Shown: piece after piece, positions 1 to 64,000 of the stretch
How the letters are laid out: the number at the start of each line of letters is the position of its first letter
How positions within the stretch are numbered: position 1 is the first letter of the stretch
Source of the DNA: Microcoleaceae cyanobacterium
GTDB lineage: Bacteria > Cyanobacteriota > Cyanobacteriia > Cyanobacteriales > Microcoleaceae
Assembly: GCA_051652765.1 (NCBI GenBank)
Contig: JBOFUV010000074.1
Span: forward strand, 32,182 to 96,181
Reading direction: 5' to 3'
Length of the DNA: 64,000 nt
Made by a program: the position numbers and the translations under genes
The notes under the pieces: model-generated
The model's input: only the letters and a program-made list of their open reading frames with translations
Database searches by the model: none
What the model was told of the DNA's origin: nothing

Positions 1-87
1 ACAATAAACTGAAATTGCTTCCAAACAAAACTTTGCAACCTCCACAAGCTCAGTCAAGCCTGCTTTGAAGAATTCTAGCCATTCCAT
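1..87 (-). CDS. 5' end of DUF1622-like membrane protein (runs off window)
   Basis: Manual translation from ATG at 87: MEWLEFFKAGLTELVEVAKFCLEAISVYC, open to the window edge; resembles cyanobacterial DUF1622 N-termini. Confidence 0.5.
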   Translation of the reverse strand, partial: MEWLEFFKAGLTELVEVAKFCLEAISVYC

Positions 88-187
88 AACTCAATTTTTC
101 AGTCAAAAACAAGTCTTAGGTCACGGGGTCAATGGTAAACGATCAAAGGCTATGAACGCAGGTATACCGAATAACTAACCTCAGCTA

Positions 188-421
188 CTATCGAGCCAAG
201 TTCCCTGCCAATACGACCGAAAGCATCTCATCTTCCCATATCAAACCAAGTTGTAGCCCCAACTCGTATGACAAAACATTAACGATTGCGCCTGTACCTA
301 ATAAACCTTCGGCGTTAAGGAATTAATCATTCAGACTGAGCGTTCAAGGCAGATATGGCATTCGATCAACCATGCCAAGATTGCTGTCAATCATTCTGTA
401 AGGAAACTTTTGAGCGTTAAG
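188..421 (-). pseudogene. Decayed retropepsin-like aspartic protease cassette gene
   Basis: Manual translation LNAQKFPYRMIDSNLGMVDRMPYLP*TLSLND*FLNAEGLLGTGAIVNVLSYELGLQLGLIWEDEMLSVVLAGNLAR*; in-frame stops; expected LLDTGA motif reads LLGTGA. Confidence 0.65.
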
Positions 422-505
422 CGCCAGTTGAAGTCACCCGCCGCCAACAGCTTTGGAGTTAATCCAATAACATTGCGGTAGGTCGGGTGCAGTCACTCGT
501 TATAC
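421..505 (-). other. attC site (R' end damaged)
   Basis: Minus strand GTATAAC (overlaps the TAA stop of 500..1198) ...TGCACCCGACC...GGCGGCGGGTGA imperfect palindrome; near-identical to 2576-2660. Confidence 0.8.
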
Positions 506-1198
506 CCTTATTGACTTAATGGCTTCGATAAGGTCATTCTTCCTCATCTTACTTATGCCAGTGATCCCCATTTCTTTCGCCAAACTTTTAAGCTCAGCAA
601 CTGTCATTTTTATTAGATCATCTATTGGTGGGGGATCAGGGGGGGGTGGAGGATCTTGGGGCGTTAAGTAAAATACATCTTTAACTGAGTCTAGCTTCTT
701 ACCTTTAGTAATTCCACATTTCAGATTTATAATCGGCTCAAAATTCTTCCAGTATTGACGAGGTGCTTCATCAATCCGACTCGTAGCAACAGCAAGTTTG
801 ATGGTTTTTAAAGGACTGTTGGGTTGCTCAATTAAGAACTGCAAAGCTGAATTAATTTCTTCTCTTGAAGCTGTAGAAAGATTTAGTTTCGGAGTTTCCT
901 CCCTTGCAAGTATCTTTGTAAGGGAAGTGGTATCTTCTGTATCATCTGCAATGATACACCAAACTCTTTCTAGTCCAGCTTGTTCGGCAACGGCATACCC
1001 AAATGAATTACCCACAACCTGATATTTGTCCTTTTCAAGGATTTTAACAATCACTGGCAGCCAGTTTCGTCCTCCCTTTTGCTGGAGTTGCTTGGCCGCA
1101 GCTTTAATCAAGAAATCTGGGGCATTTGTGCCATCTGTTATCTCTATCTCGTCTAAATAGAGGTACATCAGACTGCCAATACTACTTGAATCTTTCAT
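500..1198 (-). CDS. Degenerate ParB/Srx-like N-domain + HhH-like + Rho-N DNA-binding protein
   Basis: WLPVIVK..YQVVGNSF..AEQAGLERVWCII; KLNLSTASREEI; Pro linker; C-terminal MTVAELKSLAKEMGITGISKMRKNDLIEAI (Rho_N/HeH). Confidence 0.75.
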   Translation of the reverse strand: MKDSSSIGSLMYLYLDEIEITDGTNAPDFLIKAAAKQLQQKGGRNWLPVIVKILEKDKYQVVGNSFGYAVAEQAGLERVWCIIADDTEDTTSLTKILAREETPKLNLSTASREEINSALQFLIEQPNSPLKTIKLAVATSRIDEAPRQYWKNFEPIINLKCGITKGKKLDSVKDVFYLTPQDPPPPPDPPPIDDLIKMTVAELKSLAKEMGITGISKMRKNDLIEAIKSIRV

Positions 1199-2535
1199 TG
1201 TAGAAAATACTCCTTCGCTAAGCTTTTGTAGTATTCATTGGCAAAACGATCTCTATAAACAGCAGGTATGCGAGAAAAAGCTGCACTTGCTATACTAGCG
1301 CAACTTAGGAGTTTGTGAATATCTAAGTCTTTCTTTGCAGGGGTGTACTTGGGGTAAAAATAGGGTAGCAGGTTAAAGCCTTCTTTCTTCGCATTCAAAA
1401 TAAGGTTATTGATTGCTTTCTGAGCAGCTTCTAACTGCGGTGGGGTAATTTTCTCGCCGTTAAAGAAGATGGGCAAAGCCACTGGAGTTCCGTCTTCTTT
1501 ATCTTTTTGCATTTGTGGAATAAATTGTTTGATAGTAGTAGCAGCATTCTCTAAAGAGAATAAATTATTATGCTTTGTGGGAAGAAGTACAACATCTGCG
1601 GCATAAACTGCAAGCTGGCTAATAAAGCGCCAATTTGGGGATGAATCTATAAAAATGTAATCATATTCATGCCTTGCAAACTCAAGTTTTTCGTATAGAG
1701 AGTATAACTTCATTTGCGACCGAAGTTCTTTTTCATCTAGAGCAGCCACCTCATCATCAGTAGGAATAATATCAAAGGTAATTTCAGTCTTTTTAATATG
1801 AAAACTATATAGGCGAACGAGTGATTTTAACTCAGGGTTTCTATCAGTCAGAGCCTTTTTAAGCTCTCCTTCACTCCTCTTCATTCCCAGGACGTTGGTT
1901 AAATCTTGTTGATTAAAGTCAAAATCTAAAGCCAGAACTTTTTTACCTAGAAAAGCCAGAATAGCGGCAAGATTGACAGTTGTAGTTGTTTTGCCAACTC
2001 CGCCTTTATTATTGTAAATCGCTACTGTCAAAGCTCGGCTCGTATTTTCAATCTTACGCTTGATACTTTCCACAATCTCATCAACATTATCTGGAGTAAG
2101 AGATTTACAAGTAGTGGCAGGGAAAATGGTCTTGCCGTGTTTTCTAAATAGTTGAATACGAGAAGAGTTGGTGATGATTCCCCATTGGCATGATTGGCAG
2201 TTGTCTCCAAGTAGTTGTCTTTTTAATTGATTAACAGTTGCGATGTACTTTGGGCTACCTTCAGACAAGTTAACGTCTTTACCTTTTATTTCTAGGAGTA
2301 GAAAGGGATTATTTTTGGTATGCAAAAAAATGTCGTCTTCAAAGTTCTTTCTGGCAGCAAAGTCAGGAATTTCTCTTGCCGCAGTATTAAACTCGGGAAC
2401 AATTTCTTCAGGCGTGAATCCTAAAGATCCTAGAAGTTTAGTTGCAAAATTCCTGACCATAGCTTCACTTGCATTTGGTGGCAAGCTTTGAAGCACTGAG
2501 CTAAGACTGGATGTTGTAGAACTCATAAATTGCAT
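1195..2535 (-). CDS. ParA-family ATPase with N-terminal HsdR_N-like PD-(D/E)xK nuclease domain
   Basis: Deviant Walker A NNKGGVGKTTT, DFDFNQ, YDYIFIDSSP; N-terminal IPDFAAR...LLEIKG...WGIITN; ATGA overlap with the downstream gene. Confidence 0.85.
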   Translation of the reverse strand: MQFMSSTTSSLSSVLQSLPPNASEAMVRNFATKLLGSLGFTPEEIVPEFNTAAREIPDFAARKNFEDDIFLHTKNNPFLLLEIKGKDVNLSEGSPKYIATVNQLKRQLLGDNCQSCQWGIITNSSRIQLFRKHGKTIFPATTCKSLTPDNVDEIVESIKRKIENTSRALTVAIYNNKGGVGKTTTTVNLAAILAFLGKKVLALDFDFNQQDLTNVLGMKRSEGELKKALTDRNPELKSLVRLYSFHIKKTEITFDIIPTDDEVAALDEKELRSQMKLYSLYEKLEFARHEYDYIFIDSSPNWRFISQLAVYAADVVLLPTKHNNLFSLENAATTIKQFIPQMQKDKEDGTPVALPIFFNGEKITPPQLEAAQKAINNLILNAKKEGFNLLPYFYPKYTPAKKDLDIHKLLSCASIASAAFSRIPAVYRDRFANEYYKSLAKEYFLQ

Positions 2536-2575
2536 TTCTAGTACTTGCCAATACTATAATGTGCTGCTGTCTTGA

Positions 2576-2660
2576 GCGCAACGGTTGAAATCACCCGCTG
2601 CCAACAGCTTTGGAGTTAATCCAATGACATTGCGGTAGGTTGGGTGTAATGATTTATACC
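2576..2660 (-). other. attC site (R'' end damaged)
   Basis: Ends in GTTGCGC; same family as 421-505 and 5599-5664; start reads GGTATAAATC, lacking the AAC. Confidence 0.75.
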
Positions 2661-2785
2661 TTGTTTAAGTATTGCCGACTTTCTCTCACTCAGCAAAACG
2701 ACCACCGCAGATGATGCAAACCCTCTCTCAACATAGTCAGTCGCCCTTCGGTTCAACTCCACAGGGAAGCTGTGGTGCGCTGGCA

Positions 2786-2872
2786 AGATAACGGCTCAAA
2801 TCAGCGGCAGCAGAGGACTCTCAACGAAGCAGAAAGCGTTTTGGTATGTCCGCTGCATTTGAATTGTTAGAC
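2786..2872 (-). other. attC site
   Basis: GTCTAAC...ATGCAGCGGAC...GCCGCTGATTT...GTTATCT, 87 bp, 10 bp after the stop of the DUF3368 gene. Confidence 0.88.
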
Positions 2873-2882
2873 CGCGCCGGAA

Positions 2883-3383
2883 CTACTGCAATTCCCTAAC
2901 TTGTCTGAGAGCTTCGTCATAAACCCGCTGACTCAAACGAAATTTAGCCACAGTTTGCAAAGCATCAAGCTGTTCTTGCAAGTTAACAATCACTCCTTGA
3001 CGTTTCGCCCAAATTAAGAGACCCAATGTACCAAGTATCGGTAAATTGATGCGTCGTGCAACTTGTCGCGCTTTCTTTTCATCGAGCAACAGAGCTTCTG
3101 AAGGCTGCTCAAGCAACAATGCGATCGCCTCTGCTTCACCTTGATCCAGATCTTGTTGTAACACTGATATTAGAGTCTTGTTCTCCACTTCTTGCATGGA
3201 CAGCCAAACGTTTAAGCCTGCTGCAACTTCTGCCGCTCCTGCCCGCCCTGCTCCAGTTTCCACAACTTCGTACCAGACTGCCTGTGGAATCACAATCCCG
3301 TCTGGAAATCGCCGCGTCAATATAGACAATTGCCCAATACTGCTCAGGGCAATCAAAACAGACGAGTTGCTGATGGCTCTCAA
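2883..3383 (-). CDS. DUF3368-family PIN-domain toxin
   Basis: ISNSSVLIAL, IPQAVWYEV, LDQGEAEAIAL, LLLDEKKAR, GTLGLLIWAK. Confidence 0.88.
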   Translation of the reverse strand: MRAISNSSVLIALSSIGQLSILTRRFPDGIVIPQAVWYEVVETGAGRAGAAEVAAGLNVWLSMQEVENKTLISVLQQDLDQGEAEAIALLLEQPSEALLLDEKKARQVARRINLPILGTLGLLIWAKRQGVIVNLQEQLDALQTVAKFRLSQRVYDEALRQVRELQ

Positions 3384-3640
3384 TCTAATTGCTCCAACGT
3401 GTTTAGATCATTTTCTAGTTCCTCTAAGTCGTAACTACGCTCAATTGCCTCATCTCCTAGTAATGAGTGAAACTCCCATTTTGTCATTTGTGCTAACTCC
3501 CGTGCTTTGCCAAAAGAGAGCAAGCCTTTTTGATATAAACGAATTGCCAATTCCCGTTGCAGACGAGAGAGGCGTTCAGAAGGTGGAAGTTGAAGGGATT
3601 CTGCAACATTGTTTGAAATCTCAAGTACTAGTCCACTCAT
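3380..3640 (-). CDS. UPF0175-family antitoxin
   Basis: ELAIRLYQKGLLSFGKARELAQMTKWEF; 4-bp overlap with the PIN gene. Confidence 0.88.
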   Translation of the reverse strand: MSGLVLEISNNVAESLQLPPSERLSRLQRELAIRLYQKGLLSFGKARELAQMTKWEFHSLLGDEAIERSYDLEELENDLNTLEQLD

Positions 3641-3981
3641 CCTATCCTCCTACTATTGCTAATCATGGTTTTAGGCAAATCACTACAATTTTGTCATAGG
3701 ATCTTCTTTGGCTTGCGACCGCACTGGAGGATTCACAAATCTCCTCTACTAAGCAAATTCTCCTTTGTAGTGAAGTTTTCGAGTGGTCAAGCTACTGCCA
3801 GCGGGACTAATCAATCAAAGAAGCACGATACATAAGGATCGAAAACCCATCCATAGATCGATCTTTGTGACTGCTCAGATCTCCTTGCCTCACCGCTTGT
3901 ACTAAACATTGAACTCAGAATTTGCCGTGCAGCTTCTGACCCCAGTGCTTAAAAAACTCCCTGTAAAAAAGAATTCCAGCT

Positions 3982-4170
3982 TTATTGAGCATTTGCAGAA
4001 CCAGCATTAAGGTTTAGGACAAGAGTGAAACACGCAATACCAGCAAATACTCTCTCTGTTTGCGCTTCATCCCTTGCTACTGAACCAAAGAGCATCAGAG
4101 ACTTTACGCCAAAGTCCTTCAGCGTGTTCTGATGATTCGCCAATAATGTAAGGGCTTCCTGTTTTCGCAC
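3982..4170 (-). pseudogene. Truncated minimal nucleotidyltransferase (MNT antitoxin) fused to unrelated sequence
   Basis: MRKQEALTLLANHQNTLKDFGVKSLMLFGSVARDEA, then diverges before the DxD motif; no HEPN partner. Confidence 0.75.
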
Positions 4171-4357
4171 TACCCAACCTGCAATGAAAAGAAAAATCTA
4201 CTGAGAATTGTAGCTCACCGATCACCTCCCAATTACGTCTCGACCAAAGATTCATAGCTACTTGGGCATCGCGTTCTACAGATAGCTTTCCGCTTGCACC
4301 CCAACGAAGGACTCTCAAGTGAGATCGCGAATCTCAGCATCCAACGAGAAAATAGAA

Positions 4358-4750
4358 CTAAGGAATATAAACCCGACCAACACCCATGTAATTGTCAATG
4401 TCAAAAAGAATCTCAACTAACCGACTGGCGCATCGTTCACGATAACTCTGCTCGTCAAGCCGCTCTTTGTTGCCGATCGTCACAACGGGAAGTGATGTCA
4501 GCGTATTGTCTTCCCGAATCGCTTGCTCCAACGAATCATCTCCCTTCATGTTCCGATTTGCGGTCAAGATAATCATCTGATTGCCCTGAGCTACCTGCCA
4601 AACTAAAAGATCGCTGCTGTTTTCGAGTAAGCCGACCTCTTCAAACCCAACGAATCGAATCGGCATCAGTTCAAGCCATCCTTCAGCCGCGATCGTGCCC
4701 CAAAGTAAAGCTGCCTGTCCTCGCAAATTGTAGTCAATCAGAAAATTCAT
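4358..4750 (-). CDS. DUF5615/PIN-like toxin
   Basis: MNFLIDYNL, SSDLLVWQVAQ, MIILTANR; overlaps the DUF433 gene by 4 bp. Confidence 0.8.
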   Translation of the reverse strand: MNFLIDYNLRGQAALLWGTIAAEGWLELMPIRFVGFEEVGLLENSSDLLVWQVAQGNQMIILTANRNMKGDDSLEQAIREDNTLTSLPVVTIGNKERLDEQSYRERCASRLVEILFDIDNYMGVGRVYIP

Positions 4751-5130
4751 ACCTTGGACTCAAGCCTGTCTTTCCAAGCCTGAAGTTTAGCACGGATAGC
4801 CTCTTGACTCGGTTTTGGAGATGTTGCAACAAGACGGGCAAAGTGTTCTCGATTGCGTTCTTCCCAATATTGCCGATTCTCTTCCGCAGTTTGTAAAACT
4901 TGTTGATATTCAGACTCGACTTCAGCTTGATGAGCTTTGATGTAAAACAGAGCCGCATCGATCTGAGCATCTGTGAGACAGAGCTTTTCGCGAATGAGCT
5001 TTGCAGGATAGCCAGCCGTGTAGTAATCCATCACGTCATAAAGCGTAATGCGGGTTCCTGCGATCGTGATCCCACGCTCTGTCCGAATAATTTCCGATTG
5101 ATCACTAGATGCCGAACTCATTTTCCACAT
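4747..5130 (-). CDS. DUF433-family antitoxin
   Basis: RGITIAGTRITLYDVMDY...LTDAQIDAALFYI; alternative start at 5121. Confidence 0.87.
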   Translation of the reverse strand: MWKMSSASSDQSEIIRTERGITIAGTRITLYDVMDYYTAGYPAKLIREKLCLTDAQIDAALFYIKAHQAEVESEYQQVLQTAEENRQYWEERNREHFARLVATSPKPSQEAIRAKLQAWKDRLESKV

Positions 5131-5196
5131 TCCTGCTTTCTGAACAGTAGTCCCATTTTATCTTGTTTTAAAATAATTGACTTCCTCAGCTTCGGA

Positions 5197-5544
5197 CTAG
5201 AAGGGGCTAAGCCAAAACCCTAGGTGGCCAAGATCGGAGACTAAGGTTACTAATGTGTAAACAATGAATAAAAGAGCGCCTAAAAACCATAGTAGAAATG
5301 TAAAAAGATTTCCTCCTTTAGTCCCCACATAAATTAAACGAGAAATACCCATGAACTCAATTATCAAAAACCGCCAGAGGTTTGCAGTAGCCTGCTCAGT
5401 AACAAATTGAATCTTTGGAGCAAATGTTGCAATTGCATTTTTCAAGTCTTGTATATTACCCATCATTGATTTACCTTTTTTGGGCAGGCCAACTCTTAAT
5501 GGCTCCTGATTTGCCTGGATTTCTGCCTTCCAGTCAAACTTCAA
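5197..5544 (-). CDS. Hypothetical membrane protein, possibly a cassette remnant
   Basis: TTG-start ORF with hydrophobic C-terminus, next to a truncated attC. Confidence 0.3.
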   Translation of the reverse strand: MKFDWKAEIQANQEPLRVGLPKKGKSMMGNIQDLKNAIATFAPKIQFVTEQATANLWRFLIIEFMGISRLIYVGTKGGNLFTFLLWFLGALLFIVYTLVTLVSDLGHLGFWLSPF

Positions 5545-5598
5545 CGGCTGAGTCCAAAATCCCTCGTAAACGTAACCTTATCCACAGATTCTAAGGAA

Positions 5599-5664
5599 GC
5601 CGCCAACAGCTTCAGAATTAATCCAGTACTGCTATTGCAGGTCGGGTGCAGTGATTTGTTAGCT
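5599..5664 (-). other. Truncated attC site
   Basis: AGCTAAC AAATCACTGCACCCGACC...GCTGTTGGCGGC, then similarity to the 421/2576 copies stops; distal arm missing. Confidence 0.72.
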
Positions 5665-5751
5665 TGACTTGGGCGAGCTGACTGTCTCTTAACTCAGCCC
5701 TGAATACTGACACACACGTTTCCGGTTGCGTCATCACCGATAGCTCAGGCG

Positions 5752-5836
5752 GCATAACGGCAAAAGTGAGCGGCGACAGACAATATCGAAACAAAGCACA
5801 AAGACTCTGCACGTCCGCTCCACTGCGTTGTTATGC
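5752..5836 (-). other. attC site (intact)
   Basis: GCATAAC...GTGGAGCGGAC...GCCGCTCAC...GTTATGC, 85 bp with complementary core ends. Confidence 0.92.
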
Positions 5837-6184
5837 CGCGCAATCTGCTGTACATCAACAATACTTCGGACAGAATTAGACAGCAATAATGCTGTAAACG
5901 CTGGACTTTGTGTTGAATTTAATCGAAGTGGGTGATAGGGCGCTGAAAAATGAGCACGAGATTGTTCGCTTCTCTGTCTAATGGCTCATGTGAAAATTGT
6001 TCAAACTTTTGTACGATAATAACACAACCGTAGCTTTTCATAATGATGTTTCCTTAGCTCCATCTACAAAGCTAGTTTGGTTTTGAGAAGCGTCAGTCGT
6101 TCGGTGCTGACCCTACAACCTTTTGTTCAGCAGGTGAAACGCGGTTCAGATTTAAGGCAAAAATTCTTTTCCTAAAGGAGAACG

Positions 6185-6637
6185 GTGATGTTAGATATCG
6201 ATGAAATGAGTTCAAAGGAAATACAAGAGCTTTTGAAAAAAGTGGGACACGGGCACCTTGGCTGTATCTTCAAAGAGCATCCCTACGTTGTGCCAATGCA
6301 CTACTATCTCGAAGGCTCAGACATTTACCTTGTCACCACTGAAGGCATGAAGACGCAAGCGATGGACGCAAATCCAGAAATTTGCCTCCAGATTGAAGAA
6401 GTGCATGACCCAGCACACTGGCGGAGTGTGGTAGTGACAGGTCGAGTCGAGCGCATCACTACGCAGCCAGACCTCGATCGAGCTATGCACTTTATCAAAG
6501 AACGGAATCCAACGCTTTCGCCTGCAATTAATCGCACCTGGGTCGATAGTTGGGGACGCGCTGCGGTGATTGCCATCTTCCGCATTCATTCCAGCGAGAT
6601 GAGTGGACGGACAACCACTGGAGTGAGTAGCAAGTAA
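6185..6637 (+). CDS. Pyridoxamine 5'-phosphate oxidase-like flavin-binding protein (NimA-like split barrel)
   Basis: GHLGC..HPYVVPMHY..TTEGMKTQAMDANPEICLQI..WRSVVVTG; AAGGAG RBS at ~6175. Confidence 0.87.
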   Translation: MMLDIDEMSSKEIQELLKKVGHGHLGCIFKEHPYVVPMHYYLEGSDIYLVTTEGMKTQAMDANPEICLQIEEVHDPAHWRSVVVTGRVERITTQPDLDRAMHFIKERNPTLSPAINRTWVDSWGRAAVIAIFRIHSSEMSGRTTTGVSSK

Positions 6638-6640
6638 GCA

Positions 6641-7012
6641 TTGATTGCTGCAGTCTCAGTTCTGACCTATTTAAGGAATTCAACGAGCATGGTGGGCAAC
6701 TTACTGCAATGTGAGTATCTTGGTTGGGGGAAATTAGAGTCGTTTCGATCGAGGTCTTTATCCGAGAATGAGACATTGATTTTCACGGAGATTGCAGGAA
6801 CCGCTCCGGTATTAATTCGAGGATTTCTTGATTGTCTGCGCTCTCCAGAGCTCCACGCAAAAACTCCTCAGCAATTTTCAGAAAGTAATATGGCAGAATT
6901 CATGGTGGAAATGGTCAGAACGCTCCCGGAAAGCCTGTTGCAGGAGTGGGCAAACCAGTCCAACACCGATCAAAATATGGTTTGTGCGATCCTACGTTGG
7001 TCAGTAAACTAA
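6641..7012 (+). CDS. Hypothetical protein
   Basis: 123-aa ORF directly after the flavin gene; start uncertain (ATG at 6689 possible). Confidence 0.5.
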   Translation: MIAAVSVLTYLRNSTSMVGNLLQCEYLGWGKLESFRSRSLSENETLIFTEIAGTAPVLIRGFLDCLRSPELHAKTPQQFSESNMAEFMVEMVRTLPESLLQEWANQSNTDQNMVCAILRWSVN

Positions 7013-7143
7013 TGGATTTGCAACCATTAAAGAAACATGGTTTCCGATTCAAAAGTGTTATCTCATCGACTGCTTTAAGATATTGTAATTTTGAATACCA
7101 ACGGATAGCTTTCAAACTACCGCTCCAACCTGTAACCGGAGCG

Positions 7144-7380
7144 GCATAACTATTACTATATTGAAATTTTCTGCATAACCAACGCTTTTGGGATGATTAC
7201 CCTGAAACTTTCCATATAATCCACCCTAATACTGCAACTACACTGAAACTTTCTGGGTATACATCCTAAATTTGAGGATTATCCCAAAACTTTCCGTATA
7301 TTCTCCGATGAAACACAGCAATGTTCGGCCTAGCATCGATTTATTCGGAGCGTTACCTTGAAATTTTCTGTATAAACCCC
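7144..7380 (-). promoter_or_regulatory. attI-like site and intI/Pc promoter region with phased direct repeats
   Basis: Core GTTATGC (minus, 7150-7144) at the position expected next to a divergent intI; TGAAA(C/T)TTTC-type repeats at 7162, 7203, 7244, 7285 and 7359. Confidence 0.72.
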
Positions 7381-7382
7381 AA

Positions 7383-7735
7383 ATGGAACAACGCCCGAAA
7401 AAGCTGTTGGATCAGGTGCGTGATCTGATTCGGCTCAAACATTATTCCTATCAAACTGAAAAAACCTATGTGGGATGGATTAGGCGCTACATATTGTTTC
7501 ATCAAATCCGCCATCCTCAAGAAATGGGGTCTGCTGAAATTGAGACTTTTCTGACTCATTTAGCAGTTGAGGAGAAGTAGCCGCTTCCACTCAGAATCAG
7601 GCGTTCAGTGCTCTCCTGTTTCTCTATCGGGAGGTGTTGCGGCAGGAGTTGGATTTGCCGATTGATTCCATTCGAGCCAAACGCCCGCATTACTTGCCAA
7701 CCGTATTGACCAAACCAGAGGTGTTGGCCATTTAG
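7383..7735 (+). pseudogene. intI: Integron integrase, frameshifted and truncated
   Basis: [50 protein letters not shown]; 1-nt frameshift at ~7576; continues [41 protein letters not shown]; catalytic domain absent. Confidence 0.93.
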
Positions 7736-9657
7736 CAAATCACCCGATAAACATTCACCGGTTGTTGACGACCTCGAAGCTGCAAACGCCCAACGAACTT
7801 GGTCGGGAACTTGCCATCAAGGTACTGATAAGTGACTTCACTAATGAGAATTCGACAGCACTCGTCGTTAAACTTTTTTTCGTAAGCTTCTAACCGAGAG
7901 GCCACATTAACGCTGTCGCCAATCGTCGTGTAGTTTAACCGTTGACGACTCCCCAAACTCCCAGCAACAACATCTCCAGTGGCAATGCCAATCCGCATTC
8001 CGGTAGTCGGGAGCCCCTGTTCTTGCCAGTGGTGATTTAACGCTTTTAACTTCTCAACCATGCCACAGGCACAAGCCACCGCCGCGATCGCCTCCTGGGC
8101 GACCTCTTCTGGACTAATACTCGGAATAGGAACCCCAAAAACGGCCATAATCGAATCGCCAATGAACTTATCCACCACGCCATTATTGTCCAGAATCACC
8201 TCAGCCATGGCATCCATGTAGTCGTTTAGCCAAGACATTAGAGTTTCCGCATCGGTTCGTTCGGCGATTTGAGTGAATCCTTGAAGGTCACTAAAAAGAA
8301 CGGTTGCCGTCATCTGTTTGCCCACCATCCGTCCCTGGATCAGGAGTTGATCCCGCTCATTCCAAATAATTTCGGCAATTTTTGGAGTGACATTTTTACC
8401 AAATAGGGCCATCATCGTTTCCCGATCTTGCCGTTCAACTCGGGCTACATAGCCCATCACAACAACAGCGGAACCGATCAAGGCTAGAACGGGTGGAATT
8501 AAGGGAATCCACCATCCCCACAGACAAGCAAGGTAAGCTGCAAGGGTCAAGCCACCTCCCAGAAGTACAAATCCAGCGATCACCCAACGTTTGGCTCGCC
8601 AACTCCAGCCGAGAGTTGCGCCAATACCTGACCATAGAACAATCCACCCCCACTCCAACGGCTCAGGCCAAACCTGAATTAAGGGTCTGCCATCAAGGGC
8701 TGCGCTAATGATTTGGCTGGTGGTTTCTGCATGAATCTCAACCCCTGGGGATGCTGAAAAAATAGTCTTGCTGTAGGGCGTAAAAAACAGGTCTTTTAAA
8801 CTGGCTGCGGTTGACCCAATCAGCACAATGCGATCGCTAAAAAAGCCAGGAGGAATATCGTTATTTAAGACTTCGGTCATCGAAATCGTGTCAAAAATCT
8901 TGCAGATCGTGAATTGGGTACGGCAATCTTTCTGCTGGAAATTCATCAGGATTTGGTAGCCGCCAGCATCCACATTCACATAGGCACCATCATTCGGGCC
9001 TAGGGGTCTGAAAACAGCCTGACCTAGCCGGACTGCACGAGTCTCTTCGTCAATCACCTCCAAATCCACCGCCTCAGCTTCAAGATAAATCAGGGCTAAC
9101 TGAGTGGATAGCGTGTAAATCGGAGGTTCGCTTTCGTCGAGTTGAAGGGAGAGCAAGACCCGGCGCAGTTTGCCATCTTCGTCAATTTGAGCATCCACGG
9201 CTCCAACTTGGCCAAGTTGGTTTAGGACAGGAGGAGGAGCAATTGAGGAACCTGTGATATCTTGGACAACTTTCTTGACTCCAATCAAGTTGGGGGTGGA
9301 CTCAAAGACTTGAGCAAGCTGTTCATGACCGGGCGGGACAGGAATATCGCGATAGAGATCGAGACCAATCGCCCTAGGCTGCTGCTGTTTAATATGAGTA
9401 ATGATCTGTGCTAAAGCACCATCAGAAATGGGCCATTGCTGGGCTTTTCTGATATCAGACTCATCAATTTCAACGATCACAATCCGGGAATCAGAAGGCT
9501 CTGAAGGTCGCCAACGTAGAAACTGATCCCAAGCTGCCCACTCCAGAAGTTGAAGAAGACCTGTTAACCGAATCCCAATGACAACACTTGCCACAACTGG
9601 AGCTGTCATCCATGGCCCACGCCACTGCCAAAGCCTTTTCTGAAGGGATCTAAACAT
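7732..9657 (-). CDS. CHASE2-domain class III adenylate/guanylate cyclase
   Basis: CHASE2 ([26 protein letters not shown]), three TM helices, [36 protein letters not shown]. Confidence 0.95.
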
Positions 9658-9814
9658 CCAAACTCATTTAAAAATTGAAAATCAAGAATGGCCATGGGGG
9701 TCATTCAGAATCGGTGATTCAGCAAGAGTCATGCACTAGAGATGATTCAGAATTTGATCTGAAAGGCACAGGGTTAATTCACTATTTTGTATTCTAGCTG
9801 CTGAACTTTCCGAT

Positions 9815-10693
9815 CTAACGCTGACCTGTTCCTTGATTACGAGCCGAACAACATGAAATCAGGGGTTCTTCAGAAATTTCTGAGAGTTGGACGAGATTGG
9901 AGCTAAGCTCAGTGACCCATTTTGTTTTGAGGCTTGAATCCCTAGGACGAGACTGCCTCAAGGCTGCCAATGCATTAATCATGTCGTACCAAATGCCTGC
10001 CTTGCCATACAGGAACACCTGTTGTAACGCAGTTGCCGTTTGTAGCTGCTGGGTCAATTCTGGCTGTTCAACGCGCTGAATCACTCCAGAGACAAAGGGT
10101 GCTCCCGCACTCCCCGTTGGATCTTCTGCCTCGCTGCAATTGAGGGTAAAGTACCAACGATAAGAGGTATTTGTCTTTAGAGTAACCTGTTGCCGAGGAA
10201 GCTCGACACTGATAAAGCCAGATTGGGATGGTAAGGAAATTTGTGCTGTGTAAACGGTTGTTGTTTTTGCCTGCGGGTTTCTGGAGCTTGAAGACTCCTC
10301 TTCTAAATAAAACTCAGCCGTTTTGGCCAGGGTTTCAGGGAGATAAATTAAAACAGTTGGATTTTTTGAGAGGGTTAGCCCCAAGTTATTGTTGGAATCA
10401 GCCGGATTAACTGGCACTAAAGCTGTTAGAGGCTTTTGGGAGTTGTCCCGGTTCCGGTCAGAAGTGAAACAATTTCCACGAGTTCCTGCCCCTAGACTTT
10501 GCCGAGGGGCTCCCCGCCCCTTCGGAGGACTGAAAGCAGCAGGCATTTGAAAAATCTCACCCTTGACTTGCTGTTGGCTTGGGGATTGAGCGGCAACAGG
10601 ATTTGGTACAGCGGTGAACGTGGAACACAAAATGATGGATAGGATCGAGAGCGATCGCCTGAACTCGTGTTGAAATCTTGAATGAGAGCGCAT
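9815..10693 (-). CDS. DUF928 exported protein
   Basis: Signal peptide; GAGTRG, LTALVP, PTVLIYLP, YRWYF, GIWYDMI. Confidence 0.88.
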   Translation of the reverse strand: MRSHSRFQHEFRRSLSILSIILCSTFTAVPNPVAAQSPSQQQVKGEIFQMPAAFSPPKGRGAPRQSLGAGTRGNCFTSDRNRDNSQKPLTALVPVNPADSNNNLGLTLSKNPTVLIYLPETLAKTAEFYLEEESSSSRNPQAKTTTVYTAQISLPSQSGFISVELPRQQVTLKTNTSYRWYFTLNCSEAEDPTGSAGAPFVSGVIQRVEQPELTQQLQTATALQQVFLYGKAGIWYDMINALAALRQSRPRDSSLKTKWVTELSSNLVQLSEISEEPLISCCSARNQGTGQR

Positions 10694-10874
10694 CAGTGAT
10701 TGTTCTCCCCAAATGAAGTTTAATAAGTGCTCTAATCTGTAATGCTCAAATCTATCTTACTCAAGGGTTGGCTAGGTTGAATTGAGGAGCCTAACAAGGT
10801 TGTCTCCACCGAATCTACGCCTTTATCTGACTATCCCTACACCAACTCTCAAAAAATCATGAAGCAATGCAACC

Positions 10875-10902
10875 AAACCTGTAGCCTTAAACCTGTAGCC
10901 TT
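10875..10902. repeat. 14-bp tandem repeat AAACCTGTAGCCTT x2
   Basis: Direct reading. Confidence 0.75.
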
Positions 10903-11199
10903 AAAGTTGTGACCCTAAAACGATGACTGATGACTCAACCCTTGTGACCCTGGAGAGCAAAAATTGCTCTAGCAATCTGATTGAAGCGTGAACGTGGAAT
11001 GGGTATACTACCCGTGTAGGCTTGCAGTCTATTCCCTACCTTAATATTAGACCTTCTCCCTAAAGTAGGTATGCAACATCCAATGCAAATTGAACAGAGA
11101 TAGGAATTTTTGTATTCATTTGCGGGGGCTAATCAGACAGGATAATTGCTACGGTTTAAGATTTAACTAAACATCCAACTAAACACTCAGTTAAACCTC

Positions 11200-11243
11200 A
11201 GTTTGAATATTAGTTTGAATACTAGTTTGAATATTAGTTTGAA
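11200..11243. repeat. 12-bp tandem repeat AGTTTGAATA(T/C)T x3.7, overlapping a stop codon
   Basis: Direct reading. Confidence 0.85.
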
Positions 11244-13048
11244 GAATGAGTCTCGTTTAGGGTTTTGAGCCAATCTCTTACCCCCTCGATTGGTAAAGGA
11301 CGAGAGAATAAATAACCCTGTGCCATGTCACAGTCTAGGGATTGAAGATGATCTAGCTGGGCTTGGGTTTCTACTCCTTCGGCAATGGTTTTCATCCCTA
11401 AGGTTTGGGCAAGGGCAATAATCGCTTGAGCAATCCCTTGATGTTCCACCGTTTCAGCTAATCCTGTCACAAAAGACCGATCAATTTTTAAGATGTTCAA
11501 GGGGAATCGGTTCAAATAAGCTAGAGAAGAATAGCCTGTCCCAAAATCATCAATACTGAGCTGAATATTTAGGGCTCTGAGTTGTCTGAGACGGTGAATC
11601 ACCTGTTCTGGATGTTCCATCACCGCACTCTCAGTAATTTCCAACTTAAGACAATGAGGATTCAGTTGAGTTTCATGCAAAATCTGCTCAATTTGTGTAA
11701 CTAAATCAGATAAATTGAGCTGTTTTGCCGACAGGTTAACGCTAATCGTGACAGCAGTTGGCAGCAGACTTTCCGTTTGCCAGGTCAACAGTTGGCGGCA
11801 AGCGGTTCGTAATACCCAAAACCCAATTGGAACAATCAGCCCTGTGTCTTCGGCAATCGGAATAAATTGCCCCGGTGAAACCAATCCTCGGCTTGGATGC
11901 CGCCACCGAACCAACGCTTCAAATCCCGCAAGTTTTCCGGTTTTCAGGACAATGATCGGTTGGTAATGAACCATAAATTCATCTTGGTCTATGGCTCGTC
12001 GCAAATCCTGTTCAGTCTGCAACGTGGCTAGCGCTTGCTGGTGCATTTTGGGGTCAAACACCTGATAATTCACTGTGCCCGATGCCTTGGCTTTGTACAT
12101 AGCAGTATCAGCATCCCTCAGAATCTCTTCCGATCGCTGATATCCCTCCCCCAGGCAAATGCCAATGCTGAAATTAATGAAAATCTCATGGTCATCCAGA
12201 TGAAAAGGTTCTTGTAAGGCTACTCGAATTTGTTCTGCCATTTGGATTGCAGTGTCTACGCCGTCAATGGCAGTCATTAACAACGTAAATTCATCTCCCC
12301 CAATCCGAGCCAAAGTATCTTCTGGACGACAACAAGATTGCAACCGATGAGCAGCACACACTAAAAGTTTGTCTCCGAACAAATGCCCCAGGGAATCATT
12401 GACAATTTTGAAGCGATCGCCATCCAAGAACAACACAGCAAACTGATAACTAGGCTCAGTTGTTTGACGACAGATTGCAGCTTCCATTTTTTGGAGTAAA
12501 AGAGTGCGGTTTGGTAAGTTGGTGAGGGGATCATGAAATGCCATATGCAACAGCTTCTCTTGAGCACTCTGAAGCTGAGCTGTTCGTTGCATCACTCGTT
12601 GCTCGAGTTCCAAATTTAAAGTTTGAACTTCAAGTTTTGCGGCGCGAATCTCAAGCTGATGCCGCGCCCGTGCCAGTACCTCTTCAACTTGAAATGGTTT
12701 TGTAATGTAGTCTGCCCCTCCAATGGTGAACGCTTTCACCTTATCTAATACATCATTTAAGGCACTAATAAATAGAATGGGAATATCTTGTGTTTTCTCA
12801 TTAGACTTGAGGACTTGACACACTTGATAACCATCTAATTCCGGCATCATAATATCTAGTAAAATCAGATCAGGAGGATCGATGGCAATCGCATTCAGCG
12901 CTAGTTGACCATTCAAAACTTTCCGAACTTTATACCCTTGTTGAGTCAGGATTTCTGACAACAGCTTGAGGTTCTCAGGGGTATCATCAACGATTAAAAT
13001 ATCTGTCCGGGTCTGAAAATTAGGATTATTTTGATCGGTCGAAGTCAT
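11234..13048 (-). CDS. Response regulator with GGDEF and EAL domains
   Basis: REC (ILIVDD, DLILLDIMMP), GGDEF, EALVRW, DDFGTGYSSL. Confidence 0.95.
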   Translation of the reverse strand: MTSTDQNNPNFQTRTDILIVDDTPENLKLLSEILTQQGYKVRKVLNGQLALNAIAIDPPDLILLDIMMPELDGYQVCQVLKSNEKTQDIPILFISALNDVLDKVKAFTIGGADYITKPFQVEEVLARARHQLEIRAAKLEVQTLNLELEQRVMQRTAQLQSAQEKLLHMAFHDPLTNLPNRTLLLQKMEAAICRQTTEPSYQFAVLFLDGDRFKIVNDSLGHLFGDKLLVCAAHRLQSCCRPEDTLARIGGDEFTLLMTAIDGVDTAIQMAEQIRVALQEPFHLDDHEIFINFSIGICLGEGYQRSEEILRDADTAMYKAKASGTVNYQVFDPKMHQQALATLQTEQDLRRAIDQDEFMVHYQPIIVLKTGKLAGFEALVRWRHPSRGLVSPGQFIPIAEDTGLIVPIGFWVLRTACRQLLTWQTESLLPTAVTISVNLSAKQLNLSDLVTQIEQILHETQLNPHCLKLEITESAVMEHPEQVIHRLRQLRALNIQLSIDDFGTGYSSLAYLNRFPLNILKIDRSFVTGLAETVEHQGIAQAIIALAQTLGMKTIAEGVETQAQLDHLQSLDCDMAQGYLFSRPLPIEGVRDWLKTLNETHSSN

Positions 13049-13080
13049 AGGTTAGCCTCGGGATTGAAGGGCAAAATTCA

Positions 13081-14376
13081 CTAATTATTGGGAACTAGAA
13101 CAATTAATCCTTGAGGAATACTCTCAAATTTAACCGGAGTTGTTCCAAAAATTTCCCCATCCAGTGTAATTTTCTGGGGGGGATCGGTGATAACTTGTAA
13201 GCGTCGAGTTCTAAAGTGATAAACATCGGGCAAATTTGGATCGACCCTAATCAGAGCCGCCCCCAACATATTAATCATGGTGGCAACAGCCCGCAGCTTG
13301 GGGCCGAGCAGTGCTTGTCCTGTGTCTGGAATCGTCGCAACCGTAACATCCAGCAAACCATCGTCAGGAATGACCTGGCCTTTGCCTTGGGCCAACACTG
13401 ACGTAGCTGGAGCCGCATTCGCAACTGTAATCGCGACTGATTGGAACTGATAGGTATTGTCATCGACTTGAATTTCAGTTTCAAATTGGCCTTGTTCTCG
13501 CATCTGTTGCCATCCGGCAATCAGGTAAGCTAGGGGGCCCCACTGATCCTTCAATTCTCGACTGGCTTTTTCTACGGTTTCAGCTTCATAGCCAATCCCG
13601 GCTAACAAAATCATTGCTCGGCCATTGCACCGGGCTGCATCTATGACTCGCTTTCGACCCGTGAGAATGACTTGACAGGCATTTCTCAGGGGAGTGACTG
13701 TTGTTGGAATCCCTAAGGCTAGGGCAAAGGCGTTGGCTGTGCCCCTCGGGATCACACCTAAAGCAATTTCTGTACCAATGAGTTCTCCGGCAACGGCAGA
13801 GATTGTCCCATCCCCGCCAGAGGCAATCACCACATCGGGACGCTTCTGCACGGCATCACGAGCCAACGCTTCAGCCGAAAGCTCAGGGGTGGTCAAGTGA
13901 ACTTGTAAGTTGAAGCTGGGTTCCAACATTCTGGCAATCAAGGCTAACTCCTGATCCGGATTGCCCTGTCCCGCTACTGGGTTGAAGATCAAGTAAGCGA
14001 TCGCCGTTTGGCGCAACTTTTCAATCACAGCCTCCGCCGTAGCCAGGTTGATCGCCAGAGGAACGTTATGAACGGCACAAATTCTCTGCAATGCTTGAAT
14101 ATCCGGTTCGTGGGGCTGAGCGTAGAGGGGATCAACCAAGAAAATAACGGCTGAAATCTTGCCTTCAGCTACTAGGGCTGAAATTTGTGCATCGCCCCCG
14201 AGGGGCCCTGACAGCATCTTTTCGACAACTAAACCTGTCCCATCCTGAATCCGTTGGCCCGTGGTTCCAGTCGCAATCAACTGATACCGACCGAGAAACT
14301 CACGATACTTTTGAATCAGGTTAACAATTTCATCTTTTTTGCGATCATGGGCAATGAAAGCAATTGTGGCAGCCAT
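13081..14376 (-). CDS. mgsA: Methylglyoxal synthase fused to diacylglycerol-kinase-like domain
   Basis: IAFIAHD, ATGTTG, SGPLGGDAQI, HEPDI; C-terminal IFNPVAG, SGGDGT, PRGTAN. Confidence 0.92.
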   Translation of the reverse strand: MAATIAFIAHDRKKDEIVNLIQKYREFLGRYQLIATGTTGQRIQDGTGLVVEKMLSGPLGGDAQISALVAEGKISAVIFLVDPLYAQPHEPDIQALQRICAVHNVPLAINLATAEAVIEKLRQTAIAYLIFNPVAGQGNPDQELALIARMLEPSFNLQVHLTTPELSAEALARDAVQKRPDVVIASGGDGTISAVAGELIGTEIALGVIPRGTANAFALALGIPTTVTPLRNACQVILTGRKRVIDAARCNGRAMILLAGIGYEAETVEKASRELKDQWGPLAYLIAGWQQMREQGQFETEIQVDDNTYQFQSVAITVANAAPATSVLAQGKGQVIPDDGLLDVTVATIPDTGQALLGPKLRAVATMINMLGAALIRVDPNLPDVYHFRTRRLQVITDPPQKITLDGEIFGTTPVKFESIPQGLIVLVPNN

Positions 14377-14526
14377 AGGATTTCCTAGAAGTGAGTGAAG
14401 CTTTGGGAGTGTGAGGCGTTCAGGAGCCTCAAATTTTAGGAATGCCTAACCATTTTTCCAGGAAGTTGGTATATTGATTACTAGATCAAGTATTTAGCTA
14501 TTTTATTGAGGAATGGAGAAAAACCT

Positions 14527-15030
14527 ATGGGAATTCTAGCTTTTTTAGGGGGAAGTGCAAGCGCCAACTCAGACTTCAATCTGGAGGGGCATCAAATTGA
14601 TAAATTTGCAGTTCTGGCTCCAACTGACCCAAAGGTTCCGGCTCCTCGGAATCCAGGGCGTTTTACCTCAGTGCGTTCGACTCCTGTGTTAGAAGATCCT
14701 CGGTACTTTACTGGAGAGGAGATGAAAGTGCTGAAAGCTGTCGTCACCGAAAAAAAGCAGCAGCTTAAGTCCACCGCCGCAGGCTACGAAATCTTAAAAC
14801 AGATTGATGATATCGATGCTTCGGTACATGCCACTCATTATAGTTATCGAGAGCATTTGGCGGGTAACGAAGTCAAAAAACTGGGAGCCAATGCCAAATA
14901 CGCCGAAGCTCTACATGGGTTGCGTCCTCGGTATGTTGATTTGGGGACAAAGTTAGATCAAGCGAATCAAAAGGCTCAACTTAAAATTCAAGCGATGAAG
15001 TCTAAACTCCGTTCGGACTTGAATCGCTAG
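14527..15030 (+). CDS. Hypothetical coiled-coil protein
   Basis: ATG at 14527 after GGAG; long helical C-terminus. Confidence 0.7.
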   Translation: MGILAFLGGSASANSDFNLEGHQIDKFAVLAPTDPKVPAPRNPGRFTSVRSTPVLEDPRYFTGEEMKVLKAVVTEKKQQLKSTAAGYEILKQIDDIDASVHATHYSYREHLAGNEVKKLGANAKYAEALHGLRPRYVDLGTKLDQANQKAQLKIQAMKSKLRSDLNR

Positions 15031-15044
15031 GTTCCTGAAATGGT

Positions 15045-15608
15045 ATGAATTCTCCCCCCGATCGGTCTACCTCTAAGTCTGAATCCAAGTCTCAACCCAA
15101 ACCCAAATCGAAGTTTCACTCTAAGCCACAGTCTCAGCAGGTTGGATGGCTCGGGGAGGAGTTTGTTGCCCATTGGCTCAAAATTCAGGGGTGGCACATT
15201 CTTCACCATCAGTACTATTGTCGTTGGGGAGAAATTGATCTGATTGCAATTCCGTCTGAGGAAAAGCTAGACGTTTTTTCGGCTCAAAGTCCTGTGCTCA
15301 TTTTTGTTGAGGTTAAAACTCGGAGTCGGGGGAATTGGGACGCTGATGGGATGCTAGCTATTACACCCGCCAAGCAGGCAAAATTAATTCAATCTGCCCA
15401 ACTTTTTCTGAGCCAATCTCCAAGGCTGGCAGAACTTCCCTGTCGTTTTGATGTGGCGTTGGTGGGATGCCGTCACCTGAGAACGTCTCCTTCTGAACTG
15501 GATTGCCCATTCAACTTTCCCCTGAACGTTCAGATTGGACAAGGGGTTGAAGCTGCAGGCTATCAGCTAACCTTGCAACATTATCTGGAATCTGCCTTTG
15601 AGACATAG
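15045..15608 (+). CDS. YraN-family endonuclease-like protein
   Basis: GWLGEE, CRWGEIDLIA, FVEVKTR, CRFDV. Confidence 0.9.
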   Translation: MNSPPDRSTSKSESKSQPKPKSKFHSKPQSQQVGWLGEEFVAHWLKIQGWHILHHQYYCRWGEIDLIAIPSEEKLDVFSAQSPVLIFVEVKTRSRGNWDADGMLAITPAKQAKLIQSAQLFLSQSPRLAELPCRFDVALVGCRHLRTSPSELDCPFNFPLNVQIGQGVEAAGYQLTLQHYLESAFET

Positions 15609-15685
15609 GTTTAAATATGAAATCTCCTGCAGCATCTCTAGTTGCTACTGTCCTCCTTGGCAAAGGAGACTATGTTTAGTTAACC

Positions 15686-16747
15686 CTAAGGATAAAAATT
15701 CATTTTGGGTAACCCCAAGGTTTCGTCCCAACCCATCATTAAATTGAGACATTGTACGGCTTGCCCTGACTGACCTTTAATTAAGTTGTCAATGGTGGAG
15801 ATGACAATCACCCGCCCCGTTCTTTGGTCTACCTCAATTCCCAGATAACAACAGTTAGTCCCGCAAACCCACTTGGTTTGCGGGAAGGTTCCGCTAGAGA
15901 GGATTTTGACCCAGGGAGAATTGCGGTAAAACGCCCGGTAGATCGTGATTAAGTCTTCCCGGACTAACCCTGGATCTCGCAACGTGGCATAAACGGTGGC
16001 CAGAATTCCTCGAACCATGGGAATCAAGTGAGGAGTAAATTGGATGCGGATTTCATGGCCTGCGAGGTCGCTACAAATTTGTTCAATTTCTGGGGTATGT
16101 CGATGGTGCCCGCCGATACCGTAGGTGGACAAAGAACTGTCTGCTTCAGCATGGAGTAAATGGGTCTTCCCTTGGCGACCCCCACCAGAGGTTCCTGATT
16201 TGGCATCTATAATTGCACTGTTCGGCACAACTAGCCCTTGCTTCAATAAGGGAGATAGCCCTAACAAACTTGCCGTGACATAACATCCCGGACATCCAAT
16301 TAAACTAGCTTGGGCAATGCGATCGCGATAGAGTTCGGGCAGGCCGTAGACGGCTGTTGCGACTGTTTCCTGATCGGTTCGCTCAGTGCCGTACCAATTT
16401 TGATAAACCTGTAAATCAGCAAAGCGATAATCTGCCGAAAGATCTAAAACCTTACATCCCCGCGCCAACAGTTCAGGAACCATCTTCCAGGCTAGACCGT
16501 TGGGCAGGGAGAGAAATACAGCGCGACAACGCTGGGCAATCTGGTCTAAATCGATGGGTTCAATCGTTAAGTCAACAAACGGCTCTAGATGGGGATACAA
16601 ACTCGAATAGGGTTTCCCAGCACTACTATCGCCCCCTAAATAGACAATTTCCACCTCTGGATGATCCTGCAACAATCTCACCAGTTGCACTCCTCCGTAG
16701 CCGGAAGCCCCAATAATTCCTACAGGTAGACGTTCAGCATTGGTCAT
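15686..16747 (-). CDS. argC: N-acetyl-gamma-glutamyl-phosphate reductase
   Basis: [40 protein letters not shown]. Confidence 0.97.
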
Positions 16748-16872
16748 GTTGCATGACTCCTTTGGAGCTTGAAAATATAAACACTTGATCTTTGCTGCAT
16801 TTTAGTATCAAACCTTGGCATCGGGTAGTCGTGGTTGGGTAGTAATTCTAAATTCGGACTCTGAATTTGCAG

Positions 16873-18114
16873 TTAGAGCAAGAGTCCCATTTCCACTAAC
16901 CCTTGATGGAGCTGCTGAGCGGCGGTGGGATTCCTCACCTTGTAAAGCGCGATCGCAGTTTGAAAAGGGGCTAGGCTGGCCTGGATCTGGCCCAGTTGCA
17001 GCAAAACGACTCCTAAATTTTGGTAAGCTTCCGCATAGTCAGGATCAAGCTGAATGGCAGTCTCATAAGCCGCGATCGCCTCACTGTATTGTCCCATAGC
17101 CCGTAGTGTCATGCCGAGATTGTAGTAACCCATTGCAAAACTGGGGTCAATGCTCAGCATTTGTTCATACAGGGTTTTTGCCTCTGGAAGATCCCCTGCT
17201 TCTTTGTACAAACTCCCCAGGTTGTTGTAAGCGCCCAGTTTGAGCCGAGGTAAAATGTCCAGGTTGGTGGCGGCTTGGTAATGGGTTTTTGCCAGGGCTA
17301 CCTGGTGCTGTTTGCGGTATGCAATCCCCAAATGATAGTGGAGTTCATACAGAATGCTGTGATCTTGAGGTCTAGTTTTGTCAGAAGGATTGGGAGTCAG
17401 TTGATTGAGCCCCCGTTCAAGCAGATGGATGCCAGTCACAATTTCCCCAATTTCGACATAGAGGGCTCCCAACTTGCTCGCCACATAAGGATCATGGGGA
17501 TACTGTCTGTAATACGCTTCCATCGCCTGTTTTGCAGTTTGCAACTTGTTGCGCTGGGCGATCGCCTGGGTCTGATAGCCATAGTGGAAAATAGCAACCT
17601 CTGGGAGAGCGGTCACTTTCCACCCCGGTTCCTCAGCCAGAAGTTGAATCACGCTATCGTCAATTAAGGCATGGTAAGGCCGAGAGAACTGCAGATTGGG
17701 ATGTCGTCTAAACAGGCGAGACACCAAAGAATAGGGAGATTGAGTTGCGCCAATTTCTTGTCTGACTAGATTGACCACCAAGCAGTTCTCTAATGCTGTT
17801 AACTGGTTAACTGTTGGGATGATTTCAGGAGCCAATCGTTCATCGGCATCAAGCACTAAGACCCAATCCTGGGTGGCATAGCTCAAGGCTACATTGCGAG
17901 CAACGGCAAAATCATGACACCAAGTAAACTCATAAACATTTGATCCAAGCTCCCGAGCAATTTGTATCGTTCTATCAGTAGAGCCTGTATCCAGAACAAC
18001 TATTTCATCAACCAACGGCTTGACACTCTCCAAACATTGCAGCAAGTTGCTCTCTTCATTTTTGACAATCATGCACAAACCGATGCTCATGATCAATAGA
18101 TTTGTCTCACTCAA
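16873..18114 (-). CDS. GT2 glycosyltransferase with TPR repeats
   Basis: LCMIVKNEE, DTGSTD, LDADE; C-terminal TPRs; true start probably slightly downstream (MSIGLC). Confidence 0.92.
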   Translation of the reverse strand: MSETNLLIMSIGLCMIVKNEESNLLQCLESVKPLVDEIVVLDTGSTDRTIQIARELGSNVYEFTWCHDFAVARNVALSYATQDWVLVLDADERLAPEIIPTVNQLTALENCLVVNLVRQEIGATQSPYSLVSRLFRRHPNLQFSRPYHALIDDSVIQLLAEEPGWKVTALPEVAIFHYGYQTQAIAQRNKLQTAKQAMEAYYRQYPHDPYVASKLGALYVEIGEIVTGIHLLERGLNQLTPNPSDKTRPQDHSILYELHYHLGIAYRKQHQVALAKTHYQAATNLDILPRLKLGAYNNLGSLYKEAGDLPEAKTLYEQMLSIDPSFAMGYYNLGMTLRAMGQYSEAIAAYETAIQLDPDYAEAYQNLGVVLLQLGQIQASLAPFQTAIALYKVRNPTAAQQLHQGLVEMGLLL

Positions 18115-18323
18115 GCTTATACTCTCAAACTATAACAATCAGTACTGATTGTTAACATATCTGGGGTACAAGCTTCTAGCCTATGCAGAAAGATGCCTGC
18201 ACTACGTTGACACTTAAACCGGATCTATAACACTCTCAAAGGCTTGTTGAGTTTCATAAGTAACACCCATTGTTTACATCTCGTCTCAGGATTTACTCAG
18301 TTGTTGATAGCTTTTGACAGCGT

Positions 18324-18971
18324 CTATTCTGGCAAAATCATGACTTTGTCAATGACATGAATAATGCCATTGCTCGCAGCAATATCAGTATCAATCACTT
18401 TTGCGCCGCCAATAGTGACAGCCTCAGACCCAACATTAACGTTTGCTAGCTTTCCTGCCGCCGTCTTGACCTCTCCAGAAGCCAAATCTCCGGAGGAGAC
18501 TTTGCCCGGAACGACATGGTACTGCAAAAGTTTGGCAAGCTGATCTTGATTTTCCGGTTGCAACAGCTTCTCCAACGCCCCATCAGGCAGCGCATTAAAT
18601 GCTTCGTCGGTTGGGGCAAATAGGGTAAAAGGGCCATCCTTTTTCAAGGTATCCAATAGCCCTGACGCTTTCAACGCGGTCGCTAAAATTTTGAACCGAC
18701 CATCAGCAAGGACAACTCCAACAATGTCACCCGCCCCGGCTGGGAGCAAATCAGTTGGAAGTTGAGTGATTTCTAGAGCAACCTGTTGGTCTAGAGAGGA
18801 ACTCATCACCGAATTTGGCATAGAACTAGATTGCACTTGAGTCGTAGCAACAGTCAAAGAACTGATAACCGTGATCCCAACGATGCTAGCAAGCTTCCCT
18901 GATTGATTTAAGACTTGTTTAAGAGTCATGATTAAAGTTCCAATACGTAAAGTCAAAGTGGACAACGCCAT
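18324..18971 (-). CDS. Fasciclin (FAS1) domain exported protein
   Basis: GPFTLFAPTDEAF, LLQYHVV, NGIIHVIDKV. Confidence 0.92.
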   Translation of the reverse strand: MALSTLTLRIGTLIMTLKQVLNQSGKLASIVGITVISSLTVATTQVQSSSMPNSVMSSSLDQQVALEITQLPTDLLPAGAGDIVGVVLADGRFKILATALKASGLLDTLKKDGPFTLFAPTDEAFNALPDGALEKLLQPENQDQLAKLLQYHVVPGKVSSGDLASGEVKTAAGKLANVNVGSEAVTIGGAKVIDTDIAASNGIIHVIDKVMILPE

Positions 18972-19168
18972 AACATGGTAACAAACGTAGAGACTATTCA
19001 GCTATCAGCCTTTTGGCAGAGTTGTTTCTGTGGGTTAGGCATCCTGCCTGACTTAGATAGCCGTCCCGGCTATCCTATAGATTCAATCCATCAATCTAGG
19101 CAGCAGACAGGGTTCCCTTTTAGATATTCCGTCACCTCTTTGACCCCTGCTGCCATAGCTTTAGTGCT

Positions 19169-19199
19169 AAAAAAACTCCCAGATATGAACCTGGGAGTC
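19169..19199 (-). terminator. Rho-independent terminator after pilO
   Basis: Minus strand GACTCCCAG-GTTCATAT-CTGGGAGT followed by a T-run. Confidence 0.7.
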
Positions 19200-19278
19200 A
19201 ACGAAGTTTCAAACCACGTCGCCTTAATTAACATTGCCCAACTAGACCCTTGAGAACAAGGCAAATAACTAAAACAAT

Positions 19279-20085
19279 TTATTGGGGTTGAGCTTCTGCC
19301 GCTGGAGCAGGTGGGGTCGCCGGAGCTACCGCTGCCTCCAATTGCTCCTGAGTCAATGGCATTAGCGCCTCTAGATCAAAAGAGGTTTTCACCCGACGCT
19401 GAGGTTGCTGAGTTGACTCTACAAATCGCCCTTGCTTATATTCTCCTGCAACAATAGAAGTCCCCTCGGTTAGCTCAGTCTTGAGATTCCGTACCACCAA
19501 CATCGGTTGCATTCGTTCTAGAATCACCATGAACTGACGAGTCTGGGGAAAGCTGCCCTCAAATTCAACTTTGTACTGCCGCCGCCGTAGTTTTCCATTG
19601 ACTTCAGACCCCAAAGAGCCATCACTGACAATTTCTGTACTTGGCGGAGTCACCAGAACAGGCTCAAATTTGGTAATTCGAGCTCTTTCTTCAATCGTTG
19701 TGATTTCAGCGTTGACCTGACGATTCAATTGCTCTTCCACATCAAACAGCAAGGTGTCCAGGGTTTGCTGGCTAGCAAACAAATCAGTCACGTCCGCTCG
19801 CCGTTGCTGCGCCTGAGTCAATCTAGCGTTGGCTTCAGCTTCCTTACTCAGACGCTCATCTTGTTGCTTGATTTCTTGCTGCTTTGTTTCAATCTCTGTC
19901 TTTAAAGTTCCGCCTTTGCTGAGGGTTGGCATCACTAGCTTGAAAAGACCAGCCAAGGCCAGTAATGTTCCTAGAACTCCAATCAGAATACCCAGATTTC
20001 GAGGAGTGAGCGTCACCCCAAAGATACTTGGGCCAGACGCTTCTAGTTCCTCATCTGCTTCAATAAACTCGTTGGCTGCTGTCAT
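19279..20085 (-). CDS. pilO: Type IV pilus assembly protein PilO
   Basis: TM + coiled coil + VEFEGSFPQTRQFMVILERMQP; follows pilN. Confidence 0.85.
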   Translation of the reverse strand: MTAANEFIEADEELEASGPSIFGVTLTPRNLGILIGVLGTLLALAGLFKLVMPTLSKGGTLKTEIETKQQEIKQQDERLSKEAEANARLTQAQQRRADVTDLFASQQTLDTLLFDVEEQLNRQVNAEITTIEERARITKFEPVLVTPPSTEIVSDGSLGSEVNGKLRRRQYKVEFEGSFPQTRQFMVILERMQPMLVVRNLKTELTEGTSIVAGEYKQGRFVESTQQPQRRVKTSFDLEALMPLTQEQLEAAVAPATPPAPAAEAQPQ

Positions 20086-20915
20086 TATTGAATAACTCCT
20101 TTACGCTGAAGTGTTTCAATGCGATTTACTAAGCCTGCAGCACCATTATTCTTAAGCTCTGGTAGCAGTTCAGAAGCAGTTTTCGGACTCAGCTTAGTTT
20201 CGACTTTGTACTCCACAATAGGCTGTAACTCTGGGGCATTACTTGCGTTGCCTCCGGACTGAGACTCGGCAACCAACTGGGTTGGATTATCCTTTAGAGC
20301 TCCTGAAACAAGCCTCGTTTTCCCTCCATCAACAAAGGGAGACTGATCCAAAAGCAGGATAAAGTCATTCACCTGGGTGAAAGAGTTGGCCTCCCCAGAA
20401 ATTGTTAAAGTTGCAGTTTCTAGGGGAGGCGGAGGAGGGGCTGCAGCAGGAGGTTGACCTTCTGCGGGGGGAGCCGCCGGAGCCGCTGGAGCCACAGGGA
20501 CTGGAGCTGTTTCCTGAATCTGCTTGATCCGAACTCCAGCCGTTTGCATCAGCTCAGCCAATTCAACAGATAAGGCAGACCAGGGCTTAACTTTGTTAAA
20601 TACACTGGCTAACGCATCTGCTTCTTCGTTGGCTTGTTTCGCTTGGGCTTCAATTTGATCCAGCGCCTGAACCTTAGCAGTTTTTTCACCCAGCCGTGCA
20701 GTCAACTCATCGAGTTCCCGCTGAAGCTGAGCATTTCGTTGACTAAACACTAACCAAACCCCACCCATCAAGGCATTTGCAGCTAGGGCAACCGCAGTTC
20801 CAATTAAAATTGGCCTGCGATTAAGTGGAGCACCGCTAGGAGTCAGCGATCGCTTCTCAGCTTGGGGTTTGTAGTCAGGGCGGTCATTTAAGAAGTTGAT
20901 ATCAAGGCTGTACAT
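20085..20915 (-). CDS. pilN: Type IV pilus assembly protein PilN
   Basis: MYSLDINFLNDR N-terminal motif, TM, coiled coil. Confidence 0.92.
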   Translation of the reverse strand: MYSLDINFLNDRPDYKPQAEKRSLTPSGAPLNRRPILIGTAVALAANALMGGVWLVFSQRNAQLQRELDELTARLGEKTAKVQALDQIEAQAKQANEEADALASVFNKVKPWSALSVELAELMQTAGVRIKQIQETAPVPVAPAAPAAPPAEGQPPAAAPPPPPLETATLTISGEANSFTQVNDFILLLDQSPFVDGGKTRLVSGALKDNPTQLVAESQSGGNASNAPELQPIVEYKVETKLSPKTASELLPELKNNGAAGLVNRIETLQRKGVIQ

Positions 20916-20965
20916 AACCTCAAACCTCTGAAAATCAAGGGGGGATGGGTGTTTAGAGCAATACC

Positions 20966-22057
20966 CTAGGTTACCCGCAATCCTAAACCAATGGCTACCC
21001 CTAAACTAGCACGTTGCTCGGGAGAAATGTCCTGATCAACCTCTAGGGCAAGGGTATTAATTGGATCAATTTGAGTTGCAGGCATGGCTAGACGTTGCAT
21101 GAAAAACTCGTCAAGCTGACCAATCGCGGCTCCTGGCCCAGTCAGCAAAAGTTGGGCAATTTCTAAGCCATCACTCTGATTGATATAAAAATCAACCGAA
21201 CGACGCAGCTCATCAGCAAGGTCTGATAAGACCTTGATAATAGCACTTGTCCCTGGATTGGTGTCACTTAGTGAGCCCAGGGTGTCTGTTACAGGAAGGG
21301 TCATGGCCTGTAACTCCCGCACATCTCGGGATGGCGGTAGGTTCATGGCGTTGTTCAGGGCGCTCTGCACCTGAAATACCCCAATGGGAATCGTGCGGTT
21401 AAACTGAGGCACACCATTGACTACAATGGAGAGCTCTGTGTTGTCAAACTCAATATCAGCAATAATCGCAGCTTCACTGGAGGAAAACTGTTCAAGTTGT
21501 CGCCGCAACATCCGAATCAGAGCAAAGCTGCTGACTTCTAGAACATCAATTTGTAGTCCTGCCTGCTCAAAGACGTTTAGATAGGTATCGGTGACTTCTT
21601 TGCGAGTCGCAACCAAAAGCACCTGCATTTTTTCGATGCCGTCTTCATCGACAAACAGCCCTAACTTTTGATAGTCTACATCTGCTTCTTCCCGAGAGAA
21701 CGGCAGATAAAGTCCTGCTTCCGCATTCATGTAGTCTCGGAGTTCATCGGCGTTGAGTTCTGCGGGCACTGAAATCATCCGAGTTACCGCCTCCCGCCCA
21801 GGAATTGAGGTGGCCACACGCTTGGACTTAATGTTTTTGTCTGCCAAGGCAGACTGAATCAGCTCAGATACCGTTGGCGTATCAATGATCTGACCTTCCT
21901 GAACCGCATCTTCAGGAACCTCAACGCTGGCTAAGGTTGCCAGTTTAGTCACATTCCCTTTGCGCTTAAGCTCAACAATGTTGATGCGCTCAGACGCAAT
22001 CTCAATTCCGATCCCTGGCTTCGGCTTTGAGAACAAACCCTGTAAAAAATTAGCCAT
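20966..22057 (-). CDS. pilM: Type IV pilus assembly ATPase-fold protein PilM
   Basis: GIGIEI, LYLPFSREEADVDY, ELRRSVDFY, GVAIGLGLR. Confidence 0.95.
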   Translation of the reverse strand: MANFLQGLFSKPKPGIGIEIASERINIVELKRKGNVTKLATLASVEVPEDAVQEGQIIDTPTVSELIQSALADKNIKSKRVATSIPGREAVTRMISVPAELNADELRDYMNAEAGLYLPFSREEADVDYQKLGLFVDEDGIEKMQVLLVATRKEVTDTYLNVFEQAGLQIDVLEVSSFALIRMLRRQLEQFSSSEAAIIADIEFDNTELSIVVNGVPQFNRTIPIGVFQVQSALNNAMNLPPSRDVRELQAMTLPVTDTLGSLSDTNPGTSAIIKVLSDLADELRRSVDFYINQSDGLEIAQLLLTGPGAAIGQLDEFFMQRLAMPATQIDPINTLALEVDQDISPEQRASLGVAIGLGLRVT

Positions 22058-22073
22058 AAATCACAGCTATAAA

Positions 22074-23981
22074 TCATTCAAATGATTCGATAATACCGGA
22101 ATGGTTGACAATCTCATCCCCTTGGGGTTCACATCGTCCCCCGAGATATTTGGCCAGAAATTCCTCTGCGATCGCATAGAAATGGAGCCGATTCTCAGGA
22201 CGAGCAAAGCCATGACCTTCGTCAGTGTATAGCACATACTCGACCGGTTTCCCAGCCTGTTTCATGGCCGTAACAATTTGCTCACTTTCTGCCTGCTTGA
22301 CGCGAGGATCATTAGCACCTTGACCAATCAACAAAGGCTTTTGAATCCGATCAACAAAAAATAAGGGAGATCGAGATCTGAGAAACTCCTCCTCTGTTTC
22401 CAGATTGCCTACCCGATGGTAAAAATTAGCCCGAATCGGCTCCCAGTAGGGAGGAATGCTCTGCATTAAAGTGATCAGATTGCTGGGGCCGACAATATCT
22501 ACCCCACAGGTAAAGATCTCTGGCGTGAATGTCAATCCCACTAGGGTAGCATATCCTCCGTAGGAACCTCCCATAATCGCAATCTTGTCCCGTTGAGCAA
22601 TGCCCTGATCCATCAACCAGTTCACTCCATCGATCAGATCATCATGCATTTTTCCCGCCCACTCTCGGTTCCCCGCGTTGATGAACGCCTTGCCGTAGCC
22701 GGTTGAACCTCGGTAATTAATCTGAAGGACTCCATAACCTCGATTAGCCAACCATTGTGCCTGAGGGTTATAGCCCCAAGTGTCCCGTGCCCAAGGGCCA
22801 CCATGAACCAACAGAACCGTTGGCACTGGGGTCGGAATACCCACAGGTTTTGTGAGGTATCCTTCTAGGGTTAGTCCATCCCTGGCTGGGAAGGAAATGG
22901 GTTCCATCGGTGCAAGGGGCAGCCCTGCTAGCTTGGGTTTGTTGGTAAACAGAAACGAGCTGGTTTTAGACCCACGGTCGTAAATGTAATAATGAACTGG
23001 GCCATCGTCCGTGAGAAAACTCACCAGCCACTTCTGGTTGCTTAACGTCCGGCTGATGCTGAATTCTCCGGCCCGAATCCCTTGAATTGCCTGAAAATCC
23101 GCCTCAATACTAGAGTCCAGGATTTGCCATTCTTTCTTAGCTCGATAAAAAGATACTGCTTCAATGGTGCGGGTGGCTAAATTCAAGAAAATTCCGCCTA
23201 CGTCGTACCGTGGGTCTTCAGCAATCACGGTTTCCTGGCGCGTGTTCAAGTCCAATGCAATTAACCGTTCTGCATTAGCCTCGTGATTACCCAGAATATA
23301 AAGGGTTTGGCCATCTTGGGAAAATGCGACGGTTCCCCCTTCCTCGTCTGCTGGCCAATGACGCAAGGTTTCCCAAGGGTGTTCAGGGGTGGCCCGATGG
23401 AGCAGGTCATACCCCCCATCCGGAGTCGTTGCTGTGGCGGATCGCAGTTGAAACTCAGCATCGGCTGTCCAACTGACAATATTGCCTGGATTTTCAGCGG
23501 AGAAGTCAACTGCACCGTTGTTCAAGTTCACGCGATACACATCAAATACTTGAGGATTTCGCAGGTTCATCCCCACCAACACTTCGTCAGGGAAATTGGG
23601 GTCAAGGGCAACGACTTGGGCCCGGACTCCTTGGAAGGGGGTTAAATCTCTGACCTGGTTGGAGTGAACATTAACCAGGTAAAGATGCCAATTCTCGTCT
23701 CCGTCAGCATCCTGGGCATAGATTAAGAGTTCGGGGTTGTACGTCCAGAAAAAAGCTCGAATCCCCCGCTTGCGATCTGCAGTCAGTTTACGGCTATCGG
23801 CCTGTCCAACGGTTTGCAACCAAACCTGAAGGACGTTGCTTTCATCAGGGGCGATGTAGGCAAGCAACTCGCCACTATTTGATAGAGACGGACTGGTGCG
23901 CTCCGGATTACCAAAAAGAATCTCACGGGAAATCAACGGGGGAAGTTGAGGGGCAATTTGATCAACTGTAGCTGTAGTCAT
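22074..23981 (-). CDS. S9 family peptidase
   Basis: VHGGPW, GGSYGGY, QGANDPRV, DEGHGF; likely start MTTAT at 23981. Confidence 0.93.
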   Translation of the reverse strand: MTTATVDQIAPQLPPLISREILFGNPERTSPSLSNSGELLAYIAPDESNVLQVWLQTVGQADSRKLTADRKRGIRAFFWTYNPELLIYAQDADGDENWHLYLVNVHSNQVRDLTPFQGVRAQVVALDPNFPDEVLVGMNLRNPQVFDVYRVNLNNGAVDFSAENPGNIVSWTADAEFQLRSATATTPDGGYDLLHRATPEHPWETLRHWPADEEGGTVAFSQDGQTLYILGNHEANAERLIALDLNTRQETVIAEDPRYDVGGIFLNLATRTIEAVSFYRAKKEWQILDSSIEADFQAIQGIRAGEFSISRTLSNQKWLVSFLTDDGPVHYYIYDRGSKTSSFLFTNKPKLAGLPLAPMEPISFPARDGLTLEGYLTKPVGIPTPVPTVLLVHGGPWARDTWGYNPQAQWLANRGYGVLQINYRGSTGYGKAFINAGNREWAGKMHDDLIDGVNWLMDQGIAQRDKIAIMGGSYGGYATLVGLTFTPEIFTCGVDIVGPSNLITLMQSIPPYWEPIRANFYHRVGNLETEEEFLRSRSPLFFVDRIQKPLLIGQGANDPRVKQAESEQIVTAMKQAGKPVEYVLYTDEGHGFARPENRLHFYAIAEEFLAKYLGGRCEPQGDEIVNHSGIIESFE

Positions 23982-24120
23982 GGAATACTTGAAGAAATAG
24001 GACAAAAACTTGGGAGAGCGCTCAGGGCTATAGTCACTACCGCTTGGACTAAGACACCTATAAGATGCGTCCATCCCTTCATTCTAAGTCATAGACTCCC
24101 TCGAATGTTTGCTCTTTTTG

Positions 24121-24186
24121 CCTGAAACCCTTTTCCTGAAACCCTTCTCCTGAAACCCTTCTCCTGAAACCCTTCTCCTGAAACCC
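24121..24186. repeat. 14-bp tandem repeat CCTGAAACCCTT(C/T)T x4.7
   Basis: Direct reading. Confidence 0.92.
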
Positions 24187-24633
24187 CAGTGTGAAACCCT
24201 GTCTGAACCCAAACAATTCAGAGCAAGTGGAAAAGTTATTGCGATTGAACGATAAATACACAAGCAAAATCAATCCTCGTGATGTACCGATGGTGCAAAC
24301 TTCTAGCTGGCAAGCGAGATACTTCTGAGCCTCTGGAGTTTGCTACAGTAATTTTGATGAATTGAGGGAGGGGTCATACCCTTCGGTAAGGATTTGGGTT
24401 CTCAGAGGTCATCAAAGTTTAACAGGTCAAGTCTCCGCTTGCAGGCATCTTGCCTTCATCACATTTTGTCTTCAAAATTACCGATCCATTGACATCCCCT
24501 AGTCGGGTGAATTTGTTTTCATCGGATTGATTCATCGGACTGCAGGAGGGCAAGGATAAACCAATAAACGAAGATTAAAACAGATGGTTTTATACCAATC
24601 GCTAAATTCTTCTACTGCTCAACAGGAAATTCT

Positions 24634-24870
24634 ATGTTAATCACAATGAAAACTGACATTTCTGATTTGATTTCAACGATGCGGCAGCGCTTGGGAATCT
24701 CCCAAGAAAAACTGGCTGCCGAACTCGGAGTCTCGTTTCAAACGGTCAATCGTTGGGAACGGGGACATACAAAACCTTCTCATTTGGCTCTCGGTGCCAT
24801 TAAGCAAAAATTAGTTGAAATGGGGAGAGTAGGAGCTGATTTATTAACTGAATACTTTGAGGATAGCTAG
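24634..24870 (+). CDS. XRE-family HTH regulator
   Basis: RQRLGISQEKLAAELGVSFQTVNRWERG. Confidence 0.88.
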   Translation: MLITMKTDISDLISTMRQRLGISQEKLAAELGVSFQTVNRWERGHTKPSHLALGAIKQKLVEMGRVGADLLTEYFEDS

Positions 24871-25077
24871 TCTTTAAGGTTGCCAGTCCTAAGGCTGCCG
24901 ATCTAAGACGAGTCATGCAATACGGCTACAGGTGTCTCCTTTAAAGATACCTGTATTTTATTCTAAGAATTTGTTTTAAGAACGAGTTCAAAGACTCCAA
25001 CAATTGCTGGAAGTTACTAAAATCCAATCGGAAAACCGGAGTATACTGGAGAAAGGTTAAAAAATCGGCGTTTTTCT

Positions 25078-25512
25078 GTGGAACTTTCTTGCAAAAGCCA
25101 GTACGCTTTGTTGGCTCTGTTGGAGCTGGCTACTCATCATAGTGACGGCGAGCCGATCCAGGTTCGCCAGATTGCAGTCCATCAGAATATTCCAGATCGC
25201 TATCTAGAACAACTACTTGCCACTTTAAGACGGAGAGGGTTTGTTTCTAGCCAGCGGGGAGCCAAAGGAGGGTATCGGTTAGCAAAAGACCCTCAGCACA
25301 TTACCCTGTTAGATATTATTGATTGCTTAGAGGGCTCAAGCCCCGGCAAGGCCCATCTTTCCTGTAGCCGCACTCCTGAGAATTCTGTGGTTCAAGAAGT
25401 TTGGCAAGAAGCGCACCAAGTAGCCAATTCGATTTTACAAAAGTATACCTTGAAAGACTTGTGTGAAAAGTTGGATGCCAAACGGCAAATTAACCTCATG
25501 TACTATATCTGA
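25078..25512 (+). CDS. Rrf2-family transcriptional regulator (CymR-like)
   Basis: YALLALLELA, IPDRYLEQLL, SQRGAKGGY, C-terminal MYYI. Confidence 0.93.
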   Translation: MELSCKSQYALLALLELATHHSDGEPIQVRQIAVHQNIPDRYLEQLLATLRRRGFVSSQRGAKGGYRLAKDPQHITLLDIIDCLEGSSPGKAHLSCSRTPENSVVQEVWQEAHQVANSILQKYTLKDLCEKLDAKRQINLMYYI

Positions 25513-25803
25513 GAAGAATCCGGTTCAAACTAGATGTTCAAACCGAATTAGAATTTACGGCTAGGTGTAATTATTCAATGACTTGGACTCGTGATTGACC
25601 TGAGTAATTGCTACTCGATACCAGTGTGGATAACCCTAGAATTCATGGCTAGAAATCACGGATAGAGCATAGAGGCAGACAGCATCAAAAGCCCCTGAAC
25701 CCATCCTGAAAATCTCGAACAAGAGTTTAACTGCAACATCTTGGACAAAAGTTTAAGTTTGTGCTAATGGTCTTGCTTAAAAAGCAACTTCCAAGCAAGA
25801 CAT

Positions 25804-25841
25804 CATACTTAGCGAGCTAGTTAACTAGCTCGCTAAGTATG
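25804..25841. repeat. Perfect 38-bp palindrome
   Basis: CATACTTAGCGAGCTAGTT|AACTAGCTCGCTAAGTATG. Confidence 0.95.
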
Positions 25842-26162
25842 GGACGATACAAATCCCTGCATTAATCCCCTCAGCCCCCTTTTTTAAAGGGGATACTGAA
25901 ACCAAGGGGGATCTTGATCTGTAGCATGTAAAAAGTAAATTGGTATAAGTAGCCAACTGGGAAATGTTCACTGTAAAATATATTCTATGATCAAAAGAAC
26001 GACTACAATTCTAAATTGTGGCCATCTGTTTTGATCTTTAATTCTGAGTATTCAGTTCTAATACTGACCCTCTGTCCTAAATGTTCCAAATCATAGAAAC
26101 CATAGATCAGGTAATCTTTATCTCAAGGGTTCTAGGGTATTATTGAAAGTCGTTTACTTAGT

Positions 26163-26220
26163 AAGTTTAAGATTTACAAGTTTAAGACTTTTAAGTTTAA
26201 GATTTATAAGTTTAAGATTT
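26163..26220. repeat. 15-bp tandem repeat AAGTTTAAGA(T/C)TTNN x3.9, just before a start codon
   Basis: Direct reading. Confidence 0.88.
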
Positions 26221-26227
26221 AACAGAG

Positions 26228-26902
26228 ATGGTATCTAACTATTACGAAACTTTGGAGGTCAAGCAAACTGCAACACAAGCAGAAATCAAGCGGGCCTATC
26301 GTCGCCTAGCAAGGCAATTTCATCCGGATAGTCAAAGCGCAACGGCTGATCATGAACAAATTGTTCGGATTAATGCGGCCTATGAAGTGCTAGGCGATCC
26401 TCTGCGTCGCAATTCTTATGATAGCCAGATTTCGCCTCCAGTTTATGCAACAACTCGCACTGTTCAATCTCCTTCCCGTTTCACTCGAAAAACAGGTCAG
26501 GAAACCGATATCGAATTGACTCAGTGGGTTCGTCAGGTTTATCAACCGATTAATCGCAGCTTAAATCGAATTCTTAAGCCTCTCAAACAAGAAATTGACA
26601 AGTTATCTGCCGATCCCTTTGACGATGAACTCATGGAGGAATTTCAATCTTATGTTGGTCTCTGTCGCACTTGTTTTGAACAGGCCCAGCATATGTTTCG
26701 TTCTGTCCCAAACCCTTCAAATGCCGCAGGAGTGGCGGCCCAGCTTTATTACATCTTGAATCATGTGGGAGATGGGATTGAAGAGCTAGAGACATTTTCT
26801 CTGAACTATGATGATTCCTCGCTACATACGGGTCAAGAATTGTTCAGAATGGCGGTAAGTCTGCGCCGAGTTGCCCAAGAAGAGCTAAAGAATATCGCAT
26901 AA
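26228..26902 (+). CDS. DnaJ-domain protein
   Basis: NYYETLEV, IKRAYRRLARQFHPD, INAAYEVLGD. Confidence 0.92.
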   Translation: MVSNYYETLEVKQTATQAEIKRAYRRLARQFHPDSQSATADHEQIVRINAAYEVLGDPLRRNSYDSQISPPVYATTRTVQSPSRFTRKTGQETDIELTQWVRQVYQPINRSLNRILKPLKQEIDKLSADPFDDELMEEFQSYVGLCRTCFEQAQHMFRSVPNPSNAAGVAAQLYYILNHVGDGIEELETFSLNYDDSSLHTGQELFRMAVSLRRVAQEELKNIA

Positions 26903-26996
26903 GTTGCACCATAAAGATGTCTCCAAGTTGATATTTGTCAGAAAAACCATTAAATTATAGTTACAGAACTTAACAATATGGATAACGTGTGCATTT

Positions 26997-27887
26997 ATGG
27001 AATGCATCATTAAACGCCGTGCTCAGTTCTCTGCCAGTCATCGGTATTGGCTGCCCGAACTGAACGAAGCCGAGAACTTTGAGCGATTTGGCCCAACGGC
27101 TCGTTTTCCTGGCCATGGTCATAACTATGAGCTTTATGTCTCTATGATGGGCGAGCTAGACTCTTACGGCATGGTGCTGAACCTGTCGGATGTCAAGCAC
27201 ATCATCAAGCAGGAAGTGACAAGTCATCTAGACTTTTCTTACCTGAATGATGTTTGGCCAGAATTTCAGCAGACGTTGCCGACGACTGAGTATATTGCTT
27301 GGGTAATTTGGCAGCGACTTGCTCCCCACCTCCCCATCGTCAATATTCAACTTTTTGAACACTCTGAACTCTGGGCAGATTATCAAGGAAATTCTATGGA
27401 AGCCTATCTCACGGTTAGCACTCATTTTAGTGCAGCTCATCGTCTTGCCCACCCTAAATTGAGCTACGAAGAAAACTGCGAAATTTATGGGAAGTGTGCT
27501 CGTCCTAACGGTCATGGTCACAACTATCACCTAGAAATTACGGTCAAAGGCACAATTGATTCCTGTACAGGAATGATTGTAGATTTAGCAGCCCTGCAAC
27601 AGGTGATTGATGATGTTGTTGTGGAGCCCTTTGACCACACGTTTTTGAATAAAGACATTGCCTACTTTGCTGAAGTTGTTCCAACGGCTGAGAACATTGC
27701 GGTTCACATTCGGGACTTGCTGCAAGCTCCCATTTACAATCTAGGGGCCACATTGTACAGAGTGAAGTTGATCGAAAGCCCGAACAATTCTTGTGAAGTG
27801 TATTGTTCTACTTCCAGTTCACCCTCAGAAGTTTCTCAGGCTCAAGTACCAGCCTTGACAAGTAGTTTTATGACTCTGCCCTCGTAG
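26997..27887 (+). CDS. queD: Tandem-domain 6-carboxytetrahydropterin/6-pyruvoyltetrahydropterin synthase
   Basis: Two T-fold domains: FSASHR..GHGHNY and FSAAHRL..GKC..GHGHNY, PTAENIA. Confidence 0.88.
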   Translation: MECIIKRRAQFSASHRYWLPELNEAENFERFGPTARFPGHGHNYELYVSMMGELDSYGMVLNLSDVKHIIKQEVTSHLDFSYLNDVWPEFQQTLPTTEYIAWVIWQRLAPHLPIVNIQLFEHSELWADYQGNSMEAYLTVSTHFSAAHRLAHPKLSYEENCEIYGKCARPNGHGHNYHLEITVKGTIDSCTGMIVDLAALQQVIDDVVVEPFDHTFLNKDIAYFAEVVPTAENIAVHIRDLLQAPIYNLGATLYRVKLIESPNNSCEVYCSTSSSPSEVSQAQVPALTSSFMTLPS

Positions 27888-28313
27888 TCCTCCAAATTCT
27901 GGGGGGAATGGGTTGCTCAGAGCTCCAAGCTTGAGGGTACTCTGCGAGAGGCCCTTTAATCTATGGGGGTTTAGTGCTGAATTCACCTGCTGAATGGATT
28001 CATTCCTCAGTCTAACAAAGCCCAATAAATAGAGATTATAGCCAAAACAGAACGGGGTTCCAAGCTTATCCAGAACTTACGCTAATGTTTTGTTTGTAAG
28101 CTGCTTATAAAATTGCATATATTCAACCTCTCAGTACAGTTAGGTTAAACAGGAATGCATCTAAGAAGTCAGTGTAGTTCTTTTAAAAAAGTAACGATGC
28201 GAAAAGTCTGATCTGACAACTTCATTTACAAAGGGCAATTGAAGAATTGTTGGTAAAGGCCAACATATAGCGTGCAGCAAAACTAACTAACATAATAATA
28301 GCGCTGGGCAAGT

Positions 28314-29207
28314 ATGAGTCAGAACTTTGGCCAACAGTTACGCAAGGTTATCTCAATGCCTAAGGATAGACTCAAATCTTTATGGGGGTTTTTCCTGGCT
28401 GAAATAAGAGAAATTCTTTATTGGAAATGGGTTTTGGATGGACACATAGGCCAGAATCTATCTGTGTCAACCAATCAGAAACTAACTGTAATTGTTCCTA
28501 GCTATCATGCTAGCCGTGCGAGAAACATCCAGCCTCTGATTCGCTCTGTTTTAAAATGTGACTTTGTTGAAAAAATCATTATTAGCAACCATAACCCTCT
28601 GATCCGGCTTGAAGATTGGGTGGAAGTGAGCGATGATGCTCGAGTCATGCTGATCAATCAACCCGTCAGACGTGGATGTGGATATGGCTGGATAGTTGCT
28701 AGTCAACAAAGCTCCGATTATTTTGTGGTAATTGATGATGACCTACTCATCTATCCCGATCAACTTGTGATGTTGTTTCAGCGGCTGATTGAGGAGCCCG
28801 AATCTCCCCATGGTTTCATTGGTCGTCGTTCTGATGGTGAATATGTGATGCAACAGGAGACAGAGGTTGCTTTTTTATACAATATATACGCAGTGACCAA
28901 GACTCATATTCAGAGGTACTTGGAATACGCAGCCGCAATCGTAGCCAAGGGTTATGCATCGCAGGAATCGATTGAATACTGGAGCGATGATATTATCATT
29001 AGCCAGACAGGGGTGCATCAACCAAGAATCCACGATGCTGGCTTTATATTGCAATGTAAAACCACCCGTACCTCAGGTGTGGCAACGTTTGTAGAAGGGC
29101 AATTTGAGGGACGGCGTTTGGAAGTATATCAGGCATTACAAAAAGTGAAGAAAGATACCTCTAGTCAACAGACTGCTCCTCAACATAACTTAGCTTGCGG
29201 CTTCTAA
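28314..29207 (+). CDS. GT-A fold glycosyltransferase
   Basis: VIVPSY, KIIISNHNP, VIDDD, SDDII. Confidence 0.7.
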   Translation: MSQNFGQQLRKVISMPKDRLKSLWGFFLAEIREILYWKWVLDGHIGQNLSVSTNQKLTVIVPSYHASRARNIQPLIRSVLKCDFVEKIIISNHNPLIRLEDWVEVSDDARVMLINQPVRRGCGYGWIVASQQSSDYFVVIDDDLLIYPDQLVMLFQRLIEEPESPHGFIGRRSDGEYVMQQETEVAFLYNIYAVTKTHIQRYLEYAAAIVAKGYASQESIEYWSDDIIISQTGVHQPRIHDAGFILQCKTTRTSGVATFVEGQFEGRRLEVYQALQKVKKDTSSQQTAPQHNLACGF

Positions 29208-29214
29208 CTCGTAC

Positions 29215-29264
29215 CTTAGAAACATAACTTAGAAACATAACTTGGAAACATAACTTGGAAACAC
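29215..29264. repeat. 13-bp tandem repeat CTT(A/G)GAAACATAA x3.8
   Basis: Direct reading; fills the intergenic gap. Confidence 0.9.
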
Positions 29265-29268
29265 GCTC

Positions 29269-30276
29269 ATGTTTAACAAACCGCAAATTGGAGTTGTGGC
29301 GATTGGCAGGAATGAAGGCGATCGCCTTAAACATTGCCTTCGTTCGATCCTTGGAAAAGTTGCTCTGATTGTATATGTGGATTCAGGTTCTACAGATGGC
29401 AGCATTGAGCTTGCCCATTCCCTCGGAGTTGAGAGTGTTGAGCTGGACTTGTCTATTCCATTCACCGCTGCCCGTGCCCGCAATGCAGGCTTCAAGAGAC
29501 TCTTAGAGCTGAATCCAGAGTTGGAGTTTGTTCAGTTTGTGGACGGAGATTGTGAAATTGTTGAGGACTGGCTTGATTATGGAATGGAGATTTTCCAATC
29601 TGAACCTCAAATTGGGGTTGTCTGTGGTCGGCGACGCGAACGGTTTCCCCAAGCTTCGATCTACAACTTGCTCTGCGATTTAGAATGGGATGTTCCCAGC
29701 GGTGAAGTCAAAACCAGTAGTGGTGATGCCCTCATGCGAGCGATCGCCTTTCAGCAGGTGAATGGTTATGATCCGACCTTGATTGCCGGAGAAGATCCAG
29801 AACTCTGTATTCGTCTCCGGCAACAGGGTTGGAGAATCTGGCGGCTGGATGCCGAAATGACTCGCCACGATGCTCAGATGACCCGATTTGGTCAATGGTG
29901 GAAACGTTCCCTACGGGCAGGTCACGCCTATGCTGAGGGGGCATGGAGGTACGGGCGTAGTCCAGAAAAGCACTGGGTCAAGGAAAGTCGCAGCATTTGG
30001 CTTTGGGGTCTTTTGATTCCCGTAATTGCCCTTATTGGTACCTGGTTCTCTGGGGGGTGGACTTTGGTGCTACTGGCTGGGTATCCATTGATGGTGGTGA
30101 AGACGTTTCGATCCCTGCAAGTCCATGGTTGGAATTTTCAAGAAACGGCTTTGTACAGTAGCTTTTGCGTCCTCGGGAAATTCCCTCAGATCCTCGGTCA
30201 GCTCCAATTTCATCGAAACCGTTTATTGGGGAAGCCCTCAAGCCTGATTGAGTATAAGGCCCAAGTCAACTCCTGA
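29269..30276 (+). CDS. GT2 glycosyltransferase
   Basis: IGRNEG, VDSGSTD, FVDGD, AGEDPELC, C-terminal TM helices. Confidence 0.93.
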   Translation: MFNKPQIGVVAIGRNEGDRLKHCLRSILGKVALIVYVDSGSTDGSIELAHSLGVESVELDLSIPFTAARARNAGFKRLLELNPELEFVQFVDGDCEIVEDWLDYGMEIFQSEPQIGVVCGRRRERFPQASIYNLLCDLEWDVPSGEVKTSSGDALMRAIAFQQVNGYDPTLIAGEDPELCIRLRQQGWRIWRLDAEMTRHDAQMTRFGQWWKRSLRAGHAYAEGAWRYGRSPEKHWVKESRSIWLWGLLIPVIALIGTWFSGGWTLVLLAGYPLMVVKTFRSLQVHGWNFQETALYSSFCVLGKFPQILGQLQFHRNRLLGKPSSLIEYKAQVNS

Positions 30277-30462
30277 ATATCTGAATATCTAGTTATTTCA
30301 ATCGGTTTGAATATTGAGGTTAATCCCGGAGAGGGTTGTACAGCTAGCTTGCAATTGTCAATGTTCCAGGGTTAGAACAACTGAGTTACTCAGACAATCT
30401 GATCAGCGACAATCCCTAGCACTTGTTTACCAGCCCTGATTTTTTATTGACAACCGATTATC

Positions 30463-31662
30463 ATGCGAAGCTCTATGGTTACTATTGAACAAAAACAAGG
30501 GCCGATCCGTCCAAAAGAGAAGTTTCTGATTTTTGGTTCCCCGGCGATTGAGGAAGCCGAAATTCAAGAAGTTGTTGCCAGTATGATCACGGGCTGGCTT
30601 GGGACTGGCCCGAAGGTGGCGCAGTTTGAAGAGGACTTCAAGACCTACAAAGATAGCGAGGAAGCTGTAGCAGTTAATTCCTGCACAGCCGCTTTACATT
30701 TGGCCATGCTGGCTGCTGGGCTGGGGCCAGGAGATGAAGTGATCACGACCTCACTCACATTCTGTGCAACTGTGAATTCAATTCTCCACACTGGAGCAAC
30801 GCCGGTTTTAGCTGATATTGATCCAGTGACAATGAATATCGAACCAGCCGAGATCGAGTCCAAAATTACCCCGAGAACGAAGGTGATCATACCCGTTCAC
30901 TTTGCAGGTCGCCCCTGCAATATGGATGCCATCCTTAACATTTCCCAACGCCACAATCTGAAAATCATTGAGGATTGTGCCCATGCAATTGAAACTGAGT
31001 ACCATGGGCAGAAAGCTGGAACCTTTGGTGACTTTGGATGTTTCAGCTTCTATGTTACAAAAAATATTGTCACAGGTGAGGGGGGAATGATCTTGACGAG
31101 TCGAGAGGAAGATGCCGCCCGACTCAGGGTACTAGCTCTTCATGGCATGAGCAAGGATGCTTGGAGACGCTTTGGAGATCAAGGCTACAAGCACTACAAA
31201 GTGACAGAATGTGGCTTTAAGTACAACATGATGGACTTGCAAGCAGCCATCGGAATTCATCAATTGCAAAGAATAGAACCTTACTGGAAACGTCGTCAAG
31301 AAATTTGGGCCATTTACCAACAGGCATTTGAAGATTTTCCTATCGGTTTACCCCCTGACTTGGAGCCAGGAACCCGCCACGCTTACCACCTTTACACCAT
31401 TTTAGTGAATGAGGCGAAAACGGGCATTAGCCGAGATGACTTTTTGGATAGAATGACCGCAGAAAATATTGGGATTGGGGTGCATTATCTCAGCATTCCT
31501 GAGCATCCTTACTATCAGAAAACCTTCGGTTGGAAGCCTGAAGATTATCCGAATGCAATGGCAATTGGGAGAAGTACTGTGAGTTTGCCATTGTCCGCTA
31601 AATTGACAGATGAGGATGTAGAAGATGTCATCCGAGCAGTCAAAAAACTAGTTAAGGGATAG
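30463..31662 (+). CDS. DegT/DnrJ/EryC1/StrS sugar aminotransferase
   Basis: NSCTAALHL, IIEDCAHA, SFYVTKNIVTGEGG. Confidence 0.95.
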   Translation: MRSSMVTIEQKQGPIRPKEKFLIFGSPAIEEAEIQEVVASMITGWLGTGPKVAQFEEDFKTYKDSEEAVAVNSCTAALHLAMLAAGLGPGDEVITTSLTFCATVNSILHTGATPVLADIDPVTMNIEPAEIESKITPRTKVIIPVHFAGRPCNMDAILNISQRHNLKIIEDCAHAIETEYHGQKAGTFGDFGCFSFYVTKNIVTGEGGMILTSREEDAARLRVLALHGMSKDAWRRFGDQGYKHYKVTECGFKYNMMDLQAAIGIHQLQRIEPYWKRRQEIWAIYQQAFEDFPIGLPPDLEPGTRHAYHLYTILVNEAKTGISRDDFLDRMTAENIGIGVHYLSIPEHPYYQKTFGWKPEDYPNAMAIGRSTVSLPLSAKLTDEDVEDVIRAVKKLVKG

Positions 31663-31727
31663 GAAAAATCATCCCGAATTATCTCGAACTTACGTACTTT
31701 TAGGAAAATAACCTTTAGAAAAAAACT

Positions 31728-32540
31728 ATGCAAACCACAACTCACTGCTTCCGAGAAAAATTTGAAGAGAATGGATACGTTATTGCCAAAAATTTCTTTT
31801 CTCCGCAAGAAATGGAAATCCTCATTACAGAAATCAAATCTGCGAAAACCAGAAATGGGGTTAGCGGTTTAAATCGTGGTGCATTGACTTTCTACAGCAG
31901 TCTGTTTTTTTATAGTGAGCCTATCCAGTCATTCATTTCCCAACAACGCATTGTAGATTTCTTGAAGCCAATCATTGGCACAGATTGCTGGGTGAGATGG
32001 GATCAAGCCGTTGCCAAGGGATCAGGTTCAGGAACTTTTCCCTGGCATCAGGATAACGCTTATAGTGACCTTAAGGACGGCTACTATCAACTGTGGGTTG
32101 CCCTGACTGAGATGACTCCTGAAAATGGGGGACTGTGGTTAGTTCCCGGTAGCCACAAACAACTACTTCCCCATCGGCGAGTGGGAAATCACCTAACCTA
32201 TGCAGGTACTCCAAAAGATGCTGTATTCATTGCGGCTGAACCCGGTGATGTGGTGTTGTTTTCATCATTTATGCTCCACAAGACTGACCCAAACGTGACC
32301 CAAAACCCTCGCTGGGCCTATGTTATTGAATATATGTCTCTAGATCACTTTGATCCGGGTGTTGAGCCCCCTTATTTTGTTGTCAGTCGTGATGGGATCT
32401 CCAAGTCAGAGTTTGTGCATTTCTATCCAGGTCGCCTTAACCCCATTAATCATTTAAAGTACTTTGGGTTTCGCTGGAAATCCAACCTATTAAATCTATG
32501 GTCTAAGACTTTCGGTTCCAAACTTGATCAGAAGACTTAA
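31728..32540 (+). CDS. PhyH-family Fe(II)/2OG dioxygenase
   Basis: PWHQD, WVAL..ENGGLWLVPGSH, GDVVLF..LH. Confidence 0.92.
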   Translation: MQTTTHCFREKFEENGYVIAKNFFSPQEMEILITEIKSAKTRNGVSGLNRGALTFYSSLFFYSEPIQSFISQQRIVDFLKPIIGTDCWVRWDQAVAKGSGSGTFPWHQDNAYSDLKDGYYQLWVALTEMTPENGGLWLVPGSHKQLLPHRRVGNHLTYAGTPKDAVFIAAEPGDVVLFSSFMLHKTDPNVTQNPRWAYVIEYMSLDHFDPGVEPPYFVVSRDGISKSEFVHFYPGRLNPINHLKYFGFRWKSNLLNLWSKTFGSKLDQKT

Positions 32541-32622
32541 TCAGAGAACTTAAGCACAAAAATAGTTACAAAGAATCTACCCAAGTTACTCTTGTATAAA
32601 TTCCATTTAAGTTTGGTTAAGT

Positions 32623-32952
32623 CTAGTTAAGTCTGGCTAATCCTACACAGTTGCTCTGATCAACCACGACTGAACGAATACTGATAGGTTGAGATTCGGT
32701 CTGAAACTGAACTTGCGCTCTTGGATGAAAAATGACTTGCTTACAGGCTATTTCAGGGCTCCCAACAGAAACATAGTCCCAGATGTAAACTTGGGTATCG
32801 TTAGCCACCGTAGCCTGAGTGGGTGAAACCATCACAGAACTCAATAAGACCAACATCAAAGATACTAAAACAGTCAGTCCGTATTTCAACAGTCCGTATT
32901 TCAACATAACTCCCGACCTACCCTGGGTTTTAAAAAACGTATACCATAGCAA
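32623..32952 (-). CDS. Small exported hypothetical protein
   Basis: Signal-peptide-like segment, two Cys; LKYGL duplication from a 15-bp repeat; start likely ~32908. Confidence 0.55.
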   Translation of the reverse strand: MLWYTFFKTQGRSGVMLKYGLLKYGLTVLVSLMLVLLSSVMVSPTQATVANDTQVYIWDYVSVGSPEIACKQVIFHPRAQVQFQTESQPISIRSVVVDQSNCVGLARLN

Positions 32953-33175
32953 TCTGATTTGAAGTGTGAATGTGGAGTCAGCATCTTGCCTTCACAAGCT
33001 GGAAGCAAACACTACAGATATCTCATAAATCATTCCTGGTCGCTATATTCTTTAATTATGGCTTGAGGGCTCAGCAACGTCAAAGGTAAAACATCAAAGC
33101 TAAAACGTCAAAACTGAGATCGGGTTTGACAGAATAGGAAAGTAACCGTATTCAGTGTCCTAATCCGTTGAATTC

Positions 33176-34984
33176 ATGAAGCAACAGCAAATACAGGTTC
33201 GAGGAGTTCTCCAGTTAATCAAAGCCCTATTAGGCGGGATAGCGATCGCGTCAACGACTATTCTGACAGTTCTCAGCCAAGATTCACTGTCCCTCCATCT
33301 GATTAACTCACCGGTTAAAGCGCCTTGGATTGAGGCCAGAACATCCCCTGTAAAACTTGCTCAACAAAGTGTTCCAATCCCAAACGTTCTCACTCCGATA
33401 GAAATTAACACGGTTGCCCATGAAATCACCGTTCGAATTGATGGGCCAAGAGGAGGGTCTGGAGTGTTAATTGAAAAGCAAAATAATACTTATTATGTTC
33501 TGACCAATTGGCACGTTGTGAATCGAGTTGGAGACTATGAAATTCAGACTGCTGATGGTCAACGTTACTCGGTTTACTACAGCTTAATTCGGCAAATTCC
33601 CGGCATGGATTTAGCCATTCTGCCTTTTAATAGTGTTAAACAGTACCCAGTCGCTTCCTCCACAGATTCTAACCAAGTTACGGAGAATAGTACCGTCTAT
33701 GTTGCGGGTTGGCCTCGTTCTGGGGGAAGCTTGAGACAACGATTATTTCTAAGTACAAAAGGGACGGTGACTCGACGACAACCGCCTCAAAATGGTTACA
33801 CCTTAGTCTATACCAATTTAGTTCGGAGTGGCATGAGTGGCGGCCCCATCCTGAATGAAACAGGGAAGTTATTAGGGATTAATGGCATCGTTCAATTGGG
33901 TACTGATCCAGACACTATTGTCTCTGCTGGAATTGAGATCAATCGATTTTTGGAGTGGCGAAAAACAGCGAGTTTACCCACACTTCCTCAGGGCCTTGCC
34001 AATCGTCCAACACAGTCTAATTCTGTCGAACCTAGGGCGGTTAATTTGCCTCCCAGTTCTGGAATAAATACCAATGTTTCTAATGGCAACTTCACCCTGG
34101 CAACAAGCTTGCGCGAAGAGTCTGGGGAGATTTTGTCCCTAGCTTTAATGCCCTCCTATGCCATTAGCGGGAATAGTAATGGTAATATCTCTATTTGGAA
34201 TCTGGCAACTGGAGAACCAAAAAAAATATGGCGGGGGCATTCGAGTGCAATCAATTCGGTTGCAACGGATAGAGATGGAAAAATTCTAGTGACGGGAAGT
34301 GATGATGGCACGATTAAACTCTGGGATTTGACCCGGATCTCGGAGACAGAAACAGTTCCTCTAATCCACACTTTAAAAGCACATACCAATGCAGTTTTAA
34401 CAGTTGCCATTAGTCCAAATAATCAGCTTGTTGCAAGTGGCAGTTGGGATAATACAGTCAAGCTGTGGAACTTACAAACTGGAGAACTTCTCCAAACCTT
34501 AACCGGACATACTCAACTGGTCAGTGCAGTCGCTTTTTCTCCGGATGGTCAACTCTTGGTGAGCGGCGGGAAGGACAGCACGATTAAACTGTGGACGGTT
34601 CAAACTGGAGAATTGATTCGGACTTTGGACTCAAAATCCCTGCCCATTTTATCCCTTGCTATCAGTCCTAGGGGAGACCTTTTAGCAAGTGGCAGTGCCG
34701 ACGGAACGATTACCCTCTGGAGCCCATCAACGGGTCAACCGTTGCAGCGTTTACAGGGTCATACAGATGGAGTGTGGTCGATTGCTATTAGTGCCGATGG
34801 TAAAACTTTAGTCAGTGGCAGTTGGGACAAAACTGTTAAGCTCTGGGATCTGCCTACGGGTCAACTCAAAGGGAACCTAACGGGCCACTCTAGCTACGTG
34901 AACGTCGTTAGAATCAGCCCGGATGGAACCACAATTGTCAGCGGAGGTTGGGAAGGTCAAGTGAAGGTGTGGCAGTATCGTTAA
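33176..34984 (+). CDS. Trypsin-like serine protease + WD40 repeat protein
   Basis: LTNWHVV, DLAIL, GMSGGP triad; about seven GH..WD repeats. Confidence 0.93.
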   Translation: MKQQQIQVRGVLQLIKALLGGIAIASTTILTVLSQDSLSLHLINSPVKAPWIEARTSPVKLAQQSVPIPNVLTPIEINTVAHEITVRIDGPRGGSGVLIEKQNNTYYVLTNWHVVNRVGDYEIQTADGQRYSVYYSLIRQIPGMDLAILPFNSVKQYPVASSTDSNQVTENSTVYVAGWPRSGGSLRQRLFLSTKGTVTRRQPPQNGYTLVYTNLVRSGMSGGPILNETGKLLGINGIVQLGTDPDTIVSAGIEINRFLEWRKTASLPTLPQGLANRPTQSNSVEPRAVNLPPSSGINTNVSNGNFTLATSLREESGEILSLALMPSYAISGNSNGNISIWNLATGEPKKIWRGHSSAINSVATDRDGKILVTGSDDGTIKLWDLTRISETETVPLIHTLKAHTNAVLTVAISPNNQLVASGSWDNTVKLWNLQTGELLQTLTGHTQLVSAVAFSPDGQLLVSGGKDSTIKLWTVQTGELIRTLDSKSLPILSLAISPRGDLLASGSADGTITLWSPSTGQPLQRLQGHTDGVWSIAISADGKTLVSGSWDKTVKLWDLPTGQLKGNLTGHSSYVNVVRISPDGTTIVSGGWEGQVKVWQYR

Positions 34985-35329
34985 GGGGTCTACAACGCTA
35001 GTAATAATCTTCAGTTCAGAGTTATGCAGAGTATCTAGCTAGCATGTGTAGAAGTAAGAATCAAGGTTGGACGGGTAAATTTCATGGCTTTGACGAGGGG
35101 AATATCTGGGGGGAAACCGCACTAATAAACCTCTTGCACGAATCCTCAAAACCCATTCCAGTCCCTCTTGAATTACTCGTATCATAATGATTTGTGAGAA
35201 GGGGGCACATCATCAAATTCCCCCTTAATAAGGAGGAATTAGGAGGGTCAAAGCTATTTTGCTACCGATAATAAGAGTCTTCAAACGCTCTTTTAAGATA
35301 GTGCTCTACTCCTCTTTTGACATTGCCTA

Positions 35330-38194
35330 TTAAACATACCTTTGCAGGGTTGTTTCATAAAATTGCTTAAGTTCTTGTAGGTTTTTCTCGGGTTGACCGT
35401 AGCCTGCCCCTGGGAAACTTGCCCAGATATTCGCGACTTTTCCAGCAGCCTCTTCAAACTTGCCAGCTTCTACATCTTCGAAAGCACCTTCCCCTTTGAT
35501 AAGTTGTACAGCAGCTAAGTCTTGATTTTCTGGACTAAAGTCTGATAATCCTAAGGCAGAGACAAGATCATCCCATGTACTGTTGAGAAATTGATAGCGA
35601 CCAGCCGCCGTGGAATAAGTATCTCCAAAGGGCACGCGCACATTAGGATGGGCTCCAAAGCTATCAAATCTGTTTCCCCCAAACATAATACGATATCCCT
35701 CGGGGTCATAGGTTCCTTCAGCGTGAGCAATCGTGTCTAGGAAAGCCCTGATGTTGGGACTCAGATCGTCATTAACTGTAATTTCCCCGGAGTAATTAGG
35801 GTAGAGCGGATCAGGAGTTACCTCTCCGGGTAGAGTTCCAGGATTTTCATCCGGGGGAATATCAACACTATCAGTACCGAAGGAAGCATCCCAGGTATCC
35901 GGCCCAACGACACCATCGACATCAAGTCCTTTAGATTCCTGAAACTGACGGGCAATGGCTTCACTTTGGGGGCCATAGAGTCCATCTACGTCAATCTCAA
36001 AGCCCAGATCTTTCATCTGTTGCTGCCACAACTCAACATTGGCATCGTAGCTCAAGGTTTCTCCCGGTTCGTAAGTGAGAAGATAACCGGGATAAGGGGG
36101 AACGTCCCCACTATCAACGGGCGGTTCAGATGGAGGTTCAACACTATCAGTACCGAAGGAAGCTTCCCAGGTATCCGGCCCAACAACACCATCGACATCA
36201 AGTCCTTTAGATTCCTGAAACTGACGGGCAACAGATTCACTTTCTGGGCCATAGAGTCCATCTACGTCAATGTCAAAGCCCAGATCTTTCATCTGTTGCT
36301 GCCACAATTCAACATTGGCATCGTAGGTTAGGGTTTCTCCCGGTTCGTAAGTGAATAAATAACCGGGATAGGGCGGCTCACCTGCGTCATCAGAGGGGGG
36401 TGTGACTGTATTCCCATCGCTGAGTTGATTACTCAACACCACAAACCAGTCTTCTGATGTATCAATTAAGCGACCTTCAGCATCAGTTTTCAGGGTTTTT
36501 AGAGTTACTGAATCAGAAACATTGCCCCCGATCACATCAATTTCACCGTCCCTGACCGCAACCACAATGTCAGTGTGTGATTGATAAGGAGCTGGAGTAT
36601 CGTAACCCACTCCATCTTGGCGGGCATAGCCCACTAGATCACCCGGTTTGGGAGAATATTCGTCTAGCCTGTAGCCAAAGAACGCAGCAATACCATCATT
36701 GGTCTCCCGATCTTGAATAGCATCGGTAATATAATTAGAATGGCTTGCAGAATATTCAAACTGATCCCCCGCTCCGGCTTGGTTCATCACCCAGGAAATA
36801 AACGCCGCAGACCAGGGGTTCTCGTCGCTACTGACTTCTTCACTGGTATCAACATCAGGCCGATCTACAACTTGCCAATATTCCGTAACCTTTTGCCATG
36901 CGCCATCTTCACCTTCTTTGAGGCTTCCCTGATTGAAGAACTCCCATTCTCCCCGAGCGATTTCTACAACTTTATCAGCAAAATCAGGGCCATCAGTGTT
37001 GGGGGGAGTATCGTTATTCGGCGGATTATCCTCTGCCAGAACAAAGCCTAACTCAAGGATTTCCGGCTCACTAGTTGCCGCATCTATGATCTGAAGCTTG
37101 AGGGTATATTCTCCATTCTCTAAAGTTTCACCTTTGATTTCTTCCAGTCGTTCCCGGTTCAGTTCAAAGCTGCCATCTTCCTGCAAGCTGGCCGAGATAT
37201 CAACAAACTCTTCTACAGGGGTGTCATCAAATCCCGCCCGGAAGGATTGAATTGTGCCCTGATTGGGAATAGTGCCAGTAATGGTGGGATCAGAAGTCAC
37301 CCGATCATCACCGCGATCGCCCGTATCATTAGCTAAATTCAAGGTGATCGGGGCGGGTGCTTCAATTGGTTCAGGGGGAACCTCAGGTGCAGGGGCAGGG
37401 GCGGGAGTGGGAACCGGTTCTGGCTCTGGTTCGGAGTCGGAGATCGGCAAAGGCTCAGATGTATTTTCTTCTAGTGCTTCTGCCCCATTCACAAAGCTAC
37501 GCAAGTCAAAGGTCTCGGTATCAATGCCTCGAACAACGGCCAATGTTTCTCCTGTTGCTCCAATCCGAATGGCAACATCACCGGAACCAGTATCTTCCAA
37601 GCTCAAATCGATGGGTGTTAAGCCCTCAACCAAGTCAATCAAATCCTCACCGGGCTGGAAATCCATAATCATATCAGCTGCAGTAGAAGTAGAGCTTTCT
37701 ACAGATTGACCTACCATGAATACATCTAGTCCATCGCCACCCGTGAGGCTATCTATTCCAGCATCTCCCAATAAGGTATCTGCTCCAGAGCCGCCATGGA
37801 GCAGGTCATTTTCTTGCCCACCATAGATGATGTCATCATCTTCTCCACCATAGATAGTATCTTGCTCGCGGTTGCCGCTCAGCCAATCTTTCTCCTGGTT
37901 TCCTGATAAGATGTCCTGGCTTTTTCCACCGTAAATGGTGTCTGTCCCTTGGCCACCGTAAATGGTATCTTCACCAAGATTTCCATTCAGCCAATCATTA
38001 TCCGCATTTCCATTTAACCAATCATCGCCTGACAAAGCCTGGAGGGTATCACTTCCTGAAAATCCTACTAATACATCAGAATCCTGGCTTCCCAAAATAG
38101 CATCACTAGAGGCAGAACCACTGAAGACCAAGATATTATCCGGTTGCTGTTCTAAACTCAGAAAAAATGCTGAATCGAGTTCTAGAATATCCAT
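35330..38194 (-). CDS. RTX Ca-binding + Ig-like + DUF2272 + 2x peptidoglycan-binding + lambda-type lysozyme protein
   Basis: GGxGxD nonapeptides; WSAAFISW..SHTDIVV..IGGNVSDSV; VDGLYGP/VDGVVGPDTW x2; RAFLDTIAHAEGT..STAAGRYQFL. Confidence 0.88.
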   Translation of the reverse strand: MDILELDSAFFLSLEQQPDNILVFSGSASSDAILGSQDSDVLVGFSGSDTLQALSGDDWLNGNADNDWLNGNLGEDTIYGGQGTDTIYGGKSQDILSGNQEKDWLSGNREQDTIYGGEDDDIIYGGQENDLLHGGSGADTLLGDAGIDSLTGGDGLDVFMVGQSVESSTSTAADMIMDFQPGEDLIDLVEGLTPIDLSLEDTGSGDVAIRIGATGETLAVVRGIDTETFDLRSFVNGAEALEENTSEPLPISDSEPEPEPVPTPAPAPAPEVPPEPIEAPAPITLNLANDTGDRGDDRVTSDPTITGTIPNQGTIQSFRAGFDDTPVEEFVDISASLQEDGSFELNRERLEEIKGETLENGEYTLKLQIIDAATSEPEILELGFVLAEDNPPNNDTPPNTDGPDFADKVVEIARGEWEFFNQGSLKEGEDGAWQKVTEYWQVVDRPDVDTSEEVSSDENPWSAAFISWVMNQAGAGDQFEYSASHSNYITDAIQDRETNDGIAAFFGYRLDEYSPKPGDLVGYARQDGVGYDTPAPYQSHTDIVVAVRDGEIDVIGGNVSDSVTLKTLKTDAEGRLIDTSEDWFVVLSNQLSDGNTVTPPSDDAGEPPYPGYLFTYEPGETLTYDANVELWQQQMKDLGFDIDVDGLYGPESESVARQFQESKGLDVDGVVGPDTWEASFGTDSVEPPSEPPVDSGDVPPYPGYLLTYEPGETLSYDANVELWQQQMKDLGFEIDVDGLYGPQSEAIARQFQESKGLDVDGVVGPDTWDASFGTDSVDIPPDENPGTLPGEVTPDPLYPNYSGEITVNDDLSPNIRAFLDTIAHAEGTYDPEGYRIMFGGNRFDSFGAHPNVRVPFGDTYSTAAGRYQFLNSTWDDLVSALGLSDFSPENQDLAAVQLIKGEGAFEDVEAGKFEEAAGKVANIWASFPGAGYGQPEKNLQELKQFYETTLQRYV
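35864..36370. repeat. Intragenic 276-bp-period duplication of the PG-binding module
   Basis: AACCGGGATA at 36085 and 36361; near-identical protein repeats. Confidence 0.85.
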
Positions 38195-38551
38195 AAACTT
38201 TCTCCGAATAAAGATCAGGTTTAGGCAATAGTTTTAAAATATTTTAGGATTTTTTAAAACTCATTTCCTGTGAAAATATAGTTTGCAGGCGATTTAAAAA
38301 TATGCAGTTTGGATCTCAACTTGAGTTAGGAAAAAGCATAAAAATAGGTTGGTAACTCTACCAACCTGCCCCTTCTCAATCTTCAATTCATTGACAGTTA
38401 ATTGTCAACTTAAGCAAAACGGAGTAAGGGCTTTTCCTACTTTTGTCCGTTCAAACCTCTGGCCTGTACTACAAATTTTCATGAATTATTTAGGATGGCT
38501 AGATAACCTTCAACTCTTGAGATCAAGTAGAAGACTTTTCTAAGACTACAT

Positions 38552-39946
38552 TTAACATTGAGATTGATAGATAAATGCAGGAAAAGTCAGAGTATCACCT
38601 GTTTTTAAAGTGACTGTAACCCAAACTTTTTCATCACATGCTCCAAGCACTTCGCTGTAGAGATGAGTTGAATCTATGGTTTTAACTTGTTGATCTAGCA
38701 CTTGTTCTTCATCACGAATCAACAACTGGATCGCATCAGGCAGGCTATCTCCTGACCTTGCTCCTAAAATAATTAATAATGTCCAGTCGAGATCTGGAGA
38801 TGGTTGTTTTAATAGCCATGTTATGGCGTACAAACGTAGTGAGTTTCCCGCCAGATCAAAATCTTGATAGCCTATGCAAGCTTCAGAAGGAATTAAAACC
38901 CCGGCTTCTTGCAAGAAAGTATTGAGAATTGAAAGAGTATCAACTCGAGTTGGAAGTTCTTGAATTGAGAGGGAAGTAGTTTCTAAACTTTGTAGATTAT
39001 CTGTATAACTACCTCGAAAACTGCCCGAAATCAGGGGAGGTAATAGTGTCCAGGATAGATTTTTTGCTACCTCATCTAATTCATTTCTGATCCAGAGCGC
39101 AAAGTTAATTGCGGGTTCAGATAGTCTTTTTAAGCTCGCTTGACGTTGAGAGGCACTAGAATCACCTATCTTCTGAATTTGAAGTTGATAAAGCCAATCT
39201 AGCAGTTCAGGATGATTGAAAATCATCTTTCCCTGTTCCCAGGTCAGGATTTCCCACAACTTTATTTCAGGGGAGGGAAATTGCTGTAAAACTTGGGTTA
39301 ATTCAGCTTGAATTTTAGCAAAGTCAGGTATAGGAGAAGTCAGCTTATTGGGTAGAACAATTGCCATTGGTTCTAGACAAGAAAGATGTAGCAACAACTT
39401 ACTGATATCTTGATCAAACCAACTGATAGGCAAAAGATAGCACCAATCCAGACCCGGTTGTAAAGAGTTAATCTGCAATTGTTTTACTAACTGGTCATAA
39501 CGAGCAAATCCCCAGATTTGAACATAGCCATCTTCTTCTAGTACATTAGTAACAACATAAAAATGAGCAATGAATTGTGGTAATTCCAACGTTAGCTGGG
39601 GAAGCTCAATTGTCTCTCCTAAGCCGTTTATCTTTAAAAGACAGAGCTTAAAATCTCCAACTTTTAGATGACAAATTGCCCCAAGAATGTTAGCCTGGGA
39701 AAGCTGAAATAAAGAGCAATATTCTCGATTAGTCATCAGTTCTGGATAATTTTCACTCAGCCATTTTTCAAACCCAAAGAGTGCCAGAGCATCTAGATAA
39801 ATGCTCCACTGTTGTGATTCACCTACTGCTTGGTTACTAATTTTAATCGCTTGATCAATCTGGTCTTGACTGAGGGCAACTGCTTCAGTTGGCAAGCGCT
39901 CGAACTCAGGATGGATACCGTCTAGATTTCTTGAAAAGCTGTTCAT
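38552..39946 (-). CDS. DUF1822-family protein
   Basis: YLDALALFGFEKWL, ICHLKVGDFKLCL, PQFIAHFYVV..EEDG.VQIWGF, INFALWI. Confidence 0.82.
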   Translation of the reverse strand: MNSFSRNLDGIHPEFERLPTEAVALSQDQIDQAIKISNQAVGESQQWSIYLDALALFGFEKWLSENYPELMTNREYCSLFQLSQANILGAICHLKVGDFKLCLLKINGLGETIELPQLTLELPQFIAHFYVVTNVLEEDGYVQIWGFARYDQLVKQLQINSLQPGLDWCYLLPISWFDQDISKLLLHLSCLEPMAIVLPNKLTSPIPDFAKIQAELTQVLQQFPSPEIKLWEILTWEQGKMIFNHPELLDWLYQLQIQKIGDSSASQRQASLKRLSEPAINFALWIRNELDEVAKNLSWTLLPPLISGSFRGSYTDNLQSLETTSLSIQELPTRVDTLSILNTFLQEAGVLIPSEACIGYQDFDLAGNSLRLYAITWLLKQPSPDLDWTLLIILGARSGDSLPDAIQLLIRDEEQVLDQQVKTIDSTHLYSEVLGACDEKVWVTVTLKTGDTLTFPAFIYQSQC

Positions 39947-40005
39947 GATATTGCTCCAATGGAGTGATATTTTAAATCTTGATTTAGATAGTTAAATTTT
40001 CAAAT

Positions 40006-41370
40006 TCATTCATGCAAAAAGTGCTCTATGACTAGACCAAGTCGTTGAATAAATAAGCTCTCACAATGAGATATGCTAGATTTTTGAGGTCGCTCTATCA
40101 ACTGACATACGGCATCTCTAATCTGCTCCAAGCGATCTGGACTGTTAAAGACATTAATGTACTTTGAAAAACGATCTTTTAGATGTGCTACTGTTCGGTT
40201 TTGAACACTAGGGTAGAACTTTCCGACTTCCAATAACCGTGTAACTTCATATTGACCCTTAAGATTAATCCGCTCGGCAATATCATTCATTGTCATGGTT
40301 TTAGTAGTTTTCTCCGAACAAAAATAAAGTTTGAGAGCTACAGGATATTTGGCAACCTTATCTGGAGTACGACGATTGAGAGCAACTAGCCGGGTTTGAA
40401 TTGTTTCTACAATTGCCTGATCTAAACATTCAACGACTGAACTCATTTGTTCTTCGAGTTCATCAGCTTCAGCAGAGGGGTTTGGAATTCTTTCAAGTAT
40501 TTTGGAATGATCTATTGAGTCTTTTAAAGTTATTCCTCCTGCCTCACGGATTTTGTGGACTCGTATTTTTTGTGCCAAATCAAGTAGGTTTTGCAGAATA
40601 ATATTAGGGAATAAACTAATTCCTAATCTTGTCTCAAATTCAGACGCGATTTCTTTGATTTGTATTTCTGTAGGTAAAGGACAAACTCCCTTTTTTTTGC
40701 TGTTACGCCACTGAGCCCGATAAACCTGATGATAGCATTGAAGTAGAAGCTGATTCTCAGTCACTTCTTTGTCGGTCAAAACACCACAATTTGCCAGAAC
40801 TTGTAAGTCTTTAGGCTGTGTTTGATTTAACAAAGCCCAGTTAGTAGCCATTAGAATTCCATGTTCTAAAAACAATCGACGCACGTCTGGATGTTGCCGA
40901 ATTTTTAACCTAATCCAAGTCCCTAAACTACTCAGTTTGGGGTTAAATGATTTTATGATTTCAACAGCAAAAGATTGGTAACTATGGCAGAGAGAATCAA
41001 GAATAGATGAAGTGATATCAACATCATTCAGGATCAATACAAGAACTTCAGTAAGCTTAATACTGCATTGGTGACTAAATTGATGGAGTAAGTATTGACT
41101 AGATTGCAAAATTGCATTGGAGATATAGCACCGTAGGCAGATCTCTGCTACAAATTGAGTAGCTGAATCAGGTGAATTTTGCAGTTGATCAAACAATTGA
41201 GTTTGAACTCTTTTGAGCTTTTGATTGTCTGCCACTAAACGTTCATCGTTAGCTTTCTCTAAAAGACAAGCAAAATGGGTTTTTGCTTGAGGTATATTTT
41301 GCCGAATGTAATTTCCTCCATCTGTTATTCTGACAAATGTCCAGTACCAAGATAGTTCATGCATAAACAT
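40006..41370 (-). CDS. Sigma-70-like/HTH protein of the type found upstream of DUF1822
   Basis: AEICLRCYIS, SFNPKLSSLGTW, WALLN, C-terminal LKLYF..MNDIAERINLKGQYEVTRLL HTH. Confidence 0.6.
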   Translation of the reverse strand: MFMHELSWYWTFVRITDGGNYIRQNIPQAKTHFACLLEKANDERLVADNQKLKRVQTQLFDQLQNSPDSATQFVAEICLRCYISNAILQSSQYLLHQFSHQCSIKLTEVLVLILNDVDITSSILDSLCHSYQSFAVEIIKSFNPKLSSLGTWIRLKIRQHPDVRRLFLEHGILMATNWALLNQTQPKDLQVLANCGVLTDKEVTENQLLLQCYHQVYRAQWRNSKKKGVCPLPTEIQIKEIASEFETRLGISLFPNIILQNLLDLAQKIRVHKIREAGGITLKDSIDHSKILERIPNPSAEADELEEQMSSVVECLDQAIVETIQTRLVALNRRTPDKVAKYPVALKLYFCSEKTTKTMTMNDIAERINLKGQYEVTRLLEVGKFYPSVQNRTVAHLKDRFSKYINVFNSPDRLEQIRDAVCQLIERPQKSSISHCESLFIQRLGLVIEHFLHE

Positions 41371-41466
41371 TTCCCTGATGGTTAGCAGGCTTGGTTCCTA
41401 ATGGCCTGTCTTCTCTTAATACTAGTTCTACGAGCCTGCAATTTTATGCACATCTCTACGCCCATC

Positions 41467-42255
41467 TCACGAACGACAAAATTGTGAAGTCAGCCTTTCA
41501 GCAACTCTATTCAATTCTGGGGAAGGATTCTTTACCCCATAGATTTCCTGGAGAGCATCTGCCCAGAGCTGTTTTTGGGTAAAGTAATTTGCCCGTTCCA
41601 GAGTCATCCTTTCTGATGAATCAACCGGAGAGAGTTTTAGTTGATTTAATTCAGTTTGGATCTGTCGATGTTGTTCAGTATCGACAACTTTGAATTGCAC
41701 AGGCGGCATAGCCATTCTAGAGCTAGTAGCAGTTTCAAACACTCGCCATTCGTAAGTTTGACCTGGTGTTAAAGGTTCTCCATCATATTGTACAACAACA
41801 TAATTTACTGGAGATTCCTGAGGTATTTTTGTCCAACTCCACAGGGGCTTTGTATCAATATCACTCTCTTGTAAATGCAATTCAACCCGAGCTACATTAC
41901 CTTGCCAGATAAATGTTGGTTTTAAAGTCCAGATGGCTTCTATTGTCATAGATTGACCTGGAGCAATGGTACAAATTTCTCCGCGAGAGCCCCCTCGCCG
42001 TCGCTGTCCAGAATTGATTGCCGCTTCAATTTCTTCCCAGGAATTCGTTTGAGTCGCCAGATGAATTTCAGAGGTTTCTGTGTTTGGATGATTAGCCAAG
42101 GCAAGATCTGTGACAACTCCAAATAGAGCAGTTCCCACAATTACCCATGGAAAGAGAAGTCGAGACGATCTTAAAAGGTTATATTCTAGAGAATTAAGTT
42201 TTAAAGAATTAAGTTTTAAAGAATTAAGTTTTAAAAAACCATGACTAATTTTCAT
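41467..42255 (-). CDS. DUF928 exported protein
   Basis: GGSRGEIC.IAP, PTFIW, LTPGQTYEW, LWADAL; 4-bp overlap with the upstream gene. Confidence 0.82.
   Translation of the reverse strand: MKISHGFLKLNSLKLNSLKLNSLEYNLLRSSRLLFPWVIVGTALFGVVTDLALANHPNTETSEIHLATQTNSWEEIEAAINSGQRRRGGSRGEICTIAPGQSMTIEAIWTLKPTFIWQGNVARVELHLQESDIDTKPLWSWTKIPQESPVNYVVVQYDGEPLTPGQTYEWRVFETATSSRMAMPPVQFKVVDTEQHRQIQTELNQLKLSPVDSSERMTLERANYFTQKQLWADALQEIYGVKNPSPELNRVAERLTSQFCRS
42191..42235. repeat. In-frame 15-bp repeat GAATTAAGTTTTAAA x3 (LKLNS)
   Basis: Direct reading. Confidence 0.92.
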
Positions 42256-44660
42256 TTAATTTTCTCCTTGTAGGACGGTAATAGATAGATCCAGTAAACT
42301 GCTGAGGGCAACAACCAAGGCAACAAAATATTTGCCGAAACGAATAACTGCAAGCTAAATACTCCATAGAGTACTGTTACTAGCAACCCCTGCCGAAGCC
42401 AATACTGTTCAGTTGGGTAAAGCATCGTTGTTACTTTACCCAGCAGAGCTGCCAAAGGAATTAGCCACAATGGCGGAATCTGCCAGACAAAATGTCTGTG
42501 TAGCCAATGATGAATCATGTAGGCATGAAATTCGGCTCCGATGACTAACTTTGTGTCTCGCCGCCAGTAAGCCATGGGGAGGGGCATGGGGAATGTGTCT
42601 TCTCCCAGAGCAATGCCCGCTTCGTCATACCCTCCAGGGGTCAGGATAGGAATCTGATATTGAAGACCTGAATTCAACACTGTCTGAGGCCGTTGAATTG
42701 GCTGATCCAAAAGCTTCCAGGCCGGGATTGAGTCATAAACCTGTTCAGGGGGAATGGAAAAGTCAATAATTGGTTTTGGCCCATTGAACAGTCGTTGCCA
42801 GGGAGGTACATTCAAATGCTTTTGAAGAAAAATCAAAGTTGGGGAAGCTCGTTGATTTTTTATGCTATCTTGGGCAATATTCAGAATTCTGCTGCGAAAA
42901 TCTTTTGTATTGTTAGCAGGTTGCTCAGAGGATAAGAGAGATGAAGGCTCCTGTTGAAGTTCACTGGAGAGAGCCAGAATATAGGAGAATGGACAGGCAA
43001 ACTGACAGGATTGAGCGGCTGGAAGTTGCTCAATAACAGAGTCGGTAAAGTCAATATAGCCCTTTAAACTGTGCTCTGATTTAGCCACAACAACATTACT
43101 TTCTCTCCCATTCATTGGGTCTTGCAAACTAGCAAACACAATCCAGGTTTCCTGTTTTATTGCCTGATGTACAACTTTTTCAAGGGCTAAATCTTCTTTG
43201 GGATCTGCAAAAGGGCGATCAAGAATGTAGTCAATTCCAATTACATTGGGTTGAGAATAAAGTAACTGTTCCAAAATCTTTGCTAGTAAGATTCGGTCAA
43301 TTGGATGAACTTTTGTTGCGGCAATTTTTTGTCTTTGTATGGTCTCTTCATCAATTGTGACTAACTTAACTAATGGCGCAGTCTGAGGAATTTGGTGAGT
43401 GATGTCTCGATAAAATGCTTGTACCCATAATCGAGGATATAATAACAGATTTTCAGTAGGTAGTAAGCTCAAGCACAAGAAAATTAGTAACGTAGTTATT
43501 TCCCTTCGAGTGAGACAATAACCTAGGGGTTTGAGCTGAAATAATGGAGTATCTGGATGACGAAATAAGGAAGGAACTAAATGACCAGAAGGATAGGTAA
43601 TGTGGCAGGTCTTTTTTAGTTGCTCACAGGTCAACAAAATGGCTTCATGAACATCTTTATAGTTTTTAATCTCATCTAGAAAGCGAATTAAAAATTCTTC
43701 TGCTACTTTGTTGTGAATGGGTTCTCGCATCACTGCAACCTGACCTAAACCAACGGCATCAATTAGTGTGTTTGCAATACTCAAACCCTCACAAGAGTTA
43801 AACAATGCAAATTGTAGTCCTCGCTGTTGAGCCTGTTTTAAGTAAGGTAAAAGTTCTGTGATCAAAATTCCGGTATTGGGAGCGATCGCCAGTTCTCCTC
43901 CTGTGATTTGAGTCTCATTACTATGCCCCATAAAAATCAATAAATCCCATCCTTCATTATCAGCAATGGTCTGACAAACTTGTTCTTTTAGATTCTCCAA
44001 GTTATCTCCTTGCCAGCCAATAAAACTAACTTTAACTCTTCGTTGAATCAGGGATTGAATTGCCTGTGTTTCCCGAACGAAGTTCAAGCCCGTATCATCT
44101 CCTGAAATAACTAATACTCTGGTTGTTCGTCGAGGAGAGGATTGTCTGATATCGGCTTTCATACTGGCTGGAGTTCGAGCGATTCGAATCATTTTTCTAG
44201 CTGTAAGCTGAACTCCAATTTCCCATGCTTCCCAGGGTAGCCTCGATAGTTCCTCAGAGTAGCAAGTTAGGAAAATATCCACATAAACAGATGATGAATG
44301 ATTGATAGCATTAAATGAAACAACTGCCTGAGAAAGGGTTTCTCTAATTTCTAAAAGCTTTCCATCGCTGAGCCACCCGTGAAACTCAGATAATAGTTCT
44401 GCCTCTGCCTGAGCCACCTGCTTGCGCCAGTCAATTTGACCATCATTCACGATGTTCAAATTTCCACTAGCCTTTACCCGCGCTCGCATTGACTGATAGA
44501 AGTTGAGATATGCCTCACGCCACCTACGATAGGCAAGAATAACCGTTTGCGGATAGACAATCTGAGTGCCCAACTCTATACCAGTTCCACAAGTCAGTTC
44601 AAAGAAACAAACCTGCTCAACAGAGCGAACCTTCAGGCGAAAATAAGGTGGAATTGTCAT
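42252..44660 (-). CDS. CHAT (caspase-like) + CHASE2 membrane sensor
   Basis: RLPWEAW, LIFMGHS, LFNSCEG; TM; LVTIDE, PNVIGIDYILD, GAEFHAYM; C-terminal TM helices. Confidence 0.85.
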   Translation of the reverse strand: MTIPPYFRLKVRSVEQVCFFELTCGTGIELGTQIVYPQTVILAYRRWREAYLNFYQSMRARVKASGNLNIVNDGQIDWRKQVAQAEAELLSEFHGWLSDGKLLEIRETLSQAVVSFNAINHSSSVYVDIFLTCYSEELSRLPWEAWEIGVQLTARKMIRIARTPASMKADIRQSSPRRTTRVLVISGDDTGLNFVRETQAIQSLIQRRVKVSFIGWQGDNLENLKEQVCQTIADNEGWDLLIFMGHSNETQITGGELAIAPNTGILITELLPYLKQAQQRGLQFALFNSCEGLSIANTLIDAVGLGQVAVMREPIHNKVAEEFLIRFLDEIKNYKDVHEAILLTCEQLKKTCHITYPSGHLVPSLFRHPDTPLFQLKPLGYCLTRREITTLLIFLCLSLLPTENLLLYPRLWVQAFYRDITHQIPQTAPLVKLVTIDEETIQRQKIAATKVHPIDRILLAKILEQLLYSQPNVIGIDYILDRPFADPKEDLALEKVVHQAIKQETWIVFASLQDPMNGRESNVVVAKSEHSLKGYIDFTDSVIEQLPAAQSCQFACPFSYILALSSELQQEPSSLLSSEQPANNTKDFRSRILNIAQDSIKNQRASPTLIFLQKHLNVPPWQRLFNGPKPIIDFSIPPEQVYDSIPAWKLLDQPIQRPQTVLNSGLQYQIPILTPGGYDEAGIALGEDTFPMPLPMAYWRRDTKLVIGAEFHAYMIHHWLHRHFVWQIPPLWLIPLAALLGKVTTMLYPTEQYWLRQGLLVTVLYGVFSLQLFVSANILLPWLLPSAVYWIYLLPSYKEKIK

Positions 44661-44767
44661 AGATGATGCCGGATTTCAATCTGATTGCTTATAGTTTTTT
44701 GCACTCAGGTTTTTATGCAGTTTTGGCTTTATTCCAGAATTTCATGGGTGATTTAGCAGAACTCAAT

Positions 44768-46603
44768 TCAAAAATGATAATTAATATTAAAGTAAATGCC
44801 GTCATCTTGAATATTATTCCGGCGATCGCTCAAATCCACCAAAGGCAGTCCATAATCTAACTTTAAACTCATCCCTTTAATTCCCAGAAATGGTTCCCAG
44901 ATTAATCCCAATCCAGTTCCAGCCAGAAAGTTTTGACTCAGCAACTCATTGGGATTATTGGGCTGGTTCCAGACTGAACCTAGTTCTATAAAGGGAATAA
45001 TTTGGATCACGGGATTTCCCGAAGCATTGCGGGTTATAGTCACCCGATCTTCAATTGAAAAGCGAAAACCACTGTCTCCCGTTCGGACATTTTGGCGATA
45101 GCCCCTAACGGACTGAACACCACCAATGACCAACTGTTCAGAAGGCAACAAACTATCAGCAGCCAGTTGTAAATCCCCACGAATAACTAATAAGTGTCTC
45201 TCTCCCAATAGCTGCGCCCGTTGCACCTGACCTAACCAACTAAAAAATTCCCCATCGGGTACAGGAGAATCATTATTAGTTGCGCTAACAATTCCCAGGC
45301 CAAAGTTAAATTGCGATCGCATTGACCAGGAACCATGGGGATCTCGTTTGATGTAATCCTGACCAAATTGCAATACCCGAGTGTAACTGTTACCATCCTC
45401 ATCTGGGCCGATTCCAAAGGGTTGAGGAATATTATCAAAGGCAAAAGTCTGGCCATTTTGTAGGGCAAAACCCAGGGAAAGAATGAGTTCTTCTCTGGGG
45501 TTTCGGATCACAGGTTGATAATAGTTCAATTCATAACGAATCTGTTCTCCTCGAATGCCTAAATCGTCAAATGGATCTTGAGTGACTTCATTCCAGTTGG
45601 GTGAAACTCGCAGTTGAATTGTCCCATTCATCGGATTGACAGGAATGCTATAGGCAAAATCCAATACATTGGCTCCGCCTGTTGTGGTGCGGGAATAGGA
45701 GGCCGAAATTGCATCTCCTACCCCGTGGATATTGCGAAAACCTAAACCAATTCCGATGCGTTCTCCACCTACGCTAGGAGGTGAGTAATTATCAAAGCTA
45801 AGATTAGCAATGAAAGGACTTGCTTCATTAACTCGAACAATTAAAATACTTTTTCCAGCTTCTCCTTCGGGTCGTAAACTAGCTTCAATATTATTAAATA
45901 ATGGGTCAATTCTTAATAACCTGAGTTGATCTTCCAGCTTGCCAACATTCAGGGGTGTTGTGGCTCCCAGTTCAATCCGACTACGAATATAGCTCGTATT
46001 AACTCGCTGATTTCCTTCAATCTCAATTCGGGTCAATTCTCCCTCAGTCACTCGAATCTCAAGAATTCCTTCCTCAATAGTTTGAGAGACAGGTCTGGCT
46101 AGAGAAGTAATATAACCTGCGTTGATGTAAAGCTGAGTAATCTCATCGGCAATCTGACGCAGTTCTTCCAGGGTTAATTTTCGATTTTCATAGGGTTGAG
46201 TGACTGAATTAAAGTCAGCTTCAGTAAAAACCGTACTTCCTGTAACGTTAAGTTCACGCACAAAAATCTGTATGGATTCAGGGTTAGAAGTAGGTTCATC
46301 AGGTGCATCTTGAGCTTGAGTTAGAAGATCTAAATTTTCCTGACTTTCAGGAGCAAACAATAAATCTTCTATTGTTATTTTTGATACTCTATCAATAGAC
46401 TTTGATTCACAACAATGCTGCGCTTTTACGGAAGGGGATACAAAAGTAACTAACATTGACCCATAAATCATCCAGGCTTTAATCCAGGACTTAATCCGGA
46501 ATTTAAACCAGGAATTAATCCAAAAGTCAAAAAGGACTATTAAGGGCACACTTTTTCTTTCCCATCCTGGATTAAGATTAGCAAATCTCAACATTAACCC
46601 CAT
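44768..46603 (-). CDS. ShlB/FhaC/HecB-family two-partner secretion transporter (TpsB)
   Basis: POTRA (ITQLYINAGYITS), GGVQSVRGYRQN, terminal aromatic residue (INYHF); start uncertain (46603 or 46471). Confidence 0.93.
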   Translation of the reverse strand: MGLMLRFANLNPGWERKSVPLIVLFDFWINSWFKFRIKSWIKAWMIYGSMLVTFVSPSVKAQHCCESKSIDRVSKITIEDLLFAPESQENLDLLTQAQDAPDEPTSNPESIQIFVRELNVTGSTVFTEADFNSVTQPYENRKLTLEELRQIADEITQLYINAGYITSLARPVSQTIEEGILEIRVTEGELTRIEIEGNQRVNTSYIRSRIELGATTPLNVGKLEDQLRLLRIDPLFNNIEASLRPEGEAGKSILIVRVNEASPFIANLSFDNYSPPSVGGERIGIGLGFRNIHGVGDAISASYSRTTTGGANVLDFAYSIPVNPMNGTIQLRVSPNWNEVTQDPFDDLGIRGEQIRYELNYYQPVIRNPREELILSLGFALQNGQTFAFDNIPQPFGIGPDEDGNSYTRVLQFGQDYIKRDPHGSWSMRSQFNFGLGIVSATNNDSPVPDGEFFSWLGQVQRAQLLGERHLLVIRGDLQLAADSLLPSEQLVIGGVQSVRGYRQNVRTGDSGFRFSIEDRVTITRNASGNPVIQIIPFIELGSVWNQPNNPNELLSQNFLAGTGLGLIWEPFLGIKGMSLKLDYGLPLVDLSDRRNNIQDDGIYFNINYHF

Positions 46604-46628
46604 CGTTTTTTTCTCCCAGGGTGCAACT

Positions 46629-49600
46629 ATGAACGCGGTCAAGTTTTCTATCTGGTTTCGATTGCTACTGGTCTTGCCTACTACTATTCTGCTAAATTTC
46701 CCATTCCCCCCAGCAGTTGGCCTGACAAGTTCTGCTTTAGATTCGGAAAAATCTTTATTGAAATCATACTCTGCTCTTGAGTTTTCAGAACCTGAATTTT
46801 TAGAACCTGAATTTTTAGAACTTGAGTTTTTAGAACTTGAGTTTTCAGAACTTGAGCATCCAACCCAAAATTCTGTACTACTTTTGACTCAGGCCATCAC
46901 CCCTGCGAATGACGGTACAGGCACTCTTGTCAGCCCAGAAGGCAACCAATTCAATATCGACGGTGGAACTCGTTCGGGAGATGGAGCTAATTTGTTCCAT
47001 AGTTTTGAGAAATTTGGTTTAGATGCGGGCGAGATCGCTAACTTTTTATCCAATCCTGACATTCGCAACATTTTGAGCCGAGTGGTGGGGGGCGATGCCT
47101 CGATCATTAACGGGCTCATCCAGGTGACAGGGGGCTCATCCAACTTATTTCTGATCAATCCTGCGGGAATTATCTTTGGCCCCAATGCCAGCCTGAACCT
47201 GCCAGGGGACTTCACCGCCACAACTGCCAATGGCGTGCAATTCGGAGACCACTGGTTCAATGCGGAGGGGCTCAGCACCTATGAAACTCTGGTCGGGAAT
47301 CCTACGGGGTTTGCCTTCACGATGGCCAATCCTGGCAGCGTGGTTAACCTGGGAACCTTGGCCCTGGAGCCGGGGCACAACCTGACGTTGCTGGGGGGAA
47401 CAGTGATCAATGGGGGACAACTCAGCGCCCCTGAAGGTCAGATTATAGTTACAGCGGTACCGGGAGAAAATTTCGTGCGAATTAGCCAGGATGGCCAGTT
47501 GCTTAGTCTGGAAATTCGACCGATCACTCCAGATAGCGATCGCCCGAATGATTGGTCTCTGCCGATTACGGCCCTGCCTGATCTGCTTACCCGAGGGGCA
47601 GAGGGCTATGGAATGGAGGCACGGGTAAACCCAGACGGCACGGTGGAATTACAGGTTGAGGAAACGACTATTCCAGTCGATGCTGGAACGGCAGTGGTTT
47701 CGGGGCGTTTGGACAGTTCGGGGGAGGCTGGAGGAACCATTGGAATTTTCGGTGAAAAAATCGGGGTGATTGCTGCTGAGATAGATGCCTCTGGAACCCA
47801 GGGCGGCGGAACGGTGTTGGTGGGAGGTGGGTACAAAGGCCAAGGCGATGTACCAAATGCCCTGAGAAGTTTTGTTGATCAGGATTCAGTGATTAGCGCG
47901 GATGCCCTGATGAATGGTGAAGGCGGACGGGTGATTGTGTGGGCGGATGAAGCCACTGGATTTTATGGTCAGGCTAATGCACGGGGTGGTAATGAATCGG
48001 GGAATGGCGGTTTTGTTGAGGTTTCTGGAAGAGAGTATTTGGATTTTCAGGGAACTGTTGATGTGAGTGCCCCGATGGGAAATCCAGGAACGTTACTCCT
48101 TGATCCTCGAAATATTACGATTTCCAATGACCCAAGTTCATCAGGAGTTGATGAGGAATTTTCAATCATTAATCAAGATAACTTTGAGAATGAAGAGATA
48201 ACAATTAACCGAGATTCTTTGCAAAATCAGACAGGCGAAATTATTCTAGAGGCCAGTGATAACATCACAATTGCAGAAGGAGCTTCACTGAGTTTTGTTC
48301 CAGGAGAAGACATAACATTTACTGCCGACGCAAATCAAGATAATATTGGTAACTTTCAAATGGCTCAATCTCAATCCATTACAACTTCTGGTAGAAGCAT
48401 TAGTATTTCAGGTGTAAATATTACAGTTGGTATCATTGATGGTCGCGGAGATAGAAATGGTAATATTAATCTAAATGCTTTGGGAGATAGCACTACAATT
48501 GATGTTCGTTCTCCGGAGGATACCAATGCTTTATTAACCAGTGGAGCGGGAGAAATCAATCTTTTTGCCCCTGGAAATAACAGTCAAATTATTCTTGAAG
48601 GAAACATTTCTAGTCTAATTACTGATGCAGGAAATATTAACCTCACTGCTGGAAATGCAGCAGCCAGCGATGGGGGTTCTATTCAGATTAGGGGGAGTGG
48701 AATTGCAACTGTCTTTTCGCCTACTCCGATTACAATCAATCTGAATGCTTTAGGCAGTGGCAGTGAAATTAATGCTACAACAATCGCTGCATCTAGAGGA
48801 ATCATTAATTTTAATGTTGGTAGTGAAACCGCGACCCAACTCAGCTCGATTACCGTAGAACGCTTCATTGGAACATCTGGGATCAAAGGTGGTGCAGTTA
48901 ATATTAATCTTCTCGGAAATAATAGTTTTCTTGCTATTCCAGGTGATATTCGCACAACAGGCGGGAGTGTCAATATTAATGTAGGTAATTCAAATAGCTC
49001 AGGGAACTCAATTCAGATTGAACAAATTGATACAGACCGAGGTGATCTCGATCCTGATCTGACGAATGATCTGGATGACTCCAACAGAGATGCTAGCATT
49101 ACAATTAACGCTCCGGGCAGTGGTAGCGAAATTACTTTAGGTAATTTAAATACGACTGGTGGAAATGTTTCTGTTACAGCAGGTAATACAACAGCTAATC
49201 AGCCCAGTTTAATTCAAATTAATAACCTTATTGAAACAAGTAGCAATGGAAGTGGTGGAAATGTCAACCTTCAAGCACTAGGAAATGGTTCTGAAATTAC
49301 AACAGAAGACATTATTACGAATGGAGGCTCTGTTACTTTAACAGCAGGTAGTAATACTTCAGAAAATCCTAGTTCTATTAATTTAGGGTCGATTAGTACT
49401 TTTGATAGTTCTGGCAGTACTCCAGGTGGAGATATTACGATTGAAGTTCTTGGTAATGGTGGCACAGTCACCACTGCTGATACTCGAACAGGTGATCCAA
49501 CTAACCGAACTGTAGAGGGCGGAAATTTTGAGGTTACTGTGGGGAATAGTGCTGCAACTAATCCAAGTTCAATACTTTTAGATGCTATTAATACTAATGG

Positions 49601-52600
49601 AGGAGATATTACTCTTACTGTTTTGGGAAATGGAAGTAGAATTGAAACTATTAGTAGTGCAACTGGGTTTGGTGATATTAGAACAGATAGAGAAGGTGGA
49701 GTTGGAGGAAACGTTACTTTCACAGCGGGAAATGAAGCCTCAACTACTCCCAGTTCTATTGAAATAGGCCCAGTTAGAACTGATGGAGGAAATATAAACC
49801 TTACAGCTTTAGGAAATGACAGCACAATTACGACGAGAGTTTCAATTGCTACTTCTGGAGGTGAACTTAACCTCTCTGTACCGGATGGGAGTGTGATAGT
49901 CTCGAGCCAAGTTGGTCTGACTCAACCCGTCGGAGATATCAGAGTTGAAAGTGGGGATGTCACTCAGTTTAATGCAAGAGTTCTAGCTAATAGTTTAACA
50001 ACTGATAATGAGGGAACGACTGAACTTAACGCTGATATTACAACTACAAATGATCAAATTTATAATGATGCAGTCAGTCTTCTCGGAGACATTATTCTTG
50101 ATAGCAGTTTAGAGGATGGAAATATTGAATTCAGATCAACTTTGAATGGAAATTCCAATCTACAACTAAATTCTGGATTAGGAAATATTGTTCTAGGAAT
50201 AGTTGGAGATCAAACACCCTTATCTTCCCTAATCATTAATACGACAGGTCAAACTAATTTAGGGGGTAACATTAATATTGAAGGCTCAGGCGGGCTGAAC
50301 TTTACTAATCCGCCGAATATTCTACTAACCTCTGATGTTATGATTGATGTTAGTGCAGGAACAGCAGGAATTGATTTTAGTGGTGGAACTGTTGATGGAA
50401 ACTTTAATCTTAGACTGATAGCAGGAGATGGTGATATTACGTTAGGAGTGATTGGAGAAAACACACCTCTTTCTTCTCTGACAGCTAGTAGTTCAGGCCA
50501 AACTAATTTAAGTGGAAATATTACAACAAGTGGAGCTGGAGGAGTTAATTTTTCAGATATTACGGCACTTAATCTGACTGCTGATATTGGTATCAATACA
50601 AGTGGCAGTAAAGGTTTAGACAGTGGAGTAATTCTCTTAAATGGTGGAACAGTCAATGGAGCCGTTGCCTTGGGGTTAGATTCAGGTTCAGGAGAAATTT
50701 TCTTGGGTCAAGTAGGAAGCAACGAAGCCCTAAACTCTCTCAGTATTCGTACTTCAGGTTCAGTAATACTAGATGGAAACCTAACGACAAACGAGAGTAT
50801 TGACTTCACAAAAGTAACAGGTGGAACACAGATTAATACTAATACTATAATTACCAGCAACAACGGTAGTATTTTATTTAATGGTAGTCCAATTTCGGGA
50901 GAAGGGAACAGTTTAACTTTTGATACTCCGAATGAAGTCTCTTTAGACAATGTAGGAAGTCAGGGAGGAGAACTTGGAGAATTAGTTATTGGTAATGCTA
51001 ATATTGTTAACTTATTTGGCAACATTTTTACCAATGGAGGAATACAATTTCCAACTGTAACAACCATCAATCTAAATGCAGATTTAATTACGTTAGAAAC
51101 TGATAGTGATAATGGAGATGTTAATCTTGCTAATGCACTGATTACAGATGAAGGTCAGTTAATTATTAATGTTGGAACAGGAAATGTTGGTTTGGGATCG
51201 GTAGGAACTAAAGAAAATGTACTAGGAGGATTAACCATTGAAAGTGCAACTAACATCAATCTTTCAGGCAATATTTTCACGGATGGAGGCATAGACTTCT
51301 CAGGTGCAGAAGCAATTAATCTTGAGGCCAGTGAGATTCGACTTCAAACCAACAGCGATGATGGAAATGTTAATTTTACAGGCTCACTAGTTACTGGTAA
51401 CAGTGCATTAGTGATTAACGCCGGGGCAGGAAATGTTGGTTTGGGATCGGTAGGAACTAAAGAAAATGTACTGGGAGGATTAACCATTGAAAGTGCAACT
51501 AACATCAATCTTTCAGGCAATATTTTCACGGATGGAGGCATAGACTTCTCAGGTGTAGAAGCAATTAGTCTTGAGGCTAGTGAGATTCGACTTCAAACCA
51601 ACAGCGATGATGGAAATGTTAATTTTACAGGCTCACTAGTTACTGGTAACAGTGCATTAATTGTTAATGCTGGAGCAGGCAATATCAGTCTAGGAGGTGT
51701 AGGAAGCCTCAATCAACCCTTAGGACGTTTGACGATTGAAAGTGCAACTGACGTGAATCTTTCAAGCAATATTTTTACCAATAATGGTTTAGATTTCTCA
51801 GGGGCAGAAACGGTTAATCTTTTGGGAACTGAGATTATTCTTCAAACTACGAGTGAAACTGGAGCGATTAATTTGTTCGTTCCTGTTAATGCTTCTGGCG
51901 AGGGGACTGGGAATCTGACAATTAATACTGTCAACGGTCAGGTTGATTTGGGAATTATAGGAGATCAAAATCCAATCGCATCCTTAACTGTTAACACCGC
52001 AGGTCAAACTAATTTGGGTGGAAATATTACAACTTCAGGAGCAGTAAACTTCAGCGGCGCATCGAATGTTGATTTGATTTCTGATGTCGTTATTGATAGC
52101 AGTTCAGGGAATGGGGAAATTAATCTGAATGGCGGGAATATTGATGGAACTTTTGACCTAAGCTTGAATGCGAATTCAGGAAATATCACACTAGGAACAC
52201 TTGGCAGCAATATTCCTCTGCAGAACTTAACAGTCAACAGTACTGGAACCACTTTATTGAACAGTACAGTTAATGCAGAAAGTTTAACAACTAACCCTGA
52301 AGGCATCACTCAACTCAATGGAAATGTTACTACCAGTGGATTAGCAGGTCAAACTTATAATGACAGCCTGATAATTCTAGATAATCTGACTTTAACCGGG
52401 GATGAAATCAACTTTGAAGGCACTGTATCTGGAAATAATTTTGACTTGACTTTACAGCCTTTTAGCTCAAATCGAGCAGTAAATTTAGGCAATACAAGTA
52501 ATATTCCTAACAGCCTTAATCTAACCAATACTGAACTGAATTTACTCCTGAATGCCTCACAGAATGGCTTTAATTCCCTGACCATTGGCAGTGCTGAAAC

Positions 52601-55064
52601 AGGTCAGATCAACGTTATGGGAAATATCATCTTCAACGATCCAGTCACTATTCGTTCTGGTTTGAGTTCTATTCAAGCACCAGATTTCACCTTCAGTGGA
52701 GCCGATAACGCCACTTTAACTTTAGAAGCCAATCAAAATATCAATGTTGGAGGAATCTTCAATCCCAACCGTTCAGTGAGCTTAACCACCGCCAACGGTT
52801 CTATCACTTTAGGCGATCTAGTTGCCAATCCCGTCAACTTAACCACAGATGGAGGAGCAGTGACTCTTTCTCCCAGTCAAAACTTGAACTTAAGGAACCC
52901 AACTATTTTAACCAATGGTGGTGACTTCTCCGTCAATGGTTCCGGCATGATTCAACTCTCTGGTTTAGGTCAGGTACAGACAGCAGGTGGAAACATCAGC
53001 TTCAACGGTACAGAGATCCTCAACACAATTCCCCTGGATGCCAGTAACACTTCAGGTCAAGGCGGCGCAATTAACCTGACAGCCCGAACTGGCGGAGTCA
53101 CAACCGATGATCTCAACAGTTCCGGCTCTGCCGGAGGGGCAATCACGGTTGATGCTGTGATCGCCATCACAGCAGGAGAAATCAACAGCAGTGGTAGCCT
53201 TGGCAATGGGGGTAACGTTAGCCTCGATCCCGAAAATGACATCGAAGTTGAGTTTATCAATGCTCAGGGTGGCCCTAGTGGTCGAGGTGGAGATGTATTG
53301 ATCAGCACGGAACGATTTTTCCGAGCAACCGGTTCCTTCAATGATCAAAATAATGTAGAATCTAGTATTTCTACAGTTAGCGGTCAGGGTGGTGGCTCTG
53401 TTACCATTCGCCATGGTGGCGGGCTTTTGCAAGATCCAAGGGCAAGGTTTGTGGTGGGAGCAAGTCTTACTGAAAATGGAACCGCAGCGGCTATTACAAC
53501 AGGAGAATTTACAATTGGTGAACCCAACTCTTTTGAAGGGTCTTTCCAGTTAGGAAATATTTCAATTGAGACTGATGATTTAATCCCTCAATCATTGTTA
53601 GGTAATGAACTAAGTGATGAAGCTGAGGATCAAAATTCTCAACAAGAAAGACTTCGGACGCTTGGAGATTTAATTCCTCGAAAAGAACCTGTAGAATCCT
53701 TGGAAATTGCCACTGAGTTACCTTGTGTTCCGATTGATGCTGGCGTTATGGCGATTGAGCGAAGCTATACTCAAGAGTTTGCAGAATATTGGGGAATTTC
53801 AACCGATGATGCTGTAAAAAGTTCAGTAGAAGTTTGCAATGCTCTGGGAGATATTGCTGGAGTTACAGGAATCAAACCTGCGGTGATCTATGCAAACTTC
53901 GTGCCTGTAGATTATGACCTTACAGCGGATCAAAACTCCTTAGAAGTTAAGCCATCAGCATTAATTGAATCCCCAGAATCTCCTCAAAATCAAGGAACGG
54001 ATGAACTTGAAATTATCCTTGTCACCGCTGAAGGTCAACCTATTCGCAAACGAGTTCCTGGCGTGACTCGTACCAAAGTTGAGCGAGAAGTTAACCAATT
54101 TCATGGTGCATTATATCGTTCAGAACAACGAGGAAATCAAAGTTATTTACCCTCGGCTCAACAGCTCTATCAGTGGTTAATTGCACCCATTGAGGCAGAG
54201 TTACAATCTAAAGATGTTGAAAATCTTATTTTTATTATGGATGAAGGACTCCGGTCTTTGCCTTTGGCAACTCTCCATGATGGTCAACAATTTTTAATCG
54301 AAAACTACAGTGTTGGTCTAGCACCCAGCTTAACCCTAACTGAAACTCGCTATAGCAATATTAAAGAGGCCAAAGTTCTGGCCATGGGAGCCTCAGAATT
54401 TAATGAATTTAACGAGCAGGTTAGTGGCTCTAATCTGGGTTCATTACCTGCTGTTCCTCTAGAACTTTCGACAATTTTTCAAAGCTCTTGGGAAGGAAAA
54501 TTATTGCTAAATGAAGCCTTTACTGTCGAGAATCTTAAAGCTCAGCGAAATATAACTCCCTTCGGTATCCTTCATCTTGGTACCCATGCGGTATTTAATT
54601 CAGGAGAACCAGATAGCTCCTATATTCAATTCTGGAATGAGCGACTTGGACTGGATCAAGTCCAAGATTTGGGCTTGAATCAACCGCCTGTGAAGTTATT
54701 AGTCCTGAGTGCCTGCGAAACAACAATAGGCGATCGCCAAGCTGAGTTGGGATTTGCCGGATTTGCGGCTAAAGCAGGAGTTGACTCTGTGCTAGCAAGC
54801 TTATGGTCAGTGAATGACAAAGGAACTTTTGCATTGATGGCAGAATTCTACCAGCGTCTTGCAAATGCCCCAATCAGGGCTGAAGCCTTGCGACAGGCCC
54901 AAATTGCCATGCTGCGGGGAGAAATGCAGTTTGAAGGCGATCGCTTGATTCTGCCCAATCGAGGAGAAATTGTTGTTTCTCCAGAACTTGCTGAACGTTA
55001 TATCTCGGATCTGTCCCATCCCTACTATTGGGCGGCCTTCACGATGATTGGTAGTCCCTGGTAA
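46629..55064 (+). CDS. Filamentous-hemagglutinin-like TpsA with C-terminal CHAT protease domain
   Basis: NLFHSF, NLFLINPAGIIFG TPS domain; beta-helix repeats; LHLGTHA, LVLSACET, SLWSVND, HPYYWAAF. Confidence 0.93.
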   Translation: MNAVKFSIWFRLLLVLPTTILLNFPFPPAVGLTSSALDSEKSLLKSYSALEFSEPEFLEPEFLELEFLELEFSELEHPTQNSVLLLTQAITPANDGTGTLVSPEGNQFNIDGGTRSGDGANLFHSFEKFGLDAGEIANFLSNPDIRNILSRVVGGDASIINGLIQVTGGSSNLFLINPAGIIFGPNASLNLPGDFTATTANGVQFGDHWFNAEGLSTYETLVGNPTGFAFTMANPGSVVNLGTLALEPGHNLTLLGGTVINGGQLSAPEGQIIVTAVPGENFVRISQDGQLLSLEIRPITPDSDRPNDWSLPITALPDLLTRGAEGYGMEARVNPDGTVELQVEETTIPVDAGTAVVSGRLDSSGEAGGTIGIFGEKIGVIAAEIDASGTQGGGTVLVGGGYKGQGDVPNALRSFVDQDSVISADALMNGEGGRVIVWADEATGFYGQANARGGNESGNGGFVEVSGREYLDFQGTVDVSAPMGNPGTLLLDPRNITISNDPSSSGVDEEFSIINQDNFENEEITINRDSLQNQTGEIILEASDNITIAEGASLSFVPGEDITFTADANQDNIGNFQMAQSQSITTSGRSISISGVNITVGIIDGRGDRNGNINLNALGDSTTIDVRSPEDTNALLTSGAGEINLFAPGNNSQIILEGNISSLITDAGNINLTAGNAAASDGGSIQIRGSGIATVFSPTPITINLNALGSGSEINATTIAASRGIINFNVGSETATQLSSITVERFIGTSGIKGGAVNINLLGNNSFLAIPGDIRTTGGSVNINVGNSNSSGNSIQIEQIDTDRGDLDPDLTNDLDDSNRDASITINAPGSGSEITLGNLNTTGGNVSVTAGNTTANQPSLIQINNLIETSSNGSGGNVNLQALGNGSEITTEDIITNGGSVTLTAGSNTSENPSSINLGSISTFDSSGSTPGGDITIEVLGNGGTVTTADTRTGDPTNRTVEGGNFEVTVGNSAATNPSSILLDAINTNGGDITLTVLGNGSRIETISSATGFGDIRTDREGGVGGNVTFTAGNEASTTPSSIEIGPVRTDGGNINLTALGNDSTITTRVSIATSGGELNLSVPDGSVIVSSQVGLTQPVGDIRVESGDVTQFNARVLANSLTTDNEGTTELNADITTTNDQIYNDAVSLLGDIILDSSLEDGNIEFRSTLNGNSNLQLNSGLGNIVLGIVGDQTPLSSLIINTTGQTNLGGNINIEGSGGLNFTNPPNILLTSDVMIDVSAGTAGIDFSGGTVDGNFNLRLIAGDGDITLGVIGENTPLSSLTASSSGQTNLSGNITTSGAGGVNFSDITALNLTADIGINTSGSKGLDSGVILLNGGTVNGAVALGLDSGSGEIFLGQVGSNEALNSLSIRTSGSVILDGNLTTNESIDFTKVTGGTQINTNTIITSNNGSILFNGSPISGEGNSLTFDTPNEVSLDNVGSQGGELGELVIGNANIVNLFGNIFTNGGIQFPTVTTINLNADLITLETDSDNGDVNLANALITDEGQLIINVGTGNVGLGSVGTKENVLGGLTIESATNINLSGNIFTDGGIDFSGAEAINLEASEIRLQTNSDDGNVNFTGSLVTGNSALVINAGAGNVGLGSVGTKENVLGGLTIESATNINLSGNIFTDGGIDFSGVEAISLEASEIRLQTNSDDGNVNFTGSLVTGNSALIVNAGAGNISLGGVGSLNQPLGRLTIESATDVNLSSNIFTNNGLDFSGAETVNLLGTEIILQTTSETGAINLFVPVNASGEGTGNLTINTVNGQVDLGIIGDQNPIASLTVNTAGQTNLGGNITTSGAVNFSGASNVDLISDVVIDSSSGNGEINLNGGNIDGTFDLSLNANSGNITLGTLGSNIPLQNLTVNSTGTTLLNSTVNAESLTTNPEGITQLNGNVTTSGLAGQTYNDSLIILDNLTLTGDEINFEGTVSGNNFDLTLQPFSSNRAVNLGNTSNIPNSLNLTNTELNLLLNASQNGFNSLTIGSAETGQINVMGNIIFNDPVTIRSGLSSIQAPDFTFSGADNATLTLEANQNINVGGIFNPNRSVSLTTANGSITLGDLVANPVNLTTDGGAVTLSPSQNLNLRNPTILTNGGDFSVNGSGMIQLSGLGQVQTAGGNISFNGTEILNTIPLDASNTSGQGGAINLTARTGGVTTDDLNSSGSAGGAITVDAVIAITAGEINSSGSLGNGGNVSLDPENDIEVEFINAQGGPSGRGGDVLISTERFFRATGSFNDQNNVESSISTVSGQGGGSVTIRHGGGLLQDPRARFVVGASLTENGTAAAITTGEFTIGEPNSFEGSFQLGNISIETDDLIPQSLLGNELSDEAEDQNSQQERLRTLGDLIPRKEPVESLEIATELPCVPIDAGVMAIERSYTQEFAEYWGISTDDAVKSSVEVCNALGDIAGVTGIKPAVIYANFVPVDYDLTADQNSLEVKPSALIESPESPQNQGTDELEIILVTAEGQPIRKRVPGVTRTKVEREVNQFHGALYRSEQRGNQSYLPSAQQLYQWLIAPIEAELQSKDVENLIFIMDEGLRSLPLATLHDGQQFLIENYSVGLAPSLTLTETRYSNIKEAKVLAMGASEFNEFNEQVSGSNLGSLPAVPLELSTIFQSSWEGKLLLNEAFTVENLKAQRNITPFGILHLGTHAVFNSGEPDSSYIQFWNERLGLDQVQDLGLNQPPVKLLVLSACETTIGDRQAELGFAGFAAKAGVDSVLASLWSVNDKGTFALMAEFYQRLANAPIRAEALRQAQIAMLRGEMQFEGDRLILPNRGEIVVSPELAERYISDLSHPYYWAAFTMIGSPW
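46776..46856. repeat. In-frame 15-bp repeat x5.4 encoding (L/P)EF(S/L)E
   Basis: Direct reading. Confidence 0.9.
51178..51659. repeat. Near-identical 249-bp tandem duplication in tpsA
   Basis: GGAAATGTTGGTTTGGGATCGG at 51180 and 51429; 83-aa repeat. Confidence 0.92.
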
Positions 55065-55079
55065 TTTTTCTCATATTTC

Positions 55080-55121
55080 AAGAACTACTTTAAGAACTAC
55101 TTTAAGAACTACGTCAAGAAC
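55080..55121. repeat. 12-bp tandem repeat AAGAACTACTTT x3.5
   Basis: Direct reading. Confidence 0.85.
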
Positions 55122-55257
55122 GATGGGCTTTTTAAGTCAGTGAGGGACATCTCAGCCACTCGAGTCCCTTTTTTCTAGATGCGAAGCGGCTTCTTGTTTC
55201 TGGAAATTCAGTCCTGTGGTAGGTTGGAATACTAACTGAGTTCATCCCAAAAATCCA

Positions 55258-56271
55258 ATGACAGCAAGCAGCTTAGGCTCAAATCCCGTAGATGTATTTG
55301 GTGTGGGGAATGCCCTCCTAGATATTTTGGCACTCGTCGATGACGAGTTCATCCGAACCCACAGTCTGAACCGAGGGTCGATGACTCTAGTCAATGTTGA
55401 GACGCAAGGTATGCTCCTCCAGAAGCTAGAAAATCAATCCCTAGAACTGCATTGCGGAGGCTCGGCAGCAAACACCATGATTGCGATCGCCCAAAGCGGT
55501 GGCACAGGGTATTACACCGGAAAAGTTGCGGCAGACACCAATGGTGAGTTTTACCGTCAAGACATGATGGCGGTTGGCATTGGCTTTGAAATTGCGCCCC
55601 ATCAAAGCTCAGGCGGAGCCACCGGAACCTGTTTGGTGCTGACTACCCCGGATGCAGAACGAACAATGTGTACAACCTTAGGCGTTTCTAGCACCTTAGC
55701 GGCTACTGATATTAACGTTGACCACCTCAGCCGTTGCCAGTATAGCTATGTTGAAGGGTATCTCTGGGATGCACCCGATCCCCGCAACGCCAGTATTGAA
55801 ACGATGGAACAGTCTAAACGACATGGAGTCAAGGTTGCATTTACCTTCTCTGATGGGTTTTTGTTAGATCGCTTCGCCGATGACTTTCTGCACTTGGTAA
55901 AAACCTACTGTGATGTTGTGTTTTGCAATGCTGACGAACTCTGCCATCTCTATCAAACCGAGTCCCTAGAAGACGGCGTGAAACAACTGAGCAAGATCGT
56001 AGACACGGCGTTCGTGACCAATAGTGAGAAAGGGTGCTGGGTGCTTGAAAACAATCAGATTCTTCAAGTTCCTGGGTTCCCGGCAAAACCTGTGGATACC
56101 GTAGGAGCAGGGGATGCCTTTGCTGGGGGGGTATTGTACGGATTAACCAATGGTCTGACGACCCAGCAAGCAGCCCGTTGGGGAAATTATCTAGGGGCTC
56201 AAGTTGTGCAGATCCACGGCCCCCGTTTATCAAAGGCCCCGGTTGATCAACTGCAATCTATAATCCAGTAA
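55258..56271 (+). CDS. PfkB-family (adenosine kinase-like) carbohydrate kinase
   Basis: GGSAANT, VEGYLWD, DTVGAGDAFAGG. Confidence 0.92.
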   Translation: MTASSLGSNPVDVFGVGNALLDILALVDDEFIRTHSLNRGSMTLVNVETQGMLLQKLENQSLELHCGGSAANTMIAIAQSGGTGYYTGKVAADTNGEFYRQDMMAVGIGFEIAPHQSSGGATGTCLVLTTPDAERTMCTTLGVSSTLAATDINVDHLSRCQYSYVEGYLWDAPDPRNASIETMEQSKRHGVKVAFTFSDGFLLDRFADDFLHLVKTYCDVVFCNADELCHLYQTESLEDGVKQLSKIVDTAFVTNSEKGCWVLENNQILQVPGFPAKPVDTVGAGDAFAGGVLYGLTNGLTTQQAARWGNYLGAQVVQIHGPRLSKAPVDQLQSIIQ

Positions 56272-56854
56272 TATTCTGCAACGCTCTAGAGCCTAAAACC
56301 GCAACCCAGTTGTCAAGCTTCACGGGTGGCAAATCGGTCTGTCGAATAATCGGTGCATTCTTCAGAAAGGCTGGATTTTTTTCTAACCACTGGGAACCGA
56401 CGAGATAGAATTCAATCCAACAGATAAAAAGGAGATGTATCAGCAGTAGCAAAATAAGCTGAGATCGATCAAACAAAGTGGAGGTCTTAAAGCCAAATCT
56501 CACCTGAAACAGCTCAATCACAATGAACAGGACAGATGAAATCAAGGGCCAAAGCTTGATGGCTAAGTAAGGATTATCTTGATAGATCGCAGCACAAATT
56601 AAGGTTCCTGTAATCCAAGGACTGAGGGGAATTCCCGCAATAACAAAAGGAGGCTGAGTCGTTCGCCAGCAAATCCCCAGGGTTAATAAGATCCACCCCA
56701 AGCTTGCCAAGTTGTCTTTAAAGGAGCTTTCATCCTGAAGAAACAGGGAAGTCAGCCAAATCCCAACACTGAATAGCAGCAATGTTTTCCAATGCAGAAA
56801 TCGGGGTGGAAGGGCAGGAGTTACCGATCCCTTCAGCCAATTTAAACTTTTCAT
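56258..56854 (-). CDS. fraD: FraD-like (DUF5357) membrane protein, short form
   Basis: PPRFLHWKTLLL, LSPWITGTL, WPLISS, CWIEFY..WLEKNP; directly downstream of fraC. Confidence 0.65.
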   Translation of the reverse strand: MKSLNWLKGSVTPALPPRFLHWKTLLLFSVGIWLTSLFLQDESSFKDNLASLGWILLTLGICWRTTQPPFVIAGIPLSPWITGTLICAAIYQDNPYLAIKLWPLISSVLFIVIELFQVRFGFKTSTLFDRSQLILLLLIHLLFICWIEFYLVGSQWLEKNPAFLKNAPIIRQTDLPPVKLDNWVAVLGSRALQNITGL

Positions 56855-56942
56855 TCTAGTTAGTTAGGTAGAGACAATTAAACTGAACACACAAAGGAGA
56901 TGCCGAAGGTGGGAAGATCCGACAAATTTTAAAGTTCATCGA

Positions 56943-57458
56943 CTAACTCCGAATTGACACCTGCAATACAAGGATCAACATATTCGCTAAATAGCTCACG
57001 GTATGAGCCCTTAGGACAGTTTTAAATCGACTCACGATGCCTTGCATAAAAACTGGAGAAGTAGCCAAAGTATTAGAACCTCTCGAACTCCTGGTAAAAC
57101 CATCATCATTAACCAGGATTTTTAAAATTTCAAATCCTTGGATTTTAACAAGCAAGAAAAGCAGGAAGTAAAAGATAATAATTGAAAGTAAATTAACTGA
57201 GAACTGATCCATTTGATATCGACTCAGATATGACATGATGCTGAACTGAAAGTCCTCAGAAGCCCCCAAGAAAATCGAGAAAAAGATGAAGTATCCAATA
57301 ATTTCTGCAAACAGATTAACTGCAGTTGCGTACTTCACGCTTTCCCTTGGCGTGAACCTCAGATTTGTTCTAAAAACAAATGCTTCAATGTGGATAGAAA
57401 TCAGTAAGCTTAGTGCTCTAGAGAGAAAAACCCGGGCAATTAGTACAGTTGGTTCCAT
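56943..57458 (-). CDS. fraC: Filament integrity protein FraC-like
   Basis: LLISIHIEAFVF..L.F...SVKYATAVNLF..IGYFIFF; likely start at 57458. Confidence 0.72.
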   Translation of the reverse strand: MEPTVLIARVFLSRALSLLISIHIEAFVFRTNLRFTPRESVKYATAVNLFAEIIGYFIFFSIFLGASEDFQFSIMSYLSRYQMDQFSVNLLSIIIFYFLLFLLVKIQGFEILKILVNDDGFTRSSRGSNTLATSPVFMQGIVSRFKTVLRAHTVSYLANMLILVLQVSIRS

Positions 57459-57595
57459 AAGACCCCCAAGTTGGTTTGATCTCAGATGCTTTCGAAGGAA
57501 ATATACCTTCTCTGTAGTGTAAGCTGATAGGCTACACTCGGTTATCAGGGGTGACCACCTACGCTTCCCCAAACTCAGCCCATAGTTATATCCCT

Positions 57596-58680
<1,085 letters not shown>

Positions 58681-58829
58681 TTACAAAACTTTTGTTTTGC
58701 TGTACCTGCGATGATCTAGTGCTAATGATCTAACGCTAAGCTCTCCATAGTAAAGGGTTGAGGAAGTTTGATAAAGTTCTAACCAGATTTCTTCATAAAT
58801 CTGGTCTCAAGGGACTTACCCTTGAGCAT

Positions 58830-59252
58830 TTACCCGGAAAAAAGCCCTGTCATTTCTGTTAAGGATTTAGCCCAGAGAGCCGCTAGATTAACTTCCGTGA
58901 AGGGAATCCGAGTCAGAACTTGAGAATTTTTCAGTTGTAACTCCAGTTCAACGGTTCTGCCCCGTTCAGGCAAGCGATCTAAATCGACAGACTGACCATC
59001 AATCAGGAGCCGAATCGATTGCACGTCCGTTAAGGAAAAAGCCACTAAATTCACAGGCCCTTTTCGGGTTGGTTTTCCCCAGGTGAGTTCAGTGCCCTTT
59101 TGACCCAAAACCGAGAAAATATCGTACTTCGAGTTTTGAAATTCCTTGGCCCAAACCCGATAAGCTTCTACTTTTTGATATTCGTTCCAGCCTGACCAGG
59201 CCAACCCAATAAAAACCCCCAGCAGGGGAAGCCACAATAACCCTCTCTCCAT
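58830..59252 (-). CDS. Membrane-anchored hypothetical protein
   Basis: MERGLLWLPLL N-terminal TM; coherent 140-aa ORF. Confidence 0.75.
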   Translation of the reverse strand: MERGLLWLPLLGVFIGLAWSGWNEYQKVEAYRVWAKEFQNSKYDIFSVLGQKGTELTWGKPTRKGPVNLVAFSLTDVQSIRLLIDGQSVDLDRLPERGRTVELELQLKNSQVLTRIPFTEVNLAALWAKSLTEMTGLFSG

Positions 59253-59266
59253 GGTCTTACATTGCT

Positions 59267-59329
59267 TAACTTTAGAGTACTAACTTTAGAGTACTAACTT
59301 TAGAGTACTAACTTTAGATTGCTAACTTT
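59267..59329. repeat. 14-bp tandem repeat TAACTTTAGAGTAC x4.5
   Basis: Direct reading; lies 15 bp upstream of the 59252 start. Confidence 0.92.
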
Positions 59330-59425
59330 CCTAAACTCCATTCCGAGAAATGCCGGATAGAATAAAACTATTCAGCTATTTGTTCTATAGCTAGGCAATT
59401 AGCCTGTGACCCACGACACAGAACC

Positions 59426-61249
59426 ATGAAACGACTCTTTTTCCTTTGCTTGTTCCTCTTTGGTCTTGGTTGGGCAGTCTCAAATTTCTCTGGTCTAGCC
59501 AACCAGGGTTCCTACACTTCGATTGTACTTGACTTTCGTGAAGAGCTAGGACAAGAGCAGATTGCCAATCAAGTTCAAGCGATCGCTGAGAAATACCAGA
59601 TTGTCCCCACGCTTAACAGCAAATTTTCCCAAAGTGACAATGTCTATGTGGTTCGGGGAGATCAGAAGCTCCTGCGATCGCTACAAAACACGTTAAGCAA
59701 GAGCACTGAATTTGTTGAACCCAATTACATTTACGCCGTTGATCAGACGGCTCAGACTCCAGAGGGAATCCTGTTTGATGTCCTCTCCACAGTTCCAAAC
59801 GATCCTTTCTACAGCAAACAGTGGAACCTTCGTAGCATCAACGTGGAAACAGCATGGAATGAGACCCACGGAGAAGGGATTATCGTTGCTGTGATTGACA
59901 CAGGAGTCAGTCAAGTTCCAGATTTACAGGAGACCGAGTTGGTTTCCGGCTATGACTTTGTGAATGATCACGCTGAAGTCAAGGACGATAACGGCCACGG
60001 CACCCACGTTGCTGGAACCATTGCCCAATCTACGAATAATGGCTATGGTGTGGCCGGAATTGCCTATGGGGCCAAAATTATGCCCTTGAAAGTGTTGAGT
60101 GCTGAGGGGGGTGGCACAATCTCCGATATTGCTGAGGCGATTAAGTTTGCAGCAGACCATGGAGCTGGGGTGATTAACCTGAGCTTGGGGGGCAGTGGAG
60201 AAAGCTATTTGATGCAGGAAGCCATTGACTATGCCTACAGCCAGGGCGTTGTGATTGTTGCAGCGGCGGGGAACTCTGGAGAGAACGCAGCGGGATATCC
60301 GGCCCGTTATCCCCATGTAATTGGGGTTTCTGCCCTGGATGCCACGGGCAACAAAACACCATACTCTAATTTTGGGGCGGGGGTCGATCTTTCAGCGCCC
60401 GGTGGTTTAACTGATGTAGGTGACGCGGGAGGGATTTTACAGGAAACCGTTGACCCAGAAACCGGAGCCTCGACCTTTGCATCCTTCCAAGGAACGAGCA
60501 TGGCTTCTCCTCACGTTGCTGGGGTTGTGGCGTTGGTGAAAGCATCTGGGATTACGGAGCCAGAAGACGTGATTCGGATCTTGAAAGAGTCAGCCCGTCA
60601 GCCTGAAGATGATCCGCTGAACCATTATGGCGCAGGTCAAGTCGATGCGGGCAGTGCGGTTCAACTGGCTCTGAAAGGACAAATTACCGTCCGAGATTTC
60701 TTCCGTTGGCTGCGGGATAGCGGCTATCTAAATCCACGGTTTTGGATTGATGGGGGTGCTGTGGCCCTGTTCCCTAAAATTGTCATGGTTCTGGGGTCTT
60801 ATCTGTTTGCTTGGTTCCTCAGAAACTATTTCCCTTTCCAATGGACAGGATTATTCACAGGAGGGCTGATTGCTGGCAGCAGTGGATTGTTTTTCCTCAG
60901 AGGATTTTACATTTTTGATTTACCTCAATGGCCCATGCGAATGATGGGGAGTTCAATTCCAGAACTGGGTGGCGCAATTCAGGGCAGTAGTCTGCTAAAT
61001 CCAGGTTTTGCAAGTGTGCTCATACCATTAGGTCTGGTGTTGCTGTTCTTAGGACACCCTCATTGGAAGTGGGCAGCAATTGGCACAACGATTGGCGTTG
61101 CCAGTTGCCTGGTTGTAAGTGCTGCACTGCATCCGGCAGTTTGGGGGTTGGGCACGGGCATAGTTGCTCGGAGTTTCTTGCTGGTCAATGCTCTGCTGTG
61201 CATGGGGTTGGCTCGTTTGGCGTTAGGAGCGGAGACTAAACCAGTATGA
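59426..61249 (+). CDS. S8 subtilisin-like peptidase with C-terminal membrane domain
   Basis: VAVIDTG, HGTHVAG, GTSMASPHVAG; C-terminal TM helices. Confidence 0.94.
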   Translation: MKRLFFLCLFLFGLGWAVSNFSGLANQGSYTSIVLDFREELGQEQIANQVQAIAEKYQIVPTLNSKFSQSDNVYVVRGDQKLLRSLQNTLSKSTEFVEPNYIYAVDQTAQTPEGILFDVLSTVPNDPFYSKQWNLRSINVETAWNETHGEGIIVAVIDTGVSQVPDLQETELVSGYDFVNDHAEVKDDNGHGTHVAGTIAQSTNNGYGVAGIAYGAKIMPLKVLSAEGGGTISDIAEAIKFAADHGAGVINLSLGGSGESYLMQEAIDYAYSQGVVIVAAAGNSGENAAGYPARYPHVIGVSALDATGNKTPYSNFGAGVDLSAPGGLTDVGDAGGILQETVDPETGASTFASFQGTSMASPHVAGVVALVKASGITEPEDVIRILKESARQPEDDPLNHYGAGQVDAGSAVQLALKGQITVRDFFRWLRDSGYLNPRFWIDGGAVALFPKIVMVLGSYLFAWFLRNYFPFQWTGLFTGGLIAGSSGLFFLRGFYIFDLPQWPMRMMGSSIPELGGAIQGSSLLNPGFASVLIPLGLVLLFLGHPHWKWAAIGTTIGVASCLVVSAALHPAVWGLGTGIVARSFLLVNALLCMGLARLALGAETKPV

Positions 61250-61467
61250 GTATTACTGTTCAGGGCAAGCTAGAACGCAAGGGGTTTGGGACTGGAACTT
61301 GGGCCTTGGTGACGAGCAACCAGACCTATGAGTTAAAAAATGCGCCTCCGGAGCTAAAGCAGGCAGGGTTAACGGTTGAAGTTATCGGTCAAGTTCGCGA
61401 AGATATTGTCACCCTGGCCATGATTGGCCCTGTGCTAGACGTAGAGTCTTTTAAGGTTCTGGATTAG
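61246..61467 (+). CDS. Small hypothetical protein
   Basis: 4-bp overlap with the S8 gene. Confidence 0.7.
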   Translation: MSITVQGKLERKGFGTGTWALVTSNQTYELKNAPPELKQAGLTVEVIGQVREDIVTLAMIGPVLDVESFKVLD

Positions 61468-61506
61468 GTGGGTCAACTTGTGGATTGTGTCAGTGGGTCA
61501 AGTTTT

Positions 61507-61542
61507 TGAAACCCAACAAACTCTTGAGCTTGTTGGGTTTCA
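61507..61542. repeat. REP-like hairpin / bidirectional terminator
   Basis: TGAAACCCAACAA-N10-TTGTTGGGTTTCA between convergent genes. Confidence 0.65.
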
Positions 61543-61577
61543 GTTTGTTCTATCTAGCGTAGTTCTACCTAGCCTAA

Positions 61578-61942
61578 CGGGACTGGCCGGATTTGAACCG
61601 GCGACCTAGCGCTTCAGATTGGTGTGAGTTTCCCCACTCTCTGGACTATTCCTTCACCGTAGGTGACAACCCTTAGGTGGTGGCCGTATGTTCAAGAAGA
61701 TTTGGGTTTGACTCCTCGAACCAGTCTCTGCACCTTCTCTACCCCTCATTTTGTAGAGCTTGGCTCAAGATTACCGTATTCGCAATCAATAACCTAGCCT
61801 CAAATCTGTTGTCTCAAATTTGACGCAAGATTTATTACGAACTTAGGCTTCCTTGAGTTTGACCACATTCACACCTAGCGTTTCCGCCTAGGGTGCCCGA
61901 TTTTCAGGAGGCGCTTGCTCTATCCAACTGAGCCACAGCCCC
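61578..61942 (-). tRNA. trnR-CCT: tRNA-Arg(CCT), intron-containing (exons 61942-61906 and 61614-61578)
   Basis: GGGGCTGTGGCTCAGTTGGATAGAGCAAGCGCCTCCT | AAGCGCTAGGTCGCCGGTTCAAATCCGGCCAGTCCCG forms a complete cloverleaf after splicing. Confidence 0.95.
61615..61905 (-). ncRNA. Group I self-splicing intron (IC3-like), 291 nt
   Basis: Follows exon U, ends in G; core elements CAAACTCAAGGAAGCC, GGTAATCTTGAGCCAAG, GTGCAGAGACT, AAGGAATAGTCC. Confidence 0.93.
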
Positions 61943-62049
61943 AAACGAATTGCTCTAAGTTAACTTTTTGAGTTAATTTCCTGAATTAACTTGGCTTTTC
62001 TATACTAACAAATCAGGCTTTCATTCAGTACTCTCTGTGAGCCCAACCC

Positions 62050-63159
<1,110 letters not shown>

Positions 63160-63318
63160 TCAGATTTTCCCATGTCGTTCAACCTTGCTGTTAGAATCTT
63201 CCTGTTCAACCTTGCTGTTAAAAGCCTCCCGTTAAAAAATTTGAAGGGAATGGCAGGAATGACACTCTAGCTTGACAATGAGAGATTAAGGAACCGTAAC
63301 CAGAGCACCGTTATTGCA

Positions 63319-64000
63319 ATGTCACAACCAACCATTGAATCAATTCTGAATGAAAAGCGACTTTTTGAGCCTTCGGCAGAATTTTCGCAGAATGCTCACA
63401 TCAAAAGTTTAGCCGCGTATCAGCAGCTTTACGAACGGGCAAAAGCTGACCCTGAGGGATTTTGGGCGGAATTGGCGGAACAGGAACTGGAGTGGTTTCA
63501 AAAATGGGATGTGGTGCTAGACTGGCAACCTCCTTTTGCTAAATGGTTTGTCGGCGGCAAGATCAATATTTCCCACAATTGTTTGGATCGTCATCTCACG
63601 ACCTGGAGACGCAACAAAGCTGCCCTGATTTGGGAAGGGGAGCCGGGAGATTCCCGCACGTTAACCTATGCCCAACTGCACCGAGAAGTTTGCCAGATGG
63701 CCAATGTGATCAAACAACTTGGCGTACAAAAAGGCGATCGCGTTGGAATTTACATGCCGATGATTCCGGAGGCTGCCATTGCGATGTTGGCCTGTGCGCG
63801 GATTGGTGCCCCTCATAACGTTGTATTTGGAGGGTTTAGTGCAGAAGCCTTGAAGGATCGCCTGGAAGACGCGGAAGCCAAGTTGGTGATCACTGCCGAT
63901 GGGGGCTGGCGCAAGGATGCTATTGTGCCCCTGAAAGAACAAGTTGATCAAGCACTCCAAACCGGAGCCTCCAGCGTTAATAATGTGTTGGTGGTCAAGC
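63319..64000 (+). CDS. acs: Acetate--CoA ligase, 5' part (runs off window)
   Basis: Manual translation [67 protein letters not shown]. Confidence 0.95.

Follow-up and report, generated by a model that had tools for sequence, protein, structure and literature searches.

Between positions 421 and 7735 of the window, which is the whole 64,000-nucleotide stretch of DNA that was analysed, lies a genuine integron remnant whose integrase gene intI is doubly broken (Table 1). A first-pass annotation made from the letters alone had read the peptide starting at 7383 as an IntI N-terminus, divergent from an attI-like core, and the profile searches agree: 7383-7580 matches positions 1-58 of TIGR02249 (E 1.8e-18), and 7577-7735, one frame over, matches positions 59-109 (E 3.9e-14). 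Aligned to the near-full intI of the same-genus genome G002, the stub is identical at 313 of 351 positions, with one gap after 7576 and homology up to 7732, which confirms the two breaks proposed in that annotation, a frameshift at ~7576 and loss of the catalytic part. Frameshifted residues 1-117 are all that is present of a full tyrosine recombinase with the IntI-specific insertion, and by tblastn with two intact IntI proteins this is the longest intI remnant in the genome. A search of the assembly for an intact intI found none: the TIGR02249 profile gave nothing above its cut-off, and identity at the level of IntI was confined to residues 1-117 in the tblastn searches, with no catalytic half, while the other matches were weak and the best two of them were generic recombinase matches. 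A stub in genome G028 also ends near residue 117, but a truncation hot spot is not claimed because one such coincidence is expected among so many truncations compared.

Table 1. Features of the integron remnant and its flank (window positions; CM, covariance model; HMM, hidden Markov model).
Feature	Position	Strand	Remarks
attC5, last of the array	423..505	-	R'' intact, R' (GTT) arm lost; CM 24.2 bits; HMM 32.4 bits (425-505, model 1-79 of 87)
232-aa ORF, C-terminal Rho_N-like domain	500..1198	-	PF07498, E 1.7e-12
446-aa ParA/AAA_31 ATPase	1195..2535	-	weak HsdR_N-like N-terminus; Pfam
attC4	2576..2662	-	R' intact, R'' (AAC) damaged; CM 23.1 bits; HMM 28.6 bits (2577-2657, model 9-83)
~210-bp cassette, no recognised gene	2582..2791	-	includes attC4; relatives on 14 other contigs of the genome
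attC3, intact	2786..2872	-	CM 59.8 bits; HMM 43.7 bits
UPF0175 (3380-3640) and DUF3368 (2883-3383) pair	2883..3640	-	toxin-antitoxin-like; Pfam; PADLOC PDC-S70, E 5e-43
Broken minimal nucleotidyltransferase remnant	3982..4170	-	PADLOC PDC-S09, E 1.2e-8, residues 1-38; weak PF01909
DUF433 (4747-5130) and DUF5615-like (4358-4750) pair	4358..5130	-	toxin-antitoxin-like; DUF5615 below cut-off
attC2	5598-5664	-	cut off before R' arm; HMM 31.3 bits (model 2-66)
Second gene-less cassette, fragment carrying attC2	5598..5698	-	98-99% identical to copies on contigs C21 and C10
attC1, intact	5752..5836	-	CM 58.0 bits; HMM 33.1 bits
Pyridoxamine-5'-phosphate-oxidase-family gene (6185-6637) and 123-aa unknown ORF	6185..7012	+	PF12900, E 5e-20; antisense to cassette direction
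attI core	7144..7170	-	crossover G|TT at 7150/7149
Conserved attI-intI spacer	7151..7382	+	related boxes at 7154, 7195, 7236, 7277 (41-bp period) and 7351
intI 5' stub	7383..7732	+	IntI residues 1-117; 1-nt deletion near 7577, stop 7578-7580 (assembled sequence)
CHASE2 adenylate/guanylate cyclase gene	7732..9657	-	convergent chromosomal flank; stop codon abuts intI cut point

The attI-like core stood up as well, lying beside the 5' end of intI with its G|TT crossover, and the same core is found upstream of an intact intI in genome G070. Conservation with 21 other copies in the genome starts exactly at the AAC of 7148-7150. What the annotation had not recorded is a missing base: the window's core is one base shorter than 20 of the 21 other copies, and its GAAA box has an offset of 12, compared with 13 in 19 copies and 14 in one (in the remaining copy a variant box occupies the 13 register). 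A sigma-70-type consensus scan for a Pc promoter gave no match in 7151-7732, and the region in total showed no excess (9 matches against 13 expected). Of 301 genomes in the order, 98 contain a match to the cyanobacterial attI motif, against 20 with single control matches.

All five co-oriented attC sites of the annotation, two intact and three damaged, score on an HMM that was built from 58 attC sites, all on other contigs. A covariance model, built from 31 sites likewise all on other contigs, scores both intact sites and two of the damaged ones, and did not report the truncated site 5598-5664 at E<=5. Genome-wide, the HMM gave 89 matches at E<=0.01, while the reversed genome gave none at this threshold. 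The sites have paired R and L boxes and extra-helical bases. Plain folding was weak, with only 5746-5842 beating shuffles (z -3.0; other sites -0.2 to -1.3), and the structure of the family covaries, with 83% of cells paired (29-45% when slid) and 101 two-sided changes against 49 in shuffles. A first heuristic attC scan was noisy, missed the window's sites and served only for seed picking.

The cargo, described earlier as cassette-sized, is only partly cassette-like; an antisense gene block and gene pairs without an attC between them are also present. The ATPase opens a two-gene cassette (about 2581 to 429), and the 232-aa ORF behind it has its stop codon within the R'' box of attC5, as true cassettes do; in G002 these two genes are the first cargo behind an attI. 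No attC was found near ATPase homologues at nine cyanobacterial loci (L084-L092), and the 232-aa ORF had no entry in the protein atlas. The UPF0175/DUF3368 pair ends 10 bp before attC3, and neither attC model placed a site between the DUF433/DUF5615-like pair and the next pair. Between the two intact attC sites lies a 3-kb block that an integrase supplied in trans could still excise. The antisense block at 6185..7012 is likely an insertion in, or a replacement of, cassette 1. The gene-less ~210-bp cassette had no match in 300 other genomes (two candidates scored per genome) and no unusual RNA fold (z 0.7 to -1.6); a 100% identity between its copies on C10 and C116 was dropped because the two contigs overlap at a single locus. 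An Rfam search returned one chance-level match (E 0.82). The cyanobacterial source is supported by a HIP1 density of 641 per Mb, and a filamentous habit is suggested by a HetR-family match.

Taken alone, the window's copy is an ordinary decayed integron. The genome, however, holds 22 attI platforms and 89 attC sites, so that the earlier label of a decaying chromosomal integron is right about the remnant but incomplete in treating it as single. A platform comprises an attI and the conserved spacer, usually with a 5' piece of intI, and the arrays show the expected side and strand, with one or more co-oriented attC within a 7-kb chain at 17 of the 22 platforms and with 43 of the 44 linked attC on the right strand. 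Mean identity across the 22 attI cores is 0.72 on the platform side of the crossover and 0.36 on the cassette side. All 12 intI copies examined for it share a junction at base 63 and are 80-94% identical. Only two distal attC in the genome lie close to a platform remnant (on C116 and C61), and tandem platforms inside an array were found by contig overlap (C114-C146), as well as in genomes G016, G070 and G064. The platform tree was poorly resolved (11 of 27 branches strong), mixes copies of this genome (G000) with those of G002, and was left out of the ordering of events. A search for empty sites resolved none of five loci (this one and four others, against the same-genus genomes G001 and G002) because gene order differs too much in these two, and literature searches found no description of these platforms.

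Quite probably, the locus belongs to a scattered family of 22 integron platforms without an integrase and has itself decayed; the cassettes of this family were likely loaded and exchanged through an integron integrase provided in trans. The first cassette after the attI of C146 is 98.7% identical over 298 nt, from the GTT onwards, to a cassette that follows an attC in another array, while the platforms of this pair are 84-95% alike. Similarly, C45 and C67 have 139 of 139 nt in common from the G|TT after two different attC (a minimum set by contig ends) on platforms that are 92% alike. Near-identical cassettes in different arrays, starting exactly at the crossover, suggest that cassettes likely moved recently between platforms by means of IntI in trans. 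The first-pass annotation had called the array probably frozen unless an integrase acts in trans; the window's copy is indeed probably among the more inert ones, because its attI core lost a base and three of its five attC are damaged, but the caveat appears to be the main story, because integrase-less platforms have near-identical cassettes in common.

The search for an IntI donor to this genome came up empty: the best relatives from metagenomes or plasmids reach 70-73% identity to the stub, none of the 80 metagenome IntI loci kept out of 580 exceeded 73% DNA identity to it, and exact-motif scans gave no matches in metagenome contigs (intI start) or viral contigs (attI core). An intact intI may lie unassembled, because the platform on C68 is cut by the left end of its contig about 23 nt ahead of the intI start, and this end has no partner among the contig ends. 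The layout recurs in relatives: G070 has one uninterrupted IntI and at least five further attI-motif matches. An uninterrupted IntI is also present in G017, and a cyanobacterial plasmid with an annotated full-length intI exists.

I weighed four other explanations. Many once-complete integrons may have been loaded in cis, with truncated intI alleles and duplicate cassettes spread later by gene conversion and no activity in trans. Recombination among copies is implied by the base-63 junction, which is found with both attI subtypes; three other truncations have the same repeat region downstream of them, and G016 has three near-full copies of intI. Yet the shared cassettes start exactly at G|TT after unlike attC or attI, as products of an integrase would, and 22 functional intI would all have had to lose their catalytic halves without trace, so this account seems unlikely. 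That a single ancestral sedentary integron decayed here and shed the other attC clusters as scattered fragments, as the earlier annotation pictured it, would fit the longest intI remnant and five attC being kept at this locus, but fragmentation scatters attC and leaves one attI; the presence of 22 largely refutes this explanation and makes it highly improbable. Nor does this look like a conserved ancestral locus, because G001 lacks both attC and the attI motif, and the neighbours of the cyclase gene are different in G002.

It is similarly very doubtful that a non-autonomous transposon, or an adjacent 22-bp tandem repeat, carried the platforms by an unrelated recombinase while IntI only loaded cassettes. 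A conserved 70-nt stretch and then a variable 22-bp tandem array do follow most base-63 stubs, but this repeat also occurs without any platform, is absent from the window's copy and turned up in just 2 of 41 genomes. By eye, the distal ends are ragged and lack a common terminus. A flanking transposase, which like terminal inverted repeats would mark a transposon or MITE, was absent from the window ORFs scanned and from 53 ORFs around six other platforms. The 22-bp repeat was also considered as a tandem IntI site; some array ends lie at its GTT and most elsewhere, which does not support it. An artefact of a mixed or misassembled genome is barely credible: the assembly is a draft of 158 contigs with several arrays at contig ends, but contamination is 0.18%, many platforms are situated well within contigs and have distinct flanking genes, and the two-contig genome G028 has the same layout (four dispersed stubs and no IntI above the TIGR02249 cut-off).

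Returning to platforms served in trans, IntI from an unassembled, plasmid-borne or recently lost copy would have excised cassettes, which would have entered the attI or attC of other platforms after the stubs arose. More weakly, the platforms themselves may have spread as IntI cargo, if an array attC recombined with a GWT site lying within intI or past it, yielding a circle with attI and attC that could re-enter elsewhere via its attC. Later deletions in the window's copy took one base from attI, damaged three attC and eliminated the remainder of intI, so that cassette capture has probably ended there. Against this proposal, neither the distal junction of the window's copy nor the base-63 junction lies at AAC/GTT, just the two distal attC on C116 and C61 were seen near a platform remnant, and cassette identity could partly reflect selection or gene conversion. 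A bolder reading, in which I have rather less than even confidence, is a distributed cyanobacterial integron, in which one integrase gene (chromosomal, plasmid-borne or transient) would serve dozens of scattered attI docks spread as its cargo, with cassettes circulating and the system still live here. If so, many cyanobacterial CALINs would in fact be platforms with an attI, overlooked because no description of that attI existed and the stubs lack the C-terminal domain used in searches.

Among known systems, the locus qualifies as a CALIN on my own attC models (at least two attC and no functional intI nearby) and resembles the average CALIN with its 5 attC, but it differs in keeping an attI and a 5' intI stub and in belonging to a 22-copy family. 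The published CALIN survey found pseudogenes near only 15 of 279 CALINs, using as query the IntI C-terminal domain, which stubs like these lack. A sedentary chromosomal integron occurs in all genomes of a species or has >19 attC in its array (PMC4889954); here there are 5, and the same-genus G001 is without attC or attI. Two reports describe Xanthomonas sedentary integrons with an inactivated intI, a platform at one conserved locus (ilvD) and arrays that stabilise afterwards (10.1101/2025.06.18.660453), and give about a third of surveyed intI as pseudogenes and ~20% of carriers as having more than one intI (PMC2426708). They resemble the window's copy in having a frameshifted or partly deleted intI next to an array that was kept, whereas here the platforms are many, their loci are not conserved and their cassettes seem to have moved once intI was truncated. 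IntI also joins attC to genomic GWT sites (attG, giving SALINs), and no significant recombination rate is reported for attI1 with genomic sites (Loot et al., 10.1101/2022.09.11.507474). In G002, the stub interrupted within intI by an attC joined at G|TT resembles such an event; this route scatters cassettes rather than attI platforms, and the hypothetical spread of platforms would need a circle also carrying attC.

In class 2 integrons, IntI1 can act in trans. They carry a nonsense intI2 (PMC2426708) and are alike as dead-integrase platforms with cassettes still in place, but they are transposon-borne, with one platform and a full-length gene, whereas here the platforms are chromosomal and in many copies with the catalytic half deleted. 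Short gene-less cassettes before gene cassettes recall the promoter cassettes of Vibrio superintegrons (10.1101/2023.11.21.568050), although the consensus scan gave no promoter excess here. Where integrase-less cassette clusters come from is given as an open question, with four candidate routes (PMC4889954). This genome is a case in which the sites can be counted, with a cyanobacterial attI motif ready for use, and it opens to testing whether orphan clusters retain an attI and whether an integrase serves them in trans; this would uncouple the number of capture sites from that of integrase genes, with many short arrays near their own platforms as opposed to one long array.

The integron copy in the window is real and decayed, and the notable feature is a dispersed platform family (attI and a conserved spacer, usually with a truncated 5' intI stub) that bears signs of recent cassette traffic. 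The first-pass annotation had described an IntI-like peptide starting at 7383, and its reading frame and the shifted frame that follows matched adjoining stretches of TIGR02249, the model of integron integrases. A near-full intI in a congener (G002), interrupted by a nonsense codon close to its own end, aligned with the window copy at 89% identity and showed that the latter lacks one base after 7576, where a frameshift had been claimed. Homology ended at 7732, which is where a convergent CHASE2 cyclase gene's stop codon begins, close to the loss claimed at ~7735. This is the longest intI remnant of the assembly.

Features of the window copy, from attI outward along the minus strand, followed by the intI side
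Feature	Position	Description
attI crossover	7150/7149	array read along minus strand
First segment		1.3 kb; two genes on the strand opposite to the array
attC1	5752-5836	intact
Fused cassette		short stretch from the beginning of one cassette, joined to a partial gene-less cassette (5599-5698) whose attC2 is cut
Block without internal attC		2.7 kb; two toxin-antitoxin-like pairs and a broken nucleotidyltransferase
attC3	2786-2872	intact
Gene-less cassette	2582-2791	210 bp; terminated by attC4, R'' damaged
Two-gene cassette	genes at 500-2535	ParA-fusion and Rho_N; terminated by attC5, R' damaged
attI-intI interval	7154-7295	related boxes at 41-bp period
intI ORF	7383-7580	first part of TIGR02249 match
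intI, shifted frame	7577-7735	consecutive part of match

The attC models were trained only on sites from other contigs, which made them an independent test of the window sites. The HMM (58 sites) scored all five candidates at 28.6-43.7 bits and recovered 89 sites over the whole genome at E<=0.01, and none in the reversed genome at the same threshold. With the covariance model (31 sites), in which stem covariation was well above shuffled and slid controls, the intact sites reached 59.8 and 58.0 bits, bearing out their earlier identification, and two damaged ones 24.2 and 23.1 bits. This model missed the truncated attC2, and turned up no sixth attC elsewhere in the window or within 20 kb upstream of it. 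Neither outcome that the first-pass annotation had named as refuting it occurred. The attI core lacks one base relative to 20 of the 21 other copies, a change that would impair it under tyrosine-recombinase spacing rules, and this copy is probably inert for cassette capture.

The boxes between attI and intI compare with only two accessory repeats in attI1. The ParA ATPase, whose N-terminus weakly resembles HsdR_N, and its Rho_N-tailed partner are conserved as a pair at 9 cyanobacterial loci without attC sites. The gene-less cassettes, candidate promoter cassettes, belong to a family of about 15 copies in this genome, with none found in 300 others. A solitary copy of the conserved sequence that adjoins the stubs, accompanied by neither attI nor stub, lies 5.6 kb past the array end (C74:26915-27006).

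Relatives of the attI-spacer-stub unit occur on about twenty contigs, and 22 attI cores were counted after dropping four pattern hits without the spacer and adding two indel variants. Conservation begins sharply at the attI crossover, and co-oriented attC sites are present at 17 of the 22 cores; for 45 of the 89 attC sites, no chain leads to a core within the contig, and some of these join platforms via contig overlaps. Cargo elsewhere includes Mrr, HNH, Type ISP, methylase and serpin genes; on C34 (L139:11055-14570), two attC sites enclose genes for a Cap4 nuclease, an ABC-3C middle component and an AAA ATPase. 

In twelve copies intI is cut at the same place, base 63. Their mutual identity is 80-94% over 138 nt, and cassettes in different arrays are closer to each other than these platforms are. 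Counting from the GTT, the first cassette at the C146 attI and a cassette that follows an attC in the C51-C132 array are 98.7% identical over 298 nt; C45 and C67 are identical at 139/139 nt from G|TT, each behind a different attC site; in a third pair the identity is lower (72-93%). Because shared-cassette boundaries fall at the crossover, I infer that integrase acted after intI truncation and hence in trans, although part of the identity could come from cargo selection or gene conversion. No IntI catalytic half was found in the assembly. Since its smallest contig measures 1,614 bases and the C68 contig ends just before the intI start of its platform, without a partner contig end, an intact intI possibly lay on a dropped contig.

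Immediately beyond most base-63 stubs stands a 22-bp repeat in tandem (2-13 copies). It is also found on its own, in places next to Uma2-like genes (named by eye), and is present in only 2 of 41 genomes. Sites include C34, C45, C50, C61, C63, C64, C67, C97, C101, C103, C109, C134, C144, C145 and C146, among others, and G002:C107:620-750.

Across the order, 98 of 301 genomes matched the attI motif, with 20 matches in this genome and 10 in the next highest; a control motif matched once in each of 20 of the 301. The IntI cut-off was exceeded in 4 of 27 genomes screened (G002, a second congener G001, and 25 chosen for attI matches), two having an uninterrupted full-length intI. G028 (2 contigs) carries four dispersed chromosomal stubs and no intact intI, and G070 one intact intI and several orphan attI cores. 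G001, 100% complete, yielded neither attC nor attI motif. Identity to G002 is mostly 83-93% in the cassettes and platforms that the two genomes share and about 70-80% in flanking genes, suggesting exchange between species. A 58-kb cyanobacterial plasmid (NZ_CP083584.1) carries a full-length gene annotated as an integron integrase, with 70% identity to the stub.

In G002:C63 (L053:2614-2900) an attC interrupts intI and is joined to it exactly at G|TT, in what appears to be an integrase cutting its own gene. Same-direction platforms lie inside arrays in G016, G070 and G064. One G016 array (L116, G016:C1:4482000-4501999) holds three near-full intI and one stub in tandem, two units being preceded by a fragment like the prfA 3' end (recognised by eye). 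A search around six platforms found no transposase. Since attC, but not attI1, recombines with genomic GWT sites according to Loot et al. (10.1101/2022.09.11.507474), a platform could move on a circle that includes an attI as well as an attC, and may perhaps have spread so; against this route, neither the window's distal junction nor the base-63 junction falls at such a site, and comparison with relatives resolved no empty site.

Published work describes broken and multiple intI genes as common (PMC2426708; PMC4889954), attC models for cyanobacteria (PMC8352920) and attI sites outside class 1 as poorly described (PMC9024848). Full-text searches, judged by titles and abstract openings and with most subscription papers outside coverage, turned up no account of a cyanobacterium with many attI platforms dispersed through its genome; in the supplementary per-genome tables of IntegronFinder papers, such genomes may appear under multiple CALINs. 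The window locus falls within the CALIN definition and outside that of complete integrons, and works like an integron platform.

Follow-up and report, generated by a model that had tools for sequence, protein, structure and literature searches.

Proteins that join an EACC2 domain, a caspase domain and a variable sensor, CHASE2 being one of the sensors, have been catalogued beside genes for a sigma factor of the ECF type and a DUF1822 protein (Kaur 2021, PMC8195603). In the parts of that survey covered here, activation by autopeptidase activity is proposed and DUF1822 is called a TPR protein, and the covered part of its supplement lists an operon with an additional gene for a TM and beta-rich protein and a TPR-caspase; no substrate site, promoter or regulon is named in these parts. 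The combination of caspase and CHASE2 in one membrane protein was on record in 2012 (PMC3501461), and the occurrence of CHASE2 next to DUF928 in 2017 (PMC5587647). In the HetF–PatU3–sigmaHetZ system of Anabaena PCC 7120, the membrane CHAT protease HetF cuts PatU3 at R117|S118 (PMC9457339); PatU3 is the likely anti-sigma factor encoded beside sigmaHetZ, which is a proven ECF-type sigma factor with insertions, in the order i1, sigma2, i2, sigma3.2, sigma4 and i3 (PMC13342950). A similar logic operates in the Csx29–Csx30–CASP-sigma system of type III-E CRISPR, in which a sigma inhibitor is cleaved within a flexible loop by a CHAT protease after recognition of target RNA through Cas7-11 (PMC10028731), and the type III-B SAVED-CHAT-PCaspase locus combines two caspase-like proteases that work in series, a sigma factor and an inhibitor (10.1101/2023.06.23.546230). 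Statements on these systems, here and below, refer to the covered parts of the cited sources.

We analysed a locus in a window of 64,000 nucleotides (the whole stretch of DNA under study) from a cyanobacterial genome. The core of this locus, namely, sigma, DUF1822 and an EACC2-caspase-CHASE2 protein, is already known and was catalogued computationally in PMC8195603. New here are a rearranged long-branch variant of it, a variant motif at four sites, a likely output gene and a conserved arginine in DUF1822. Our best reading is that the locus may act as a mobile analogue of HetF–PatU–sigmaHetZ.

Gene layout and distribution of the locus

All six ORFs reported in an initial annotation of this DNA were present and intact at their coordinates. 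As described there, TpsA stands head-to-head with five co-oriented genes (one gene on the plus strand, five on the minus strand), the overlap claimed between the DUF928 and sensor genes was found and measures 4 nt, and the domain names given to TpsA, TpsB, CHASE2, DUF928 and DUF1822 were backed by the Pfam scan. The genes considered in this study are as follows.

35330–38194, minus strand: RTX/amidase/lysozyme protein, 954 aa, candidate output (Pfam)
38552–39946, minus strand: DUF1822 protein, 464 aa (ORF and Pfam)
40006–41370, minus strand: sigma-like protein, 454 aa (ORF and AF2 model)
41467–42255, minus strand: DUF928 protein, 262 aa (ORF and Pfam)
42252–44660, minus strand: EACC2-like/CHAT/CHASE2 sensor, 802 aa (ORF and Pfam)
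44768–46642 (likely start ATG 46603), minus strand: TpsB/ShlB outer-membrane transporter (Pfam)
46629–55064, plus strand: TpsA-type exoprotein, 2811 aa (Pfam)

TpsB probably starts at ATG 46603 rather than at the annotated position, as judged from the sequence; this ATG, at a distance of 25 nt from that of TpsA, is conserved in the related locus L004. The gene unit probably extends to the left as far as the 954-aa gene. A frameshift or assembly artefact was ruled out by the intact ORFs and by the presence of a syntenic block elsewhere. The gene after TpsA encodes a PfkB kinase. The presence of fraC within the window and of hetZ elsewhere in the genome suggests that the host is filamentous; a patU-like gene lies downstream of this hetZ.

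The locus shares with the systems of Kaur 2021 a caspase followed by CHASE2, preceded here by a putative N-terminal constant domain, as well as the sigma-like and DUF1822 neighbours, but its gene order is rearranged, its exported CHAT is fused to TpsA and its predicted promoter class is distinct (PMC8195603). Compared with HetF, which carries periplasmic TPRs, the sensor in the window carries CHASE2; the ‒35 element is TCCGGA for sigmaHetZ and TGCAT in the window, and the HetF–PatU3–sigmaHetZ system is developmental and conserved, whereas the window system is patchy (PMC9457339, PMC13342950). Three sigma motifs lie inside the type III-E locus (PMC10028731), and four are predicted here. No Cas or Csx30 match was detected by Pfam/NCBIfam scans of 13 proteins around the locus, nor by PDB searches for which the profile and the model of DUF1822 served as queries. 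The type III-B cascade is cytoplasmic and triggered by cOA, whereas the proteases encoded here would flank the inner membrane (10.1101/2023.06.23.546230).

A search of GTDB genomes with a sigma-family profile gave 167 relatives, of which the best 80 were analysed; these loci are related by descent, so the neighbourhood counts below are not independent. Among the best 80 of 167, DUF1822 was found in 74/75 loci, and the sensor and DUF928 were found in 53/61 and 48/61 loci with enough downstream flank, respectively, indicating the conserved co-occurrence that the initial annotation had anticipated. Profiles built from the GTDB loci gave the usual order as sigma, DUF1822, EACC2-CHAT-CHASE2 and DUF928. 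The order in the window, TpsB–sensor–DUF928–sigma–DUF1822 with a divergent TpsA, was found only in L004 among the best 80 of 167. Within the same family, a sigma relative was detected in 38/60 genomes searched, with identity above 35% only in G047 (68%). One contig of that genome, G047:C170, is collinear with 38543–55067 of the window at roughly 66–76% nucleotide identity and keeps the six genes as one block (synteny in 1/60 family genomes); L004 and G047:C170 were treated as a single case. No such block was detected in two genomes of the same genus (98–100% complete, 180–190 contigs), nor did two scans of metagenomes confirm any close relative. The window-type clade consists of two genomic loci and two database proteins without context (57–67% identity), and a quick tree of 76 rows placed the window and L004 sigmas as a long-branch pair (stem 1.56, SH-aLRT 100). 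The genome under study also holds a full canonical cassette (C113), a sigma–DUF1822 pair (C106) and a lone sensor (C42). The six genes have a GC3 of 0.27–0.36, below the mean of 0.448 (sd 0.065) for the genome. From the sequence, we infer that the locus is probably a transferred island, 20 kb in size.

Proteases, sigma-like protein and DUF1822

The sensor contains CHASE2 at residues 418–736 (Pfam, E 3e-13) and hydrophobic helices at 388–406 (TM) and 758–776 (C-terminal TM region). CHAT had been proposed as its sole cytoplasmic domain, a description that no longer holds, given a domain of ~125 aa (residues ~1–125) conserved before CHAT in 58 full-length homologues. This domain was named EACC2-like from its position and architecture in the covered parts of PMC8195603, not from an EACC2 model. 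The CHAT domain scored below the Pfam threshold (E 0.021), with paralogues that pass or approach the CHAT cut-off. The dyad motifs quoted in the initial annotation are present in both TpsA and the sensor, and the inner dyad (His246 and Cys290) is invariant in 58/58 full-length homologues. The locus shows a caspase dyad, a variable CHASE2/TM sensor and neighbouring sigma-like and DUF1822 genes, the last two being the mark of the TRADD-N-independent form of EACC2-caspase systems. Such systems are also defined by a constant alpha+beta domain before the caspase, at whose position the ~125-aa domain lies here. No TRADD-like_N match was detected in the proteins of the sensor locus at E≤0.05 (Pfam). 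Within the EACC2-like domain, Arg59 (codon 44484–44486) is invariant (58/58) in a hydrophobic–Arg–small pattern (LRG, MRG, FRG), the same as that of DUF1822 Arg311, and ranks 42/153 on a linker metric that scores conservation against variable neighbours.

DUF928 (Pfam, E 1e-6) has a hydrophobic segment at 33–51 and conserved Cys95 and Cys260. Its Arg91 (codon 41983–41985) is conserved in 52/53 sequences and ranks 5/16 on the same metric. The residue preceding Arg91 is small, which would suit a protease other than the inner CHAT.

The TpsA protein consists, in order, of a hydrophobic N-terminus, a TPS domain (Pfam, E 4e-44), a repeat stalk with 249-nt repeats at 51159–51821 and a C-terminal CHAT domain (Pfam, E 2e-70). 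The outer dyad is formed by His2653 (codon 54585) and Cys2696 (codon 54714), and the alignment of outer-type CHAT domains has His in 43/46 and Cys in 42/46 rows. In conjunction with TpsB, which carries POTRA_2 and ShlB domains, TpsA gives the pair that defines two-partner secretion, a TPS-domain exoprotein with a POTRA/beta-barrel partner (Pfam). The orthologue in G047:C170 is a protein of 3526 aa, also with a CHAT tip. In contact-dependent inhibition (CDI; CdiA/CdiB), the gene for a TpsA that ends in an enzyme domain adjoins that for TpsB, the tip is a polymorphic toxin and an immunity gene lies adjacent. The locus shares the first of these features; a CDI toxin system was judged unlikely, as TpsA is not followed by a gene for a small immunity protein and the orthologue and paralogues have a conserved tip instead of a polymorphic one.

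The initial annotation described the 454-aa product as a sigma-like HTH protein. Its model supports this with sigma2-like and sigma4-like parts, but no significant Pfam/NCBIfam match was obtained, the best being sigma70-ECF at E 0.031. The AF2 model (mean pLDDT 83.7) comprises an N-extension, a sigma2-like part (52–171), an inserted SANT/SLIDE-like helical domain (175–280), a disordered linker (284–305), a sigma4-like part (326–395) and a C-extension, a six-part order similar to that of sigmaHetZ (PMC13342950). Sigma factors ranked top in both fold searches with middling matches: sigma32 aligned with Z 7.2 (rmsd 21.8), SigA domain 2 to residues 52–171 with Z 6.8 (rmsd 3.2, 95 aa) and sigma4 domains to residues 326–395 with Z of about 5, and the best Foldseek match was a sigma factor at E 0.039. 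No match reached Z≥8 in the fold search or E≤0.001 in Foldseek. Atlas neighbours of the protein carry Sigma70_r4 at 0.91–0.95, and a distant paralogue in the same genome, which adjoins DUF1822, matched the family profile at E 1.7e-5 and Sigma70_r4_2 at E 6e-9. In Pfam/NCBIfam scans, sigma70-ECF was found at E≤0.01 in only 10/76 family members, other matches being weak and scattered, and a PDB sequence search with the sigma-family profile gave nothing meaningful. Hardly any variation is seen across the 76-row alignment in the predicted sigma4 recognition helix (QY/F-Q/E-VTRLL), which would fit a constant TGCAT element. From this indirect evidence, the 454-aa protein is likely a divergent sigma70-like factor.

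DUF1822 (Pfam, E 1e-42) was modelled with a nuclease-like N-domain (41–195), a helical middle, a disordered linker (309–332) and an Ig-like C-domain (357–460; Z 7.9); no TPR was seen in the model. Within the linker lies Arg311 (codon 39014–39016), found in 72/79 rows, mostly as MRS or LRS, with [MLFV]R[SGATD] in the linker of 73/79 rows. This residue ranks 1/48 for conservation against variable neighbours in a segment with pLDDT below 50, and its [ML]R|S context resembles the Arg|Ser cut of PatU3 at R117|S118 (PMC9457339). As a positive control, the invariant Arg of PatU (29/29) ranked second of 68 on the same metric, this Arg being identified with R117 not by alignment but because it lies 139 aa from the C-terminus, versus 141 aa for R117. 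Foldseek with the DUF1822 model gave nothing at E≤0.001, and a PDB sequence search with its profile gave nothing meaningful. Among seven long matches scanned, there was one natural sigma–DUF1822 fusion (P0166) and one CHAT–TRADD-N–sigma fusion (P0199), each a single database protein that may be a read-through artefact. By analogy with PatU3, DUF1822 is a candidate anti-sigma factor with Arg311 as a candidate cut site.

By eye, the sigma-like protein had seemed related to HetZ, and DUF1822 to PatU, but no homology was found for either pair, profile–profile comparisons of shallow alignments giving probabilities of 3% and 0.14%, respectively. The C-terminal global score for DUF1822 and PatU was 1.9 versus 2.6 for shuffles, and the HetZ/PatU models NF037963 and NF037965 matched at three loci of the genome that lie outside the window and gave no match within it. 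As the profile comparisons show no homology, the HetF–PatU3 precedent serves as an analogy only; the missing match lowers the probability that the pair is HetZ/PatU, not that it works like one.

Predicted promoters and a likely output gene

A bipartite motif of the -35/-10 kind, TGCAT-N18-AACTA, was found 31–84 nt upstream of four consecutive genes, in all cases on the sense strand. Its positions are listed below with that of a hairpin.

44692–44719, minus strand: predicted promoter 1, TGCAT-N18-AACTA, 31 nt before the sensor ATG
41423–41450, minus strand: predicted promoter 2, TGCAT-N18-AACTA, 52 nt before the sigma-like ATG
39989–40016, minus strand: predicted promoter 3, TGCAT-N18-AACTA, 42 nt before the DUF1822 ATG and in overlap with the stop codon of the sigma-like gene
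38279–38306, minus strand: predicted promoter 4, TGCAT-N18-AACTA, 84 nt before the 954-aa hydrolase ATG, facing out of the island
38346–38367, minus strand: terminator-like hairpin between DUF1822 and promoter 4 (consensus match only)

The four sites compare with 0.13 expected from shuffles of the window, a contrast that is overstated because the pattern was defined after the sites had been seen. Throughout the genome, the motif has six matches, four of them in the window, and other spacings have 3–14, which means no enrichment; only the clustering and position of the sites are unusual, not their genome-wide frequency. L004 keeps the motif at all four places with diverged spacers. Terminator-like hairpins showed no enrichment over shuffles (10 versus 10.2), and a sigma70 consensus scan remained at chance level.

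Upstream of the related sigma genes, we identified a canonical motif, TGCATAAG-N-CAGAaATA, which precedes 56/75 of them (from the best 80 of 167 relatives). At a score of at least 15, it was found in 60/80 upstream regions versus 0.05 in shuffles and 6 on the reverse strand, the matrix having been trained on 76/80 of the regions scored. For this reason, the fair test is given by the two sigma paralogues of the genome under study, which lay outside the training set; both have the canonical motif upstream. No canonical motif was found in the window at a score of at least 14, so that the promoter class of the window differs from those of the host's two other paralogous cassettes. Based on the sequence, TGCAT-N18-AACTA is predicted to be a variant of the motif of the related sigma genes and a promoter of the island's own type. 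The canonical motif also precedes 8/40 secreted-type CHAT genes, 5/27 TPS genes and 48/379 other neighbours (best 80 of 167 relatives), and many motif-bearing neighbours open with a signal-peptide-like sequence, as judged by eye. The best canonical site in the genome precedes an RTX-subtilase protein.

The 954-aa protein behind promoter 4 contains RTX repeats, a DUF2272/CHAP amidase, two peptidoglycan-binding domains and a lambda-type lysozyme domain (E 1e-26 to 1am7); in two congeners and G047, only domain-level matches to it were found. This amidase/lysozyme gene, which the initial annotation had left outside its range, is a likely output as judged by its predicted promoter. In L004, promoter 4 precedes genes for DAHP synthase, an aromatic amino-acid lyase, an AMP-ligase and a TPP enzyme. 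The genes behind promoter 4 thus differ between the two loci, suggesting that the outward promoter serves different cargo.

Proposed cascade and alternative explanations

We propose that the CHASE2-CHAT sensor cuts DUF1822 after Arg311 and thereby frees the sigma-like protein for the four predicted promoters; we assign this reading a probability of roughly 0.55. A periplasmic signal would reach CHASE2 via DUF928, and the inner CHAT would be turned on, probably with self-cleavage at Arg59 of the EACC2-like domain. DUF1822, acting as an anti-sigma factor, would then be cut after Arg311 by the inner CHAT. The freed sigma would drive the sensor operon, itself and DUF1822, giving both positive and negative feedback, and would also drive the gene behind promoter 4, which in this locus encodes a predicted secreted peptidoglycan hydrolase. 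The weakest step, which we regard as less likely than not, is that the exported TpsA-CHAT starts this chain by cutting DUF928 at Arg91, since the motif can also stand in front of related genes for exported CHAT and TPS proteins.

The role of TpsA separates two extensions of the proposed switch. It is possible, if somewhat against the odds, that the inner switch works as proposed while TpsA-CHAT and TpsB are cargo or output (an adhesin or exported protease) and DUF928 is a standing co-receptor for another ligand. The motif in front of some TPS and secreted-type CHAT neighbours makes these look like outputs, the partner type (TPS or secreted CHAT) and its position vary between loci, and TpsB lies within the flank in just 1/52 loci (from the best 80 of 167 relatives). 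Fused TPS-CHAT genes were found in 0/52 of these loci, with 10-kb flanks that can cut such genes, and, apart from the one in the window, the genome under study encodes three complete TPS-CHAT fusions, none of them on a contig that carries a cassette gene. Against an output role, neither the variant nor the canonical motif was found upstream of TpsA or TpsB in the window, the six-gene block is kept in G047:C170, DUF928 Arg91 is conserved, and a TPS or secreted-type CHAT gene is found close to the cassette in 39/52 loci of at least 15 kb (best 80 of 167), versus 7% of random windows, a background drawn from this one genome only and set against related loci. In the opposite direction, the whole could form a portable two-tier cascade crossing the envelope, a scheme that we consider rather unlikely: the secreted CHAT would clip DUF928 at Arg91 into a tethered CHASE2 ligand, the inner CHAT would clip Arg59 and Arg311, the sigma with its private promoters would amplify the island, and the outward promoter would capture adjacent antagonistic cargo. 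If so, this cargo would be a cell-wall hydrolase here and an aromatic-metabolite cluster in L004, and paralogous cassettes in one cell would be kept insulated by different promoter codes.

Other explanations concern the inner switch itself. In the model proposed in the covered parts of PMC8195603, the caspase is activated as an autopeptidase; applied here, it would self-cut at the invariant Arg59, and DUF1822 would be an adaptor or co-activator, perhaps binding DNA through its N-domain, which matched DNA-binding nuclease folds at Z 8.8 and 8.3. This is unlikely in our estimation, as it leaves unexplained an isolated conserved Arg311 in a disordered linker, and distant DUF1822 paralogues also have FRN, IRS or WRS before the C-domain. 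The same N-domain, of PD-(D/E)xK type (Z 8.8, rmsd 4.0, 134 aa), together with the amidase/lysozyme gene behind promoter 4 and the abortive infection caused by CHAT cascades in type III-B CRISPR (10.1101/2023.06.23.546230), could point to programmed death, either by a freed nuclease-like domain or by a hydrolase lysing its producer. However, the strands expected to hold PD and (D/E)xK have CNL and KxCLI, in which neither an acid nor a lysine is conserved (topology judged by eye rather than by superposing residues), many motif-bearing neighbours have signal-peptide-like starts and promoter 4 of L004 precedes metabolic enzymes, which makes a death or abortive system highly improbable. The kin sensing or programmed death suggested in the initial annotation thus found no support, the candidate outputs being envelope or secreted proteins. 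Finally, the 454-aa protein might be a DNA-binding activator or repressor, with the motif as its operator or as the promoter of another sigma factor. The lack of a significant family match and the SANT/SLIDE folds as best local matches of the middle domain (Z 7.2) agree with this, but the sigma2-like and sigma4-like parts stand in the right order, and the motif is non-palindromic and bipartite, has fixed spacing and orientation and changes with the protein clade; we therefore regard it as very unlikely.

No experimental study of this sigma family was found in the literature searched, which lay mostly outside subscription journals, and no link of a TGCATA motif with a cyanobacterial sigma factor was found in the same literature, including the covered part of the PMC8195603 supplement. 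By title and abstract, the literature on CHAT and two-partner secretion held nothing on this system.

The sigma family is widespread in cyanobacteria (38/60 genomes of the family searched, as above), and the variant described here gives exact handles for it: three arginines, two cysteines, four predicted promoters and one likely output gene. What CHASE2 receptors sense is, to our knowledge, largely open, and the island is a possible lead to their signals. As a 20-kb island with its own promoter class, it is a clean target for reconstitution, which would ask whether HetF–PatU–sigmaHetZ is one case of a wider cyanobacterial caspase–anti-sigma–sigma design.

Junction, repeats and flanks of the island

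The likely start codons of TpsB and TpsA lie head-to-head, only 25 nt apart (window 46603-46629), and the same arrangement was found in L004, the orthologous locus of another genome. The promoter of each gene would have to lie within the opposite gene. Short tandem repeats with a unit of 12-15 nt were detected at four sites in the window, of which the TpsB and TpsA N-terminal expansions were absent from L004 in comparison with the window.

Tandem repeats in the window
42171-42238, expands the DUF928 N-terminal region
46470-46522, expands the TpsB N-terminal region
46776-46856, expands the TpsA N-terminal region
55080-55121, directly past TpsA

On the right flank, two genes look like ordinary host genes.

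Right-flank genes in the window
56943-57572, fraC (filament integrity)
59426-61249, DUF5942-subtilase gene

At the other end, a trypsin-like protease-WD40 repeat fusion (33176-34984, plus strand) is convergent with the hydrolase gene; it is common to the window and both same-genus genomes.

Distant cassettes and sigma-family fusions

The genome that holds the window (G000) carries three more distant DUF1822 cassettes, in each of which DUF1822 has an Arg motif ahead of the C-domain.

DUF1822 cassettes in G000
C34:60570-63184, DUF1822 and a Sigma70_r4 sigma
C115:38557-45472, DUF1822 and two CHAT proteins that terminate in periplasmic-binding domains
C54:1221-4490, DUF1822 and CHAT-CHASE2

In four database proteins (P0080, P0198, P0199 and P0166), a sigma-family member is fused to AAA_35 NTPase, TRADD-N, CHAT or DUF1822; such fusions may be read-through artefacts.

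Candidate targets of the sigma proteins

Strong sites for the canonical bipartite motif, the form seen ahead of related sigma genes, were identified outside the G000 cassettes (C136:4946, C17:27649, C37:30535, C28:55033, C22:13512, C68:10437, C77:27452 and C55:11613), representing a candidate regulon of the C106 and C113 cassette sigmas. For two of these sites, the 3 kb that follow contain no long ORF; their targets may be small genes or RNAs. A motif search of sigma upstream regions gave a second motif, AGGAGGTGaAAaAATTgAg, ahead of approximately half of the related sigma genes, which may be a ribosome site or leader element.

In L004, the region downstream of promoter 4, the predicted outward-facing site (13050-19390), encodes DAHP synthase, an aromatic amino-acid lyase, an AMP-ligase and a TPP enzyme, and is likely an aromatic secondary-metabolite cluster controlled by the island sigma.
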